A stretch of 54,952 bases of DNA from a virus (lineage: Duplodnaviria > Caudoviricetes): positions 1 through 54,952 of IMG/VR virus record IMGVR_UViG_3300031269_000018; one strand, written 5' to 3'. Below are positions 1-54,952 of the stretch, piece by piece. A program made the position numbers and the translations under genes. Position 1 is the first letter of the stretch. Each line of letters starts with the position of its first letter. Below the pieces are notes generated by a model. The model was not told the origin of the DNA. It did no database searches and worked only from the letters and a program-made list of their open reading frames with translations.

Positions 1-163
1 TCAGTCAGCTGCGATGTCGCTACCATCAGTAGCAGGTGGTGCGGCTGGTTTTATATCTCCGATCCCAGGAGGTCTTGCAATTGGTACTGGTATTGGTACT
101 TTTTCTGTTGAAGCCGGGGCGTATCTTAACGGCGAAATAATCAAAGAAATGCAGAAGCAAGGT
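1..163. repeat. Terminal direct overlap, left copy (circular assembly signature)
   Basis: 1-163 equals 54790-54952 except T37 vs G54826 (GGT/GGG, synonymous); lies mid-gene. Confidence 0.95.
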
Positions 164-3100
164 CGCGACATAAAAGATTTGACTCAAAATGATGTGTTAA
201 AAGTACTTGACTCTCCTGCGTTTATTGACGGCGCCAAAACAAGAGCGGTGAAAGCGGGTTTATCCGTAGCGGTGGTCGAAGCGTTGTTTGCGGGTGTTGC
301 AGGTAAAATTATTGCGAGAGGACCGGCTAAAGCAGCGGAGCTTGGAATTGAACAAGCTAAAAAAAGTCAATTTGCAAGAGGTGGCGCTGCGTTTGCACTT
401 GAAACTGCAGGAGAACCAGCAGGCGTAATCGCTCAGCAGTTGGCAACAGGTGAGGAGCTTAATTTCGGTGATGCGGCCTTAGAAGGCATTTCGGGACTAG
501 CTCAGTCAGCAGGTACGGTGGCCACAGTTCAAGCTTTATCAACAGCTAAATCACAAATAGCAAATGCAACTCTAGGTGCTAGACGTCCGGCTGTAGATGA
601 TCTTGATAAAGTATTTGGCGAGGGAGTTGATGATGTGCCGGTAGACTTGCTGTCTGAAGAGCTAAGTAAGCCCGATAGCATAATGGAACCGCAAATTCCT
701 GAGTCACAGCCAGAAACACAGGATCAATTAGACTACAAAGCTGAGGTTCAAGGTGCTCAAGACATTATCGATCAGTACCCTGACTTGCAAGACATGGCGG
801 GATCAATAGATGAAAGCACATTAATTAATTCTAACATCCCTCAAGAAATGTTCTTGGTCGCTAGTGAGATACCAGCAAATCAGAGAACACCGGGACAACA
901 AGCATTAGTTGCCTATGGACGCAAACTTTCAAAGCCAGGCATGTCAGACACAGAAGAAATTGCACAAGGCATTTCAGATCCTATACCACAAGATCCTGAC
1001 ATGCCGAGTGACTACGACCAAGAACAAGCTGACATGCAACGTTACGAAGCTACACGAGCACTTGATCCTGTATTACTTGGAAACGCAGATAGAGAATTCA
1101 TTGCTGATTATGAAGCCGAAAATGAAGTTACACCTGAGATGGCTCAACAAGATTTTGACAGCAAACCTATTGCAGCAAGAACGCCTAAAGAAATACTGGC
1201 AAACGAAGATCGTCAGAGTATGGCAAACGAAGTAGCAGCTGCTCCAGAGGTTACGGCGCCAGTTACAAATGAAACAGTATCAGATGCCGTCACTGAGCTT
1301 GAAGGGCGAAATGCTCAAGCAAGTGTAGCCGTTCCAATTGAAGCGGGAGAGTTAGGTACAAATACAGCACAGGCAGATACTACAGATACTGAACAGGGCT
1401 TTGTCAGTGAAGTACCTACAAACGCTGAAATCGACATAGCAGCAAACGAAGCAGCGGCATCACCAACAATCGACGAAAACAAAGCAGCTCTAGCTGAATT
1501 AAAATCGCAGAAACCTAAAGGTATCAAGGCTAAGCGTGATCAAATTGTAGCGATTGCAGATAAGACCACTGAAATTAAAGAAGCAGTGATCCTTGATATC
1601 GACACGAAAGCTAACGAGTCTGCGTTATCACCAACTAACAACAAACCTGAGCCAACTGATGCACAAAAAGAATCAGGTGATTATGACAAAGGCTTAGTGA
1701 CAATCGACGGGATGGGCATTGCGATTGAGAATCCTAGAGGGTCAACACGTAAAGGCAAAGACACGGATGGTAAAGAGTGGGCGACTACCATGAAAGACCA
1801 TTACGGCGAGATCCAGAATACGCGAGGCGCTGATGGTGATAACGTTGATGTATTTATTGGTGACGATCCTACATCCGATGCTGTGTTTATTGTTGACCAG
1901 ATTGACCCAACCACAGGAAAGTTTGACGAGCACAAAGTTATTTTAGGTGCTAACTCACTTAAACAAGCAACTATGTTTTATGGCCGTAATTACGACAAAG
2001 ACTGGAAAGGTGCTGGTGCGGTTACTGAGATGACCAAAGACGAGTTTAAAACGTGGTTATCTGACGGTGATAATAAAGTACCAGTTAGTGACACAATAGC
2101 CACTACTCCTGCCGTTACTGAGTCTTCTGCATCCAGTGATATAAAACCTGACGCTGTTGCACCTCCTGCCGCACCAGCAAAACTTGCACCATTACCAGCG
2201 TCGGTTTCAATTGGGCCAGGTTCATTTAAACCTAAACCACTTGGCGGTACGTTATTTAGGGAGACAAATGCTGAAGGGGTCGGTGATATACTTAGAGATG
2301 TTCTTTCAAATAATAGCTACCAAGGAGCCTCTAAAACTACATTCGTTACAGATAATAAAGATCTTGCTCTCGGTCAAGGCGCTAATAAAGGTGTCATGAT
2401 TGAAATGGATGGTAGTTTAGTATCCGGCAGTGAGAACAAAAAACCCGGTACTGGAATTATGGAAGGTGGCGGTAAAGAGTATAAAACAGACTTTATTGGT
2501 CGAGATGCAATTACCAGATTTACTATTCCTAGTGGCTTCAAATTAAAAGGCCCTGCTAGAGTATTTGCAAACGAGCAATTTAGTAAGGTAAAAAACGAAG
2601 ATGGTAGCATAACGTTTACCAGAAAAGATCTTCCAACCCCTGCGCCAGTCGCTGCACCTAAAAAGCCAACAATGGCTGAAAACAAAGCTGCAAAAGATGC
2701 TGCGAAAGCCGCACAGCCTACTGACGATAAACGCACAGCGGCTAGAAAGAAATCACTTGCCGTTAATGACACTGATTCACTTGCAACTGCAGTCGCTAAA
2801 CGTGGTGGCCTTGATAAAGCTTCATGGATACGAGAAGGCGCTGATCCTGCAGCTGCTAAACGTGGCGGTAATAGTGTTCCGGTTCCCATTGGTAAGCCAC
2901 TATTCAGAGCAAAAGGTGGCATGACTGCAGATAGTGTAGCGGAGTTGGCCAATGAGCTAGGGTACGGCAATGATATAGATGCAAATACCGCAGTAAGTAT
3001 GATCCTCGGTGAGTTAAATGGCACACCTTCATATACGCCAGCTGGTACTGAGTCTCAGATGGCCGCAGCAATGGATGACCAAGAAGCTGCTCAAGCGCAA

Positions 3101-6100
3101 GCAGATGACTTTGATTTGCAGTCAGAACAAGACGGTACAGCTACACCACCGGCAACGCCGGAACCAGCAGCGCCAACAATGAACGATGTAGAAAGCCCTG
3201 AAGAGTTTGGTCTTACTGGCTCGGATAGAGCATCGGATGCGAATGCAAACCAAAGTGATATGTTCTCTCCTGGTGCTATGAACGAGCCTGTGTTTGACGA
3301 TGACGATGATGGTTATGCTTTTGGTTTACCTAATGATTCAATTGAAGGTAGTTCTGATAGCAAAGAACCCTTGTCTGAAGTATCAGAGCCAACTAAACCA
3401 ACACTTGCACCGGAATCATCGCCAATTGCTAAGCTTGTAAAGAACGGCGATCCTCTGGCAGTAGTACAGAATTTAGAAGCTCGACTGGCAGGAACCATGC
3501 TCGGTGAGATAGTTACACGTATAAAAGACTTGATCCCACAGGGACTTCGTTTTGAAACCATTTCTATTGGTGATGTTGACCCTACGCCTTCTGGCAACTT
3601 TAAACGGTCCGTTGGGATCTTCTGGCCTTCTCAGAACAAAATCATATTGCGTGACGAAACATGGACAGAAAATGGTCTTGATGACGAGACAATCATTCAT
3701 GAAGTACTGCATGCAGTAACTAGAGATCTTCTTCAAACTGGAAATCTTGCAGTAAACAAGAATACAGAGCTCGGACGTGCAACAGCCAATGTTTACGACT
3801 TAGCAAATACAATAATTAAGGCGCTAAAGAAAAGAATAGCTGATGGCACATTAGTAATGGAGAGCAACCTCCTAGATATTGCAACTGAAAATATTGACGA
3901 AATCATTTCATGGGGACTTACTAACGAAAAATTTCAGCAGATTCTAAAAGACACTCATGTGGACTATCAAACTGTATGGTCCAAATTTGTCAGTGCGCTT
4001 GCAAATCTAATGGGGATTAATCAGAACGATATGACAGCGTTTGAAGCGTTAATGTCAGCGACAGATCAAATTCTTAATGCTGACTTTCGAGCTAATCCTG
4101 AGTCACGTAATGAGTTAGTTAAAACCATTGAATCAAGTTTTGTAAACTCTAAACCGGATCTTCCATCGCAGCAAAGGATCGTAGAGCTACGCGAACAAAA
4201 CAGTATTGATGAGGAGCTACGCGATAACAGACTCGACATCGCTGCCGGCAAACGCATAAAAGATACCAACGCAGAAATAGACATCCTTGAACAGCAGATC
4301 GAAACACGTAGAGCGAATGATCCTCACTTCAAGCCTGGTGAAGAAGACATTGATAAACTTGCTGAAGAGAAGCTTGCCAAATCAAAGCAATACATGACGT
4401 TAATGGATCGTATGAAAGATGCACTTGATGACAAATTAAATTGGTGGGAAAACGTCCCCAATACAATTGGTCGAATAGCCTCAGGTGCGTTTTACGTTGA
4501 GCAATCTGAGCGCAACATGTATGACGGCCGTAAATCAGCGGAAGACTCCATGACTGCTTTTATACACAAAGCAAATAATTCAAAAGTAGCGGCGTCGATG
4601 GTTATTGATAAATTTGGCGCAAAGCTGGTCAATGGTACTGTTACAGCAGTTAGAGAAAAGCCAGGCCTGCGTCAGATACTTGAGGAAGTGTCAAAAAACG
4701 GTACGCGGTTTCTTCGACGCTTTGAGTTGTACTTGGTAGTCAACAGGTCCAAAGAATTAATAGAGCAAGGACGTGAGAACTTTATTACTCAGAAAGAGAT
4801 TGACACTGTAGATGCGTGGATGGAACGAAACCCAAACACAAAAGCGTTATTTGAAAAACAACAACAAGCGCTGGCTAAATGGAACGAAAGTAACTTGCAA
4901 ATTGCTATCGACGCCGGGTGGATAAATTCTCAAGATGCGTTTGGCGGTTTTAAATTTGTAACCGATGAAGGTAAGGAACTGCTAGGACCGGACAGTACGT
5001 TTTTCAAAACAGAAGCTGAAGCTCAATCAGTAGCAGATCAATTAGGAGTGAAAGGTAATATCGAGAAAGTAGATGGTTGGTTCAATGACGCATACGTACC
5101 ATTTTACAGAGTAAGCGATGATGGAACTACAACCAAGTCACCAAAGTCAAAGGGTAAAATTGGAGAGGTTGGCAAAGCAACCAAAAAGCTGAAAGGCGGT
5201 ATAGGTGCAATACCAGTACTCGACAACTTAGTTAAAAACGCTGAGTTTCTTATTAAAGGGTCGATGAACACACTTGCTATGCAAAAAGTAGAGGAGTCTT
5301 TTACCGATACTGCAATGGAAGAAGCAACAGCAGCTGAGCTTCAAGGACTTGATATTGCTAAGCTACTAGACCCGGCTGTTATGAGACAAGAATACAAAGA
5401 AATGCAGGAACAAGCCGAAGCTGACGGAGAACCACTTGCTGATATGACAGATGCGGAGTTGAAAAGATGGACATCATTTAAACAGTTTGCACGACCTACT
5501 TCTCAAAACGTAGCGGTAGTATACCGTAATGGACGTGCTAAGTATTATAAAGTACTGGAGCCTAAATTATTAGATGTTATAAAATCAATTGGGCCTTACA
5601 AAGCGTCTGCACTTCTTAAAATCGTCGGCATGCCAACACGATTACTGCAAAAGTCGATTACCATCATGCCAGCGTTTCTTGTAAGATCGTTTGCTCGTGA
5701 GGTACAGAACGCTTTCATTGTTAATAAAGAAGGTGGTTACAACCCGCTTAAAACGCTTAGCGTAGCACTCAAGAACTTTGGAAAAATAGCAGTCGGTGAT
5801 AATGTATGGATGGAAGAGATGATGGTATCCGGCCATGTAAATTACAATACATACACAAACACAGCGCCTGATAATATACGTGCTCAATTAGAAAAAGCAG
5901 GTGTTAAAAAAGGCAGTTTTAAAGATATTGTGCAAGGGCAATTCTTAGGGCTTCGTCCTATGCTTCGCTTGTATAAGCAAATTGCGATTGCCTCAGAACA
6001 TGCAAATAGACGATCTGTATATGACTCAGTTTTAGAAGCAGGCGGTACAAAAGAAGAGGCGATGTACCAGGCACTTGATATCATGAACTTTTCAAGACGA

Positions 6101-7177
6101 AGCGACTTACAAGCGATGGAAGTTTTAAACGCCGTTGTTCCGTTCCTGAATCCACGTATACAAGGTATTGACAGGTTGTTTAGAGGTTACAAGGAAGATC
6201 GTAAAACATTCGCTCTAAAAGCCGGTATGATGACTGTAGCGGCAACATCACTTGCACTTTGGAATTGGGAAGAAAATGATGAGGAAATGAGCAAACTCAA
6301 GGATGAGGACAAAGCCATGAATTACCATTTCTTTATTGATACTGGATCAGGTGTCAAGCAACATTGGCGTATACCAAAAGGCTTTGAAGTTGGTCAGATT
6401 ACAGGTACATTACCTGAGTTCTTTGTTGAGCAGCTTTACGGCAAAACACCGGAGCCTACTCTAAAAGCACTTCGTCGATTTATGACGACCACGTTTGGCC
6501 TTCAAACACCTCAGTTCATAGCCCCTATTAAAGACGTTGGATTTAATGAGGACTCGTTTAGACAGCGGCCTATTGTTAACTTTGGACAGCAGTTCTTATT
6601 GCCTCCTCAGCAGTTTGACCAGTGGACGTCGAAGCTTGTTGTAGATATCGCTCAGTCACAACCAGACTGGATGCCTACTTGGTTTCGTTCGCCTAAGCAA
6701 CTTGAGTATTTAATTAAAGGCTATACTGGCTCAGCGGGTGCATTAGTGCTTGAAGGGATTGACGATATTTACCGAGCTACAGGTAATGCACCTGATCTAC
6801 CAACCAAGAAATTATCTGAAAGGTATTTGATACGCGACTATTTACGCACTGGGTCATCATCATCTACAAAGCAAACGGATCTTTTTTATGACATGTTAAC
6901 GGACGTTGGTAAGCTATCAAGTACGTTAAAATCAGCTAAGGATTCAGATCGTGCACAGTATCGCGAGTTAAAAGCAACTAACCGTGAGAAACTTGCCGCA
7001 CGTAAATCGCTGAATAGAATTGGCAGTCAAATGACTAAGATATCAAATCGTATCAATAGAGTACTTGAGTCAGATGCAAGCAGGGACTTTAAAGCAGCTG
7101 AGAAAGATCGCCTTGTAAAACAAAGAAACGAAATGGCTCAGCGAGCAGTGGATAAGTACTTCTACATATTTGACTAG
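2..7177 (+). CDS. Giant polyvalent (virion-injected-type) protein, C-terminal part; full gene 54116->junction->7177, 2616 aa; InPase-like, ART-like, zincin metallopeptidase and LPD38-like domains
   Basis: InPase-like segment IAIENPRGSTRKG...HYGEI...GADGDNVDVFIG...FDEHKV (~1650-2065); HEVLH zincin motif (3698-3712); C-terminal WRIPKGFEVG LPD38-like region; last gene of ejection-protein cluster; frame continuous across overlap. Confidence 0.85.
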   Translation, partial: QSAAMSLPSVAGGAAGFISPIPGGLAIGTGIGTFSVEAGAYLNGEIIKEMQKQGRDIKDLTQNDVLKVLDSPAFIDGAKTRAVKAGLSVAVVEALFAGVAGKIIARGPAKAAELGIEQAKKSQFARGGAAFALETAGEPAGVIAQQLATGEELNFGDAALEGISGLAQSAGTVATVQALSTAKSQIANATLGARRPAVDDLDKVFGEGVDDVPVDLLSEELSKPDSIMEPQIPESQPETQDQLDYKAEVQGAQDIIDQYPDLQDMAGSIDESTLINSNIPQEMFLVASEIPANQRTPGQQALVAYGRKLSKPGMSDTEEIAQGISDPIPQDPDMPSDYDQEQADMQRYEATRALDPVLLGNADREFIADYEAENEVTPEMAQQDFDSKPIAARTPKEILANEDRQSMANEVAAAPEVTAPVTNETVSDAVTELEGRNAQASVAVPIEAGELGTNTAQADTTDTEQGFVSEVPTNAEIDIAANEAAASPTIDENKAALAELKSQKPKGIKAKRDQIVAIADKTTEIKEAVILDIDTKANESALSPTNNKPEPTDAQKESGDYDKGLVTIDGMGIAIENPRGSTRKGKDTDGKEWATTMKDHYGEIQNTRGADGDNVDVFIGDDPTSDAVFIVDQIDPTTGKFDEHKVILGANSLKQATMFYGRNYDKDWKGAGAVTEMTKDEFKTWLSDGDNKVPVSDTIATTPAVTESSASSDIKPDAVAPPAAPAKLAPLPASVSIGPGSFKPKPLGGTLFRETNAEGVGDILRDVLSNNSYQGASKTTFVTDNKDLALGQGANKGVMIEMDGSLVSGSENKKPGTGIMEGGGKEYKTDFIGRDAITRFTIPSGFKLKGPARVFANEQFSKVKNEDGSITFTRKDLPTPAPVAAPKKPTMAENKAAKDAAKAAQPTDDKRTAARKKSLAVNDTDSLATAVAKRGGLDKASWIREGADPAAAKRGGNSVPVPIGKPLFRAKGGMTADSVAELANELGYGNDIDANTAVSMILGELNGTPSYTPAGTESQMAAAMDDQEAAQAQADDFDLQSEQDGTATPPATPEPAAPTMNDVESPEEFGLTGSDRASDANANQSDMFSPGAMNEPVFDDDDDGYAFGLPNDSIEGSSDSKEPLSEVSEPTKPTLAPESSPIAKLVKNGDPLAVVQNLEARLAGTMLGEIVTRIKDLIPQGLRFETISIGDVDPTPSGNFKRSVGIFWPSQNKIILRDETWTENGLDDETIIHEVLHAVTRDLLQTGNLAVNKNTELGRATANVYDLANTIIKALKKRIADGTLVMESNLLDIATENIDEIISWGLTNEKFQQILKDTHVDYQTVWSKFVSALANLMGINQNDMTAFEALMSATDQILNADFRANPESRNELVKTIESSFVNSKPDLPSQQRIVELREQNSIDEELRDNRLDIAAGKRIKDTNAEIDILEQQIETRRANDPHFKPGEEDIDKLAEEKLAKSKQYMTLMDRMKDALDDKLNWWENVPNTIGRIASGAFYVEQSERNMYDGRKSAEDSMTAFIHKANNSKVAASMVIDKFGAKLVNGTVTAVREKPGLRQILEEVSKNGTRFLRRFELYLVVNRSKELIEQGRENFITQKEIDTVDAWMERNPNTKALFEKQQQALAKWNESNLQIAIDAGWINSQDAFGGFKFVTDEGKELLGPDSTFFKTEAEAQSVADQLGVKGNIEKVDGWFNDAYVPFYRVSDDGTTTKSPKSKGKIGEVGKATKKLKGGIGAIPVLDNLVKNAEFLIKGSMNTLAMQKVEESFTDTAMEEATAAELQGLDIAKLLDPAVMRQEYKEMQEQAEADGEPLADMTDAELKRWTSFKQFARPTSQNVAVVYRNGRAKYYKVLEPKLLDVIKSIGPYKASALLKIVGMPTRLLQKSITIMPAFLVRSFAREVQNAFIVNKEGGYNPLKTLSVALKNFGKIAVGDNVWMEEMMVSGHVNYNTYTNTAPDNIRAQLEKAGVKKGSFKDIVQGQFLGLRPMLRLYKQIAIASEHANRRSVYDSVLEAGGTKEEAMYQALDIMNFSRRSDLQAMEVLNAVVPFLNPRIQGIDRLFRGYKEDRKTFALKAGMMTVAATSLALWNWEENDEEMSKLKDEDKAMNYHFFIDTGSGVKQHWRIPKGFEVGQITGTLPEFFVEQLYGKTPEPTLKALRRFMTTTFGLQTPQFIAPIKDVGFNEDSFRQRPIVNFGQQFLLPPQQFDQWTSKLVVDIAQSQPDWMPTWFRSPKQLEYLIKGYTGSAGALVLEGIDDIYRATGNAPDLPTKKLSERYLIRDYLRTGSSSSTKQTDLFYDMLTDVGKLSSTLKSAKDSDRAQYRELKATNREKLAARKSLNRIGSQMTKISNRINRVLESDASRDFKAAEKDRLVKQRNEMAQRAVDKYFYIFD

Positions 7178-7524
7178 GGCTTCGGCCCTTTGTATTTATT
7201 TCTGTAATTGCTAATTAAACGCAGCACGAGATCAGAACCAGGTACACCCTTGATGGCTGCTACTTGCAATACTTTACGTGACTCATTTGCAATGTATGTA
7301 AGTTCAATCAACTGGTCGCGAAGTAATAAAGTTTCAAAAGGTCTTTGTGTTCGTGGTTCGGTCTTGCTTCCTAGCGTGTTTTGAATTTCTAGTAAATTAA
7401 TAAGTTCATCAGCCATTTCAACTGAGAACTGAGTCTCTTTGAAAACGCATTCAAGAAGACACAACATCATATCTTTTAATCTTTCTTGATCGTGCGCACT
7501 TCTGGATGTAGATATAACTGTCAT
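7174..7524 (-). CDS. Hypothetical protein
   Basis: 116 aa ORF, AAGGAG RBS, last gene of minus-strand operon. Confidence 0.7.
   Translation of the reverse strand: MTVISTSRSAHDQERLKDMMLCLLECVFKETQFSVEMADELINLLEIQNTLGSKTEPRTQRPFETLLLRDQLIELTYIANESRKVLQVAAIKGVPGSDLVLRLISNYRNKYKGPKP
7176..7200 (+). terminator. Intrinsic terminator at convergence of late and replication arms
   Basis: AGGGC-TTCG-GCCCT (cUUCGg loop) followed by TTGTATTTATT; overlaps the 3' ends of both convergent genes. Confidence 0.75.
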
Positions 7525-7527
7525 AAT

Positions 7528-7743
7528 TTACTCCTTCATAAACCTAACAATACGGCTCTTATGAACTACGTATGTTTCGTAACCTGGTATTGTGGTGGTG
7601 AGAGGCTGTGAGATCCTGTACCAGTCTCCATACTGGCTTACAGCTGTTCTAGCAACCGTAGTAGTATCGCATTGAATAGCGTCTTGGTAGACATACATTG
7701 GATCTACATATACATGTACGATTTGATTCATTTTTTTATTCAT
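7528..7743 (-). CDS. Hypothetical protein
   Basis: 71 aa, start overlaps upstream stop (translational coupling). Confidence 0.7.
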   Translation of the reverse strand: MNKKMNQIVHVYVDPMYVYQDAIQCDTTTVARTAVSQYGDWYRISQPLTTTIPGYETYVVHKSRIVRFMKE

Positions 7744-7982
7744 CAGCCTTCACCCTCCAGTTTTAACTCTTTTTCCCACTGCCTGTGGTATTCAGCAACC
7801 CTATCGTTCTCTTTGTTAGTTGCTAATTTTTTATTTGCATCAGCTAACTGCTCACGTAACTCTAGTTTTTCTAACTGTAGCGTTTCTGCAACCCTACCCC
7901 ATGAATCCCGATTTTGCTTTAATTTTTCTATTTCATCAGCTTGGTCGATGACTTTTTGTAGTAAGTTATTTATTTTAGACAT
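7743..7982 (-). CDS. Hypothetical coiled-coil protein
   Basis: 79 aa, coupled; shares DSW-x2-VA-x2-L motif with neighbour. Confidence 0.7.
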   Translation of the reverse strand: MSKINNLLQKVIDQADEIEKLKQNRDSWGRVAETLQLEKLELREQLADANKKLATNKENDRVAEYHRQWEKELKLEGEG

Positions 7983-8356
7983 TATTCCTTCTCCAGTTTT
8001 TTAACAGCGTCAAGTAAAGCCTGTCGATATCCATGCAGTAATGCGTGAGTACCCTTATTCCAGCACGTTCCAAATGACAATCCTTTAGCTGCGGAGTGAA
8101 GTTCTTTGTAACCAGCTAATGCGTATTTTAAATCTAGTTTGTCTTGCTCTAACTTATGCGCTACTGCTCTCCATGAGTCTTTCAAGTTTATTTCTTTAGC
8201 TAACTGCTCTTGCATATTATCGTGCGCCCACTGATTGGCATCACTTTTAATTTTTAAATCAGCGTATTTCTCTGCCCATGCGTCTAACTGTTCACGTAAT
8301 CTTTGATTTTCAGCTAAAAGATCCACATTGACTTTACTGTTGTCTGTTTTAATCAT
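7982..8356 (-). CDS. Hypothetical coiled-coil protein
   Basis: 124 aa, AGGAGG RBS, coupled. Confidence 0.7.
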   Translation of the reverse strand: MIKTDNSKVNVDLLAENQRLREQLDAWAEKYADLKIKSDANQWAHDNMQEQLAKEINLKDSWRAVAHKLEQDKLDLKYALAGYKELHSAAKGLSFGTCWNKGTHALLHGYRQALLDAVKKLEKE

Positions 8357-8558
8357 TAGCCTGCCCTCCTATTAGCGGTTTAAATATTTTTCTTATTTCA
8401 GGATTTTTGCTGTATTGTAAATCAAAATCAACCCTATTTTTAAACTCGTACCTTACTACTTCTTTTGTATGAGGATTTTTAGATTCGTAAATCTTAGGCC
8501 ATAAATCAAAACCCCCAAGCGTCTGTTCTTGTACCTTCAAATTTAAAAAATATGCCAT
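8349..8558 (-). CDS. Hypothetical protein (start revised to MAYFLNLKV, 69 aa)
   Basis: ATG at 8558 overlaps upstream TGA, GGAG RBS. Confidence 0.6.
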   Translation of the reverse strand: MAYFLNLKVQEQTLGGFDLWPKIYESKNPHTKEVVRYEFKNRVDFDLQYSKNPEIRKIFKPLIGGQAND

Positions 8559-9022
8559 CAGTCTGCACTCCCTATGCAATAGCCTTCTGCGATAAGCCAC
8601 TCATAAATGCTTAATTGATGATCGTCTAAAAAGTTGTGATAGGTGTTGTACCAGTCTTTAGGCAACGGCTTAACTTTGGATTTTGTGTAGCCAGCGTCGT
8701 ATAAAGTTAAACGTGCATCACTAGCATCCGCACAATCTTTTGTTAATTTAAACATTTCATCAATCGCTTTTTGCTTTTCGGCTTCTTTTTTATCCAGGAC
8801 AGGACGATACTGAGGATCCATAACATCTGCGGTGTGTATACCAATATATTTCCCGTCGCCCAAACTCTCAGTAAAAAACCGTTGTCCGTCTATGTGGTGT
8901 CCTACTACTTTATGAGTAGCCTTACACCACCATTCCTCTACACCATCCTCACCGACAACTTTAGGGGTATCTAACTCTGTATTTAAAAGCGGCATCCCTT
9001 TACCATTCCAATTGTTGCTCAT
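8558..9022 (-). CDS. Hypothetical protein
   Basis: 154 aa; leader AACAACGGACACTGGAGAATAAAATG. Confidence 0.75.
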   Translation of the reverse strand: MSNNWNGKGMPLLNTELDTPKVVGEDGVEEWWCKATHKVVGHHIDGQRFFTESLGDGKYIGIHTADVMDPQYRPVLDKKEAEKQKAIDEMFKLTKDCADASDARLTLYDAGYTKSKVKPLPKDWYNTYHNFLDDHQLSIYEWLIAEGYCIGSAD

Positions 9023-9057
9023 TTTATTCTCCAGTGTCCGTTGTTATCTATTGCATT

Positions 9058-9429
9058 TTAAAGCTCGCATAATATACGTGCTTTTTTAAGAGCGACTTGA
9101 AATGAATCATCAAGAGGCGCTTTAATTTTACCTCTCATATGTCGCGTTTTTACATCAAATTTAGCTAAATTTACTTTCGAAATACGTTGTGTGTCGTACT
9201 TTAAAAGCCCCAGTTCAAAACCCGCTTTTAATCGACGTATGCTTTTCTGAACGTTTAAATCCGTCATTCCATTCATACCTGAGTGCCTACCCTGCATAAT
9301 AAATTTTAAAATGCGAGAGTAAGCAGTCTCATTTAATTTGTGCATGAAATGCGTTTCTACGACAGTCATACCTGCATAACGCCTAAGCTGATGCATCACT
9401 AAAAATGCTTTTTGCGAAGACGTCAGCAT
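9058..9429 (-). CDS. Hypothetical basic protein (possible DNA-binding)
   Basis: 123 aa, K/R-rich, in operon. Confidence 0.65.
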   Translation of the reverse strand: MLTSSQKAFLVMHQLRRYAGMTVVETHFMHKLNETAYSRILKFIMQGRHSGMNGMTDLNVQKSIRRLKAGFELGLLKYDTQRISKVNLAKFDVKTRHMRGKIKAPLDDSFQVALKKARILCEL

Positions 9430-9430
9430 T

Positions 9431-10372
9431 TTAGTTACCCCACTGCTTTACTAAATTAGCCAGTTCGGTGTCAAGATCTTCGTCTGAATTGGCATCGTTG
9501 CTACCATCGTCAGCCGGTGGTGGCGGTGCTGTGTCATCGTCAGCCGGTGGTGGTGGCGCAGCAGCAGTGTCATTTGCTTTTATCGTCTGAGTAACTACTT
9601 CTTTTGGCGCTGCAGGGACACTTTCACTCTTCTTGTTTACGTTTCTGCGTGCCTTGAATGCACCGTCATTTTTAATTGAAGGTGTTTTTGTATCTTTCGA
9701 CATGCCATGTACGTCACTGTCAAAAATATCACCGTTAATGTCTTCCCAGTCTCCCTCATCATTAAGGAAAGGGTATGCACCTGGATCCATCTTTTCTTTT
9801 GAAGGCTGCGTTCTTGGCGCTTCTGGTACAGCTTCAACCTTCGGCGCTTCTGGTACAGCTTCAACCTTCGGCGCTGAGATCAACTTGCAGAACTTATGTT
9901 TAATTAGAAGAGCAAGTGTCCAGCCTGACGTCTCCATGAATTTTTCATAGGTAACGCCTTTAGCTACTGCCTGCATTTCATAAATACTTCCGTCCAATTC
10001 AAATTGATTAGGGCCAAGTACTACTTCAGGCGCTGCGGGTACTACTTCAGGCGCTGCGGGTATTTCGTTGGCTTCAACTTCAACTTCAACTTCAACTTCG
10101 ATTACATAACCGGCATCAATCATTGCAGATAACGTCCAACCCGCTGTTTCTAACTTCTCCATTGAGAATTTACAGCCTGGCGCTGATTCATACGTCACTT
10201 CAACTTTTGCTTTTACTTCTGGAGGAGACGGTGGTGTTGGCGCTTCTTCTTCTTGTTGTAAATCATCTACGAATAAGAACAGCTCAGATGATGACATCTT
10301 TACGGATGCATCATTAAACGTCACGTCACCGTCTATCTCAAATGTACCTAGTTTTTCTATAATCAATTTCAT
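9431..10372 (-). CDS. Acidic Pro/Ala-rich protein with two GWT-type subdomains (start revised to MKLIIEKLG)
   Basis: GGAG RBS before ATG 10372; internal 6-, 21-, 27- and 30-bp tandem duplications. Confidence 0.75.
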   Translation of the reverse strand: MKLIIEKLGTFEIDGDVTFNDASVKMSSSELFLFVDDLQQEEEAPTPPSPPEVKAKVEVTYESAPGCKFSMEKLETAGWTLSAMIDAGYVIEVEVEVEVEANEIPAAPEVVPAAPEVVLGPNQFELDGSIYEMQAVAKGVTYEKFMETSGWTLALLIKHKFCKLISAPKVEAVPEAPKVEAVPEAPRTQPSKEKMDPGAYPFLNDEGDWEDINGDIFDSDVHGMSKDTKTPSIKNDGAFKARRNVNKKSESVPAAPKEVVTQTIKANDTAAAPPPPADDDTAPPPPADDGSNDANSDEDLDTELANLVKQWGN

Positions 10373-10374
10373 CT

Positions 10375-11316
10375 TTATACGATCTCCATGTAACCATTTT
10401 CTATAAGTTGTTTGTCCGTCCACTTTTGCGCTATAAACGCATCGTAGCCAAGACCATTTGCTTTTTGTGTCATTACTTTTTTAGGTTGAGGAACTGGTGG
10501 TGCTTCCTCTTCTGGAACTGGTGGTGCTTCTTGCTCGTGCAGTGGAAGTTGGCGCACATCAATCTCTTGCTCTGCGGGTGCAAGTTCCATAATATTACGA
10601 CTAGGCAGTGCCAGTTGCACATCATCGCTTTCGCTTTTAGCAATCATGTTGTCAGCGTCAGCTTCTGATAAGAAACTCACAGGAGCAAATTCAAGCTGAG
10701 GATGTGTCGCGTCAGTAAATGTCACTTTCGTAACCACAATCTGCGGAGGGCATTTTTGCTTTGCAAGTAAACGCCCGTAGCCTGAAAGTGCTTTTAAACT
10801 GGTAGCAGGTACTCTAAGGACCATCGGAGACTCATCCATCTGGTGAGCTTCAACGATAAATAGGTTTTTAACGTCAGCACAGGCTTTTCCTTTTGTTGGA
10901 GTGCCTGATGCATCTGTACCCGATCCAAATGCGTTCTTAGGGCATTCTGCACAGCTTCTGACGCCTTTGGGGATCATAGTTGACTGAGCATCTGGTTTGA
11001 TACCATTTGAACTAAAGCAATCTGGCAACGTAAACTCTGCGTTCTCACTGTAGTTTGAGTTATACCATGCTTTTGAAACGCCTTGTTGTGGGTCCGTAGC
11101 AAGTATGATGCATTTCAATGCAGTTCCCATTGGATAGACGTACTCTTTGTCTTCCTTCATGTATCTAAATTGCTTGCCTTTAATCGACATCTTAGGTAGC
11201 GATGCAAATCCTGTAACCATGCCTGCCGCATCGTTGGATTTATCAACGTACTTTGCTATATGAGCAGGTTTATCCGAACCGCCACCTGTATCAAAAATTG
11301 ATATCTCATTTGACAT
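10375..11316 (-). CDS. Conserved phage replication-module protein, putative ssDNA-binding/recombination protein with Cys cluster
   Basis: PDCFS..CAECPKNAFGS..GKAC..LRVPATSLK pattern; acidic/Pro tail; near SNF2 helicase. Confidence 0.55.
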   Translation of the reverse strand: MSNEISIFDTGGGSDKPAHIAKYVDKSNDAAGMVTGFASLPKMSIKGKQFRYMKEDKEYVYPMGTALKCIILATDPQQGVSKAWYNSNYSENAEFTLPDCFSSNGIKPDAQSTMIPKGVRSCAECPKNAFGSGTDASGTPTKGKACADVKNLFIVEAHQMDESPMVLRVPATSLKALSGYGRLLAKQKCPPQIVVTKVTFTDATHPQLEFAPVSFLSEADADNMIAKSESDDVQLALPSRNIMELAPAEQEIDVRQLPLHEQEAPPVPEEEAPPVPQPKKVMTQKANGLGYDAFIAQKWTDKQLIENGYMEIV

Positions 11317-11615
11317 TATAATCTAACTCCAAAAAAGTGATATTGTGCATCTACTGAGAGTCGTGACTTCTTAGAAATGCCTCTTACTTGACGCTTGCCT
11401 GTGCGTTTATTTTCAAATACACCGTAGCCCAGTTCATCACGTTCGACAAACGACCACTTATCCTTATCGCGTTGTACGTATTTACTGGGCGCTCGACGGG
11501 TACGTATTCTATTCATCGTATCGGTTAAGAATCTAGGCTGCGTTCCATCTAGGCTTAAGTCATTATGCCCCAGTCCATCTGCCATCGACATTGCTAAATC
11601 TGATTTATTCATCAT
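11316..11615 (-). CDS. Hypothetical protein
   Basis: 99 aa, AGAGG RBS, coupled to next gene. Confidence 0.65.
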   Translation of the reverse strand: MMNKSDLAMSMADGLGHNDLSLDGTQPRFLTDTMNRIRTRRAPSKYVQRDKDKWSFVERDELGYGVFENKRTGKRQVRGISKKSRLSVDAQYHFFGVRL

Positions 11616-11626
11616 GATAACCTCTA

Positions 11627-12130
11627 TTATTTCTTAGCGGTGGATTTGCGGATTTGCACTGCCTGTTCGGTAGTGTATACAATTCCAGGTGGCATGATCC
11701 CCTCGTTGGAGTTCATGAAGTCTTTACAGTTTGTTTTACTTGCAGATAACGTAATCAAATCAAAAGCACCTGATCCTGCCAGTTTATCTACATGTTCTTT
11801 TAAATCGCTTTCTCCGTCTGGCTGCCATTGTCCTTTTTCCGTTTTGTATATGTAGCCTTGTAGATTAAGAAGCATTGTTTCTGCAAGGAAGAACTTAAAC
11901 TCTTCTTTTTCCTTGATAGATACAAAATCTTTAGTCGTAATGAAAGCAGTTCCAAACTCTCCTTTAAGACTGTCCATTCCAGTTCGATCAATTTCTTTCT
12001 TTAAAAATGATTCAATTAAGTCCAGCTGCTTGGTAAGCGGAGCTATTTTTTCTTTCGCATCTCTGTTTACTTTCTCAATGGTAGACCGTATTTTTAAGTA
12101 CACTTCAATTGCTTGGTTAGCGGTGGTCAC
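11627..12130 (-). CDS. Conserved phage hypothetical protein (N-terminal coiled coil)
   Basis: 167 aa, AAGGAG RBS, GTG start. Confidence 0.75.
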   Translation of the reverse strand: MTTANQAIEVYLKIRSTIEKVNRDAKEKIAPLTKQLDLIESFLKKEIDRTGMDSLKGEFGTAFITTKDFVSIKEKEEFKFFLAETMLLNLQGYIYKTEKGQWQPDGESDLKEHVDKLAGSGAFDLITLSASKTNCKDFMNSNEGIMPPGIVYTTEQAVQIRKSTAKK

Positions 12131-12167
12131 TTTTCATCTCCTTTGTTGTCTTGCCAGTAATGATAAC

Positions 12168-13748
12168 TTACTTCTTAATCATGTCAAGTAGTAATCCTTG
12201 CATTTTTTCTTTTTTATCGAGCCTGTTATACACCGCTCGCTCAATATCAGAGCAGTATAGATGTTTAATATACTGTTTGCGTTCTTGACCTGGGCGAGAA
12301 ATACGTCCGTTGGCTTGCTCATATATCTCAAAATCATCTACCGGACCCCACCAAGTAATAACGTTAGTCGCAGTCAATGTTAGTCCATGCGCCATCGCTG
12401 CCGGGTGAGCTACAATAATATTTAAATCACCGTCTTGAAAATCACCAAATATTACATCGCGCTGCGCTTTTGGAACGTCTCCATTTATAACGCCATACGT
12501 AATATCACTGTGATTTTTTTGAATATGTTCTGTAATGACTGGGATAGTATTTTTAAAAGGTGCAAATATAATTAACTTGTTGCCTGACTCTTCGATAATA
12601 ATCGATAGCTCATCTGTCTTAGGCTTACAGTTTAATTTTGATATTGTTCCGTTATCGTGATAGATCGCTCCACAGGCCAGTTGCAGTAATTTTATTAACT
12701 TGGCTCCTTCGTTGACTGCGGTGATGATGCCTTGCTGCAGCTCTGCTATGAAGTTTTTCTTAAGCCCTTCATAAGCCGTTATCTGTTCTTTGGACATCTC
12801 AACACAATGATCCACTGTCATTGCTGGTGGCAAGTCAACACACTCGTCACGCTGGAACCGGATGCTGGGTTTTAAGCTTGAGTAAACAATGTCTTCCCAT
12901 CCTTTCATCGGCACGTACTTAAACATATTTATCTTGTACATGGTCTGATCTCGGAACCGACTAAAATACTTTGGAACCGTTTCAGGATTGACGATTTTTG
13001 CTTGTGCCCAGGCGTCAGTAGGTGCTTTGGGCATCGGTGATCCTGTCATCCATACCAATCTTTTCATAACATCTTTATTTGCAATAGCGTTTAATGCCTG
13101 CCACAGGCCTGTTTTATGGTTCCTGAATCTGGCTCCTTCATCCACAATAACCATGTCAAATGACATTTCGATAAGTCGTTCACTCTCAGTTTTCAGGCCT
13201 TCATGGTTGATGATGTAGAACTCTTTTGATAGATCGGAAAGCAGTTTCTTACGCCTAGACGCAGCACCGTGAATAACACTCGCTGTTCGATAAGGCATGT
13301 TGCTGAATATCTCTTCAAACCATACCCGATCAAGTGTTGATAATGTGGATGTGATCAGAACTCGCTTTATGAGCCCTTTTGACATTAGATAGTCAGCAGC
13401 CCAAAGAGCTGTCAGTGTCTTGGCGGTTCCAATACCGTTAAATACAAAATTACGTTTGTTTAAAACGATGAAATTAAATGTATGAGGCTGGTGGTCAAAT
13501 GGTTTGGGATATTTACTTGGCCAATGGTATTCAAAGTAAGCCGGGCATTTAACTTGGATCCCTGCATTAGCTAATCTTTCACACATATCCATGTCCCAGT
13601 TACAGATCATGTAGTCTCTCATTTTATACTGAACTGGCTTTCTCTTGCGATCATCAAAACTAATCGCCATGCATTTATTAAGTGGTACTAACATGCATTT
13701 GCGATGACGGATCACAATCACGCTGTTGTCGTACAGTTTATCTGTCAC
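12168..13748 (-). CDS. SNF2-family (SF2) helicase
   Basis: GIGTAKT motif I, IVDEGA motif II, MTGSP motif III, HGLTLT, QANGRISRPGQ motif VI. Confidence 0.93.
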   Translation of the reverse strand: MTDKLYDNSVIVIRHRKCMLVPLNKCMAISFDDRKRKPVQYKMRDYMICNWDMDMCERLANAGIQVKCPAYFEYHWPSKYPKPFDHQPHTFNFIVLNKRNFVFNGIGTAKTLTALWAADYLMSKGLIKRVLITSTLSTLDRVWFEEIFSNMPYRTASVIHGAASRRKKLLSDLSKEFYIINHEGLKTESERLIEMSFDMVIVDEGARFRNHKTGLWQALNAIANKDVMKRLVWMTGSPMPKAPTDAWAQAKIVNPETVPKYFSRFRDQTMYKINMFKYVPMKGWEDIVYSSLKPSIRFQRDECVDLPPAMTVDHCVEMSKEQITAYEGLKKNFIAELQQGIITAVNEGAKLIKLLQLACGAIYHDNGTISKLNCKPKTDELSIIIEESGNKLIIFAPFKNTIPVITEHIQKNHSDITYGVINGDVPKAQRDVIFGDFQDGDLNIIVAHPAAMAHGLTLTATNVITWWGPVDDFEIYEQANGRISRPGQERKQYIKHLYCSDIERAVYNRLDKKEKMQGLLLDMIKK

Positions 13749-13763
13749 AATTTAAACCTCTTT

Positions 13764-14039
13764 TTAACCAGCTATAAATGAAGCAACAACAACACCGCGT
13801 TCTTTACTTATTGCCTTTCCGAGCAGAGTCACTTTTAAAGTACCTACCTGAGTTAGTGATATCCAAGATTCAAGGATATAATACGTATCTGTAGTGATAG
13901 AATCCGTATCTTCAGGGACTATGCTTTTGGTGGAAGGGTGTATGTTTCTTGCGTCATCCTCACTTGTTGCAGCTACAACTGCCGATTTATACTGGTCATA
14001 ATCAATCGTATCGGTACGTTCTATTAAATATAAATTCAA
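13764..14039 (-). CDS. Conserved phage hypothetical protein
   Basis: 91 aa, YD.Y.SAVVAA.SEDDAR.IHP pattern; overlaps upstream stop. Confidence 0.7.
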   Translation of the reverse strand: MNLYLIERTDTIDYDQYKSAVVAATSEDDARNIHPSTKSIVPEDTDSITTDTYYILESWISLTQVGTLKVTLLGKAISKERGVVVASFIAG

Positions 14040-14383
14040 AATCTAAACCTCTTCTTTATAATGTGTTCGACTCGTGCGACATCCTCTTTTGAATTTGCTA
14101 CCTGGCCTATCGCACCTGAAGCAACTATGGACGCTATATTAAGTGTTTGAAGTCCATGAAGCTCGCCATGTGGTTTCTTTGACTCAATGCCGACAAACAT
14201 GCCAAAAGTCTCCCCAACCATATCTTGAGTGATTGTCACCGGGACGCTCGCAATATGATCAGGAATTCCTTTCGTGCCATAACCTGCAAACGGCATTATC
14301 TGGTATACATCGTCAGATAAGCCGCCTAGCATTTTCTTGACTGCTTTTTTGGTTTCGCCTTCAAGTGGTTCTTTAACTCCCAT
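14036..14383 (-). CDS. VRR-NUC-like (PD-(D/E)XK) nuclease
   Basis: GIPD...FVGIESK...LQ motif; typical partner of SNF2 helicase in phages. Confidence 0.75.
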   Translation of the reverse strand: MGVKEPLEGETKKAVKKMLGGLSDDVYQIMPFAGYGTKGIPDHIASVPVTITQDMVGETFGMFVGIESKKPHGELHGLQTLNIASIVASGAIGQVANSKEDVARVEHIIKKRFRF

Positions 14384-14558
14384 GTAGCGATTGGTTCCAG
14401 TAGCCTACAACTAAATGAGCGTTTCCAAACATAGGCAAGACCTCAGATCGGTTTTTTACTGGTAACGATGATACACGCCACCAGTTATTTATAAGTACGA
14501 TGTGAGGCTTTCCAGTGACTTTAGGAGTAATCGTTATGTTGCTTGTATATCTACGCAT
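14373..14558 (-). CDS. Hypothetical protein
   Basis: 61 aa, overlaps both neighbours by a few nt. Confidence 0.55.
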   Translation of the reverse strand: MRRYTSNITITPKVTGKPHIVLINNWWRVSSLPVKNRSEVLPMFGNAHLVVGYWNQSLHGS

Positions 14559-15105
14559 GGATCCGCTTCCTGCATTCTGCTAACTGCGCTATCTGAGCGT
14601 GACAGTCAGCCAAGGCATTGTGAACAACAGTGCCTTTTGGAACACCGCACTCTTTCATTAGCGTTCTAAGCTCACGTTTGTTCCGAAATGACCAAGGTAG
14701 TTGCATTGGGTGTTTACTAGATGCAATTAAATTTTCGAGTAGTTTAAAATCAAAGTCACCTTTTGACCACCAGGCTTCGATGTTGTACTTCTGTGTGAAA
14801 AAAGTACTGGCAAGAAATGAGTGAAAATAATCGAGATCCATCACACTCGGATCGTTTAACGATCGTTGCAAATTATCTGGTATGTTTAAATGGAATGTCA
14901 ATGTGCTTTCAGAGATCGTTCGACCTGCATTTATCTGCTCTTGGATCTCTAGGTTTATCTGCCGCGAAAAAATAGGTGTGTGGTCTGCATCAAACAGCAC
15001 AACAGCTACTTGAAATATAACTGCGGTTTCGGTTGTATCAAGTGTTTCGATATCAACCATTGCTTCACAGGCCATAATGTCTTTACTTAATTCAGTCATA
15101 TCCAT
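14551..15105 (-). CDS. DEDDh 3'-5' exonuclease
   Basis: VDIETL, GDFD, HNALADC motifs. Confidence 0.85.
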   Translation of the reverse strand: MDMTELSKDIMACEAMVDIETLDTTETAVIFQVAVVLFDADHTPIFSRQINLEIQEQINAGRTISESTLTFHLNIPDNLQRSLNDPSVMDLDYFHSFLASTFFTQKYNIEAWWSKGDFDFKLLENLIASSKHPMQLPWSFRNKRELRTLMKECGVPKGTVVHNALADCHAQIAQLAECRKRIHA

Positions 15106-15131
15106 TTTATTCTCCAGTTAGTTGAACGTAA

Positions 15132-15161
15132 ACAATAGTCGTACTTAACAAAGATGTCAAG
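15132..15161 (-). promoter_or_regulatory. sigma70 promoter overlapped by 18-bp palindromic operator
   Basis: TTGACA-17-TATTGT on minus; CTTAACAAAGATGTCAAG at 15144-15161. Confidence 0.75.
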
Positions 15162-15867
15162 TACTTTTATGCTCGCATTGATCTTCTCTTGCTTCGCACC
15201 ATCCGCAAAGATGATTCGGTTTTGCAGGCCAGTTCCCCGACTCATTGCACATTTGAATTAACTCTTGGCGATCACCAAAGTCTTGCCATATTGCCTCCAT
15301 GTCTTTACGAGAATATTCAGCGTAAGTAGGTGATGTGTTTTCGTGCTCGCACCATACATAAGCAGTCAGAACTCGATTGACTTTTTTATATTTTGAAAGA
15401 ACCGCACCTGCAAACAATTTAAGCTGGTCGCTATGCTGTTTTACTTTTCCAGTCTTCCAGTCAATGACCAATGCAAAGTCACCGACTATAATAAGCGCAT
15501 CAAGTACGACTCTACACCACGCTTTTTTATCGAACCAACTGACCTCATGCATGCGGATATCAAATGTCACCTGGAGTTCAGGTAGCACTGTATTTGCTTT
15601 GCGCATCTTATCGAGCAGCGGCATCAAGAAGTCCAGTTTTACAGAGAACGTTTCAGGTCCGTTTATTTCAGGCACTGGGAATGGGATCTTTGTACCATCG
15701 CGCAAGTAGTCCTCTAATACTTTATGCACCGCCTTACCTTTTTTAAAGTGAGCAGCTTCAAAGTTAGGTTTTGGAAATACTTTGCCAACGTTATTTCCCC
15801 AAAAACGCTTAGGGCATTGCTCAAACATACTCAGTCGGCTCCAACTCCATGCTATCGGTTTACTCAT
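15157..15867 (-). CDS. PD-(D/E)XK Cas4/RecB-like exonuclease
   Basis: WSWSRL..F..CP, LD..VIDWKTGK, QL, C-terminal CGWC...C. Confidence 0.85.
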   Translation of the reverse strand: MSKPIAWSWSRLSMFEQCPKRFWGNNVGKVFPKPNFEAAHFKKGKAVHKVLEDYLRDGTKIPFPVPEINGPETFSVKLDFLMPLLDKMRKANTVLPELQVTFDIRMHEVSWFDKKAWCRVVLDALIIVGDFALVIDWKTGKVKQHSDQLKLFAGAVLSKYKKVNRVLTAYVWCEHENTSPTYAEYSRKDMEAIWQDFGDRQELIQMCNESGNWPAKPNHLCGWCEAREDQCEHKST

Positions 15868-15897
15868 TTTTACTCTCCAGGGTTATTTTCATAAATG

Positions 15898-16071
15898 TTA
15901 ATCCTTAATTTTCAGGCCCATGCGTACCATTTTTTGTATTACATGTAACTTTTTACGCTTTGGAAATTCAAGTGCAATTAGATCCGTTTTCATTCCTGAT
16001 TGACGAAGTTTAAATAGTTTTTTGGTGTCTTCGTCTGACCAGTTTGTTTGTCCTCTTCTACTTCTCAGCAT
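15898..16071 (-). CDS. Small Myb/GcrA-like HTH protein, 57 aa (missing from ORF track)
   Basis: MLRSRRGQTNWSDEDTKKLFKLRQSGMKTDLIALEF...; TAATG coupling to MTase stop; fills the gap. Confidence 0.7.
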   Translation of the reverse strand: MLRSRRGQTNWSDEDTKKLFKLRQSGMKTDLIALEFPKRKKLHVIQKMVRMGLKIKD

Positions 16072-18116
16072 TATAATTTCCTAAAGTCGACGTAAGTGTC
16101 TCGGATGTTCTGATTAAGTCCCCATGGTGTGAATATGTAAACGCAACATGCAAACTTAGGTCCTTGCGGCTTGCCGTCTTTATCGACAAACCCAGAACCG
16201 TCAGGCCGCAGAAACTTCATTCTATAGGGCATATGGATCACAGTGTCAGCAAGTGCTCTCGCATTGCGTGTATAATCTGTCTCAGGTTTATCAGGCACAA
16301 GCAACGCTGTTAGGCTGCACCCTTTCATCGCCTCCTTAGCAGCTTTTAAAACCCACGGCTTTATATCGCTGTATGGAGGGTTGCAGAAATTTGCTGTCGG
16401 AGACCATGGCAATTTAAAAGCATCCTCACTTCGTTCCGCTAGTGAATAGTACTCACCGCATTTAGCTGTTCTCTTTAGCGCACAGACATCCAATCTAAAT
16501 GAGATACGCAAGTACTTTTCAAGTGCTTTTACGAACTCAGGCGGTGTCTGAGCGAGATCTTTTTCTTCTTCCGGTGTATTGCTGTTGTTGTTTTCCAATT
16601 GCGGCTCCTTGTATTGGTCTATGTTTGGGATCTGATTGAAAATGTGAGCGATAACGTCAATAGTCCAACCGTTACCAAACATTTTATATAATTGCGAGTT
16701 GCTTATACCGGCGCTTAACAACGTGTCTAAAATGTCCTCTGGTATTGTTTGAAGTCTGCCGCATTCGCGGGGTGTTAGTTTGCGGTAGTGAATGTTTTTA
16801 AGGCATTCGCTTTTTATAGAAAGTTTATTGTTATGTTCCCAACTATTTGCGCTTAATGTAGGGGTTTTACCGTCTAGCGCCTTTTCACCTCCTTTATTAA
16901 AACCTCGAGGTGTTTGTTGTATTGATACTTTAGATTCTTCTATTAATAAATTCCCAGCTCCAGCAGTGCCCCCAGATTGAGATGATAAAGCTATCGACTT
17001 TCCAAATTTTGAATAAACCCTATTACCTTGACCCCCGCCTTTAAATTCATGCACTCTTATTGGCGCGTTACTCGAATTATCTATTGATACTTTAGGCTCT
17101 AAGTTGCCCCCTGTTGCCGCTGCTAATGTTGGTGCTTTACCATTCGGTGAATAAATACGTTTATTGTAATCATGCCCTTTAATGTCTGATGCAGTGGCTA
17201 CTCTTTGTATAACAAAATTGTCTTTTTGAACCGTTGTAAGTGAGTTTGTTTTATCGTCTTTCCTAACTTCAAATTGCTGTTGTATTTTACCGTTATCGTT
17301 ATATCTTCCGCGTTGTGCTACGCATTTAACCTCTAAATAATTATATGGAACGCCTTTGTGCATGTTAGCAGTGAGACAAAATGATTTTTCTTTATCTTCT
17401 GATTGGGTACATCTATCAGCCCTACGCGCACCGGCTTGTTGCCACTTTTCATTGCCTTGTTGCATGTAATTAATTGCGCTATCAGTGTGAAAAAAAGAAC
17501 TTTCAACCTCACTTTCAAGAATGTCTTTTAACACAATTCCCTTATCTTTCGGTTGCTCAACGCCCCAATTACACCAGTAATAACGCTGCCTGTTTTGTGC
17601 GCTAACTAATGCGCTGTTGATAAAGACAGGCTCTACACCGATTGCATTACTAATTAAGTCCAAAAAGTCTTTTTTCATCTTCACGTTTTCAAGGAAGAAC
17701 CTAATGTTAGGGTTGACTAACTTGATATGGTCTAGCAATAAAATATATTCCCAAAACAGATAAGACTGACTTAAAAACTCTGCACCTGCTAATTTCAACT
17801 CAAGGTACTTTTCTCTGCTATCAACAACTATTTTTTCACCGTTTAGTATTGCAGCAGTGCCAGCCATTTTTCCGGCCATTGAGAAACCCTGGCACGGTGA
17901 ACCACCAATGAATAAATCAATCGTTGACCAGTTAATTAACCATTTGCGCCACTTAGTTATATTGCCCATTTGTATGGTTTTAGGGAATACCGCTATAGTT
18001 CCTTGTATAGCGTACTTATTAATCTCACTTGCATAGTATTTAGCGGGTTTTATCCCCATTACTTTTAATGCGGTTTGGCCGCCTGAATGACCGTCGAACG
18101 CTGCAAACACATTCAT
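16071..18116 (-). CDS. Fused DNA methyltransferase: C5-cytosine MTase with expanded variable region + C-terminal phage Dam-type N6-adenine MTase
   Basis: FDG, GSPCQGFS, ENV, QNRQRYYW, RKLTPREC, GNGW (C5); QTP, LDVCA, NPPY (phage Dam). Confidence 0.9.
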   Translation of the reverse strand: MNVFAAFDGHSGGQTALKVMGIKPAKYYASEINKYAIQGTIAVFPKTIQMGNITKWRKWLINWSTIDLFIGGSPCQGFSMAGKMAGTAAILNGEKIVVDSREKYLELKLAGAEFLSQSYLFWEYILLLDHIKLVNPNIRFFLENVKMKKDFLDLISNAIGVEPVFINSALVSAQNRQRYYWCNWGVEQPKDKGIVLKDILESEVESSFFHTDSAINYMQQGNEKWQQAGARRADRCTQSEDKEKSFCLTANMHKGVPYNYLEVKCVAQRGRYNDNGKIQQQFEVRKDDKTNSLTTVQKDNFVIQRVATASDIKGHDYNKRIYSPNGKAPTLAAATGGNLEPKVSIDNSSNAPIRVHEFKGGGQGNRVYSKFGKSIALSSQSGGTAGAGNLLIEESKVSIQQTPRGFNKGGEKALDGKTPTLSANSWEHNNKLSIKSECLKNIHYRKLTPRECGRLQTIPEDILDTLLSAGISNSQLYKMFGNGWTIDVIAHIFNQIPNIDQYKEPQLENNNSNTPEEEKDLAQTPPEFVKALEKYLRISFRLDVCALKRTAKCGEYYSLAERSEDAFKLPWSPTANFCNPPYSDIKPWVLKAAKEAMKGCSLTALLVPDKPETDYTRNARALADTVIHMPYRMKFLRPDGSGFVDKDGKPQGPKFACCVYIFTPWGLNQNIRDTYVDFRKL

Positions 18117-18119
18117 GGA

Positions 18120-20006
18120 TCATAGCTCCTTTAATTCTGACCAACGAGAACCTACTTGCACATCCCATGTTAGCGGTACAGTTGGTGTATAGCCCCACCA
18201 TTTGCCGTAATCCATTTTGTTAAGCATTTCACGGCACTCAATAAGACGTGAGTTTGGGACGTCGTTTTTTACTTCGTAGTGTAATCCGTCATGTAAATCA
18301 AACCAAAACTCAAACTCTGGAAAGTATTTTCCGATTTCTTGTATTGCTAAGTCTTTCATATCAGCGCCACTGCCTTGGATCGGAAAGTTTATAGCTGATG
18401 ATTCAGTCGACCATTTACTTTCTTTATCCCAAAAATCTAATTTATAGCGACGACCTGCCATTGATTCGGCATAGCCTGTTAGTTTGCCTTTGTTTATAGC
18501 ACTCGTCCAGTATGGCTTAATTTTCTTAAAGCCTCTGTGAAACGTATTTTGCCAGCTTGCGGCCGTCATAAAATCAACGTTCATTCCGTATTGAACCCGC
18601 GCTTGAACCCGCAACTTTTTTACGCCAATTCGATAGTTATTTGCTAGATTTGTGAATTTGCCTTGGTAGCGATAACCATGATCCCCGGTAATAGCAGTGT
18701 TTCCTTCTTTCTTTCCTTTCATGAAATCGTCGTAATGGATCCCTGATATCTCAGAGCCAGTGAACGAGTGAAAATCTTTTCCCATTACAAATATCTCAGT
18801 CATATTCTCATCGCCTGAGTAGTCTGCTATCAATCGAGACTCTTGACCCGCTGCATCGTACTCTACGTGCTTGTATCCCGGTCTGGGGCGTATCAATGCG
18901 CGAAACTCTTTTTGTCTTGGCCATTGATGTAATGCCATACCAATTGAGTATTTTTTCTTGATCTTGCTTGTGTATGTCATCCTACCGGTATAAGTGGAGA
19001 ATATTCTGGCTTGCGGGTGCAGTACTTCACTGCCAAGGTACTCTCGAGATTTTAAAGGTGATTGAATGTACTTTGTAAGTTGAGTATTTAATTGGCGCCA
19101 TCTTAGGATCTCAATAACATGGTCATCATCATCTGCAAGATAGGTCAACGCCGCTTTATCGGTGCTCGGTGCTTTGGTTTTTTCACTGAAACTTTTAGGT
19201 GTCAGCTTCCATACATCGTAGAGTAGGTTTGCCATTTGTTTCGGGCTGCGCAGTATTTTACTGGGGATCCAACCATTCACGCCAAGTCGAACTACTTTTG
19301 ACTGCTGATGATTATGCACGCCCAGTTTGTATTCGATGGTAGCCATCTCTTCTGTGATCGCAGGGGTGATATCATCAATAAGCGAGAAGTCTACCATTAC
19401 ACCGCGCTCGTATGACTCTGCAACTGGTATCAAGCTTGCCATTGAGATCATACATGATTTCTGCTGTTGAGGCGTGAGGCGTGAGTATGCAACGGTAGCG
19501 ACTCGTGCTGTCATAATGGCGTCAAGCTTTGCTCTGGTTTCCCAGTACTTGCCTTGAGCGCCTGCATGCACTTCTTGCTCTTTCATTTTTACAAACGCAA
19601 CCGCCCAAGGCTCGTCTTTGAAAAAGTACTTCACCGCATCTGCTAGTGACCAGGCAGGGCGTCGTTCTTTTCGCTGTGAGTTTGAAAGCCATTTCCAAAT
19701 AATCCCGGCGTCGACCCACTTTATTTTCTTCACTTCTTCTACATAACCAGCCGCAATTAAAAATGAAATGTCAAACGTGAGGTTATAGCCAGTGAGTGTC
19801 TGACCTTCTAAGCTTCTTAGTAACGCCCGGTACTGTGTCTTCTTTTGTACAACAAACGCTTCTCCGGATGCTTTTCCAACCGCTATATTCGTGATCATGG
19901 CAGTGCCTTCCCGTACTCTCCATGGTTGCAGTGCATATTCTTGAGGGGCATCTCCAGTAGGTGCTGTCTCAATATCCAATGCAGGGATATCTAGTTTGTT
20001 TGACAT
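18120..20006 (-). CDS. polA: Family A DNA polymerase with 3'-5' exonuclease
   Basis: LDIET, YNLTFD, TGR, DAAGQESR (A), RYQGKFTNLANNY (B), NFPIQGSGAD, LHDG (C). Confidence 0.92.
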   Translation of the reverse strand: MSNKLDIPALDIETAPTGDAPQEYALQPWRVREGTAMITNIAVGKASGEAFVVQKKTQYRALLRSLEGQTLTGYNLTFDISFLIAAGYVEEVKKIKWVDAGIIWKWLSNSQRKERRPAWSLADAVKYFFKDEPWAVAFVKMKEQEVHAGAQGKYWETRAKLDAIMTARVATVAYSRLTPQQQKSCMISMASLIPVAESYERGVMVDFSLIDDITPAITEEMATIEYKLGVHNHQQSKVVRLGVNGWIPSKILRSPKQMANLLYDVWKLTPKSFSEKTKAPSTDKAALTYLADDDDHVIEILRWRQLNTQLTKYIQSPLKSREYLGSEVLHPQARIFSTYTGRMTYTSKIKKKYSIGMALHQWPRQKEFRALIRPRPGYKHVEYDAAGQESRLIADYSGDENMTEIFVMGKDFHSFTGSEISGIHYDDFMKGKKEGNTAITGDHGYRYQGKFTNLANNYRIGVKKLRVQARVQYGMNVDFMTAASWQNTFHRGFKKIKPYWTSAINKGKLTGYAESMAGRRYKLDFWDKESKWSTESSAINFPIQGSGADMKDLAIQEIGKYFPEFEFWFDLHDGLHYEVKNDVPNSRLIECREMLNKMDYGKWWGYTPTVPLTWDVQVGSRWSELKEL

Positions 20007-20009
20007 GGT

Positions 20010-22376
20010 TTATTTGACCTCTTTAAGTTGGGGTGGTGCTACCTCTTTTTTTAATAACATGCATTCTGAGCGTGTCAGCTCATGACGTATTGCTTCTGGA
20101 TTACTTTCAATCCAAGCTTTGTGATTTCTAACGCTTCTTGGTCTGTGTCTCCACCTCACTCCTTTGCCGTCGGTTCTTAGTTGACCATCGTATGCTTTGT
20201 TTGAAAGACGTGTCATAACCTCAATCACTTCTTGCTTTATCGCGTTGTTCAATGGCGTTTCAGAATGCTCAGCAACAAAATTCGTGACCAGTACATTGCT
20301 TGTTATATCAGCGCCGAATGGACCGTCTCGAGCATCAATTGCATCAGCGATCAACCCTTCTAAGTACGAACGACTGTTCTCAATTAAGTCGGCTTTGGAC
20401 TTCGTTTGAGGAGGCGGTTTATTGTATGCAAACTGAGTTAGATCACGCTGAGCGCACCACGCTAATATATGAGATAAATTATCACCCTTGCGCTGCCACT
20501 CCCAAATTTCGTGGTAATACTTAGCGTCAAGAACACCGTCAATTCTATGCACCCAAAAACGACGATCTCCACCTCTTATTTGCGCAGCATCTTCGTTGTT
20601 CGAGAACAAGATCACATTGCAAAATATTTGCTCTGACTGCTCCTTTTTTCCTTTTGTGTTTATTTCTATGTGAGATTCAGAAATAATATGATTTAGTTTT
20701 TCAACAACACCGCCTCTGAGGTCTTTGTGCATTTCATCAATGCAAACTAATGTTTTGTTTTGCAAAAATGAGTTGAACTGATTGGTTAGACGTTCAGGCA
20801 AGATCATAATGGCATTCTGCTTTCCAACTAACTTGACCATCAATTCATAGATCCAGCCTTTTCCTGCACCTGGGTCTGATATAAGCAGAGGAACCCAAGG
20901 GATCCTTCGCTCTGGGTGTATAATTGTACAAGCAAACCAATCCATAAATAAGAACCGATCATCGTCATTCGGAAATAGGAATTCCATATGTGCTAAAAAA
21001 GGTTTTATCTTACCAACATCAATTTCGGGCGCTGGGACTATCTGGGCTGCTTTATATAAGTTCCAATAATCTGAGTCTTCGAGATTTACTATGGCTTCTT
21101 TGCCCGGATAGTAAATGGTGTCGCGAACACTTTTTCTGTTATGACATTCGAGCCACTTTTTACTGAGAAAAGCTTTTCCCCCAACTTTAATGTTTTGAGT
21201 CGCGTTTTTCCAGTCTTGGAGCGAGTACATACTGTGTTCTCCGCTGAGTTTGGTATCAATAACTCTCGATCCTTCGTCAACGTAGCGAAATCGTTCGATC
21301 CATGCATCGAGTGTATTCTCACCACCTGATATATCTTCATAGATCACCTCCTCAGCTTTAGTGCCTTTGTTGATAACAGACTCAATTGTTGTATCGGCAG
21401 TGATGGGTGGCGGTGGTGGCGGTGCATTTGCAATTTTTTCTTCTTGTGCTTCTTGTTCGCGCTGGTCGCAAAATTTATCAACGCAACCTAGTACTTCATA
21501 TTCGAGGGTGGCTTCGTCAATTGGCTCTGCATCGGATGGGCATAGATCCACATTCATACGAATTATCTCAGCTTTGATAGCCGCAGCACTGTAGCCATCT
21601 GATACCATCTTGCCTATGTGAGCCACCAGCAACGGTGTTCTGTTGCCCGGCGCTAATACAACTGGCTCTTGATAGCTGTCGGATATGTCTAACCCAAACG
21701 CATCGGCTTCCATCGCTCTGGCTGTCATTTTTCTAGGTTTTGCGGATATGGCATGATGAGTAGGTATTGCTTTTGCAGCACAATCGTATAAATGTTGTGT
21801 TGCGTAGTCACCACCAAACGCTTGCACTGTAACCATAACAGGTTCTTTTTTCTGATGTGGAAAACCTGGGACTCTCAACACTCTGTCTAAATTATTTACA
21901 TGAGGGTCCGTATTGAACTGTATAGCGAGTTGTTTTTGCATTGATTTAAACTGATCGAGCTCACAATCAACCACTCGCCAGTACACATGGAATTTGCCTT
22001 TGCTCGACGTTACGATCATTGAGGGTCTTGGCATGTAGTCAATCAATGATTTCATTGTCTCTACGGAAGTGTCAGGTTTGTCAGCGTCAACAAACAATGC
22101 ACGTATGCCAGTAATTGCATTTAATGAGCGTTTCAACCCTTCGTTTATTTGTACAAATACACCGGCGCCTCTTTCTGACAGTGATTTGAGTGTGTCTTCA
22201 TGCTCATCAAATGATCCTATTAATACTCGTGCAAGTGGATCAATAGGTTTTCCTAAGGCATTTTTTTTAAACGTTGCTTTTAATTCTTTTTTGTCAGTAA
22301 ACGTCTGGAACACATATGGTCCGTCTCCCAGCTCGCGCAAAAACGCTGTGGCTTGAGAGAGATCATACATTCCCAT
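20010..22376 (-). CDS. Primase-helicase: RepB/AEP-type primase, helical PriCT-like linker, C-terminal P-loop helicase (DUF5906/SF3-like)
   Basis: FVDAD, SSKGKFHVYW, RVLRVPGFPHQK; PGAGKG Walker A, CIDE Walker B, FSN, DRRF. Confidence 0.88.
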   Translation of the reverse strand: MGMYDLSQATAFLRELGDGPYVFQTFTDKKELKATFKKNALGKPIDPLARVLIGSFDEHEDTLKSLSERGAGVFVQINEGLKRSLNAITGIRALFVDADKPDTSVETMKSLIDYMPRPSMIVTSSKGKFHVYWRVVDCELDQFKSMQKQLAIQFNTDPHVNNLDRVLRVPGFPHQKKEPVMVTVQAFGGDYATQHLYDCAAKAIPTHHAISAKPRKMTARAMEADAFGLDISDSYQEPVVLAPGNRTPLLVAHIGKMVSDGYSAAAIKAEIIRMNVDLCPSDAEPIDEATLEYEVLGCVDKFCDQREQEAQEEKIANAPPPPPPITADTTIESVINKGTKAEEVIYEDISGGENTLDAWIERFRYVDEGSRVIDTKLSGEHSMYSLQDWKNATQNIKVGGKAFLSKKWLECHNRKSVRDTIYYPGKEAIVNLEDSDYWNLYKAAQIVPAPEIDVGKIKPFLAHMEFLFPNDDDRFLFMDWFACTIIHPERRIPWVPLLISDPGAGKGWIYELMVKLVGKQNAIMILPERLTNQFNSFLQNKTLVCIDEMHKDLRGGVVEKLNHIISESHIEINTKGKKEQSEQIFCNVILFSNNEDAAQIRGGDRRFWVHRIDGVLDAKYYHEIWEWQRKGDNLSHILAWCAQRDLTQFAYNKPPPQTKSKADLIENSRSYLEGLIADAIDARDGPFGADITSNVLVTNFVAEHSETPLNNAIKQEVIEVMTRLSNKAYDGQLRTDGKGVRWRHRPRSVRNHKAWIESNPEAIRHELTRSECMLLKKEVAPPQLKEVK

Positions 22377-22578
22377 TTTTCTCCATGTAATCGGCTAAGA
22401 TAGTGTCAACGACAGAAGAGCGATTGATTGATTTGTTTTTTGGAAATTTGAGGCGTAACGAATCAGCGTATCTTGATAGCCATTCATCTGTGCTTTCTTT
22501 AATAGTAAAGGAACACACTTTTTTGTTGTCGCGTTTAATGCCTTGGTTCAAAGCTTCGGCTGAGAGAATTCGTGCCAT
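22363..22578 (-). CDS. Ribbon-helix-helix-type transcriptional regulator
   Basis: KKVCSFTI strand, helix, NRSSVVDTIL helix; first gene of replication operon. Confidence 0.65.
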   Translation of the reverse strand: MARILSAEALNQGIKRDNKKVCSFTIKESTDEWLSRYADSLRLKFPKNKSINRSSVVDTILADYMEKNGNV

Positions 22579-22610
22579 TGGGTGTTGCCTTTGGATGTAT
22601 TAGGTTGTGT

Positions 22611-22640
22611 AATATGATACATCTTAATTGCATTGTCAAC
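22611..22640 (-). promoter_or_regulatory. sigma70-like promoter of RHH/replication operon
   Basis: TTGACA-17-CATATT on minus. Confidence 0.55.
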
Positions 22641-22748
22641 CGACTTTATAAATGTATATTTAAAAATACAGTCTTGACAATTTATTTATTTAGGCAGGTA
22701 TAAAGTTGAGGTCACCGGAAGTGCGGTAGTTTCGATAGAGTGGGGATG

Positions 22749-22790
22749 AAAAAACCCCATAAAAGGAACTAACTTGGTCTTTTATGGGGG
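22749..22790 (-). terminator. Intrinsic terminator ending putative sRNA
   Basis: CCCCATAAAAG...CTTTTATGGGG stem followed by T6 on minus. Confidence 0.8.
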
Positions 22791-22821
22791 AACCACAACA
22801 ACACTGACACTGGAGATGTCA
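22749..22821 (-). ncRNA. Putative ~70-nt small RNA carrying anti-RBS sequence UCUCCAG
   Basis: Bounded by near-consensus promoter and intrinsic terminator, no ORF; 11-nt perfect complement to leader of ORF 8558-9022. Confidence 0.6.
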
Positions 22822-22826
22822 CTGCC

Positions 22827-22855
22827 TTTATAATCATTTTTATACTTGATGTCAA
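22827..22855 (-). promoter_or_regulatory. Strong sigma70 promoter for putative sRNA
   Basis: TTGACA-17-TATAAA on minus. Confidence 0.8.
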
Positions 22856-22911
22856 TAGACAACACAGACTTGAATTCAATAGGTCTTATTGTGTCATTGG
22901 ATTGTGGATAC

Positions 22912-22934
22912 AAAAAAGCCCCGGTTAAGGGGCT
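22912..22934 (-). terminator. Intrinsic terminator ending early accessory operon
   Basis: AGCCCC-TTAACC-GGGGCT followed by T-run on minus. Confidence 0.85.
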
Positions 22935-22961
22935 GTCGTGTTGTATTTTTATGTTGTTATT

Positions 22962-23141
22962 TCATGGCAATCTCCTTTTATTTTTGGCATCCTCCCGATC
23001 AATCGAGGTCTTTATTTTATACGCTATATATCCACATGGCAGCGCAATCAGGATCGCGGTTGACACTGCTAGACTCAAAACAATACAGGCAAACATTGTG
23101 ATGGTCAATACGGCAACCAAGGCCAGTTTGTAGTACCTCAT
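22962..23141 (-). CDS. Small membrane protein, 59 aa (missing from ORF track)
   Basis: MRYYKLALVAVLTITMFACIVLSLAVSTAILIALPCGYIAYKIK...; ATGA coupling; ends just before terminator. Confidence 0.7.
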   Translation of the reverse strand: MRYYKLALVAVLTITMFACIVLSLAVSTAILIALPCGYIAYKIKTSIDREDAKNKRRLP

Positions 23142-23410
23142 GCTTGCACCGTTACGTTATAGTCGATAACTACATTTGATACTTCAATGATTAGTTCTTT
23201 GGAAGGTACATACCATACCGCGCCCGTATTAATGTTAAGTATCTCTATGAATTGTGCTGGCCTTTTTGCTATTGACACACTGACATGTACTTTCATGTGC
23301 AAACCGCCTTCACGTTCAAATACATCTCCGACTTTTATGTCTCCAACCGTTAATTTCTTTGGCGAAGGTAGTTTATTGCGCACTATTTTAAAGTTTTTAT
23401 CTTTGCTCAT
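23138..23410 (-). CDS. Hypothetical protein
   Basis: 90 aa, ATGA coupling, GAGG RBS. Confidence 0.7.
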   Translation of the reverse strand: MSKDKNFKIVRNKLPSPKKLTVGDIKVGDVFEREGGLHMKVHVSVSIAKRPAQFIEILNINTGAVWYVPSKELIIEVSNVVIDYNVTVQA

Positions 23411-23634
23411 GATTCTGTCCTCATGTGATATGTGTCTAAGTTAATTGGATGAACGGGGATCATGCCTTGGCTAAACTTTCGTGCATGATATTTCGCCGCG
23501 TCCTTGCTGTGTTGAGTTACCTCACCTTTGCGAATATCCTTTATTTCGCAACGATCTTTCACATCTTGTTTTACAATCGTGACCACTTGACCACAAATCA
23601 TTTGCTCTTGAATTGATATAAACGGCTTTTCCAT
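23407..23634 (-). CDS. Hypothetical protein
   Basis: 75 aa; preceded by hairpin-RBS element. Confidence 0.7.
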   Translation of the reverse strand: MEKPFISIQEQMICGQVVTIVKQDVKDRCEIKDIRKGEVTQHSKDAAKYHARKFSQGMIPVHPINLDTYHMRTES

Positions 23635-23705
23635 ATAATTTCCTTACTTGGTTGCTTGCGGATTATTCCGGCATTAACCACTCGTATATAATGGCTAATA
23701 ACAGA
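23635..23705 (-). repeat. Early hairpin-RBS element, copy A
   Basis: TCTG-T-TATTAGCCATT-loop-AGTGGTTAATG-C-CGGAATAATCCG...AAGTAAGGAAATTAT-ATG. Confidence 0.85.
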
Positions 23706-24209
23706 TCAGTCTTGGTTTGCCTCTACACCACTACTTGTGCCTTTTGAAGTCCATACCATTGATAGAGCATACCCTTTCTTGCATGTTGCTAACCATTGGC
23801 TATATGTTGCTGTCATACTTCCATACGCCGATGCATCGTTATCTGTAAGCCACTGAGCTAATTTCTCCACAGTGTCAAATGCCGGGCTTATTGGTGTACC
23901 TTCTGTACAGTCTTCATACATTCGCATCTGAGTTTTTTCATTTTCATCCCACTTGGGCATATAATCCGACTCGACTGGTTTACCTCCTGAGTACTTTTTG
24001 AAACTGATGTTTTCATATTCTTCAAGCTTTGGCTCCCATTCAATATTTTCTTCGTAACTTTTTGTATATCCTTCAAACCATTTTTTTCTTTCTAGTTCCC
24101 ACTGCTGCCTTTCAGCTTTAAAATCACGGTTTAAAAGTGGTATGTATTCACCTGAAGCATCCAAAGGGTGCTCCCAGTTCTCTGGTACGTTTCTTATTTC
24201 TCTACCCAT
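23706..24209 (-). CDS. Conserved phage hypothetical protein
   Basis: MGREIR.VP..WEHP...YE...EGTPISP.F pattern; flanked by repeat copies A and B. Confidence 0.8.
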   Translation of the reverse strand: MGREIRNVPENWEHPLDASGEYIPLLNRDFKAERQQWELERKKWFEGYTKSYEENIEWEPKLEEYENISFKKYSGGKPVESDYMPKWDENEKTQMRMYEDCTEGTPISPAFDTVEKLAQWLTDNDASAYGSMTATYSQWLATCKKGYALSMVWTSKGTSSGVEANQD

Positions 24210-24285
24210 TTTATAATTTCCTTACTTGGTTGTTGTTTCGGATTATTCCGGCATTAACCACTCGTTTCGAATGGCTAATAACAGA
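24210..24285 (-). repeat. Early hairpin-RBS element, copy B
   Basis: Near-identical to copy A; differences in loop and CAA-rich spacer. Confidence 0.85.
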
Positions 24286-24480
24286 CTACACCTGGATGTT
24301 AAGGGGGCATATATCAATTGCTCGCATTGTTCGAGTGTATTGACTGCCCAGGAACTTGTAGTAGCATTGTTTTGTCATCCCTGTGACTTTCTCGCCTGTG
24401 TAGAATGCGGTTCCTGCGTTTGCTGTGGTTGCAAAAACTAAGGTAATAAAAACGACTAGTGCTAGTTTTACAGATTTCAT
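24286..24480 (-). CDS. Small exported protein (signal peptide, two Cys)
   Basis: MKSVK-hydrophobic-ANA signal; mature ~42 aa with two Cys. Confidence 0.75.
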   Translation of the reverse strand: MKSVKLALVVFITLVFATTANAGTAFYTGEKVTGMTKQCYYKFLGSQYTRTMRAIDICPLNIQV

Positions 24481-24554
24481 TTTGTGTTGCCTCTTGTTGT
24501 TTCGGATGATTCCGACAGTAGCTACTTAAATCAAATAGCTACTAGCAGATCATT
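24481..24554 (-). repeat. Early hairpin-RBS element, copy C
   Basis: ATGATCTG-C-TAGTAGCTATTT/AAGTAGCTACTG-T-CGGAATCATCCGAAACAAC..GAGG. Confidence 0.85.
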
Positions 24555-24559
24555 TGTTG

Positions 24560-24796
24560 TCAGTCTTTTTTAATTGTAAATCGCGCTCTCCCTTCTTGGT
24601 TGCGACACCACACCGTAAACTCACCATGCATTTTAATGTTACGATTAATCAATTCGTGGTTTCTAGTACTAATTTCAGTGTAAATGTGGTACTTAGTAAA
24701 TCGGATCGCCTCTTCTAAACTTTTAAATTCGAAATCTTTTTTAAATGTGTTTCGAGTACTTGTTGGGTTTACCAGTGATAATTCAATGTTGTACAT
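24560..24796 (-). CDS. Hypothetical protein
   Basis: 78 aa, GAGGT RBS, coupled. Confidence 0.65.
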   Translation of the reverse strand: MYNIELSLVNPTSTRNTFKKDFEFKSLEEAIRFTKYHIYTEISTRNHELINRNIKMHGEFTVWCRNQEGRARFTIKKD

Positions 24797-24996
24797 TATG
24801 ACACCTCAAACTTATCTTTTACAGACTGGTTGTAGCACCCTGCACATAAAGTTACTACTTCGTAACCAGCAGTCATTTTACCATCAGTTTCTTCACAAAA
24901 TGAGCATACCGTTTCATGCACCACATCGGCTAATTCACCACACTTATCACACTGCGAACACCAACGCTCTCTAAGTTCTTCTCTTGTTGGTCTCAT
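24796..24996 (-). CDS. Small Cys-rich (zinc-finger-like) protein
   Basis: Multiple CxxC pairs; ATGA coupling. Confidence 0.65.
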   Translation of the reverse strand: MRPTREELRERWCSQCDKCGELADVVHETVCSFCEETDGKMTAGYEVVTLCAGCYNQSVKDKFEVS

Positions 24997-25250
24997 ATAT
25001 TTACCTCAATATTATTTTGTTTTAAAAGAGTACTTAAATAGAACCCTGTGTTTTCTGGATCTTCAGCCATCACAGCAACTGTGTTTTGTATTGACCAGCT
25101 GATGCCGCGATCATCTAGTAAGTTGGCCCAGTGACCAAAGTTTGTATGAATGCCTTTTGTGTAGTGACAGCTTAGTGCAAAAAAGAAGCTTTGCAAATGT
25201 AGGTACTGTGACCTGTTTACTACCTGGTTGTGTGATTTTTCAAGTGCCAT
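24993..25250 (-). CDS. Hypothetical protein (start revised to MALEKSHNQ)
   Basis: ATG 25250 follows TAAGTAAGGTAATTACA RBS of repeat copy D. Confidence 0.7.
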   Translation of the reverse strand: MALEKSHNQVVNRSQYLHLQSFFFALSCHYTKGIHTNFGHWANLLDDRGISWSIQNTVAVMAEDPENTGFYLSTLLKQNNIEVNI

Positions 25251-25291
25251 TGTAATTACCTTACTTAGTTGTTTCGGATGATTCCGGCATT
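25251..25291 (-). repeat. Early hairpin-RBS element, 5'-truncated copy D
   Basis: ATGCCGGAATCATCCGAAACAACTAAGTAAGGTAATTACA; upper stem absent. Confidence 0.8.
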
Positions 25292-25671
25292 TCAAAATTT
25301 TTGCTGTTAAGAAGGTGCAGCCAGCTGATCGCGTCGTCAAACGTTGATAGACTGGTTAAATGAGGGTGCATAAGCTCTAGATCCGAAAACTCACCTGATT
25401 CAATCGCAGATCCTCTTCGGTTACTGCTCTCAGCTAACCATATCGTTTCAGAGACGTACTTTGTTAAATTAGTATCGAGCTCATCAGCAAAAAACGGACA
25501 CGCCTCATGAAAAGAAAAACCCTCAGGCAGGTTAAAAACCATGTGCCAGCCAATTACGCAATGAGCTGCGCCGCAACCTTTTAATGTTATCCAATCATCC
25601 ATGATAAAAAGGTTAGTTTCAATTTGCTTCGCTTTTTCTAGTGTTTTGATTAGGTCGTCTAAGATTTTCAT
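25261..25671 (-). CDS. Hypothetical protein
   Basis: 136 aa, GCGAAHCVIGW motif; C-terminus reads into repeat copy D. Confidence 0.7.
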   Translation of the reverse strand: MKILDDLIKTLEKAKQIETNLFIMDDWITLKGCGAAHCVIGWHMVFNLPEGFSFHEACPFFADELDTNLTKYVSETIWLAESSNRRGSAIESGEFSDLELMHPHLTSLSTFDDAISWLHLLNSKNFEMPESSETTK

Positions 25672-25674
25672 ACT

Positions 25675-26040
25675 CTAGTACTCCAGTAAATTAGGTATGT
25701 CGCCTATAAGTTCAAAATAAAATGTATATGTGCATAACCACAAGCGCAAATCACCTTCTTTCCATTTATTCATTTGATGATTATTTGCTGCCTGGCCTGT
25801 TTTATCTTCATACACTACAACTTCAACCCTGTTGACCTCATCTTCAAGATAATAAGGATTAACGATAATGTCGTTTTTATCGCACCCGGTTAAATCTGCA
25901 ATTTCAATTTTTATATCTTCTAAAGTCGCGGCAATGATTTCAAATTTTATTTTGTGTTCAAACCTTCCCATTATACAACCATCTTCAAAGCGATCTTCTT
26001 CCGAAAACTTACAAACGGATTTACATATTAATTTTTTCAT
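25675..26040 (-). CDS. Hypothetical protein
   Basis: 121 aa, ATGA coupling. Confidence 0.7.
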   Translation of the reverse strand: MKKLICKSVCKFSEEDRFEDGCIMGRFEHKIKFEIIAATLEDIKIEIADLTGCDKNDIIVNPYYLEDEVNRVEVVVYEDKTGQAANNHQMNKWKEGDLRLWLCTYTFYFELIGDIPNLLEY

Positions 26041-26678
26041 TTTGTGATCCTTATGATTTTAGTATTTACCTTGGCATAACTAAACGTGTTGTTGCCGAGT
26101 TCTTTCAATATGTCATGCTCAAGCTTTTTGTATGTGATTGGGACCAGGCAAATAGCCAAGCCGCCAGGTTTAAGACATTTAAAAACCTGATCCATGTGTG
26201 CAACGATATTTTTAAATGGTGGGTTACAGATGATCCGGTCTTCGCCGCTATATATATCACCTGGTCTGTGCTTGAATTCATCGAAATCCGTTAAAAAATC
26301 GCCTTGGTTGATACTTACAAGGGTATATTCAAACCGGTTTTGCATGTGCTCAACTAACTTTTGATGTTTTTCGATAGTATTAATACATCCGCTCATAAAC
26401 CCAGCTCGCAGCATCGCCGCCACTAGCTGCCCGGTTCCGGCGTGCGGTTCTAACACACCGTGAGCCGCTTCGTTGATAGTGGCGTCTTTATAGTCTAAAT
26501 ATTCAACCATTAGATCAGCAACGTGATCCGGTGTCGTGTGGCATTCAGTGCCCCGGTCAACCGTAAGCAGCTTAGGCGCATTTATATTGACAATCGGGAT
26601 CGGGATATCAAAATCAGGACGTTTGCACGTCAACGGCTTTTTAGGGCGCGTAAAACAGGTGTTATTCATGATTATCAT
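26037..26678 (-). CDS. Class I SAM-dependent (N6-adenine-type) methyltransferase
   Basis: TP..VA..M, VLEPHAGTG, GDFL, NPPF, LKPGG. Confidence 0.85.
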   Translation of the reverse strand: MIIMNNTCFTRPKKPLTCKRPDFDIPIPIVNINAPKLLTVDRGTECHTTPDHVADLMVEYLDYKDATINEAAHGVLEPHAGTGQLVAAMLRAGFMSGCINTIEKHQKLVEHMQNRFEYTLVSINQGDFLTDFDEFKHRPGDIYSGEDRIICNPPFKNIVAHMDQVFKCLKPGGLAICLVPITYKKLEHDILKELGNNTFSYAKVNTKIIRITK

Positions 26679-26859
26679 CTCTAGTGCAAACGCTTTTCGC
26701 GCTGTGCATTACACAACTTGAAAACTCTTGCATCGCTCCGCGTAACGATAGTGAATGTATTTCTTGCAATCCGTATTTGATTGTAAAAAGGGTTTTAGTT
26801 TTTTGTATTAGTGTGACCGGGTGATCTAACCCCTTTGACGCTGTAATTAATATATTCAT
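26662..26859 (-). CDS. Hypothetical protein
   Basis: 65 aa, coupled. Confidence 0.6.
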   Translation of the reverse strand: MNILITASKGLDHPVTLIQKTKTLFTIKYGLQEIHSLSLRGAMQEFSSCVMHSAKSVCTRDDNHE

Positions 26860-27092
26860 TATTTACGATCCTCTGTTAGAATTTGAACCGGGCCTTTGTC
26901 TTTGTAGCTCCAGATAAAAGGGATCTCATAACTCAGGTCCCCGGTTACCTGGTCGATAAATGTGATCACATTACACTTGAATTCGTAATTTTTTATGATC
27001 TCGGTTGTCTCCGGTGTCACTTTTATATAAATATCACTGCACCAATTTGACAGCGGCAAGCCTGTAGCTATTAGTTGATCAAGTATTTTCAT
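26859..27092 (-). CDS. Hypothetical protein (start revised to MKILDQLIA)
   Basis: ATGA overlap with upstream stop at 27089-27092, GAGG RBS. Confidence 0.65.
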   Translation of the reverse strand: MKILDQLIATGLPLSNWCSDIYIKVTPETTEIIKNYEFKCNVITFIDQVTGDLSYEIPFIWSYKDKGPVQILTEDRK

Positions 27093-27532
27093 ATTGAAAC
27101 CCTCTTTTGTAAGTGAATGAAGAAACCAAAAACGCGTGAAGCGTTTGCAGGCTTTGCATATTTTGTTATCTTTGCCCAAGTGTATAAAAGTTCAAGCTCT
27201 GACTGTTCAAGCTGATTAGGATCTTTATTAAAGTCAATATGCATACTTAAAACACCCTTGGCCATTGCGCGGGTGGGCTTGGTTGGGTACTGTATTTTTC
27301 CGTGTGTGTTATGCGCGTCAATATCTAAACGAGCGCAGCACTCGCGGCTTGTGCCACATTCAAGGTTGCATTGACACGTTTTTGATCCATCTTCTTCAAT
27401 AAAATATAGATCAACCGTTTGCCACTCGTAATGATTGCCCGCTTTATAAAAGATATTAGAGCCACTGTGCGCTAATGTTTCATTTGATAGATCGATATCA
27501 AGTTTTAAAATTTTAGGTGTTATACGTTTCAT
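27089..27532 (-). CDS. Hypothetical protein
   Basis: 147 aa; preceded by divergent hairpin-RBS element. Confidence 0.7.
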   Translation of the reverse strand: MKRITPKILKLDIDLSNETLAHSGSNIFYKAGNHYEWQTVDLYFIEEDGSKTCQCNLECGTSRECCARLDIDAHNTHGKIQYPTKPTRAMAKGVLSMHIDFNKDPNQLEQSELELLYTWAKITKYAKPANASRVFGFFIHLQKRVSI

Positions 27533-27600
27533 TTTTGTAATTTCCTTACTTTAGTTAACATCACATAACCAACTTTAAAAGCTGGCTATAGGATAGCAAA
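27533..27600 (-). repeat. Early hairpin-RBS element, divergent copy E
   Basis: TATAGCCAGCTT/AAGTTGGTTATG stem + AAGTAAGGAAATTAC RBS; lacks CGGA box. Confidence 0.6.
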
Positions 27601-28986
27601 CTATATAAGCGCGATTTGTCCGGGCTTGGCGGTTTCTGGCATTTCGTGCACTTTACTGTCAGTTAAAAACACCGCTTTATAGTCGTAATCTGCCCGGCCA
27701 TATTTATCAACGCCCATTTTAACGAATCCGATCCGGATCCTAAACGTCTTGCATTTTGATAATATGGTGCTCTTGTGGTCGTTTCCGATCCCTTTGTACT
27801 GCTCTTTTGTAAGCTCTACTTGGTCAAGCTCTCGCGCTCTGTAGCCGCCTTGCCAGGTAACAGGTTGATCAGTCTTAAAGTTTAAGATAGGGATCGCAGC
27901 CTTAGCACTGGGGGCGCGTTTTGCTGGTACTTCATAACCAACTGACTGCATGAGCTCGCGCCATTCTTGATCGTCCAGCTCAAGATCACAACTGCTCGAT
28001 AAGTGAAGCGGCAAGCAAACCGAACTAGTGACGGTCCAGGCTTCGTTTTTTAACTCTGCTTTTGGTTTATCTGCGCCGTGGGCCCTCAAGAATGTTTGCA
28101 GCACTGCCGGAGTCAATGCACCGTCATACAATGGCACAATGGCAAGCTGTCCTTGCTCGTATGCTAAGCGGTTTAGAATATGGTTGATTATCCTTGCCCG
28201 TCTTTTGCTATTAATGCGTGCCGTGTAGATTTCCCGCAGTTTCTCAAGTGCTTGGTCTTCTGTGATCTCTCCTGACTCGATTTTATTATTAAGATCCAGG
28301 TTTCTAGTTTCATACTGGCCGCATAAGTTGTATGTGTAAGTCGTCTTTGATTCTGGCTTCATTTTGTTTTTGACGATATCGATTACATTCAAAGAATGCG
28401 CGGCGTCGTTGATCGCTCGTTGTTGATCGCGTAGGTCTTTAGATAGCGTCTTGATCCTGTTTGAGATGGTGCGCGTGTTGTTCTTGTGGTCTGCATGACC
28501 GATCACGCCTTTCGCCCTCCATACCCAATACCCCACGGCATCGGCTGTGTTGTGTGCGTTATCAATGGCACGCTCGATCTGTTTCTCTGTTTTCTTTGCT
28601 TTGCGTTCTGAATGATGGCCGCTTAAGATTGGTTGATTGTTGCCGATCCGCTGCATCAAGTCATTTGCTGCTAACTGGTAACCATGGCATTGATCCGATC
28701 TCTTTTGAGCCAAGAGAAGCAACCGATCCGCTTTTGCCTCTGCGCGTTCAACCATTGTTAAACCCTCGGGCATAATATCGCCAGCAAGAGCAAGACAAAA
28801 ATCCTCGTTATCAAGTGACCAGTAAGCGACGAACAGCTTTTGAACTGGCGCCCACTTCCACCCGCTTGACTTCAATGCGGACCAGTCTTCGGAGTCAATG
28901 CGGACCTCAGTGTAAATCCTTAGCTTATTGTCTTCGGGTGAATAAGTCGCGCTAAAATCTTCAGCGTTGTACTTGTCAATATTCAT
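27601..28986 (-). CDS. DUF3560-family protein (plasmid leading-region type)
   Basis: ATYSPEDNKLR..WKWAP.Q.LFVA N-terminus and QPILSGHHSERKA motif. Confidence 0.8.
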   Translation of the reverse strand: MNIDKYNAEDFSATYSPEDNKLRIYTEVRIDSEDWSALKSSGWKWAPVQKLFVAYWSLDNEDFCLALAGDIMPEGLTMVERAEAKADRLLLLAQKRSDQCHGYQLAANDLMQRIGNNQPILSGHHSERKAKKTEKQIERAIDNAHNTADAVGYWVWRAKGVIGHADHKNNTRTISNRIKTLSKDLRDQQRAINDAAHSLNVIDIVKNKMKPESKTTYTYNLCGQYETRNLDLNNKIESGEITEDQALEKLREIYTARINSKRRARIINHILNRLAYEQGQLAIVPLYDGALTPAVLQTFLRAHGADKPKAELKNEAWTVTSSVCLPLHLSSSCDLELDDQEWRELMQSVGYEVPAKRAPSAKAAIPILNFKTDQPVTWQGGYRARELDQVELTKEQYKGIGNDHKSTILSKCKTFRIRIGFVKMGVDKYGRADYDYKAVFLTDSKVHEMPETAKPGQIALI

Positions 28987-29061
28987 GTAATTACCTTACT
29001 TAGTTGTTTTCGGATGATTCCGACACTAGACCCTTAATAAAAGGCCTAGTGGCAGATCATT
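28987..29061 (-). repeat. Early hairpin-RBS element, copy F
   Basis: ATGATCTG-C-CACTAGGCCTTT/AAGGGTCTAGTG-T-CGGAATCATCCGAAAACAACTAAGTAAGG. Confidence 0.85.
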
Positions 29062-29155
29062 GCCCTAATAAAAACGCCAGTATAAAAAGAAGCCCTAACA
29101 CGTTAAACGCGATCACAAGGCCGATCAATAGTACTTTGATTAAACGCTGCATCAT
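29057..29155 (-). CDS. 32-aa single-TM hydrophobic peptide (missing from ORF track)
   Basis: MMQRLIKVLLIGLVIAFNVLGLLFILAFLLGQ; TAATG coupling, GGAG RBS; stop inside copy F. Confidence 0.65.
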   Translation of the reverse strand: MMQRLIKVLLIGLVIAFNVLGLLFILAFLLGQ

Positions 29156-29355
29156 TATGTGTTGCTCCAATCGTTGATATTGAAATCAGTGTCATAATGA
29201 TACGCATCAAGAAAAGCGCTCACATCATCAATGGTATACGCTTCAATCTCGCAATATGTCTGCGCCTGATCAATAACGCATTCGACTGGATAACCTGCGA
29301 TACGTAAATAATTGTTATAGTGTTGGTCTAACTGCTGGATCTCTTGTTCTCTCAT
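29155..29355 (-). CDS. Small acidic hypothetical protein
   Basis: 66 aa, TAAGGAAATT RBS. Confidence 0.65.
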   Translation of the reverse strand: MREQEIQQLDQHYNNYLRIAGYPVECVIDQAQTYCEIEAYTIDDVSAFLDAYHYDTDFNINDWSNT

Positions 29356-29385
29356 GGTCTTAATTTCCTTAAAACGTTGTTGTTG

Positions 29386-29619
29386 TTAGTATGTCTTTAC
29401 GACTTTAAAAGCTAGGTTTAGATCGCAACCGTCCCAATCACAGGATGTCATTTCACCATCAATACGAGCAAATACAACAAACTCGGCTATATCATCAGGC
29501 AAGTCGTCATTGCTACAACTAAAAGTAAAGTCATTGCAAATCGTATTTACTACACTGAATTTAATGACAGCGAAGTACAGAACACCGTTATATTGTATTT
29601 CTAAGTCGTTTATAATCAT
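29386..29619 (-). CDS. Small acidic hypothetical protein; first early gene
   Basis: 77 aa directly downstream of early promoter. Confidence 0.65.
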   Translation of the reverse strand: MIINDLEIQYNGVLYFAVIKFSVVNTICNDFTFSCSNDDLPDDIAEFVVFARIDGEMTSCDWDGCDLNLAFKVVKTY

Positions 29620-29708
29620 TTGTGTGATCTCTCTGTTTAGTTGCTAAGTCGCTAAGTATTTATTCAAGTCGTAACGCGGTGGCTGATGCTCTTGATTGCT
29701 TAATTCCT

Positions 29709-29737
29709 AACTTAACAAAGATGTTAAGATAAATCAA
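29709..29737 (-). promoter_or_regulatory. Early promoter with palindromic operator
   Basis: TTGATT-17-TAAGTT with extended TG; CTTAACA-AAGA-TGTTAAG at 29711-29728. Confidence 0.65.
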
Positions 29738-29928
29738 GTAAATCGGCACACCTATTTGTAATTAGAGGGATGAGTCAAGGCTGAGTCAAGAAATAGCAGG
29801 GCTACAGGGTGCGCGGTTGCTGGGTTTCTTTGTTCCGTTGGCTCGGTGCGGCACAGGTCAGGAGGGTGAGACGGTTTCCTTGATCTTAGTATCTGCGTGG
29901 CTTGTAGCTCTGTTACTTAACATTATTG

Positions 29929-30010
29929 TATATATATATATATATATATAGTGTATGTATTATGTATATATGGTGGCTGTGGTGGCTGTGGCTGTGGCTG
30001 TGTGTGTGTG
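29929..30010. repeat. Microsatellite block: (TA)11, GGCTGT-type repeats, (TG)n
   Basis: Directly visible low-complexity tract in non-coding region. Confidence 0.9.
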
Positions 30011-30115
30011 GTCACCAAAGCTGGAACATGGTGAGTCAGTGAGTTAAATGGCTACAGACCACGCCAGGTAAGGGTTAGAGCGGTTCAGGGGGGGTAAGTC
30101 GGTAATCTTGGATTT

Positions 30116-30184
30116 GTACAATAAACGTACATTAGTCAACCTTTTTTCTAATTTGCATTGACAGCAGTACAAAATACGTACGAT
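30116..30184. promoter_or_regulatory. Back-to-back TTGAC boxes each followed by GTAC-N7-GTAC
   Basis: GTACAATAAACGTAC 30116-30130 and GTACAAAATACGTAC 30167-30181, each 3 nt from a TTGAC(A/T). Confidence 0.5.
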
Positions 30185-30244
30185 TTACTTCTTCAAGGGG
30201 TATTTCAAGGTCACCAGTTACTTGAACAAGTCAGATCATGGCTA

Positions 30245-30530
30245 CCTACTGACTACAAAGTCACTCGGACACTAAGCCTCTACCCTTGGCCGACAGCGCA
30301 GAAATTAAGCCAGCCTTGACCGTCAAGTCATGAAGCGACGCCAACACATAGTTACCTGTCAACTTACTTTAAGGTGTGCCGAGTGAGTCAGTACTGAAGG
30401 ATCGCAGACACGACAACGCTTTGTAAGCTGGCTCAGGGCCTAAGAGGGTGAGTCAGTAGCAAGATCGTCGTTATTTTGCTGCTTCCTTACTTCGATCCTT
30501 CGCTGCTACATAAAAACGCGGTAGCAAATC
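30245..30530 (+). ncRNA. Candidate structured RNA or ssDNA element upstream of terminase genes
   Basis: Several nested complementary segments found by eye; no ORF. Confidence 0.35.
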
Positions 30531-30685
30531 ACGCTTAGAAAAAAGATTTCCAGTACCTTTTTGCTTTTCCGTTTTAGGATCTCGGTTTCTGAGAGCTGCG
30601 ATCGCCAGGCGGGGGTTTAGTCTATATTATATATACATACAGTAAGCTTACACACAGAACCAAAAAAATAAAAAACCCAAGGTAC

Positions 30686-30714
30686 TTGACTGCTATTACG
30701 AAAGCTATTAAATT
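30686..30714 (+). promoter_or_regulatory. Possible promoter of packaging/late operon
   Basis: TTGACT-17-TAAATT just upstream of terS candidate. Confidence 0.45.
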
Positions 30715-30733
30715 ACATCTATTTAATTAAGCG

Positions 30734-31555
30734 GTGACACGTATGATTTCAGACTTCATGGCGAAGAAACGAATTGACTGGATAATTGACCCAAGGGTTG
30801 CTGATATCGATGGAACTTGGATGCCTGGTAGCAACGATGTAACGCGAGTATGGGATGTGTGTTCTGCGAGAGAAAGAGAGGCGATAGTTGCATTTATCTC
30901 ATGTGATACTTACGGCGAGGTGATACAACGGATAACAAGTATGTCACTTCAAGCATGTGTTACGCTGTTACAGACAAACAAAAAAGTAGTGTTAGCGGTG
31001 GTTGCAGGTCGCTTGTGTAATTTGCCATCGGATACTGCGCGTTATATGTATTTAGACACGTTGATGTCAACGGTGCATCAGAGGGAAATTCATCGAAACG
31101 AAATCAGTTCAATTATTAAAACGGACAAAGACCATTTAATTGAGTTATCGCAGAAGCTTAAAATTGATGGTGATGGGAAGCGAGATATTTTAAAGCAATT
31201 GGTAGCTTATGGCATGCAGACTAAATTACATGAGGAGGCAGAGCTTGACCATGCGACTGGTTTGGTCAGTAGGCCAGCGGTGTATACATTAGCGGATCCG
31301 AGAATGGCGTTGTTGTCTGTTCAAGAGTTGAATAAGATGGACCATGAGTACAGTGAGGATGAGTCAAGTACATCAAGTACTGAGTCTCAAGCTGAAAGAA
31401 TTAGACGTTTAAGACAAACGGCGCCAAAAGAAATTTTAAAGACATTGAATGACACAGCGAACCGAGAGGCGAAGAAATTGAATGGGATTGCCAAGCAGAT
31501 ATCTAAGCGACAAATGAGTGATCTAGAGAAACTTGAAACAGGTGCTGACGAATGA
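30734..31555 (+). CDS. Probable terminase small subunit
   Basis: Position immediately upstream of and ATGA-coupled to TerL; no diagnostic motif; start uncertain. Confidence 0.5.
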   Translation: MTRMISDFMAKKRIDWIIDPRVADIDGTWMPGSNDVTRVWDVCSAREREAIVAFISCDTYGEVIQRITSMSLQACVTLLQTNKKVVLAVVAGRLCNLPSDTARYMYLDTLMSTVHQREIHRNEISSIIKTDKDHLIELSQKLKIDGDGKRDILKQLVAYGMQTKLHEEAELDHATGLVSRPAVYTLADPRMALLSVQELNKMDHEYSEDESSTSSTESQAERIRRLRQTAPKEILKTLNDTANREAKKLNGIAKQISKRQMSDLEKLETGADE

Positions 31556-33126
31556 ATGCGTCTGAGAAGTTACAATTTGAAAGAGAAAAAGCCCAGGCTG
31601 AGATAGATCAATTTGTGTACTTATGCATGCACGACTTTGAATTTTTTGCTAAAACATGCTTGAAAATTAAGACCAAAACAGATGGTATACAGAATTTAAA
31701 ATTTAACAGAGCGCAGAATTACCTGCAGAGTGTCGTTGATGACATGACAAAAGAGCATGGAAAAGTGCGAGTGATCATTGTCAAAGGTCGTCAGCAAGGG
31801 CTTTCAACATGGGTACAAGCCAGAGGTTATTGGAAAACCAGTCAAAACGAGGGTGTTAAGGCGTTTATTTTGACGCATGAGAACCAAGCAACGAAGAATT
31901 TGTTTGAGATGACCAAGCGATATCACGACAATGCCCCGGTGGATGTAAAACCGTTAGTGAAAAAATCGAACAGGGAAGAGTTAGAATTTCATGAGATTGA
32001 TTCTCAGTACTCAGTTGGTACGGCAAAGACAGGTGATACAGGTCGTTCTCAGACAATACAGTTTTTTCACGGCAGCGAAGTTGCGTATTGGCGAGCAGCA
32101 GAAGATATTTCATCCGGTGCGATGGAAGGCATACCAGAAGCACCTGGTACAGAAGTCTACTTAGAAAGCACAGCTGCAGGTTTCGGTGGTTACTTTCATT
32201 CGATGTGGCAAAATGCAATCTACCCAGGCGAAGAGATACACAGCAAATGGAATGGGTATATTCGGGTGTTTGTACCATGGACCTGGCAGGAAGAATATCG
32301 AGAGCCGCTTAGAGATGCAATGGAATACACTCGAGAAGAAATTGAGTTGAAGCGACTGCATAAACTTGATGATGAGCAGATCCAGTTTCGTCGTATGAAG
32401 ATCGCAAAAATGAAAAACGATGTTTCCCGGTTCCAACGAGATTATCCGCTTACACCTGAGGATGCATTTAACTCATCTCTAATCAATGTGCTGATACAAC
32501 CAAACAAAGTGATGAAGGCTAGGGCCAAAGGCAGATCGAAATACTATCAACCAGTGGGCGTGATGGTATTGGGTATCGACGTAGCAAGGGAAGGCGATGA
32601 TTCTACTGCGCTAGTGCTAAGGCAAGGCCGGATCATGCACTGGTATAAACGCTTCAATAAGTTAGATAACATGGAAGTTGCGGGGATTTGCATTAACATC
32701 ATTAGGCAATATCGCGTTGACTTTGGCTGCATTGACTCGACAGGAGGCTACGGCGCCGGGGTCTATGATCGCATGGTAGAACTAGGTTATGGCAGTAAAA
32801 TAACTGCAGTGAACTTTGGTAGTAAAGCATTCGATGACGAACACTATAAAAACCGTAGAGCCGAGATGTGGGTTGGGATACGAGAGTGGTTGGACGAGGG
32901 TGCGCAGATGCCTGATCGGGATGAAATACAACTTGATCTATGCGCGGTAACCTACAAACACGACAGCACTGGAGAGCGCCTTCAGCTTGAATCAAAAGCC
33001 GATATGAAAAAGCGCGGGATTAAGTCTCCTGACATCGGTGATGCATTAGCTTTGACATTTGCTAGACCTAGAGTAAACTTAAGCGGAAGAGGCGAGTCAT
33101 TTGATCCAGAAGAGTACTTTAACTAA
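31552..33126 (+). CDS. terL: Terminase large subunit
   Basis: KGRQQGLST, SEVAYW, LESTA, GIDVAREGDD, SPDIGDALALTF. Confidence 0.93.
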   Translation: MNASEKLQFEREKAQAEIDQFVYLCMHDFEFFAKTCLKIKTKTDGIQNLKFNRAQNYLQSVVDDMTKEHGKVRVIIVKGRQQGLSTWVQARGYWKTSQNEGVKAFILTHENQATKNLFEMTKRYHDNAPVDVKPLVKKSNREELEFHEIDSQYSVGTAKTGDTGRSQTIQFFHGSEVAYWRAAEDISSGAMEGIPEAPGTEVYLESTAAGFGGYFHSMWQNAIYPGEEIHSKWNGYIRVFVPWTWQEEYREPLRDAMEYTREEIELKRLHKLDDEQIQFRRMKIAKMKNDVSRFQRDYPLTPEDAFNSSLINVLIQPNKVMKARAKGRSKYYQPVGVMVLGIDVAREGDDSTALVLRQGRIMHWYKRFNKLDNMEVAGICINIIRQYRVDFGCIDSTGGYGAGVYDRMVELGYGSKITAVNFGSKAFDDEHYKNRRAEMWVGIREWLDEGAQMPDRDEIQLDLCAVTYKHDSTGERLQLESKADMKKRGIKSPDIGDALALTFARPRVNLSGRGESFDPEEYFN

Positions 33127-33234
33127 GCATAAAACAAGTAACTTAACTAGGTGAATAACATGAGTGAAATACTAATTTATATGTCCAGTCGTGCTAGTTA
33201 GAAATTAAATTGATTGTAGAGAGAGAGAGCTATT

Positions 33235-36200
33235 ATGCCTGGTTACCTAAGTAATCCAAGTGCAGGAAATATAAGAGTAGAAATACCAACAATAACACTA
33301 AGCTCAGATGGAGATTATATTGAGTTTAGCGGCTTTGCTAATGCAGATAACGAAGACGATAGATATGAAATCTTTGGTATGATATCTGGCTTTAATAGTA
33401 GATTAATATTGGATCCAGCTGAGCTACAAGTAAAAGCTAACGGAGGAAGTACTGAGAATTTTTCATCAGGTTATACACAACCCTCGGTAGGTACAGACTT
33501 TATAATAAGGATGCAACATAACGGAAGTGGTTATGATGCTTCCTTGGATGGAACAATAATAGGAACTCACTCTAGAGGTGACTTAGATTTTACAATTAAT
33601 TCTCTGCTGTCTTTTAATTCAACTGGAGCTAGAGGTTTTAAAGGAGGTATGTATTACTTTAAAGCTGGTACATCAGGTGGATTAACCCGAGATTACGATC
33701 CTGCATTATCTAGTGGCTCATCTACTGCTCTAGTTTGCAAAGTAGACAGTGATAATAACGGTACGATTGTTAATTATGCTACTGATGGAAGTCAATGGTT
33801 AGGTGGAAATGAAGTACCTACAGCAAACGCAGGAAGCTCAGTAACAGTAATAGAAGGAGAGGAGTTCCAGTTAGATGGTAGCGGATCATCAGATAGCGAT
33901 GGAACAGTAGCGTCTTACGCTTGGGCACAAACAGCAGGAACAACTACTGCGTTAAGTGATGCTACTGTTGTTAACCCAACAGCTACAAGAGGAGTAACGG
34001 GTACAGGTGAAACTCTTACTTACAGCTTAGTAGTCACAGATGACGCAGGAGGAGAAAGTGTAGCTAATACAGTTAATGTAGTTGTCAGTGCAATTGATGA
34101 AATCGCACCAGTTGCAGCAACTAACGGCAATCAAAGTAACTTAGCTGCGGACTCAACAGTGACATTGGATGGAACTGACTCTACTGATGAAGATGGAACA
34201 ATTGCTAGTTACGCTTGGACCCAAACAAGTGGCGATACAGTTTCTTTAACTAACGCTGATTCTGCAACAGCTACTTATACTGCGCCAGATATACCAGAAG
34301 AAAGTACTCTTGTGTTTTTACTTACTATTACAGATAACGATGGTAATACAGGTACGGCGTCTGTAACTCACAATATTGAAGGTAACGGTGCAATAATTCC
34401 CATTGACTTAGATACCGCACCACTTACTGCCAGTATATCACTAAGTTACATTGGTGCATTTTATGGGGCAAATATGCCATCAGCTCAACCTAGTTTTTGC
34501 ATTAGTGAAGACAGTGCAACTATGTTTGCTCAAGGCAGGGATGGCGTAGTTGTTCAATTCGCTATGCCAACTAATCTTGTCGATACAGCTACAGGGGGAA
34601 GCGCAGAGTTAATGAGTGAGCTACAGAGAACAGAAGATATGGTAAGTAGCTCTAGGATTAACTTAGGTATAACTGATCGGTTTAGAATTACAGGTATAAT
34701 GGAAAAAGATGGTCGTTTATTTATAAACTATATTGATTGGTATGACAACGCAGGAACACAGCAAACTACATTTATTTTTTCAGATTCTAGTGATTTAGAA
34801 AACTGCGTGGTTTATGGGCCGTTTGGTCTTGAGGGTCAAGCTAGAACAGGTGGCGTTATGCAAGCAATACCCCCTGAGTATTTAGAATTTTTTGGCGGTG
34901 ATTTTATTGGAGGTGCGCCTAATGGGAGTATTAGTAACAGATTTGATATGGGTCCATCTCTTAGGTCGTTCCAAAGTACAGACTTTACTAACACTAATGT
35001 TGGAAACGCTGACAATTACATAAGCGTAAGCGGTATAGAGTTTGCTGGCTATCCTTTTGGTAATGGAGAAGGAGTTAATGGCTTTACTGGATTTTATGAG
35101 CTACCCGAATTTGCAGAGTTTACAGAAGTTCAGAAAGGAACAGTTTTACCTGAAAACATAGAATTAGAAAAATCAGACGGTACGTTTACTAAAAATGATT
35201 GGTGGACTACAAGCAGCAAGTCTGTAGCAAATTTTGTTATTCCCGGTACTAAAACATTGTGTGTTGTAGCAGGAGTAGTAGGCGGAACAAGAGAACCTTA
35301 TTATACGGATGCAGTCGATTTACCTACTGATATTACACAGGGTATAGGGTATAAGACTAAAAACTGGTCTTATGACGCTGACAACAATACTTATGTTGAA
35401 GCAGAGTCAGAAGCAGGTGGTTACAGTGCAAGAATTGCCGATGATGCTTACCACAACTTTTTCTTGTTTAACTTAGACGATTACAATGACGCTAAAAACG
35501 GTGATATTGAATTATGGGAAGTACGACCCTACTACGTAGGTCAATTCAAAGGTTTAATACAAGAAGCGAGAGGTGGAACAGTAGCTATTCATACGGTCCC
35601 CGAAGCTGGTACTTTTGATTATAACTCTAACATATTATATTTGTGCTACCACAGAATAGGTGGAGTTGGTCAATATGACTATTCTCCTTTGTGGGCTGCA
35701 ATTGATGTTAATAGTATGGCAGATTTAGCTAAAGTAACCAACGGAGGTGTTGCAAGTACTAAACCTGTAATTACAGTATCAGGTAATTCAACTACTACAG
35801 TTACCGAAAGCGGAACTGTTCCAACTTTTACTGCATCAGCGTTAGATAATGATGGAAATAATATAACAGACGATATTGTTGTTAGTGGTGACACTGTCGA
35901 TACAGATGTGCCAGCAACTTATGTTATTAGGTATAACGTTGTTGATTCTGAAGGAGAAGCAGCAAATCAGGTTGTTAGGACAGTTATAGTAGAAGAGGCT
36001 CTCTCTGATGATGAACTTCCTGTAATAACTGTATCAGGAGAAGAAACTACTACTGTTACGCAAGGGGATGATGCGCCAGTGTTTGTTGCTACAGCATTAG
36101 ATAACCTTGATGGAGATATATCATCCAGTGTTATTGTCACAGGCTCAGTAGATACAAGTACAATTGGGTCATACGATCTTACATTTGCTGTAGAAGATGC

Positions 36201-36474
36201 TGCGGGTAACTTTGCAATAGAAGTAATTAGAACAATTATTGTACAAGAAGTAGGAACTTCCACATTAAACCTTTCATTAACAGGCATACCTAACGGCACT
36301 TATTCGGTGAGAGTTATAAATAAAGCTAATAATGCTTTAAGCTTTACGCAAAATGTAACGTTTACTGACAGCACCGCTTCTCTTTCAATCAGTGTAGCAG
36401 CAAGTTCAGCCTTCGAATACTTTACAGTGGACGGAGACGCTTACGGACTTAGTGTGACAGGAGTAACAGTATAA
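33235..36474 (+). CDS. Large acidic multidomain protein: lectin-like N-terminus, 2 PKD-like Ig, central beta-rich domain, 2 DUF5011-like Ig
   Basis: PTANAG..LDGSGSSDSDG..SYAWAQT x2; PVITVSG..ALD..DG..VDT...Y...Y.V.D..G x2; no signal peptide. Confidence 0.75.
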   Translation: MPGYLSNPSAGNIRVEIPTITLSSDGDYIEFSGFANADNEDDRYEIFGMISGFNSRLILDPAELQVKANGGSTENFSSGYTQPSVGTDFIIRMQHNGSGYDASLDGTIIGTHSRGDLDFTINSLLSFNSTGARGFKGGMYYFKAGTSGGLTRDYDPALSSGSSTALVCKVDSDNNGTIVNYATDGSQWLGGNEVPTANAGSSVTVIEGEEFQLDGSGSSDSDGTVASYAWAQTAGTTTALSDATVVNPTATRGVTGTGETLTYSLVVTDDAGGESVANTVNVVVSAIDEIAPVAATNGNQSNLAADSTVTLDGTDSTDEDGTIASYAWTQTSGDTVSLTNADSATATYTAPDIPEESTLVFLLTITDNDGNTGTASVTHNIEGNGAIIPIDLDTAPLTASISLSYIGAFYGANMPSAQPSFCISEDSATMFAQGRDGVVVQFAMPTNLVDTATGGSAELMSELQRTEDMVSSSRINLGITDRFRITGIMEKDGRLFINYIDWYDNAGTQQTTFIFSDSSDLENCVVYGPFGLEGQARTGGVMQAIPPEYLEFFGGDFIGGAPNGSISNRFDMGPSLRSFQSTDFTNTNVGNADNYISVSGIEFAGYPFGNGEGVNGFTGFYELPEFAEFTEVQKGTVLPENIELEKSDGTFTKNDWWTTSSKSVANFVIPGTKTLCVVAGVVGGTREPYYTDAVDLPTDITQGIGYKTKNWSYDADNNTYVEAESEAGGYSARIADDAYHNFFLFNLDDYNDAKNGDIELWEVRPYYVGQFKGLIQEARGGTVAIHTVPEAGTFDYNSNILYLCYHRIGGVGQYDYSPLWAAIDVNSMADLAKVTNGGVASTKPVITVSGNSTTTVTESGTVPTFTASALDNDGNNITDDIVVSGDTVDTDVPATYVIRYNVVDSEGEAANQVVRTVIVEEALSDDELPVITVSGEETTTVTQGDDAPVFVATALDNLDGDISSSVIVTGSVDTSTIGSYDLTFAVEDAAGNFAIEVIRTIIVQEVGTSTLNLSLTGIPNGTYSVRVINKANNALSFTQNVTFTDSTASLSISVAASSAFEYFTVDGDAYGLSVTGVTV

Positions 36475-36743
36475 TGAGCTTAGGCACTTGGAACACAGAA
36501 GGGCAAGGAGGTTGGCAAACTTCTGCGCCATTCAATCCAATACCAGTAGCAGCACCAGTTGACGTAACGGTTAAATCACCGACTGTAATCTTTCGAAAAA
36601 TAAATGCGTCTGCATTAGTGCAACAACTTGAAGGCCCGGAACCTAAATATCCAGTGTATACATTTGGATCTACTCGTAAATTTGAGCGCCCAGAACACCC
36701 TGGCAATGAATACCGATGGCTCGATGATCAAGAGGATTTTTAA
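36474..36743 (+). CDS. Hypothetical protein
   Basis: 89 aa, TAATG coupling, GGAG RBS. Confidence 0.65.
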   Translation: MSLGTWNTEGQGGWQTSAPFNPIPVAAPVDVTVKSPTVIFRKINASALVQQLEGPEPKYPVYTFGSTRKFERPEHPGNEYRWLDDQEDF

Positions 36744-36745
36744 TA

Positions 36746-37198
36746 ATGAGTATTATTCTATCTAATAACTATGTGTTAACGAAACAAAAAGCTAAAAATA
36801 AACTTATAGCTGATATTGATGAAGAAGCAAAAGCTCAGCGAAAAATTGAATTAGAAATAGTTCAAGATCCGGAAGAGGCGATTTTTAGAATTAAAGATTT
36901 TGAAGTTGCCAAGATGATTGGAGCCGCACTTTGCCATAAATATCCGAACCATGGATGGCAAATTGAAGCAGATAGTCGCAACGGCATAGCAAAAATATTT
37001 ATGTCTCAAATGAGCAGTTCTCAGGGCTATATTTACAAGCTAAAAGATATCTCACTTGGTACTTTTGACCGTGAGATGATGCGAGTAGGGGGTGAAATGC
37101 TTGAACGTTTTAGCATATCACGGGGTAGATTTAATGAGGACAGCATTAAAAACGTAATGCGTGATCCTCGCGGCAACGCAATAGCGGATTTATCATGA
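36746..37198 (+). CDS. Hypothetical protein preceding portal
   Basis: 150 aa, ATGA-coupled to portal. Confidence 0.7.
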   Translation: MSIILSNNYVLTKQKAKNKLIADIDEEAKAQRKIELEIVQDPEEAIFRIKDFEVAKMIGAALCHKYPNHGWQIEADSRNGIAKIFMSQMSSSQGYIYKLKDISLGTFDREMMRVGGEMLERFSISRGRFNEDSIKNVMRDPRGNAIADLS

Positions 37199-39363
37199 GC
37201 AGAACTGATACGCAAGACACTGATGAAGTATTGACGCAAGGTTATACGAAAGAAGATAAACCTAATACGAAATCAGAAAAAGAAGCTTACTTTATTGAAT
37301 TAGCACGAAGCAACTTTAACACTGCTAAAACGTACATGGATACAGCTCTTTCAACGCAGTGGGAGCAAAATGCTGATCACTTTAACAATAAGCATGGAAG
37401 AAGAAGTAGATACAACTCAAAACAGCATAAAGGCAGCAGCCGTATATTTAGGCCATTAAGTAGAGCATCTGAGCGGTCCTCATCGGCAACAGCAGCAGCA
37501 GCACTTTTCAGCAACTTAGATGTGCTTGACTTACAACCAGAAAATAAAAACGATCCCGCTCAAGTATTCTCAGCTAGAGTAATGAAAAACATCGTTGCTT
37601 ATTATCTTGATAGAAAAATCCCATGGTATTTAACTGTTATGGGCGCTTGGCAAGACACTCGTGTGTATGGACCTTGCTGCAGCTTTACAGATTGGCGTTT
37701 TAAATCAAAAGAAGTTACAACCGAAGTACCAGTTTTAAATATATATGGCAAACCCAAAGAAGATGGAAGTACACAAAAAATAACTGAAACCGTTGTAGTA
37801 AAAGATGAGCCATATATTGATTTGATCCCAGTTGAGAATTTACTTTTAGATCCCGCTTGTGACTGGAGGGACCCAATTAATTCCAGTCCGTATGTCATTT
37901 ACTTAAAAGCAATGGCGATCACCGATGCTACGCACATGATGGCAAGCGGAGAATGGAATACTTACTCAGAAACGGAATTACTCGCTGCCACTGATCATAC
38001 GTACAACACTGTGACATCAGCTCGTGACGGCGATAACCGCCCGGATGCTCGTGACAGCCAAACAAAAACAGAGTTTAAAACTGTTTGGATACATTACAAC
38101 TTTGTAAGAATGGATGGTGAGGAGTATTTCTACTTAACAGCAGGAACTCAATTACTTCTTACAGACATTAAAAAACTAGAAGAAGAGTATCCAGCGGGTG
38201 TCCGACCTCTTACATATGGTTTCAGCGTAATTGAAGCACATAAGTTTGCGCCTAACTCACCAACTGAAATTATCAGTGGGTTGCAAGTAGGAGTCAATGA
38301 CATTGCAAATTTGCGTATTGATAACATTCGGTTAGCTTTGAATAAACGATATGTAATTCGGCGTGGAGCTACCGTTGACCTTGAAGCATTAATGCGTTCT
38401 GTACCTGGTGGCGGTATTGTCACAGATGACGTAGATAAAGACATCAAAGTACTAGACACACGAGATGTAACAGGATCTAGCTACAAAGAACAAGAAAGAC
38501 TCGAAACTGAAAGTAACGATATTTCAGGAACGTTTATGGGCAGTTCAATTCAAAACAACAGAAACTTAAATCAAACTGTAGGTGGCATGGAAATGCTTGC
38601 AGATGGACAAAGTGCACTAAGTGACATGGATATCCGAACGTTTGCTGAGTCATGGGTAAAACCGCAACTTGAACTGCTCATTCTAAATATTCAAGCTTTC
38701 ACACCTGACGAAGTTATTCAGACTATTGCACTAGAAGGCGCTGAAAAAGATCTACAGTACTTGCAACGTTTTGAAGCTGAATTTGAAAAAGGTCCAGAAG
38801 GTGATGTAAAGCGAAGAGAGTTGAAAAACAACTTAATGGCCAAAACGCTAAAAGAAAAAATGACGGTAAGAGTCAATGTCGGATTAGGAGCTACAAGTCC
38901 ACAACGTAAAGTATCTACATTACTTTCAGCTGTCACAGCCGCAATGCAGTTACCTGGCCAGGGCGCTCGTATTAACGAAGAAGAAGTTACCAAAGAAATA
39001 TTTACTGCAAGTGGATTAGCGGATGGAGCTCGTTTCATATTGCCGAAAGAAGATGAGCCACAACTGACGCAAGAAGATCTGCAAGCAGCTCAAGAGCAAG
39101 GCATGCAAGAAGGCCAAGACCAGATTAAATTACGTGAGATTGAAGCTAATTTAACTTTAGGTGAAGGCAAACTAGAGCTACAGCGTGAGTTAGGATATGC
39201 AGAGCTTGCACAAAAGGAAAATATAACGTTGAAAGAATTAGAAACTAGACTTGAAATTACATATCGCAAAGATCAAACACATAGAGACATATCAGCTTTA
39301 CGTGAAAGATTAAAATCTCAAGAGTTAGAATTTAAACGAGTGACAGGCAAACCAGGAATATAG
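37195..39363 (+). CDS. Portal protein (P22/podovirus-like with C-terminal helical barrel)
   Basis: 722 aa between TerL and scaffold; LQ..VNDIANLRIDN motif, coiled-coil tail. Confidence 0.85.
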   Translation: MSRTDTQDTDEVLTQGYTKEDKPNTKSEKEAYFIELARSNFNTAKTYMDTALSTQWEQNADHFNNKHGRRSRYNSKQHKGSSRIFRPLSRASERSSSATAAAALFSNLDVLDLQPENKNDPAQVFSARVMKNIVAYYLDRKIPWYLTVMGAWQDTRVYGPCCSFTDWRFKSKEVTTEVPVLNIYGKPKEDGSTQKITETVVVKDEPYIDLIPVENLLLDPACDWRDPINSSPYVIYLKAMAITDATHMMASGEWNTYSETELLAATDHTYNTVTSARDGDNRPDARDSQTKTEFKTVWIHYNFVRMDGEEYFYLTAGTQLLLTDIKKLEEEYPAGVRPLTYGFSVIEAHKFAPNSPTEIISGLQVGVNDIANLRIDNIRLALNKRYVIRRGATVDLEALMRSVPGGGIVTDDVDKDIKVLDTRDVTGSSYKEQERLETESNDISGTFMGSSIQNNRNLNQTVGGMEMLADGQSALSDMDIRTFAESWVKPQLELLILNIQAFTPDEVIQTIALEGAEKDLQYLQRFEAEFEKGPEGDVKRRELKNNLMAKTLKEKMTVRVNVGLGATSPQRKVSTLLSAVTAAMQLPGQGARINEEEVTKEIFTASGLADGARFILPKEDEPQLTQEDLQAAQEQGMQEGQDQIKLREIEANLTLGEGKLELQRELGYAELAQKENITLKELETRLEITYRKDQTHRDISALRERLKSQELEFKRVTGKPGI

Positions 39364-39717
39364 GTGATGGCAATGGATGAAGAGATATTCGAAGACAGCG
39401 AATACACCTCAGAAGAACAACGAACATTAGAAGCAGATGTTGAAAAAGTACTGATTGAGTGGAGAGCCAAAGTAACAGACGCGGATAACGCAAGACAATG
39501 GTTAAATACGAATCTAGGCAAGCGAGTCTTGGTAGCACTTAAAACAAATCAGATGGCAGCGATGAAAAAATGCATAACTGCTACTGATGCCAATTTAATT
39601 AAAGAAGCGCAATTTGATTATAAAGTTTATTGTCAAGTTGAAACGATTATTGGAAGTGTGATCATGGAAGGTCAGCAAGCACTATCAGAATTAGAATCAA
39701 GAAAGTATTTCGACTAA
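39364..39717 (+). CDS. Hypothetical head-module protein
   Basis: 117 aa helical, between portal and scaffold. Confidence 0.7.
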   Translation: MMAMDEEIFEDSEYTSEEQRTLEADVEKVLIEWRAKVTDADNARQWLNTNLGKRVLVALKTNQMAAMKKCITATDANLIKEAQFDYKVYCQVETIIGSVIMEGQQALSELESRKYFD

Positions 39718-39733
39718 CTCATATAGGTGACAT

Positions 39734-40777
39734 ATGAAAACTAAAAATAAAAGTACGGATCCAAAGGTTTCAACAGTAGTTGATAATGAAGTAGAAGAAG
39801 TTATTGCAGACCAAGTTGCTTCTTCTGATAAAGAGCTTGGCGATGACGTGGATGATGAACCGATTGTAAGAGTTCCGAGTCCTCGTGAAGAGATGATGAA
39901 GGAAATACTTGAGTCTCGCGGAAAAGACCGACCCATTGCGGATGATGACGATGAAAGCGGTACGTTTGACATCAACCAGGAAAAAGTTGACACACCTGCA
40001 AAAATAGACAATACTTCAATTGTGTCTCAAGGTGGAGAGTCTTTTTTAAAGCTTAAAGTTGATGGTGTTGAAAAACAAATACCTATTCAAGAAGCGATAA
40101 AAATACTTCAAAAATCAGACAGTGCGGATGCTAAATTAAAACAAGCTGCATTGATACTGAAACAAGCCGAAGAGAAGCGGCAGTCCCAAACATTTACCCC
40201 TCCAGATAATGTCAAAGGAACTGCTGTAGAAAGTAGGGAGTCATTGAAGAATGCCCTTACAAAGCTATATGATGGCGATATTGATGAAGCTACGGAAGCT
40301 CTTAGTTCATTATTCTCCGGTAGAAGTGGAAGCGTATCAAACGAAGAACTCAGCAATCTTTTTGATTCTAAAATGCATCAAAGAGACGACGATAAGAATC
40401 TTCAAACTGCATATAAAGGTTTTCAGAAAAACGAAAACTTTAACCATATCTTGCAGGATCCTACACTGACATCGAAGTTAGATATCATCACGGCTGAGCT
40501 ACAGCAAGATCCTGAGTTTTTAGCTACAAGCCCCAGTTACGAAGACTACTTCACAGAAGCAGGTAACAGGGTAAACGAGTGGCTAGGAACGTTGACGAAT
40601 CAACCTAATAAGCAAAAGCCCACAGAAAACCAAGACTCAGTTAACTCGTTAAAAAAGCGAAAAGGCGAAGGTCTACAAAGCATGACTGTTCGCAGAGGCG
40701 CACCTACTCCAGAAAAACCTCGTACTCGTGGTGATATCTTAGGGGAAATGGCATCTCGCAGAGGTCAGAGAATTTAA
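39734..40777 (+). CDS. Capsid scaffolding protein
   Basis: Acidic N-terminus, KLKVDGVEKQI motif, basic tail, precedes MCP. Confidence 0.75.
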   Translation: MKTKNKSTDPKVSTVVDNEVEEVIADQVASSDKELGDDVDDEPIVRVPSPREEMMKEILESRGKDRPIADDDDESGTFDINQEKVDTPAKIDNTSIVSQGGESFLKLKVDGVEKQIPIQEAIKILQKSDSADAKLKQAALILKQAEEKRQSQTFTPPDNVKGTAVESRESLKNALTKLYDGDIDEATEALSSLFSGRSGSVSNEELSNLFDSKMHQRDDDKNLQTAYKGFQKNENFNHILQDPTLTSKLDIITAELQQDPEFLATSPSYEDYFTEAGNRVNEWLGTLTNQPNKQKPTENQDSVNSLKKRKGEGLQSMTVRRGAPTPEKPRTRGDILGEMASRRGQRI

Positions 40778-40794
40778 AAATCTAGGAGTTATTT

Positions 40795-41748
40795 ATGGCA
40801 GGTCAAGTATGGGGTACTGATGCAGACGGTGGTTACATGTATTCAGATGAGTTATCTGATTTCTTACGCACCGAATTGCAACCATTAAGCCGCTTTCGCC
40901 AATTTTGTGATATCAAAGAGGGCAAGGGCACAGGCAAGGGCGAAAAATTCAACTGGAACATCTACAGCGATGTTGAGACAGACGGTGATGCACTTGATGA
41001 GTCACATGCAATGCCCGAAACAAAGTTTTCAATTACGCAAGGCACGTTAACAGTGACGGAATACGGAAACTCTGTACCGTACACTAAGAAACTTGATGAT
41101 TTATCTCGTCATCCAGTGCGTGAAGTAATCAATAAAGTGCTTAAACACGACGCTCGAAAAACGTTAGATCGGGCAGCTTATGCTCAATTTGCGTCATCGC
41201 GAGTTACCTTGGCGCCAACTGGCGGTACATCTACAACATCTGTAGCATCTCAGGCAGGCGCAGTAGGTGCAGAGTCTTCAATCACAAATAACGCAGCTAT
41301 GTCCATTGATCATGTTAAGGCTATTGCGGATTTGATGAAGGAACGAGAGATCACTCCTTACATGGGTGACGATTACTTCTCATTAGCAAGACCAACCACT
41401 TTACGTCCATTTAAAAATGAACTCGAGCAAATTCATCAGTACGTTGAATCAGGCATGCAGCTTATTTTCAATGGTGAGACAGGTCGCTATGAAGGCATTC
41501 GTTTTGTAGAGCAAACAAATGTCGCGAGCAAAGGTTGGACAAACGCAAAATCAGATGAAGCATTCTTTTTTGGTGCTGATACAGTTGCGGAAGCAATCGT
41601 AGAGCCCGAGCAAGTTCGTGGTAAGATACCCACTGATTTTGGTCGTAGTCGTGGTCTTGCATGGTATTACTTAGGTGGTTTTGGGATTTCTCATAACTCT
41701 GCCGGTGGTGCTCAGAACCGTATTTTAAAATGGTCTTCAGCTGCTTAA
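40795..41748 (+). CDS. Major capsid protein (HK97 fold)
   Basis: 317 aa, AGGAG RBS, TVTEYGN, GETGRYEGIRFVE, DFGRSRGLAWY patterns. Confidence 0.88.
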   Translation: MAGQVWGTDADGGYMYSDELSDFLRTELQPLSRFRQFCDIKEGKGTGKGEKFNWNIYSDVETDGDALDESHAMPETKFSITQGTLTVTEYGNSVPYTKKLDDLSRHPVREVINKVLKHDARKTLDRAAYAQFASSRVTLAPTGGTSTTSVASQAGAVGAESSITNNAAMSIDHVKAIADLMKEREITPYMGDDYFSLARPTTLRPFKNELEQIHQYVESGMQLIFNGETGRYEGIRFVEQTNVASKGWTNAKSDEAFFFGADTVAEAIVEPEQVRGKIPTDFGRSRGLAWYYLGGFGISHNSAGGAQNRILKWSSAA

Positions 41749-41783
41749 TTAGCAGCTAGAAAACCTCTTAACAGGAGAACGTT

Positions 41784-42002
41784 ATGAAAGATCATAGTCC
41801 CAATGAAGGTGAGAACAACATGCACTTTTCAGGTAACTCTGAAGGTGGACGTAGCTCATCTATAGTCGATAAAGCGGGTGTCGAAGATGGTTTATCATCT
41901 ATGGAAGCATGCGCAGACTGTAAAAATATGGGTGATGTCACTCACAACCAACGCCCAATGGCTGATTCAATGAGCTCTGGCTCGTTCAAGATTGGAACTT
42001 AG
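41784..42002 (+). CDS. Hypothetical protein
   Basis: 72 aa, AGGAG RBS. Confidence 0.65.
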   Translation: MKDHSPNEGENNMHFSGNSEGGRSSSIVDKAGVEDGLSSMEACADCKNMGDVTHNQRPMADSMSSGSFKIGT

Positions 42003-42011
42003 GAGTAATTT

Positions 42012-42380
42012 ATGGCTACATATGATAATCCGGTTCGAATGACGTATTCAGTACTTGCAGCGGCGATTGACACTTCAGGTACGTTGTTATTGATGTCGGG
42101 ACCTAAAGGAATGAAAGGTAGAGTTGAGTCAATTACATTTGTTGCGACTGTCGCAACTACTGTAGCGGTTACTGTTCTATCAGTTGGTTCAGTTGGTGAT
42201 ACCGACAAGTACGCGATAAATACGGTTCCAATTGCTGCTATTGCAGCTGTGTCGAATACAACTACTATTCTAAACTCAGATACAAACCTAATCCCAGCGG
42301 ATGAAGCCGTAGTACTTGCTTCAGATGGTGGGTCCACTGCAGGCGATGGCAACGTATATGTTGTAATTGCTTGGTTCTAG
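42012..42380 (+). CDS. Probable capsid decoration/minor capsid protein
   Basis: 122 aa beta-rich, AGGAG RBS, between MCP and terminator. Confidence 0.6.
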   Translation: MATYDNPVRMTYSVLAAAIDTSGTLLLMSGPKGMKGRVESITFVATVATTVAVTVLSVGSVGDTDKYAINTVPIAAIAAVSNTTTILNSDTNLIPADEAVVLASDGGSTAGDGNVYVVIAWF

Positions 42381-42397
42381 TTTGTCACCGGGAGGAT

Positions 42398-42423
42398 GGG
42401 GCTTCGGCCCCTGAATCTTTTTT
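42398..42423 (+). terminator. Terminator after capsid genes
   Basis: GGGGC-TTCG-GCCCC then TGAATCTTTTTT. Confidence 0.65.
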
Positions 42424-42436
42424 CTAGGAAATATTT

Positions 42437-42682
42437 ATGTATTGTGTATGGAAAAGAGTAAATCAAGGATCTTTGGATTCTCCTGAATCACTTTTAAATC
42501 AAGGTGATTACCCTGTTTTGGTAGATCAAGTAAAACCTCAAGACTGCGGTGATATGGGTTTTTGGGCGATGGAAGACGAATTAACAGTGGCTAATAAAGA
42601 TACGAGTGGTAGTATTACAGAAGGCGTCTCCATGGAGCGTTCAATGTATTTTAGTAATATTAGAAAAACATCAAGTTATTAA
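42437..42682 (+). CDS. Hypothetical protein
   Basis: 81 aa in late operon. Confidence 0.55.
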   Translation: MYCVWKRVNQGSLDSPESLLNQGDYPVLVDQVKPQDCGDMGFWAMEDELTVANKDTSGSITEGVSMERSMYFSNIRKTSSY

Positions 42683-42691
42683 GGTGACAAC

Positions 42692-43024
42692 ATGAAATTT
42701 GATCCCACAAAATCCCATATGACGATACATGGACAAGATCCTTCTTTTCCAGGTGCTCGCTACCAGCAAGGCTCTTTTGTATATGATACGCACCATAGAG
42801 TTATTAGTGGCGTAGATCCAAATGCAGACAAGACGCCAGCTCAAGTTGCAAAGCAAGAAGTAATAGAGAAACTAGCTAAAGAGTTGCAAGTTCTTACGGA
42901 CAAGCTTAAAGAAGCGCAATCTAAATATGATTCAGATCAGACAACGCAAACAAAAGCTTCTCTGACCAAAGCAACGAATAAGTATGAAGCTGCTAGAGAA
43001 GAACTTTCTGAAATAGCGAGTTAA
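42692..43024 (+). CDS. Hypothetical protein (C-terminal coiled coil)
   Basis: 110 aa, AAGGTG RBS. Confidence 0.7.
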   Translation: MKFDPTKSHMTIHGQDPSFPGARYQQGSFVYDTHHRVISGVDPNADKTPAQVAKQEVIEKLAKELQVLTDKLKEAQSKYDSDQTTQTKASLTKATNKYEAAREELSEIAS

Positions 43025-43029
43025 TCAAA

Positions 43030-43704
43030 ATGTATTCAACTTTCTTAGAACTCTGTCAAGCGTTAATGGAAGAAGCTGGTATTTCAGGCACAATAACATC
43101 TGTAAAAAATCAGACAGGCGAGCGCAAGAGAGTTGTAGGATGGATTCGCAGGTCATGCATGCTAGTAGAAGGTACATTTACAAATTGGAATTTTCTACAT
43201 GAATTTTATCAGTTTAATACTGTAGCACAGATTTCAGATTACCCTCCTCCATCCGATCACAATGTTTGGGATACTGCGACTGGTAGCCTTCCAAATGATC
43301 AATCAGAGTTATTCTTTACGCCGTGGGTTAGAAAGAAAAAAGAGTTTCAAGAAGAATCGTTTGGCTCTCCTTTTGCGTTTACAGTACTGCCATCGCATAT
43401 AATAAGACTTTACGATACTCCAAATACAGTGGTTCCTATTTCGATGGAATACTATCGAGCCCCTACCGAAATGATCGAGAACACTGACACACCTGCGATA
43501 CCTTTGCAGTACCGTGACATAATAATTTACAAGGCTTTAGGGCTTTACGCAAAATATGAAAATGCGGATGAACTGTTACTATCTTCAAGAGAAGATTACA
43601 GCATGCGTTGGGATCAACTACGAGCAAGAGAATTACCTGGTACGCAAGGCATGCAAGCTACGAGCACAGGAATGGATATTCAAGTCGTTGCTGGCGACCA
43701 TTAA
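43030..43704 (+). CDS. Head-tail adaptor / tail tubular protein A-like
   Basis: TFLELCQAL N-terminus, WNFL, P.IP..Y..IIIY; size and position. Confidence 0.7.
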   Translation: MYSTFLELCQALMEEAGISGTITSVKNQTGERKRVVGWIRRSCMLVEGTFTNWNFLHEFYQFNTVAQISDYPPPSDHNVWDTATGSLPNDQSELFFTPWVRKKKEFQEESFGSPFAFTVLPSHIIRLYDTPNTVVPISMEYYRAPTEMIENTDTPAIPLQYRDIIIYKALGLYAKYENADELLLSSREDYSMRWDQLRARELPGTQGMQATSTGMDIQVVAGDH

Positions 43705-43720
43705 GGTTAAGGTGTGATAT

Positions 43721-45760
43721 ATGCGAAGCCCACGTCAAGGAACTGTAATTCTAGGAGGAGGTTTAGATTTAATAACTCCACCACTTGAGGTTCCTCCTGG
43801 TAGAGTTCTACAAATAAAAAATTTTGAATGCGACCTAAACAACGGTTACAGAGTCTCAAAAGGATTTGAACGTTTTGATGGACGTAACTCCCCAACAGCA
43901 TCTGATTTTCAAACGTTAGCAGTAGCTTCAGTAGTCGATTGGGACGAAGGAGAAACTGTAACAGGAGCTACGTCTGGAGCTACATCTAAAATTTTTAAAG
44001 TTGGAGCTGCCAGCCTTTATACAGCCGAGTTAACAGGTGTTTTTCAAGTAGATGAAACAATCACAGGATCAGTATCAGCAGCGTCAACTACAATAACTCA
44101 ATCTGCAACAAATATACTACTTGATGATAATGAAGTATTTAATGAAGTAAGGTATTTAAAAGAAATCTACCTTAGAGATAAAATTTCAAAAATGCCAGGG
44201 CAAGGTGCTGCTCGAGGTGCGTATCGTCATTTAGACATTGCACTTGGAGTTAGAGATTTTAACGATACTGAAGCGCGTATGTACAAGTCAACTGCAACAG
44301 GTTGGCAGCAAATAGTTGCGTCATACATTGTGTTTTTTGACGCTGTTACTGATATTGCTTTACTTGTAAATGGTGCAACAGTCAGTGATGGCACAAACAC
44401 CGCAACACTTATCGCTGTTTCAGTTAAAACTATAGGAGCATCAACTGGGTACGTAGTACTAACAGGAGCCGCAACAGGATTTGCTAACAACGATAGCCTA
44501 TCGGTTGGTGGTTCAACTGCTGTAACTCTCTCAACAGATGCAGCACTTGTAACGTTAGAACCTGGCGGTCGTTTTGAATGGTACTCCTATAATTTTACTG
44601 GAGGCGCTCAGCGTTATAGAGTCTATTGCTGTGACGGTGTAAACCCTGCATTCGAATACGATCCCACAACAAACACAATAGCGCCTATTTACACTGATAT
44701 TGAAAACATTGCAACAGATACGCCTAAGTTTTTAGCTACGTATCGAAATCATTTATTCTTAGGTTTTGCAGATGGAAAAATGCGAAATTCGGAACCGGGC
44801 AATCCTTTTCTATATGATGCCGCCGCAGGAACAGTTGACTTTGCAATTGGAGCGCCTATTAGCGGGTTTGACAGTACGGCAAAAGCACTTCTTATTGCAA
44901 CCTCTAGGGACACGTTTGCGCTGACAGGACAAATAGCAGAGAATTTCACGCTTGATTTAGCAGCTGATCGAGTTGGTGCGAGGCCTTATACACTGGCACA
45001 TATCAGTACAACGTACATGCTAGATAGCCGTGGAGTAGTCGCTTTAAATCGAGCAGAAGCATTTGGTAATTTTCAAGACTCAACTATTTCAAGGTTAATA
45101 CAACCGCTTTTAAATGAGCTGAAAAATTCAATCGTTGCAAGCAATACGGTACTATCAACAAATATATATAAGATATACACAGATGATGGAAAAGGCGTAA
45201 CAGTAACATTTCAAGAAGGACAAGCTATTGGGTTTGGATCTTTTGATTTAGGCATTGGCATATATACAACAAGTACAGCAGAAGATGAAAACGGAAAGGA
45301 GCGCATCCTAGCATCTTCAACTGATGGGCATGTATATGAACTTGAACGTGGAAGGTCATTTGACGGGTCATCTAAAATCTCTTGGCTTCGAACTGTTTAT
45401 CATTTCTTAGAATCACCTGCTATTCGAAAGAAGTTCTATCGAGCGTTTATAGGGGCCGTAATAAGCGGCAAAGCAACGTTAAAGATAGGAGCTGACTTCT
45501 CACTAGGCACTGATGATGCAAATGCGTTAGATACGCTGACAGAAGACGTAAACGGTCAAGTTGGTTCCTGGGACGTGGGCAAGTATGATACAGCAGTATT
45601 TGACGGTAAGGTTGTTTCAGATGTATATTTAGATTTAGATGGCACAGGGGAGTCAATCAGTTTAATATTTAACCATGATTCGCCAAGTGATGATATATTT
45701 ACGATTAAAGATATTCTTTATTCATATAAAACGCGAAGACCGCAAAGGGGTAGAAGATAA
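43721..45760 (+). CDS. Tail nozzle / tubular protein B-like (beta-propeller)
   Basis: 679 aa, GGLD N-terminus, YRNHLF..SEP, follows adaptor. Confidence 0.7.
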   Translation: MRSPRQGTVILGGGLDLITPPLEVPPGRVLQIKNFECDLNNGYRVSKGFERFDGRNSPTASDFQTLAVASVVDWDEGETVTGATSGATSKIFKVGAASLYTAELTGVFQVDETITGSVSAASTTITQSATNILLDDNEVFNEVRYLKEIYLRDKISKMPGQGAARGAYRHLDIALGVRDFNDTEARMYKSTATGWQQIVASYIVFFDAVTDIALLVNGATVSDGTNTATLIAVSVKTIGASTGYVVLTGAATGFANNDSLSVGGSTAVTLSTDAALVTLEPGGRFEWYSYNFTGGAQRYRVYCCDGVNPAFEYDPTTNTIAPIYTDIENIATDTPKFLATYRNHLFLGFADGKMRNSEPGNPFLYDAAAGTVDFAIGAPISGFDSTAKALLIATSRDTFALTGQIAENFTLDLAADRVGARPYTLAHISTTYMLDSRGVVALNRAEAFGNFQDSTISRLIQPLLNELKNSIVASNTVLSTNIYKIYTDDGKGVTVTFQEGQAIGFGSFDLGIGIYTTSTAEDENGKERILASSTDGHVYELERGRSFDGSSKISWLRTVYHFLESPAIRKKFYRAFIGAVISGKATLKIGADFSLGTDDANALDTLTEDVNGQVGSWDVGKYDTAVFDGKVVSDVYLDLDGTGESISLIFNHDSPSDDIFTIKDILYSYKTRRPQRGRR

Positions 45761-46311
45761 TGGCTAATGATTACTACACTGCTCCAGCTGCAAAGCAGCC
45801 ATTAGAGATCATAAGATCTTCGGAATATAATACTAATAACTTAGCCACAGAAGCTGGGTTTGACAAATTACCCGCTCAGTCGCAATTAAATAGATCGCAG
45901 TATGGTAACGATACAAGCACTGTTGCAACGCTTTATAAAATAACCGTACCAGTGCTTGATGTAGCATATTATGAAGGTCTGACTGTCGTATTTGAAGCTG
46001 TGCTTGCAAACACAGGCACTGCAAATATTCAAATAAACGGTGGGGTAATTAAAGAACTTGTAGATTCTGGTGGCACTCCTCTTGTAGTAGGCAATATATT
46101 TACAGGTCAAATTGTAACAGCTACATACACATCAAATTTAAAATTTCAAATTCAGTTTGCAGCAGACTCAGCAACGTCAGCAGCCATTGCATCTACCGCT
46201 GCAGCCGAAGCGCTATCGTCAGAAACAACAGCATCTGCAGCACTTACAGAAGTACAAAGAATTGCAGCACTTCAAGATGAAGTTTCACTCCACTTTTATA
46301 GGAATTCATAA
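45760..46311 (+). CDS. Short tail-fibre/spike anchor protein
   Basis: YYEGLTVVF....NTG...I.ING domain typical of fibre N-termini, then Ala-rich helix. Confidence 0.55.
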   Translation: MANDYYTAPAAKQPLEIIRSSEYNTNNLATEAGFDKLPAQSQLNRSQYGNDTSTVATLYKITVPVLDVAYYEGLTVVFEAVLANTGTANIQINGGVIKELVDSGGTPLVVGNIFTGQIVTATYTSNLKFQIQFAADSATSAAIASTAAAEALSSETTASAALTEVQRIAALQDEVSLHFYRNS

Positions 46312-46313
46312 TC

Positions 46314-46664
46314 ATGGCAACAGTTAAAGGTCAATTAGGTGCTGCTAACGTTCCCGGAGACGGTACGTTAACTGATATATACACAGTACCAAGTGCAAAA
46401 GAAGCCAGCGTTAACGTAACAATTGCAAATAGAGCGGATACAGCCACTCTTTTAAGGGTAGCGCATATTAAAGCAGGTGTAGCTGCGGCCATCGCAAATG
46501 AAGATTACATTCTTTATGACGTAGATACATCAAAATTTGCAGAAAACAAAGCCCCCGTTTTTCTAACTGCTATACTCATGTCGGTAGGTGACACTATAGC
46601 TATCTACTCAAGCGCATCAGCGGTATCGGCTCAAGTTAACGGAATTGAAGGGGATGCCCCGTGA
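46314..46664 (+). CDS. Small structural (tail-associated) protein
   Basis: 116 aa beta-rich, IYTVP motif. Confidence 0.55.
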   Translation: MATVKGQLGAANVPGDGTLTDIYTVPSAKEASVNVTIANRADTATLLRVAHIKAGVAAAIANEDYILYDVDTSKFAENKAPVFLTAILMSVGDTIAIYSSASAVSAQVNGIEGDAP

Positions 46665-47077
46665 ATAATATTCCGTATGGCGGTGGTGGCGGTGGATATT
46701 TTGAAAAGGTTGATTTAACTAGACCTTCGCGTGGGATCAGTGGCGATATTTATATTGCTAATATACCTGTTAATTCTACAACTCAAGAACCAATAATTGA
46801 CGTTGATGGTACGGGTGTTATTTCATGGGCGCAACTTGTTGGTCCATCGAACGGTACTGTATTTCCAGAGATGGAATTGATAATTGACGGCGGCACTCTA
46901 TGGAATGACACTTTAACGGTAACAGGTGTAAGTTCTGGAAGATCGACTTTATGGGGTAGAAAAGGATTTGATACTCCTTGGATGGAACCGATGCGATTTA
47001 ATAGCAGTTTTGTACTACGTTGTAAGTCTAGTACGGTGACGAGTGTAAGTGTTGAGTATAATTTGATAAGGGTTTAA
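46661..47077 (+). CDS. Small tail-associated protein
   Basis: 138 aa, poly-Gly N-terminal linker, GTGA coupling. Confidence 0.5.
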   Translation: MNNIPYGGGGGGYFEKVDLTRPSRGISGDIYIANIPVNSTTQEPIIDVDGTGVISWAQLVGPSNGTVFPEMELIIDGGTLWNDTLTVTGVSSGRSTLWGRKGFDTPWMEPMRFNSSFVLRCKSSTVTSVSVEYNLIRV

Positions 47078-47078
47078 T

Positions 47079-47399
47079 ATGAAACGCAATGAAATAGCGA
47101 CGGGTGTCTTTACTACTGGTGTTGTAGCGAAAAAACAACTGGTACTTACTCGCGGTGAGTTTAAATTACGTATGACGCAAACAGAGCGCATAGCAACTAG
47201 AGTGCTAGCCCTTTCAGGTACTGAAAACGGAATGATAGCGATGGACTTTAACGACTTGCTTAGCGATGTACCCATTGTTGACTTAGACCAACAAGAAGTT
47301 AAAGACGGTATGAATTTTCTTGAATCTGTTGGTGTTTTGGATGAAGGCAGAGCAAGTCAAATTCTTAACGCAGAAATAACAGAAGGTGAAAAGACATGA
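47079..47399 (+). CDS. Hypothetical (possible fibre chaperone)
   Basis: 106 aa, LT..EF..R.T..ER..GRA.QIL pattern. Confidence 0.55.
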   Translation: MKRNEIATGVFTTGVVAKKQLVLTRGEFKLRMTQTERIATRVLALSGTENGMIAMDFNDLLSDVPIVDLDQQEVKDGMNFLESVGVLDEGRASQILNAEITEGEKT

Positions 47400-47791
47400 G
47401 TTCAATTACAGAACCAAGTACTAGTGCATTTTTCTTTGTCGTAGATGATGAAACGACAGGAAGCCAATTTGATGTTTTTTTAGATGTTAATTTTTACAGT
47501 GGATTTGAAACTTTTGACATGCGATTTAGGCCAGCAGGCTCTCAAGATAAGTGGACGTTTATATCACTTAATTCGGTAGATGGTTTTGACAGTGAAATCC
47601 CAACTGATTTAGATACAGCAGAAAAAACATTTGCTGAAATTGATCGAATAGTAGCTCACGCAAATAAAGTTATTGTTTTGAAGTTTGGAGTTCAAGAGCG
47701 CCCCCCTTTTGGAGTACCGTTAATTTTATGGTTATTAAAATCTGGTTTTTTAAAAGAATCAAACAATGTTTTAACGTTTGAGAGACCATAA
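47396..47791 (+). CDS. Hypothetical protein
   Basis: 131 aa, coupled both sides. Confidence 0.6.
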   Translation: MSSITEPSTSAFFFVVDDETTGSQFDVFLDVNFYSGFETFDMRFRPAGSQDKWTFISLNSVDGFDSEIPTDLDTAEKTFAEIDRIVAHANKVIVLKFGVQERPPFGVPLILWLLKSGFLKESNNVLTFERP

Positions 47792-48060
47792 TGGATGATA
47801 AGCGGTTGGATAGAATCGAAGCGAAGTTGGATAAGTTAACCGATGCTGTAACCGCGATTGCAAGAGTGGAAGAAAAGACGCACGCTATGACGAAAAGAGT
47901 GGATGCGATAGAAACCAGAGTTGCAAGGACAGAGGACGATTTAACAAACATTGCAATTATTGCACGTAAAAACTCAGGCGTTGCGAGATTTGCAGATAAA
48001 GCATTTTGGCTTATAGTAGGCGGAGTGTTAGCGGTAATTACTTTTATATTTAAGGAGTAA
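47791..48060 (+). CDS. Holin-like membrane protein (coiled coil + C-terminal TM)
   Basis: RLDRIEAKLDKL coiled coil, FWLIVGGVLAVITFIF; precedes endolysin. Confidence 0.6.
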   Translation: MDDKRLDRIEAKLDKLTDAVTAIARVEEKTHAMTKRVDAIETRVARTEDDLTNIAIIARKNSGVARFADKAFWLIVGGVLAVITFIFKE

Positions 48061-48062
48061 TT

Positions 48063-48449
48063 TTGATATTCACTAAGAACTTTCACCCTAGTACAGACCA
48101 CAAGCTATTATGCACTTGCGGCCATGTTAAGTGTGATAAACGCAGTGTAAATCAATTTACCCTTGATATGCTACAGCATGTACGGGCTGACTATGGCCGT
48201 CCTATGATAATAACATCAGGCGGCAGATGCCCGTACCATCCAAACGAAGTAACTAAAAAGAAAGCAGGCGACCACCAACGCCAATACGCTGTTGATGTGT
48301 TTTACGATAATGAGCTTGACCGAAATAAACTGATGGTACTGGCAGGCCGGTACGGGGCCACTCGCGTAGCAGGCTCAGAGCGTTTAAACTTTGTGCATTT
48401 GGCTTGGACTCCGACTGGGGATGCAAGCGTGCCAACGTGGAGTTACTGA
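48063..48449 (+). CDS. Endolysin, peptidase M15 family
   Basis: CTCG, ITSGGRC..H, H...AVD, FVHL; TTG start after AAGGAG. Confidence 0.85.
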   Translation: MIFTKNFHPSTDHKLLCTCGHVKCDKRSVNQFTLDMLQHVRADYGRPMIITSGGRCPYHPNEVTKKKAGDHQRQYAVDVFYDNELDRNKLMVLAGRYGATRVAGSERLNFVHLAWTPTGDASVPTWSY

Positions 48450-48450
48450 T

Positions 48451-48681
48451 ATGAAACGATTATTTATTCTTGCCGTGTGCGCTAGCTTACTTACTGGTTG
48501 TTCTTCTATTATGCGAATAATCGATTATGGCGCGGCGGCTAACACTACTGCGGTGGAGTCCTCTATATATACGCTGTGCAACGCCGCAAGCATCGGTTCA
48601 ATAAGACGCGAGTTTGACACCTCTGAGAAAGTGGAGGTTTGGAAAAGGCTGTGCGACGAGAAAACAGATTTTGAACCATGA
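48451..48681 (+). CDS. Lipoprotein (spanin-like), start revised to MKRLFIL
   Basis: Lipobox LLTGC; GGAG RBS. Confidence 0.7.
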   Translation: MKRLFILAVCASLLTGCSSIMRIIDYGAAANTTAVESSIYTLCNAASIGSIRREFDTSEKVEVWKRLCDEKTDFEP

Positions 48682-49037
48682 GCATCTTCGATAACATACT
48701 ACTCGTAAGTAATGGAAAAGGAGGTTATAACTATGTCATGCAAAAAACGATGGACTATTATAGTGAACGCTACAATAACTGGGTGGTGGCTAGGTCTGGC
48801 GATGTTTTTGATGGCGCTACGGGTGCTATGGATATTGATAGCCGATGCTGGATATTTCACGATGTCCTTTGTCGTGACGGCGTATTCGAGGATGGTACGA
48901 CTTGTACTAACTGGCAAGCGTCGATGGTTTTAAAAGATATACTCAAAGAAGATGGCAGGTGGTTTAGAAAATATTCTTGGTTCGCCGCCACTTGGTTATT
49001 CGGTGGCGGCAAAGCAAGAGACAATGGATTGTTTTAA
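48678..49037 (+). CDS. DUF1353-like protein
   Basis: FDGATG...HD.LC...A...FGG motif. Confidence 0.65.
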   Translation: MSIFDNILLVSNGKGGYNYVMQKTMDYYSERYNNWVVARSGDVFDGATGAMDIDSRCWIFHDVLCRDGVFEDGTTCTNWQASMVLKDILKEDGRWFRKYSWFAATWLFGGGKARDNGLF

Positions 49038-49098
49038 TCTAGGTCTAGTTGTACTATATAGTATAAAATGTACCAAACTTTAAATAATTAGGATTGAC

Positions 49099-51447
49099 AT
49101 GGTTACTAATCAAGGTTTAATTTCAAGAGCAAGCCCACCTCAACAACGTGTAGCGCTGCCTTTTGATGAAAATATACGGACGCAAACACCGCCTCCTATT
49201 ATGCCATTAAATGATAATCCAAACGCATCAACCGGTACAGTGGCATCTAAAAATACTGTTATTAAGGACCCTAGACGTGTGAATCCAGTAATGCCTAGAG
49301 GTTACAATCCTAATGCTGAGCCTGATGATGATATAAATTATGACTCACGTAACAAAGGATTAGTAACGCAAGCAACTGCGGCTCAACGCGACATTGGGTA
49401 TGATCAAGATCCCAGCGTTACTGCGCCAAGAAACACGTTTGAAACTAACATGAATACAACCGTGGCTGGTCCTCAAGGAGTAGCAAACCCTACAAATTCA
49501 AACATTACTGCACCTACAAACACGTTTGAAACTAACATGGATTCTACAGTCTCTGGTCCTCAAGGCGTAACAGAAGCCCCGAACACTACAATTGATTCAG
49601 TAACAAACAAGGTTCAAGTAGATCAAGCTGGAACTGTGACTGATCTAGCAAAAGCAGAATATTTAAAAGCAAATCCAATAGTTGCTAAGCAAAGTGGTTT
49701 TAAAATCAATATGGATGGCACTGTGTCTAGGATAGACGATGTAGCCACTCGTAATGGTAATACGATAACAGCAACAGAAAATAAATTCCAACAAGCGGAT
49801 CTAACTCAAACAGGAGTAGGTCGGTCTTATAGAGGGTCTTCATATTCAGGAAGAGGGTCAGGTGAAATTGTTGATGAAACATCATCTAATTTAAATCGTT
49901 TGTTAGAAGAAGACAGCGAATATATGCAACTTGCTCGTGCTCAAGGTTCTCGCCAGGCAGAAGCTAGAGGATTAGGAGGTTCATCACTGCGAGGTCGTGC
50001 GGCACAGGGAGCAGCGATAGCATCAGCCATGCCAATAGTGCAGCAAGGAACAGATGTAGCAAATCAACAATTTATATCAGCGCAGAACAACACTGCCCAG
50101 TCGAATATTGCGGCGCAGAACAACACTGCCCAGTCGAATATTGCGGCGTCAAATCGTCAGCTTCAAGAGTTATTAGCTCAACAAGACATAGCCGCTCGCA
50201 TGGGAGACAACGAAGCAGCAAGAGACTTACAAGCTCAAATTCAGAATGAGTCAAATAACATCGAAGAATACAAAGCACAGATCCAAACTAACTCAGCTCA
50301 AAACATGCAACTTCAACAGTTGAAACTTACTGAGCTACTTGAACAACAAAGTTTAGCGCAGCGAGATGGCAATGAGCAGGCTAATCGCGAACTTCAAGCG
50401 CAAATTGAGAATGAGCGTAATAAACTTGACGCATTTACGGTTGAAGCAGGTATAAACTCCAATCAAGATATGCAAGCACAGAGATTAAAACTTGATGAGC
50501 TTTTGAAGAAAAAAGAAATGGCCTTAGCGACTGGCAATGCAGATGCGGATAGAGAATTAACAGCTCAAATTAAAAATGCAGAAATGATTTATTCTGCTTG
50601 GGAATCTGCAACATCCATTGAGTCAAATGAGTTCTTGCAGACAGAGCAAATGAAGCTAAATGAATTACTTACTAAGTATCAAACAAATGCTGATCAAGGT
50701 AATAACGAGGCTAATCGTGAACTACAAGCGGATATTGAATCACAGCGGAATATAGTTGAAACGTGGAAAACAGCAACAACAGTTGAATCAAACGAGTTCT
50801 TGCAGACAGAACAGCTTAAACTAACTGAGATGCTTACTAAATATGAAACAAATGCCGAGCAAGGCAATAACGAAGCCAATCGTGAATTGCAAGCAGATAT
50901 TGAGACACAGCGAAATAAAATTGAAACTTGGAAAACAACTACAAATCTTGAATCTAATGAATACATGCAATTTCAGCAGTTTGAACAGTCAGATGAACAA
51001 GCTGCATTAGATAGAGAACTGCAGAAGAACATGCAAGGAATTGATATCGATTATCGCAAGTGGTTGGAGCAAACAACTTTTGAACACCAAGGCATCTTGC
51101 AAGGAAACCAACAAGCATCAACGGCCTATAATACATACACAGAAGCGGCAACGAATATATTAAATAATCCTGAGACATCATCTGCTCAGAAGAGTTCTTC
51201 CGTTCGATCTTTACAGACGGGACTTACAGACCAGTTAGAACTTATATCACTAACAGCAGGAATTGATTTAAGTGAGTTTTTAAGTACCGCAGGATCCGTA
51301 GGGAATTTTGAGCAAAGAGATTTTGACGGTCCATTTGCAGGCGGTGGTGCAGGCGGTGGTGCAGGCGGTGGTGCAGGCGGTGGTGCAGGCGGTGGTGCAG
51401 GCGGTGGTGCAGGTCGCGCTCGCGGTAGACAAGGTTATTACGGATAA
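49099..51447 (+). CDS. Internal virion/ejection protein with 29-aa and 55-aa repeats
   Basis: S.YMQLAR.QG..QA..RGL..SS motif; Q/N/E-rich repeats; position before DNA-transfer genes. Confidence 0.65.
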   Translation: MVTNQGLISRASPPQQRVALPFDENIRTQTPPPIMPLNDNPNASTGTVASKNTVIKDPRRVNPVMPRGYNPNAEPDDDINYDSRNKGLVTQATAAQRDIGYDQDPSVTAPRNTFETNMNTTVAGPQGVANPTNSNITAPTNTFETNMDSTVSGPQGVTEAPNTTIDSVTNKVQVDQAGTVTDLAKAEYLKANPIVAKQSGFKINMDGTVSRIDDVATRNGNTITATENKFQQADLTQTGVGRSYRGSSYSGRGSGEIVDETSSNLNRLLEEDSEYMQLARAQGSRQAEARGLGGSSLRGRAAQGAAIASAMPIVQQGTDVANQQFISAQNNTAQSNIAAQNNTAQSNIAASNRQLQELLAQQDIAARMGDNEAARDLQAQIQNESNNIEEYKAQIQTNSAQNMQLQQLKLTELLEQQSLAQRDGNEQANRELQAQIENERNKLDAFTVEAGINSNQDMQAQRLKLDELLKKKEMALATGNADADRELTAQIKNAEMIYSAWESATSIESNEFLQTEQMKLNELLTKYQTNADQGNNEANRELQADIESQRNIVETWKTATTVESNEFLQTEQLKLTEMLTKYETNAEQGNNEANRELQADIETQRNKIETWKTTTNLESNEYMQFQQFEQSDEQAALDRELQKNMQGIDIDYRKWLEQTTFEHQGILQGNQQASTAYNTYTEAATNILNNPETSSAQKSSSVRSLQTGLTDQLELISLTAGIDLSEFLSTAGSVGNFEQRDFDGPFAGGGAGGGAGGGAGGGAGGGAGGGAGRARGRQGYYG
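50080..50145 (+). repeat. Perfect 33-bp tandem duplication (AQNNTAQSNIA x2)
   Basis: Direct reading. Confidence 0.9.
51337..51408 (+). repeat. 12-bp tandem repeat (GCAGGCGGTGGT)x6 encoding (AGGG)n
   Basis: Direct reading. Confidence 0.95.
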
Positions 51448-51455
51448 AAAATACA

Positions 51456-51902
51456 GTGACGGTTACAAAAGCGTGTTTTTCAGATTTACAGCAAATGGCG
51501 GTACTTGGCAGTCACGTAACGAAGACAGTCATGCCTTTTTTGCCAAATGATAAAGATCGAGTATACTCACTAATGAAAGGGTATATTTCGGATAGAAATG
51601 CGATGTTATTGGTTTCAAAAAACAACGGTGTTATTCAAGGTGGTGCATTAGCAATAACAGCTAACAATCCATACGCAAAGAAAATGAATACTCAGCTCAT
51701 TGGACTTTACACTGATATAACAGGCGATGGGATTGAAATGTTTTCTCGTATCAATAACTGGTTTGAAAGTCGCGCCAACAGTTTAATATTATGTTATGCA
51801 GCACCGGCAGATACACGCCTAGATAAGTTACTGCATTTAAAATTCAATCTACAGCGTCAAGGTACGATGCTAGTCAGGAGACGGTACAATGGGATTTCTT
51901 AG
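51456..51902 (+). CDS. GNAT-like protein
   Basis: 148 aa alpha/beta pattern; GNAT-like genes often sit among podovirus ejection genes. Confidence 0.5.
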   Translation: MTVTKACFSDLQQMAVLGSHVTKTVMPFLPNDKDRVYSLMKGYISDRNAMLLVSKNNGVIQGGALAITANNPYAKKMNTQLIGLYTDITGDGIEMFSRINNWFESRANSLILCYAAPADTRLDKLLHLKFNLQRQGTMLVRRRYNGIS

Positions 51903-52677
51903 TAGTATTGTAAAAGGCGTCAAAGGCATTTTCAAAGGGATCAAGAAAGTAGTTAGCTCTGCATGGAAAGGAATTAAGAAATTTGCCAAAAGTAAAGTTG
52001 GTAAACTTGTTATAGGTGCTGCTTTAGTTTACTTTGGAGGTGCTGCTCTTGGCGCATGGGGTGGAAGTAGTTCCGCAGCTGCTGCAACAGGGACCGGAAC
52101 CGCTTTGACCTCATCTACTACAGCCGCAGCTAGTACAGCCGCAGGAACTGGAACTGGGTTGGGAACCGCTTTAGCTGGCGTTGTCCCTGCCGCACCTGCG
52201 TTGCCAGGTACACTTGCAGGTGCGGGTGCGGCAGGAGGTGTAACAGGTGCGGGTGCGACTGCTCAGTCTATTGCCGGAGCAACTGCCTTAAATACAGCCG
52301 GAGCGGGAACAGCTGCAGGGACAGGATTAGGAACCTCCTTAGGTGGTGTCGCATCAACTCCAGTACTTCCAGCAGGGATCACAGGATCTGCAGGAGCAAC
52401 GCCTGGGTTTATGTCTAAGCTTGGGACTGCAGCATCAAACGCAGGAAGCTATATGGCAGCTAATCCAGAATTAACCATTGCAGGCGGTACAGCGTTATCG
52501 TCAATGTTTACACCTAGCGCAGCTGATGACTACGAAGCTATGATGAGAGCAAAGCAAGAGAATAGTAACATCGCTGGCGTGAATTACGATGGCTCTGGAA
52601 GTCAAATCGACATTGGCTTAGTAAGACGAGCTCAGCGCGACGATCTACGTAAACCGACATACAACAATAGAGGATAA
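51889..52677 (+). CDS. DNA-transfer/ejection protein (Gly/Ala-rich, membrane-active N-terminus)
   Basis: Amphipathic Lys-rich MGFLSSIVKGVKGIFKGIKK then hydrophobic segment and G/A/T-rich body. Confidence 0.65.
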   Translation: MGFLSSIVKGVKGIFKGIKKVVSSAWKGIKKFAKSKVGKLVIGAALVYFGGAALGAWGGSSSAAAATGTGTALTSSTTAAASTAAGTGTGLGTALAGVVPAAPALPGTLAGAGAAGGVTGAGATAQSIAGATALNTAGAGTAAGTGLGTSLGGVASTPVLPAGITGSAGATPGFMSKLGTAASNAGSYMAANPELTIAGGTALSSMFTPSAADDYEAMMRAKQENSNIAGVNYDGSGSQIDIGLVRRAQRDDLRKPTYNNRG

Positions 52678-52681
52678 GATC

Positions 52682-53197
52682 ATGCCTGAAGGTTTAATGA
52701 GTAGAGCTCAAAATGCTCAGCAACCGACTTCAATGCCAGCGGCCACTCAACAGAAAAGTGGTGAAGGTGAAGCGGTATCGCCTGAAGATCAGCAGGCTTA
52801 TGATGATGCAATGCAAATGGTGGGGCAACTAATCTATAAAAACGAGCAGATTAGTGACAAGCTTGTTGCGATGGTGAAGCAAGAAGATCCTGCCACCGGC
52901 ATTGCAGATGCGTCAGCTTTTGTTCTTAGTAAAATTGAAGAAACATTTCAAGGTGAGTACCCTGAGGACCTAATCGTTCAGACTGCAGATGAGATATCTG
53001 ACTTGATAATGGAACTTGTTGAGGCTTCTGGCACTGTCCCTGAGGTAACCGAGGACATTGCAGTTAAAGCTAAAGGATTGCTGACACAACAGCTCATTGA
53101 GGCTTATGGTGTAGATCCTCAACAATTTGAAGCTGCAACGCAAGATGTGTCGGAAGAAGATCTTGCAGAATACAGTAAAATGTTTGGAGCAGTCTAA
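52682..53197 (+). CDS. Acidic hypothetical protein of ejection cluster
   Basis: 171 aa, GAGG RBS. Confidence 0.7.
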   Translation: MPEGLMSRAQNAQQPTSMPAATQQKSGEGEAVSPEDQQAYDDAMQMVGQLIYKNEQISDKLVAMVKQEDPATGIADASAFVLSKIEETFQGEYPEDLIVQTADEISDLIMELVEASGTVPEVTEDIAVKAKGLLTQQLIEAYGVDPQQFEAATQDVSEEDLAEYSKMFGAV

Positions 53198-54057
53198 TGA
53201 GTGGTTTACTTAGTCGTATAGCAGTAGGATTAGGCGAAGGCGCTCAGGTCTATGGCAAACTAACATTAGAAAAGCAACGCGAAGAAAGGCTTGCAGCACT
53301 ACAACAAAAAATGCAAAAAGATAGTCAAGAATTTCAAATGAGTGAGACTCAGAGCAGTCAAAACTTTACATCTTCTGAAAACGTTAATCAGCGAGAATTT
53401 CAAGCAGAACAAAACAACCTTGATCGTACTCTACGACTTGATTCAGCTAAGTCTAAAGCTGCGAATGCAAATCAAGATAGTGTTAAAGAGATTCAATATG
53501 CAGACGATTTTAGCGGTAATATGACCATTACGAACACGAGTGGTAAGCAGTCTCGATACGATTCTGAGACTGATACCTACTTTGAGCTTGGAAAAGGCAA
53601 ACCTGAAATTACAGAAAGCATGCGCGATCAAGCGATGAAATGGGGTCGAGAGTTTGCGGAGCAACAAGCAAAAACATTTAGCAAAGATAAAACCGATTTT
53701 CCAGTTGTACAAAGTGAGGATCGAGCAGGAGTTTTAGCAGGTCAACTTCTTTTAAATGCGATGACATCAGGACCAGAGGCTACAGAAAAATTCAAAACTG
53801 AAGCAGCTAAACAAGGATTTAGCTTTATTGAAAAACAAGCGGTAGACACACCTGAAATTGTAGAAAGTGTGAAAAGTGGAAAGCTTTCTACGAGTAGAAA
53901 TGGATCGTCAACATCTCAAGCTGGCGCTCAACTACAAGTTGCTTTTGATCGATATCCGAATGCCGATCAAAAAGAACTCGCACAAGCGATGATTGATAGT
54001 AGCAATGTACCTGAGTCTGTAAAGAAACAGGCAAGAGCGTTTCTAAAAGCCAATTGA
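53197..54057 (+). CDS. Probable ejection protein
   Basis: MSGLLSRIAVGLGEGA N-terminus, Q/E-rich 11-residue-like repeats. Confidence 0.6.
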   Translation: MSGLLSRIAVGLGEGAQVYGKLTLEKQREERLAALQQKMQKDSQEFQMSETQSSQNFTSSENVNQREFQAEQNNLDRTLRLDSAKSKAANANQDSVKEIQYADDFSGNMTITNTSGKQSRYDSETDTYFELGKGKPEITESMRDQAMKWGREFAEQQAKTFSKDKTDFPVVQSEDRAGVLAGQLLLNAMTSGPEATEKFKTEAAKQGFSFIEKQAVDTPEIVESVKSGKLSTSRNGSSTSQAGAQLQVAFDRYPNADQKELAQAMIDSSNVPESVKKQARAFLKAN

Positions 54058-54081
54058 CAATAGTTAAGCTATTAGTATACT
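54054..54081 (+). promoter_or_regulatory. sigma70 promoter in front of giant polyvalent gene
   Basis: TTGACA-16-TATACT; spacer contains AATAG-TTAAG-CTATT inverted repeat. Confidence 0.65.
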
Positions 54082-54115
54082 GTTCTTTTAAAAGTGAACG
54101 CTTTAAAGGACAGTC

Positions 54116-54952
54116 ATGCAAAACTTCAATTCCTCAAGTAGTACTGGTTTTAAATACCAATCGGAGGACGAAGTTCCTCAAGAATCTATTCAAAAATACA
54201 TCTCCGAACGTAATAAATTAAAAAGCCCTGAAAGCGGTTACATAGATCCTGCAAAAGACACTGAGCTACGAGATGCAATGATGCAAGGATGGTTTGATCC
54301 TGCAACTGCACCAACAGCTGAAATTAGCACTGCAACAAGCCCCGCACTAAACAAACAAACGATAGAGCAACCTACTTCTGAATTTGATTTCACTGGTTTA
54401 TATGACGACATAGAGCAACCTACCTCTGAATTTGATTTCTCTGGTTTATTTGATGATGCGATAGAACCAGTCAAGCAGAGCTACTGGGGTGAGATAGGCG
54501 AGGCACTTTCACAAGGCTACACTGACATGGAAGCTGGGACCCAGGCTACTGGATTTTTAATGGGATTAGTAGACAGAGAAACCATTGCTAAAAATATTGT
54601 TGATAACGAAAAAGCTCGTAAAAAAGTGCCTTTATATGTCACTCAATTCAACGAGCGAATTCAGCAAGAAGGGCGTGACGTATCAAACGCTGAAGGCTTT
54701 ATTGATACTACTGTAGAAGTATTCGATCTTATTGGTGAAACCTTCCTAGAAGCTGTTAAAAACCCCGATGCTACATTCTACACAGTAGCTCAGTCAGCTG
54801 CGATGTCGCTACCATCAGTAGCAGGGGGTGCGGCTGGTTTTATATCTCCGATCCCAGGAGGTCTTGCAATTGGTACTGGTATTGGTACTTTTTCTGTTGA
54901 AGCCGGGGCGTATCTTAACGGCGAAATAATCAAAGAAATGCAGAAGCAAGGT
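54116..54952 (+). CDS. N-terminal part of giant polyvalent protein (continues through overlap into 1-7177)
   Basis: AAAGGA RBS, ATG 54116, open frame; ATG 54803 equals ATG 14 (687 nt, 229 codons). Confidence 0.9.
   Translation, partial: MQNFNSSSSTGFKYQSEDEVPQESIQKYISERNKLKSPESGYIDPAKDTELRDAMMQGWFDPATAPTAEISTATSPALNKQTIEQPTSEFDFTGLYDDIEQPTSEFDFSGLFDDAIEPVKQSYWGEIGEALSQGYTDMEAGTQATGFLMGLVDRETIAKNIVDNEKARKKVPLYVTQFNERIQQEGRDVSNAEGFIDTTVEVFDLIGETFLEAVKNPDATFYTVAQSAAMSLPSVAGGAAGFISPIPGGLAIGTGIGTFSVEAGAYLNGEIIKEMQKQG
54362..54457 (+). repeat. 48-bp tandem duplication (IEQPTSEFDF[T/S]GL[Y/F]DD x2)
   Basis: Direct reading. Confidence 0.85.
54790..54952. repeat. Terminal direct overlap, right copy
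   Basis: Matches 1-163. Confidence 0.95.

What the first reader, a model, noticed from the sequence alone, without database searches (positions are those of the whole stretch)
22749..22855. Stand-alone ~70-nt sRNA antisense to the phage's own ribosome-binding sites
Seen: between the early-operon terminator (22912-22934) and the replication promoter is a TTGACA-17-TATAAA promoter and a second terminator enclosing no ORF. The predicted RNA begins GACAUCUCCAGUGUCAGUGUUGUUG, with UCUCCAG in the loop of a short GACA/UGUC stem. UCUCCAGUGUC pairs perfectly (11 nt) with GACACUGGAGA in the leader of ORF 8558-9022 (9028-9038), and GUUGUU pairs with the adjacent AACAAC. The exonuclease (15105) and Cas4-like (15867) leaders also use CUGGAGA. 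Inference: a trans-acting phage sRNA silences a subset of its own middle genes, and possibly host mRNAs.
Basis: partly seen in the sequence, partly recalled or inferred. Interest (0 to 1): 0.8.

Follow-up and report, generated by a model that had tools for sequence, protein, structure and literature searches.

The report
Orphan small-RNA gene candidate in phage
A salt-lake phage carries a promoter and a terminator that enclose about 70 bases and no gene, so it probably makes a small RNA; that RNA could pair with the ribosome-binding site of one of the phage's own genes, but nothing yet shows that it is made or that it acts.

Summary
On the minus strand a TTGACA-17-TATAAA promoter (22855-22827) is followed by a 5' hairpin with a CUCCA loop, a U-rich linker and an 11-bp terminator with six T (22789-22749). 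No credible ORF lies inside.

Chance is unlikely for the promoter. A match of 11 of 12 or better arose in 74 of 20,000 simulated 150-nt stretches. This terminator and its neighbour are the only two clean ones in the 22-kb leftward gene block.

Pairing with the leader of ORF 8558-9022 is longer than reported: 20 pairs with one 2-nt bulge. It is the best site of 4,372 genome windows by cofold energy, and 0 of 154 control RNAs reached it. The margin over the next site is only about 2 kcal/mol.

The other CUGGAGA leaders pair no better than chance, so silencing of a subset of genes is not supported.

I found no RNA data and no Rfam match. The unit has no counterpart in 4 related phage records. A natural strain differs at two bases inside the target site.

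Verdict: a plausible, lineage-specific phage sRNA gene whose function is unproven. It would be a new member of a known kind.

The parts
22912..22934 (-). Intrinsic terminator t1 that ends the early leftward operon (6-bp G+C stem, 6-nt loop, T-run)
   Evidence: lies 28 nt after the stop of ORF 22962-23141
22868..22881 (-). Upstream copy of a 14-nt near-palindromic repeat (possible regulator site)
   Evidence: two exact copies 24 nt apart; no other copy with 0-1 mismatch in the window
22844..22857 (-). Second copy of the 14-nt repeat, overlapping the -35 hexamer
22827..22855 (-). Sigma-70-type promoter TTGACA-17-TATAAA (11 of 12)
   Evidence: chance estimate (74 of 20,000 in 150 nt)
22749..22820 (-). 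Predicted non-coding RNA of about 70 nt (start inferred 7 nt after the -10; end in the T-run)
   Evidence: not shown by any RNA data
22805..22821 (-). 5' hairpin, 6-bp stem with loop CUCCA (anti-Shine-Dalgarno-like)
22795..22816 (-). Stretch predicted to pair with the target (RNA nt 5-15 and 18-26; nt 16-17 bulged)
22749..22789 (-). Intrinsic terminator t2: 11-bp stem, 13-nt loop, six T
   Evidence: inverted repeat I4, 100% complementary
9028..9047 (-). Predicted target: 20 nt of the leader of ORF 8558-9022, covering the GGAG at 9029-9032; the start codon is at 9020-9022
   Evidence: natural variants at 9038 and 9040
22611..22639 (-). Separate promoter (TTGACA-17-CATATT) of the small ORF 22363-22578 and the primase operon; not part of the RNA but bounds the unit
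   Evidence: TTGACA at -61 to -63 from the start codon in the window and in 3 of 5 relatives

Best explanation
The unit is an independent, lineage-specific small-RNA gene, built like a moron: its own promoter, a payload and its own terminator. It sits between the early-operon terminator and the promoter of the replication operon.

Host sigma-70 RNA polymerase would make an RNA of about 70 nt. That RNA has a 5' hairpin with a CUCCA loop, a U-rich single-stranded linker and a terminator hairpin with a U tail.

The most likely action is antisense pairing in trans. The loop would start contact with the GGAG of the leader of ORF 8558-9022, 13.8 kb downstream in the leftward gene block. The hairpin would then open and a 20-pair duplex with a 2-nt bulge would cover positions -25 to -6 of that mRNA. 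This would block ribosome binding.

Shown here: the sequence features and their improbability. Inferred: the transcript, the pairing in vivo, and repression.
For: - Promoter: 11 of 12, one of only 4 such sites on both strands of the window. Chance is 74 of 20,000 in 150 nt.
- Terminators: t1 and t2 are the only two clean hairpin-plus-T-run terminators on the minus strand within the leftward block 7174-29500.
- A uniform scan for a promoter followed by a terminator found this unit. The only other hit was a weak one inside coding sequence.
- No credible ORF.
- The replication operon has its own, positionally conserved promoter, so the unit is an extra. In relative L002 the terminator abuts that promoter directly.
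- Pairing: 20 pairs, 2 of them G-U, with a cofold gain of -23.9 kcal/mol. The next-best leader gives -15.6.
- Controls: 0 of 77 shuffled and 0 of 77 genomic control heads reached -23.9 (means -15.0 and -13.3). With duplexfold, 6 of 300 shuffles and 2 of 700 genomic windows reached the observed value.
- It is the best site of 4,372 genome windows on both strands.
[quoted passage not shown] Regulation of Gene Expression', read).
Against: - The -10 lacks the conserved final T.
- The genome-wide margin is small: the next sites are -22.0 and -21.5.
- With duplexfold, three coding-region sites score better than the leader: -31.9, -30.8 and -29.2 against -29.0.
- An anti-SD-like loop biases any such RNA towards ribosome-binding sites.
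- Nothing like the unit was found in 4 related virus records. No analogous unit was found in 3 complete relatives.
- A co-occurring strain about 4% divergent differs at 9038 and 9040, inside the target. One change breaks a G-C pair and the other leaves a G-U pair. That is 2 differences in 20 nt, so the site looks no more conserved than its surroundings.
- The target protein has no known function, so there is no biological rationale.
Confidence: 0.3

Rival explanations
1. The short RNA is a terminated leader. The promoter fires constitutively, transcription stops at t2, and a phage factor (a Q-like or other antiterminator, perhaps bound at the two 14-nt repeats at the -35) lets polymerase read on into the replication operon. 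This is the layout of lambda PR'-6S RNA-tR'. The RNA itself could be a by-product, or could also act in trans.
For: - The unit lies directly upstream of the next temporal gene block.
- Two exact 14-nt repeats sit at and just before the -35.
- Lambda 6S RNA is such a terminated transcript. It is read through with Q and NusA, and it is also Hfq-bound with a few targets (10.1101/2024.10.31.621285, passages found).
- Many 5'UTR-derived short RNAs were mapped in virulent Pseudomonas phages (PMC10914365, passages found).
Against: - The operon has its own promoter 110 nt after t2, at a position conserved in the window and in 3 of 5 relatives.
- None of the early proteins I scanned hit an antiterminator family. 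They were the eight from 22962-23141 to 25675-26040 plus 27089-27532, 27601-28986 and 29155-29355. The remaining early ORFs were not scanned.
- Only about 30 nt precede the terminator, and no alternative antiterminator fold appears.
Confidence: 0.2
2. The RNA is real but its partners are not the phage's own leaders. It may act on host mRNAs, or titrate a host RNA chaperone or a host sRNA.
For: - The build is that of chaperone-dependent sRNAs: a U-rich linker and a terminator with a U tail. The feature list is recalled.
Against: The host is unknown, so nothing could be tested. The best phage site is stronger than all 154 controls.
Confidence: 0.2
3. There is no RNA function. t2 is a back-up terminator for early transcription and the promoter match is fortuitous or vestigial.
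For: - Two terminators lie in tandem 140 nt apart.
- The -10 lacks the final T.
- The unit is absent from all relatives examined.
- The region shows local duplications.
Against: The promoter has a chance of 0.4-1%. The pairing result would then be a second coincidence with p of about 0.01-0.05.
Confidence: 0.15
4. The spacer is a DNA-level control region, a replication origin or a regulator landing pad beside the primase operon. Its repeats are protein-binding sites, and its promoter serves to activate the origin rather than to make a regulator.
For: - 3 of the window's 14 GTGTTGT heptamers lie within 22798-22944.
- There are two 14-nt near-palindromes.
- An A+T-rich tract at about 22650-22700 lies just before the primase operon.
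Against: - There are only two or three repeat copies.
- GC skew follows the coding strand and does not point to this place.
Confidence: 0.1

Closest known systems
c4 antisense RNA of phages P1 and P7
   Same: A small phage RNA whose exposed loops pair with sequences around the ribosome-binding site of a phage gene that it does not overlap, and so block translation (PMC12197685, section '7. Regulation of Gene Expression', read).
   Different: From recall: c4 is processed from the same transcript as its target, ant, and lies just upstream of it. Here the RNA has its own promoter and terminator, and the target is 13.8 kb away. There is no sequence likeness: 0 Rfam hits at gathering score.
VpdS of Vibrio phage VP882; PreS (LPR1) and LPR2 of lambda
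   Same: Stand-alone, phage-encoded, trans-acting sRNAs of about 60-100 nt with an intrinsic terminator. VpdS affects both phage and host mRNAs (PMC12197685, read; 10.1101/2024.10.31.621285, passages).
   Different: Those were shown by Northern blot and RIL-seq to exist and to bind Hfq, and they act mostly on host RNAs. Here nothing is shown experimentally and the host is unknown.
Lambda PR'-6S RNA-tR' module
   Same: A promoter followed by a short terminated transcript directly upstream of the next temporal class of genes. The 6S RNA also binds Hfq (10.1101/2024.10.31.621285, passages).
   Different: Lambda's late genes have no other promoter, and (from recall) the Q gene lies just upstream. 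Here the downstream operon keeps its own conserved promoter and no Q-family protein was found among those scanned.
Cis-antisense phage RNAs (lambda OOP, P22 sar, PAK_P4as15)
   Same: Small phage RNAs that repress phage genes by pairing (PMC12197685, read).
   Different: Those overlap their target on the opposite strand. Here no gene lies on the plus strand under the unit.

Membership tests
Any Rfam family | Score at or above the family's gathering threshold | tested here: not met
   0 matches in the whole window. In a permissive search of 22560-22970 the best E-values were 2.5-9.6, all far below gathering scores.
Stand-alone trans-acting bacterial or phage sRNA gene (general kind) | Own promoter and own intrinsic terminator enclosing no ORF | tested here: met
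   (prediction from sequence only)
Stand-alone trans-acting bacterial or phage sRNA gene (general kind) | The transcript is detected | not testable with these tools
   No RNA run was listed for this DNA; all 24 holders are DNA runs.
Stand-alone trans-acting bacterial or phage sRNA gene (general kind) | Seed conserved in relatives, or covarying with its target | tested here: inconclusive
   No relative carries the unit. One strain varies in the target, but its copy of the RNA locus was not shown.
Hfq-dependent sRNA | Intrinsic terminator with a U tail plus an upstream U-rich single strand (features recalled) | tested here: met
   Six U after the stem, and a U-rich linker at 22804-22790 that is unpaired in the fold
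Hfq-dependent sRNA | Binding to Hfq | not testable with these tools
   Host unknown
P1/P7 c4-type antisense RNA | Loop sequences complementary to the target's ribosome-binding region | tested here: met
   Loop CUCCA and the 3' arm pair with the target's GGAG region
P1/P7 c4-type antisense RNA | Encoded in and processed from the same operon, just upstream of its target (recalled) | tested here: not met
   The unit has its own promoter and terminator. The target lies 13.8 kb away, beyond other promoter-like sites such as 15160 and 12187.
Lambda-type Q antitermination module | Q-family gene upstream (recalled) | tested here: inconclusive
   0 antiterminator families among the early proteins scanned. 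Not all early ORFs were scanned, and most are orphans.
Lambda-type Q antitermination module | The downstream genes depend on this promoter alone (recalled) | tested here: not met
   A separate TTGACA-17-CATATT promoter lies at 22639-22611, positionally conserved in relatives.
Cis-antisense RNA (OOP or sar type) | Overlaps a gene on the opposite strand | tested here: not met
   Only family-less ORFs lie on the plus strand. All neighbouring genes are on the minus strand.

The most novel reading that the evidence does not exclude
A phage without its own RNA polymerase carries a moron-like sRNA gene whose anti-Shine-Dalgarno loop is tuned to the GGAGA-type ribosome-binding sites of its later leftward genes and not to the AAGGA-type sites of its early genes. 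The RNA locks one of those genes by a 20-pair duplex. This would be translational timing of a phage gene class by a dedicated trans-acting RNA that may have arisen from an inverted copy of the target's leader.
Probability: 0.1. Interest if true: 0.6.

Novelty: new member of a known kind. Interest (0 to 1): 0.36.

Why it matters
Few phage sRNAs have a demonstrated target, and almost all known ones come from temperate phages of model hosts (review PMC12197685). A clean, self-contained sRNA gene in an uncultured salt-lake phage, with a single strong predicted target in the phage's own genome, would be an easy test case for RNA-based timing of phage translation. The promoter, the terminators and the repression can all be assayed in a laboratory host from about 400 bp of synthetic DNA. 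If it fails those tests, it is a reminder that anti-SD-like complementarity found by eye is cheap.

Tried and rejected
Relatives:
- blastn of 22400-23200 against 50,697 phage records gave no match.
- An exact 19-mer search of IMG/VR gave 0.
- Primase-based searches gave only relatives at 29-44% amino-acid identity.
- The 90-aa neighbour gene found nothing in IMG/VR.
- Earlier scan notes hold no look-alike on other DNA.

RNA evidence:
- No RNA holder was listed.

Strain variation:
- One read-laying run on 8000-24000 with 4 DNA runs. Most differences were not printed (756 not shown).
- For X18, bins 19214-22417 have no cover, and the one listed piece near the unit ends at 22944. So I could not see the RNA locus of the variant strain.
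- One X11 contig, 22320-22828, is identical to the window.

Other identities rejected:
- tRNA or tmRNA: 0.
- Rfam.
- A small protein.
- Riboswitch or attenuator: too little RNA before the terminator, and no alternative fold.
- Pairing with the repeated hairpin-RBS elements of the early region: best values -12.6 and -12.4, within the null.

Target function:
- Pfam 0. One PHROG of unknown function. Atlas hits are below its own thresholds.

'RHH' label:
- The label for ORF 22363-22578 is not verified: 0 Pfam, 0 PHROG, and no convincing PDB sequence match.

Failed run:
I repeated it in smaller form.
- In one search I did not remove windows that are themselves antisense to a leader. Only its figure for a longest match of exactly 11 nt (210 of 15,692 windows) is usable.

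Supplements:
- Supplementary files of papers were not opened. Table S7 of PMC10914365 and Table S1 of PMC12197685 list further phage sRNA candidates that I could not compare.

Full report
**What the window is.** The window is a whole IMG/VR virus record of 54,952 bp, rated 97% complete. Its first and last 163 nt are the same at 162 of 163 positions, so it closes on itself. It occurs in DNA runs labelled salt lake metagenome. Genes at 7174-29355 lie on the minus strand and the rest on the plus strand. The leftward block holds a primase-helicase, a DNA polymerase, a fused methyltransferase, a helicase, a PD-(D/E)XK nuclease and an exonuclease-like protein. I recognised no RNA polymerase among the proteins scanned, so host sigma-70 promoters are the expected signals.

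**The observation.** Reading the minus strand, the order is as follows.
- The stop of ORF 22962-23141.
- Terminator t1 at 22934-22912.
- Two exact 14-nt near-palindromes at 22881-22868 and 22857-22844.
- TTGACA at 22855-22850, a 17-nt spacer, and TATAAA at 22832-22827.
- An 11-bp stem with a 13-nt loop, then six T ending at 22749.
- About 110 nt further on, a separate promoter at 22639-22611 for ORF 22363-22578 and the primase.

The RNA from 22821 folds into a 6-bp hairpin with loop CUCCA, an unpaired U-rich linker and the terminator hairpin. The fold is -20.3 kcal/mol, z = -2.6, and 2 of 200 shuffles fold as well.

**Is the transcription unit more than chance?**
- Under one filter, only four promoter-like sites with 11 of 12 matches exist on both strands of the window. 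This is one of them.
- In Markov simulations with the spacer's own composition, a site that good appeared in 197 of 20,000 sequences of 383 nt and in 74 of 20,000 of 150 nt.
- Of all hairpin-plus-T-run candidates on the minus strand within the leftward block, t1 and t2 are the only clean ones. The others are irregular folds inside genes.
- A uniform scan asked for a promoter of at least 10 of 12, then a simple hairpin terminator 35-220 nt later. It returned this unit and one weak antisense hit inside coding sequence (27047-27167). It returned nothing in three complete related phages.
- Weak point: the -10 lacks the conserved last T.
- ORFs over the unit start with TTG upstream of the predicted start, have no Shine-Dalgarno and match no family.

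I conclude that a short transcript is probable, at about two in three. It is not shown.

**Is the unit separate from the replication operon?** The small ORF before the primase is conserved in five relatives (alignment A2). TTGACA lies 61 nt before its start in the window and 63 nt before it in L002, L009 and L011. One search printed -64 for L002 because I gave the start one base late. L012 and L003 have no exact hexamer. In L002 the early terminator abuts this promoter directly. In L009 and L011 the DNA just upstream of this promoter appears, on my reading, to hold a gene on the other strand; I did not confirm that ORF. So the window's lineage carries an extra insert of about 270 nt that holds the unit. 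This speaks for a self-contained gene and against a simple operon leader.

**The pairing.** The complementarity is longer than reported.
- RNA nt 5-15 pair with 9028-9038, and nt 18-26 pair with 9039-9047.
- That makes 20 pairs, 2 of them G-U, with a 2-nt bulge in the RNA. The duplex covers the GGAG and ends 6 nt before the AUG.
- By cofold, the gain over the separate folds is -23.9 kcal/mol. The next leader gives -15.6.
- None of 77 RNAs with a shuffled 5' part (mean best -15.0, lowest -21.6) reached that value. Neither did any of 77 with a random genomic 5' part (mean -13.3, lowest -20.5).
- With duplexfold, which ignores internal structure, 6 of 300 shuffles and 2 of 700 genomic windows reached the observed -29.0.

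Against it:
- With duplexfold, three sites inside genes score better: -31.9, -30.8 and -29.2. By cofold they fall to -16.3, -18.1 and -11.2.
- In a cofold scan of 4,372 windows on both strands, the two best windows both hold the 9028-9047 site (-24.7 and -23.9). The next are -22.0 and -21.5.
- An RNA with a CUCC loop is biased towards ribosome-binding sites.

Overall the pairing is unusual at roughly the 1% level. It is a lead, not a proof.

**The subset claim.** CTGGAGA occurs 7 times in the window, which is not more than chance: 22 of 100 shuffles have at least 7. Four of the seven lie just before start codons, and one is the complement of the RNA itself. The leaders of 15157-15867 and 14551-15105 give only -10.9 and -9.7 kcal/mol, ranks 14 and 20 of 67. 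That of 7743-7982 gives -15.6. These lie within the range of shuffled controls. The evidence therefore supports at most one target.

**Comparative and population evidence.**
- No Rfam family matches.
- No DNA match in phage records or by exact word in IMG/VR.
- No match in 4 related virus records. A 5-Mb genome bin that holds a relative gave only chance hits with E of 0.145 or more.
- Four DNA runs were laid on 8000-24000. A strain about 4% divergent (45 differences in 1,088 nt of one contig) reads A for C at 9038 and A for G at 9040 on the plus strand. It does so in X18 at depth 34.6 of 34.6, and in X5 as a minor form at 2.3 of 5.8. In the mRNA these are G to U, which breaks the pair with RNA nt 15, and C to U, which leaves a G-U pair with nt 19. 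So the target site is not visibly protected.
- The RNA locus of that strain was not shown in the output, so covariation stays untested.

**Mechanism and rivals.**
- Most likely (0.3): a trans-acting antisense RNA that blocks the ribosome-binding site of ORF 8558-9022. The protein's function is unknown.
- A terminated-leader reading like lambda 6S RNA (0.2). It fits the position before the next gene block and the repeats at the -35. It is weakened by the operon's own conserved promoter and by the lack of a recognisable antiterminator among the proteins scanned. The two readings are not exclusive, since lambda 6S RNA is both.
- A real sRNA with host targets (0.2). This cannot be examined without a host.
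- A back-up terminator with a fortuitous promoter (0.15).
- A DNA-level origin or regulator region (0.1). The 14-nt repeats, a cluster of 3 of the window's 14 GTGTTGT heptamers within 147 nt, and an A+T-rich tract point this way.

**Comparison with the known.** Phage sRNAs that pair in trans with phage or host mRNAs are established: c4, VpdS, PreS and 24B_1 (PMC12197685, two sections read; 10.1101/2024.10.31.621285, passages). This candidate works like them on paper, but it belongs to none by sequence or by the defining layout of c4 or of the lambda Q module. It is a new, unconfirmed member of a known kind. Interest is moderate: the anatomy is clean and easy to test, the statistical support for one target is suggestive, and there are no expression or conservation data.

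Noticed in passing
window 1-163 and 54790-54952: The first and last 163 nt are the same at 162 of 163 positions, although the record is classed as linear without end repeats. The genome closes on itself, and the 3'-open ORF 54116-54952 appears to run on into the giant ORF that ends at 7177 (the frame across the junction was not checked).
   Followed up: partly
window 22844-22857 and 22868-22881 (minus strand): Two exact copies of a 14-nt near-palindrome 24 nt apart, one over the -35 of the candidate promoter. No other copy with 0-1 mismatch exists in the window. This may be a binding site for a dimeric regulator.
   Followed up: partly
window 22798-22944: Three of the window's 14 GTGTTGT heptamers lie within 147 nt, two direct and one inverted. 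An 11-nt stretch of the predicted RNA is repeated, with one change, just upstream of the -35 (D3).
   Followed up: partly
window 22363-22578; L002 4768-4977; L009 1390-1590; L011 1544-1744; L012 4779-4991; L003 4805-4999: A small ORF always precedes the primase gene in this phage group. TTGACA lies 61-63 nt before its start in 4 of 6 genomes. The 'RHH' label is unverified: it has no Pfam, PHROG or PDB-sequence match.
   Followed up: partly
window 19214-22417: The divergent strain in run X18 covers the flanks at depths of about 30 but shows no cover over the primase and part of the polymerase. This may be a swapped replication module with a border near the spacer studied here.
   Followed up: no
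L002 4668-4693: In the related phage the early-operon terminator has the loop CCUCCUUC, the same letters as the anti-Shine-Dalgarno end of 16S rRNA (that motif is recalled). It abuts the primase-operon promoter.
   Followed up: no
Several later leftward genes use GGAG or GGAGA instead.
   Followed up: partly
window 29356-30733: About 1.4 kb at the strand switch has no ORF of 60 aa or more on the coding strands.
   Followed up: no

Follow-up and report, generated by a model that had tools for sequence, protein, structure and literature searches.

The closest described systems to the one considered here are the RNase III processing sites of phage T7, five of which are described as signals within an early precursor of ~7000 nt (PMC3867540). 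As set out in the accounts drawn on here, a substrate of this enzyme is a helix of about two turns, ideally 22 bp but in many cellular substrates no longer than ~20 bp, in which the cut and the loop lie 11 bp or more apart (PMC3867540, PMC1540722); UA and UG pairs by the loop make up a distal box, the proximal box is free of antideterminant G-C pairs, and in T7 R1.1 a U-C pair lies beside the scissile bond (PMC1540722). A mismatch in the target is described as giving a single-strand cut that leaves a stabilising 3′ hairpin (PMC3867540). T7 is reported to grow without RNase III (PMC6938266), and sites of such a kind can thus be dispensable. Two further systems bear on the comparison, namely the PeSLs of T4, described as strong sigma-70 promoters combined with terminator stem-loops (PMC2839356), and the clusters of hammerheads around single genes (ardA included) in prophages, which have been read as processing sites of long transcripts (PMC3088659).

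Here, we describe a family of hairpin elements in an uncultured phage, where 'the window' denotes the whole stretch of DNA analysed (54,952 nucleotides). Its six copies, all on the minus (mRNA) strand, belong to one early operon that spans ~6.8 kb between a promoter-like site (near 29740) and a terminator (22917) and seems to be transcribed by the host's polymerase; a scan of the window places the elements in this operon only. The promoter-like site (29700-29740, minus strand), upstream of the first early gene, consists of TACTTGATTT followed by a TAAGTT-type -10, the hexamers being picked out by eye; in the interval 22900-29740 the phage's TACTTGAYNT motif occurs nowhere else on this strand, and from the sequence of the site we infer that it serves as the promoter of the early operon. 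The operon ends just past all six elements at an intrinsic terminator-like site (22917-22934, minus strand), for which a terminator scan gave a GC-rich stem of 6 bp and, after it, TTTTTTG. With a probability of roughly 0.55, we interpret the elements as intercistronic RNA processing or stability modules that carry a standard translation start and that also act as recombination joints.

The preceding gene's stop codon marks the start of a full module, or lies within 8 nt of that start; next comes a long hairpin that has a single build in the five window copies possessing it: 4 bp of lower helix, one U/C or C/U mismatch and an upper helix that a structural scan puts at 11-13 bp, rather than the 11-12 bp of the original prediction. 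The mini-hairpin that follows, CGGA-AUMA-UCCG, has a 4-bp stem and rivals the lower helix for CGGA; after it come a spacer that is unpaired and rich in A and C, then a strong Shine-Dalgarno sequence (UAAGG) and, a few bases on, the ATG. In copies whose mini-hairpin loop is AUCA, the lower helix can extend from 4 to 8 bp.

Copy 6 (28987-29061, minus strand; covariance model 93.6 bits, fold z -4.52) is such a full module, with its hairpin spanning 29019-29056 (4 and 12 bp around a C/U mismatch; 4-nt loop), the mini-hairpin motif at 29011-29022 and the RBS AAGTAAGGTAATTA at 28988-29001; its 5′ flank, AAUGAUCUG, holds the stop codon of a 32-aa ORF (29057-29155), and a DUF3560 gene (27601-28986) lies downstream. 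Copy 5 (27533-27600, minus strand; 21.7 bits, E 8e-4, fold z -4.09) has a hairpin at 27559-27595 (4 and 12 bp around a C/U mismatch; 3-nt loop) and an RBS at 27538-27551 ahead of a 147-aa gene (27089-27532). Its lower helix is UAUC/GAUG instead of UCUG/CGGA and it has no CGGAAU..AUCCG mini-hairpin, a motif that had been ascribed to the full copies generally and that the other full copies do carry. Copy 4 (25251-25291, minus strand; 38.5 bits, fold z -0.56) is truncated: the long stem is missing, leaving the mini-hairpin (25275-25286), the spacer and an RBS (25253-25266); 8 nt separate the mini-hairpin from the conserved RBS motif AAGTAAGG downstream of it, and an 85-aa gene (24993-25250) follows. 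This copy falls within the 3′ end of an ORF (25261-25671) that stops at a TAA contained in AAGTAAGG, and it looks like a scar from a break within an element. Copies 4 and 5 thus show the mini-hairpin and the long hairpin each occurring alone.

Copy 3 (24481-24554, minus strand; 77.4 bits, fold z -3.99) precedes a 64-aa gene (24286-24480) and has its hairpin at 24511-24549 (4 and 13 bp around a C/U mismatch) and its mini-hairpin at 24503-24514, the RBS deviating from that of the other copies as AAGAGG. Copies 1 and 2 share the same stem letters. The hairpin of copy 2 (24210-24285, minus strand; 90.6 bits, fold z -3.57) spans 24247-24285 (4 bp, U/C mismatch, 13 bp), with the mini-hairpin at 24239-24250, the RBS at 24214-24227 and a 167-aa gene (23706-24209) downstream; that of copy 1 (23635-23705, minus strand; 89.0 bits, fold z -1.71) spans 23667-23705 (4 bp, U/C mismatch, 11 bp, 7-nt loop), with the mini-hairpin at 23659-23670, the RBS at 23636-23649 and a 75-aa gene (23407-23634) downstream. 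The six copies originally predicted were thus recovered in position, strand and sequence; their description as intergenic does not suit copy 4, which occupies the last codons of its ORF.

Shuffle controls here and below overstate significance because paralogues share ancestry; on that footing, CGGAATNATCCG has five matches in the window, all on the minus strand and inside copies 1, 2, 3, 4 and 6, against 0.48 expected (five reached in 0/100 shuffles), and AAGTAAGGWAATTA has eight at up to two mismatches, the five exact ones being copies 1, 2, 4, 5 and 6, against 1.41 expected (eight reached in 0/100 shuffles). A covariance model trained on seven full copies, with which the whole window was searched with filters off, returned exactly the six sites as its top six matches, all on the minus strand; matches seven (18.9 bits) and eight (17.2 bits) correspond to copies 6 and 3 read on the plus strand, and the remainder score at most 14 bits. 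When all 54,952 bases were scanned on both strands for a 1x1 mismatch set between a lower helix of 4 bp or more and an upper helix of 10-14 bp, capped by a loop of 3-8 nt, the five hairpins found were exactly the five full copies, and 20 mononucleotide shuffles gave 0-2 matches (mean 0.4).

The family comes from only three genomes, two relatives (G001 and L032) contributing four further copies, and comprises ~5 independent stem types. When seven copies were aligned with MAFFT, 97.3% of cells were paired, compared with 25-47% when the partners were slid, double changes were present in six of the 16 pairs and the covariation score was reached by 0/500 shuffles. Ten copies aligned to the model (alignment A5) gave 98.0% of cells paired and double changes in 10/16 pairs, counts that are biased towards the structure by that fitting, and the RNAalifold consensus is a 20-pair helix. 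Both alignments and the consensus bear out the covarying pairing of the upper stems that had been proposed. Selection at the RNA level, also part of the original prediction, is favoured by the strand specificity of the fold, the mRNA sense strand folding 6.2-12.0 kcal/mol better than the antisense in 8/8 hairpins. The associated view that G-U pairs are the sole departure from Watson-Crick pairing needs amending, as G-U pairs are seen but each full copy also has one conserved pyrimidine-pyrimidine mismatch, the U/C or C/U between the helices (9/9 full copies). Of the anticipated switch at CGGA, the two alternative pairings were predicted in 7/7 copies and are nearly isoenergetic, 0.4-1.8 kcal/mol apart, the 8-bp lower helix being favoured in five of the seven copies tested. 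That the elements are an RNA structure under selection we regard as almost certain.

A role for them in processing or stability is probable. In the mechanism that we propose, host RNase III would cut at or by the mismatch, ~12 bp below the loop; the upstream mRNA would retain a 3′ hairpin shielding it against exonucleases, and the downstream mRNA would have the mini-hairpin at its 5′ end, ahead of a standard, unstructured translation start. Division of one long early transcript in this way would yield stable pieces that are translated separately, and expression of a gene or gene block would not depend on its neighbours. The elements resemble RNase III substrates in helix length (20 pairs by RNAalifold, with 11-13 bp from loop to mismatch in 5/5 window hairpins) and in having the mismatch in every full copy. 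Placing the boxes by the E. coli RNase III rules as these are described in text, we find the putative distal box one pair below the loop-closing pair, with U-A by the loop in 9/9 copies and U-G below it in 8/9, in a register and orientation that we infer. Cutting of the elements by RNase III is plausible by these rules, which are those of E. coli and may not be the host's, and we consider the chances of this enzyme being the cutting agent to be about even. Profiles for an RNase III domain found none in the window, the control matching in eight genomes. The helices of copies 1, 2 and 5, at ~16 pairs, are short for RNase III, because the 8-bp lower helix forms in the AUCA-loop copies only.

The hairpins might instead be passive barriers or insulators that are not specifically cut, blocking 3′-to-5′ exonucleases once random cleavage has occurred downstream and keeping the translation start clear of upstream structure, with no dedicated endonuclease; intercistronic REP-type hairpins (REP/malE-malF) provide a precedent for such a barrier. 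Their position directly past the stop codon, an RBS region that is unpaired in every predicted fold and the shortness of copies 1, 2 and 5 as RNase III substrates would all suit this role, but a barrier has no need of a constant 11-13-bp spacing between loop and mismatch, nor of invariant U-A and U-G pairs by the loop. It is also disfavoured by a more distant relative, L054 (primase 38% identical), whose early operon has seven type II hammerhead motifs in slots equivalent to those of the window's elements, each with a conserved RBS and ATG within 15-23 nt; four of them are scored by the Rfam Hammerhead_II model at 36.5, 30.9, 30.5 and 25.1 bits, against a cut-off of 37. Self-cleaving motifs in the equivalent slot point to cleavage as the selected function, and we accordingly think a purely passive hairpin unlikely. 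The window itself has no type II hammerhead core by regular expression, compared with seven in L054. That the elements have replaced hammerheads as a new self-cleaving RNA, or as a site dedicated to some phage nuclease not yet recognised, with a ribosome terminating at the stop codon triggering the cut through the isoenergetic switch, seems to us very improbable. A known ribozyme or Rfam family was rejected, the window having no Rfam ribozyme match and lacking the hammerhead core (CUGANGA, GAAA, UH); Rfam gave no match in the window at the gathering threshold and, at E up to 10, two matches in 22500-30000, both irrelevant.

A protein-binding operator, in which the mini-hairpin or the long hairpin would jointly control translation or decay of the early genes, has precedents in T4 RegA, the gp32/gp43 operators and the lambda boxB/N-type site. 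The stem of the mini-hairpin is invariant in 9/9 copies having one, and the mini-hairpin persists alone in copy 4, yet copy 5 does without it, it is weak on its own (-2.8 kcal/mol), and none of the early genes, the majority of which have no family, was recognised as coding for an RNA-binding protein; we judge such an operator improbable, and it would be compatible with the processing-module explanation rather than exclusive of it. As with attC, structure is kept while stem sequence varies and the sites stand at cassette boundaries, and since folded DNA tolerates G-T pairs the hairpins could conceivably fold in single-stranded DNA for an attC-like recombinase, a homing or nicking enzyme or an N4-type hairpin promoter. 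Against a DNA-level site of this sort, for which we see very little chance, all copies share the mRNA orientation, are joined to stop codons and RBSs and are confined to the early operon, and the search of the giant protein found no RNA polymerase domain; the PF00940 profile, with no match in the window or in its control, carries no weight here. attC sites have R''/R' core sites and extrahelical bases; attC identity was ruled out, as the tyrosine recombinase profile PF00589 has no match in the window and its control matched in 14/14 genomes. The slightest likelihood of all attaches to a role in terminating or attenuating transcription, as in T4 PeSLs: the elements are stable stem-loops between genes, but no stem is followed by a U-tract, none was listed by the terminator scan, there is no conserved sigma-70 promoter in them for restart, and the canonical U-tract is found at the true operon end (22917-22934) instead. 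Intrinsic terminator identity was accordingly ruled out, the GC-rich stem with U-tract being listed at 22934-22917 and at no element.

Returning to the processing-module reading, its second part concerns recombination. One additional unit, made up of an element and a 60-aa gene, is inserted in G001 precisely where an element lies, homology with the window beginning at the element's first base. Across this joint the element is identical at 78/78 bases, compared with 256/284 for the coding DNA after it, which shows, at the level of sequence, an element more conserved than the flanking coding DNA. In L032 two hairpin elements, 79-80% identical to copy 6 (52% for the neighbouring gene's protein), bound an ardA-like gene (phrog_2059, E 7.7e-21), and the genes between them differ from those of the window; besides the elements, its blastn matches are one upstream non-coding stretch, the TA-repeat stretch, and early-region sequence common to the window and the relatives is short. 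Both genomes agree with the proposal that the elements mark cassette boundaries, although the stronger claim, that gene content changes at the elements, holds for one of the two G001-window indels and not for the other (window 33128-36569), which is away from any element, in a small sample. Conserved flanks repeated along the operon would offer homology patches for the gain, loss and exchange of accessory early genes, and we lean towards the elements doubling as recombination joints.

Compared with known systems, the elements resemble T4 PeSLs as repeated intergenic stem-loop motifs around variable small early genes (PMC2839356, PMC4122927) that mark indel boundaries between close relatives, as the G001 unit does here in a small sample. 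The analogy, drawn in the original prediction, fails in composition, as the elements act inside one transcript with neither a conserved promoter nor a U-tract: the interval 21500-31000 has 28 promoter-like sites where 23.4 are expected, the only one overlapping an element (copy 2; 9/12 matches) is not conserved, and the TACTTGAYNT motif is absent from the elements. PeSL identity was ruled out for want of a conserved sigma-70 promoter and U-tract. The hammerheads of phages and prophages, as described by Perreault et al. 2011 (PMC3088659), are alike in being structured RNAs that flank variable single genes or short gene blocks, ardA included, and have been read as dividing long phage transcripts into gene-length mRNAs; they are unlike in having the hammerhead core, whereas nearly all conserved bases of the window's elements lie in plain helices, so that a protein nuclease would be needed. 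The T7 early sites R0.3 to R1.3 are likewise several hairpins between the genes of one early transcript made by the host polymerase, with five signals described in ~7000 nt (PMC3867540) against five long hairpins in ~6.8 kb here. In both, a mismatch or internal loop breaks the helix where the cut is expected, and the T7 cut leaves an upstream 3′ hairpin. There is no sequence similarity, however, the interruption here is a 1x1 pyrimidine mismatch instead of the larger internal loop of T7, the module adds a competing mini-hairpin and a fixed RBS, its stems vary among copies by compensatory change, and its cleavage is putative. Synthetic insulators such as RiboJ and Csy4 sites, in which a ribozyme or nuclease site precedes a standard RBS, are similar in that a cut upstream of a fixed 5′ leader makes translation independent of neighbours, but these are engineered whereas the present elements are a natural family. 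As for their having been put forward as an undescribed system, the family is new within the literature and databases searched, and phage intercistronic processing sites are already known as a kind, from T7 RNase III sites to clustered phage hammerheads.

The repeated module considered here, a hairpin followed by a mini-hairpin, a spacer and a ribosome-binding site (RBS), is located on the minus (mRNA) strand at the head of the minus-strand gene arm of the phage, whose whole record, the window of 54,952 bases, is estimated to be 97% complete and has a G+C content of 41.5%. The arm extends from ~7174 to 29619 and includes a methyltransferase, exonucleases, a helicase, a DNA polymerase A (18120-20006, minus) and a primase-polymerase (20010-22376, minus). 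A non-coding stretch of ~1.1 kb (29620-30733), which may be a replication origin or control region, divides it from the divergent structural arm, whose genes, among them those for the large terminase and a portal of SU10 type, run on the plus strand from 30734. In this stretch, numerous TGACTCA(C/T)C-like words accompany CCACAGCC-type repeats and an extended run of (TA)n, all found again in two relatives carrying the module, namely G001 (IMGVR_UViG_3300037343_000205) and L032, a 1908-base metagenome contig, each with two copies.

The region holding the elements is best read as a single early operon of ~6.8 kb, since one promoter-like site (~29700-29740, minus, with a TACTTGATTT motif at 29731-29740) and one canonical terminator (22934-22917, minus, from a terminator scan) bound it. 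Between 22900 and 29740 on the minus strand, the word TACTTGAYNT occurs solely at 29731-29740. The same word occurs seven times against 1.3 expected (sites including 12181, 15154 and 29731, minus), with three minus-strand copies upstream of the genes at 11627-12130 and 14551-15105 and of the first early gene, and is probably the preferred -35 region of the phage. Most genes of the operon are small and belong to no known family, the exceptions recognised being a DUF3560 protein and a small methyltransferase-like protein; a strongly hydrophobic 32-aa ORF (29057-29155, minus), also kept in G001, has its stop codon within the 5' flank of copy 6.

The original prediction described six intergenic copies, and the sequences it quoted are all present, at 23635-23705 (copy 1), 24210-24285 (copy 2), 24481-24554 (copy 3), 25251-25291 (copy 4), 27533-27600 (copy 5) and 28987-29061 (copy 6). 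Five copies (1, 2, 3, 5 and 6) are full; copy 4 lies within the 3' end of the ORF at 25261-25671 and lacks the long stem. The sequence CGGAATNATCCG is found five times, each time on the minus strand inside an element (0.48 expected from shuffles, with 0 of 100 reaching five), and AAGTAAGGWAATTA has five exact occurrences, in elements only, and eight matches at up to two mismatches against 1.41 expected. When the whole window was searched, without filters, with a covariance model of seven full copies, the six sites ranked first, scoring between 93.6 and 21.7 bits; copies 6 and 3 gave reverse-strand echoes as hits 7 and 8, and the rest scored 14 bits or less. A scan of the whole window for shape only (lower helix of at least 4 bp, 1x1 mismatch, upper helix of 10-14 bp) gave five hairpins, exactly the five full copies and all on the minus strand, where 20 shuffles gave 0-2.

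A full module starts where the upstream gene stops, at the stop codon itself or at most 8 nt past it, the stop in several copies being the UGA within a conserved 5' flank, AAUGAUCUG. The lower helix, UCUG/CGGA (UAUC/GAUG in copy 5), is separated from the upper helix by a mismatch that is always pyrimidine-pyrimidine, U/C in four and C/U in five of the nine full copies. Stem length, put earlier at 11-12 bp, is 11-13 bp as measured; the second pair from the base of the upper helix is A-U in 9/9 copies, the pair adjoining the 3-7-nt loop is U-A in 9/9, and the pair beneath that is U-G in 8/9. Downstream lie the mini-hairpin (CGGA-AUMA-UCCG), a spacer rich in A and C, and UAAGG ahead of the ATG. 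The expected CGGAAU..AUCCG motif is present in four of the full copies and missing from copy 5, and the usual RBS is found in copies 1, 2, 4, 5 and 6, with a different one in copy 3. The two alternative partners proposed for CGGA are borne out by folding: the conformer that combines lower and upper helix and the one that combines upper helix and mini-hairpin differ by 0.4-1.8 kcal/mol in 7/7 copies. Four added pairs (AUGA/UCAU) in the five AUCA-loop copies favour the long form by 2.8-3.1 kcal/mol, and the long form, with 20 pairs, is also what RNAalifold predicts from the alignment alone.

That the upper stems differ in sequence while keeping their pairing was examined by aligning seven distinct full copies from the window and its relatives with MAFFT; 97.3% of cells pair, against 25-47% with slid partners. 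Both sides are altered in 6 of 16 pairs, and 0 of 500 shuffles reach the covariation score, a control that related sequences may outscore even without selection; the independent stem types number about five, with copies 1 and 2 sharing one, copy 3 and the extra G001 copy a second, copy 6 and its counterpart in G001 a third, the L032 pair a fourth and copy 5 the last. When all ten copies are aligned to the model, which biases the alignment towards structure, 98.0% of cells are paired and 10 of 16 pairs have double changes. Wobble pairs (G-U or U-G) account for 23 of the 112 cells in the MAFFT alignment and unpaired ones for three. Selection on the RNA strand, as the original prediction held, agrees with the energies, the mRNA-sense fold being better than its complement by 6.2-12.0 kcal/mol in 8/8 hairpins.

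Conservation is also higher in the element than around it: between the window and G001 it is identical at 78/78 positions, against 28 differences in the 284 coding positions that follow, and between the window and L032 the elements are 79-80% identical in DNA, compared with 52% protein identity for the adjoining first gene. By our arithmetic, the chance of zero change over 78 positions at the coding-flank rate is ~3 in 10,000. Beyond the elements, blastn of the window against L032 gave one match only, in the TA-repeat stretch of the upstream non-coding region. Taken as a whole, there is strong support for the module as a selected, strand-specific RNA structure coupled to a standard translation start.

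Several other identities for such a structure were considered. As to known RNA families, Rfam gave no matches at gathering score over the whole window and nothing relevant at E <=10 over 22500-30000. An intrinsic terminator was rejected: the stems have no U-tract and are absent from the terminator-scan list, whereas the true operon end has a canonical U-tract. The suggested analogy with the PeSLs of T4 fails in composition: as described in PMC2839356 and PMC4122927, a T4-type PeSL consists of a strong promoter and a terminator stem-loop, and the elements fall outside this definition because they contain no conserved sigma-70 promoter and their stems are not terminators. Recombination at an attC-like site was rejected, no tyrosine recombinase or integrase being found in the window, as was an N4-type hairpin promoter, the 2387-aa polyvalent protein (14-7177, plus; inorganic pyrophosphatase domain PF18823 and LPD38 domain) being without an RNA polymerase domain. 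A PF00940 search gave no match, nor did its positive control.

Processing by RNase III is a plausible role for the selected hairpin. As outlined by the Nicholson laboratory in PMC3867540, the ideal substrate of the E. coli enzyme is 22 bp, although many cellular substrates have ~20 or fewer; mismatches or loops in the target lead to single-strand cuts that leave stabilising 3' hairpins, and the T7 early precursor of ~7000 nt carries five processing signals. PMC1540722, from the same laboratory, adds that the cut must lie at least 11 bp from the loop, that the optimal distal box beside the loop is a U-A plus a U-G pair, and that the natural T7 R1.1 site has a U-C pair adjoining the scissile bond. 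Set against these rules, the module has 20 predicted pairs, 11-13 bp from loop to U/C mismatch, and the U-A (9/9) and U-G (8/9) near the loop, in a box register that we infer and under rules of the E. coli enzyme, from which the host enzyme may differ. No RNase III domain encoded by the phage was found in the window. By rule-matching and analogy, RNase III is plausibly the likeliest agent. Cleavage at the mismatch would give an upstream mRNA that keeps the upper hairpin and a downstream mRNA with the mini-hairpin at its extreme 5' end, before an unpaired spacer and a strong RBS. A 5' hairpin slows mRNA decay.

The elements were also proposed to be joints at which genes are swapped. In the early stretch shared with G001 there is one insertion, consisting of an element and a 60-aa gene; the window element (query 6677-6762) aligns to both G001 copies, and homology starts at its first base, the preceding three bases already differing. 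The additional G001 gene showed no similarity to the one behind copy 3. Past the conserved first gene, L032 carries genes that are unlike those of the window and are bounded by elements; within the window, copy 4 looks as if an upstream ORF had been joined to the 3' half of an element, and copies 1 and 2 have identical stems. These features fit exchange through repeated flanks, as with PeSLs. A second indel relative to G001 (window 33128-36569, where G001 has 28 bases) is unrelated to the elements; on this small sample, the role of the elements as cassette boundaries is moderately supported. The second indel contains the coding region (33235-36474) of a protein of 1079 aa that has PKD and bacterial Ig-like domains and is absent from G001.

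Further members of the family were sought widely. Megablast of 20000-32000 against phages gave no match, an exact-pattern scan of viral contigs found no carrier but G001, and one of metagenome contigs gave 38 loci with L032 as the single genuine member. A second viral pattern reported 93 DNA stretches and a genome-contig pattern 31 loci; when 123 pattern matches were ranked by fold energy, the best 15 of the 123 were inspected and held no member. Across 164 pattern-derived and distant loci, L032 alone exceeded 25 bits with the covariance model, the one other hit, in locus L070, being coding sequence. Locus searches with the primase, polymerase or first early gene singly gave no new loci. An alignment of primase homologues led to nine further viral contigs, with zero covariance-model hits for the window element; the closest primase relatives (P0002-P0004) are 49-51% identical. 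No such repeat family is seen in the early gaps of two cultured relatives whose polymerase is 33-35% identical, Xanthomonas phage Xp15 and Acinetobacter phage HHU4, and early proteins gave one weak match to distant relatives from 21 queries. The distant relative L053 (primase 37% identical) has a hairpin of like build at 574-611 (plus; 5 bp, 1x1 mismatch, 11 bp) directly after a stop codon, and a tRNA gene at 6999-7070 (plus) in its early region.

A different repeat family occupies the early-region intergenic gaps upstream of the primase in a more distant relative that is among the nine contigs reached through the primase alignment, L054 (IMGVR_UViG_3300003691_000076; primase 38% identical). 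Its repeats read, in order, stem II strand, GAAA, stem III hairpin, GUC, stem I hairpin, CUGAUGA and stem II strand, which is a complete type II hammerhead core; a regular expression finds seven in the early operon of L054 (2330-6613, plus) and none in the window, and four of them reach 36.5, 30.9, 30.5 and 25.1 bits with the Rfam model Hammerhead_II, below its cut-off of 37. Each motif lies close behind a stop codon, with a conserved RBS (UUUAGGAGAUAAA) and an ATG 15-23 nt further on. The same expression matches one full type II core between gp02 and gp01 of Xp15 (NC_007024.1, ~400-452, minus). By analogy, the slot that holds a hairpin in the window would hold a self-cleaving RNA motif in L054, and hammerheads in equivalent slots favour cleavage over mere stabilisation. 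The L054 arrangement is the same as that which Perreault and co-workers (PMC3088659) interpret as processing of long phage transcripts by clustered hammerheads, one triple arrangement of which flanks ardA. In L032, an ardA-like anti-restriction gene (1126-1656, plus; phrog_2059, E 7.7e-21) lies between two hairpin elements and has no counterpart in the window.

If confirmed, these observations would mean that phages beyond the T7 group assemble early operons from standard units that are cut and translated, with one slot fillable in related phages by either a host-nuclease hairpin or a self-cleaving ribozyme, and that small anti-defence genes such as ardA could be swapped between phages yet expressed at once. 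The boundary element would bundle an RNA processing signal, an RBS and recombination homology; its parts could act as natural insulators in synthetic operons, and the equivalence of hairpin and ribozyme would give a testable reason for the long-puzzling hammerhead clusters of phages.

The type II hammerhead leaves its stem III hairpin at the 3' end of the upstream product and its stem I hairpin at the 5' end of the downstream one, the same layout that the original prediction had proposed for the hairpin module. Its view of an undescribed system holds in part: no hairpin-RBS family of this sort was found in the literature searched, but the kind is known, from the RNase III sites of T7 and from hammerhead clusters, and what sets this family apart is the competing mini-hairpin, the fixed RBS and an apparent interchangeability with ribozymes across relatives.
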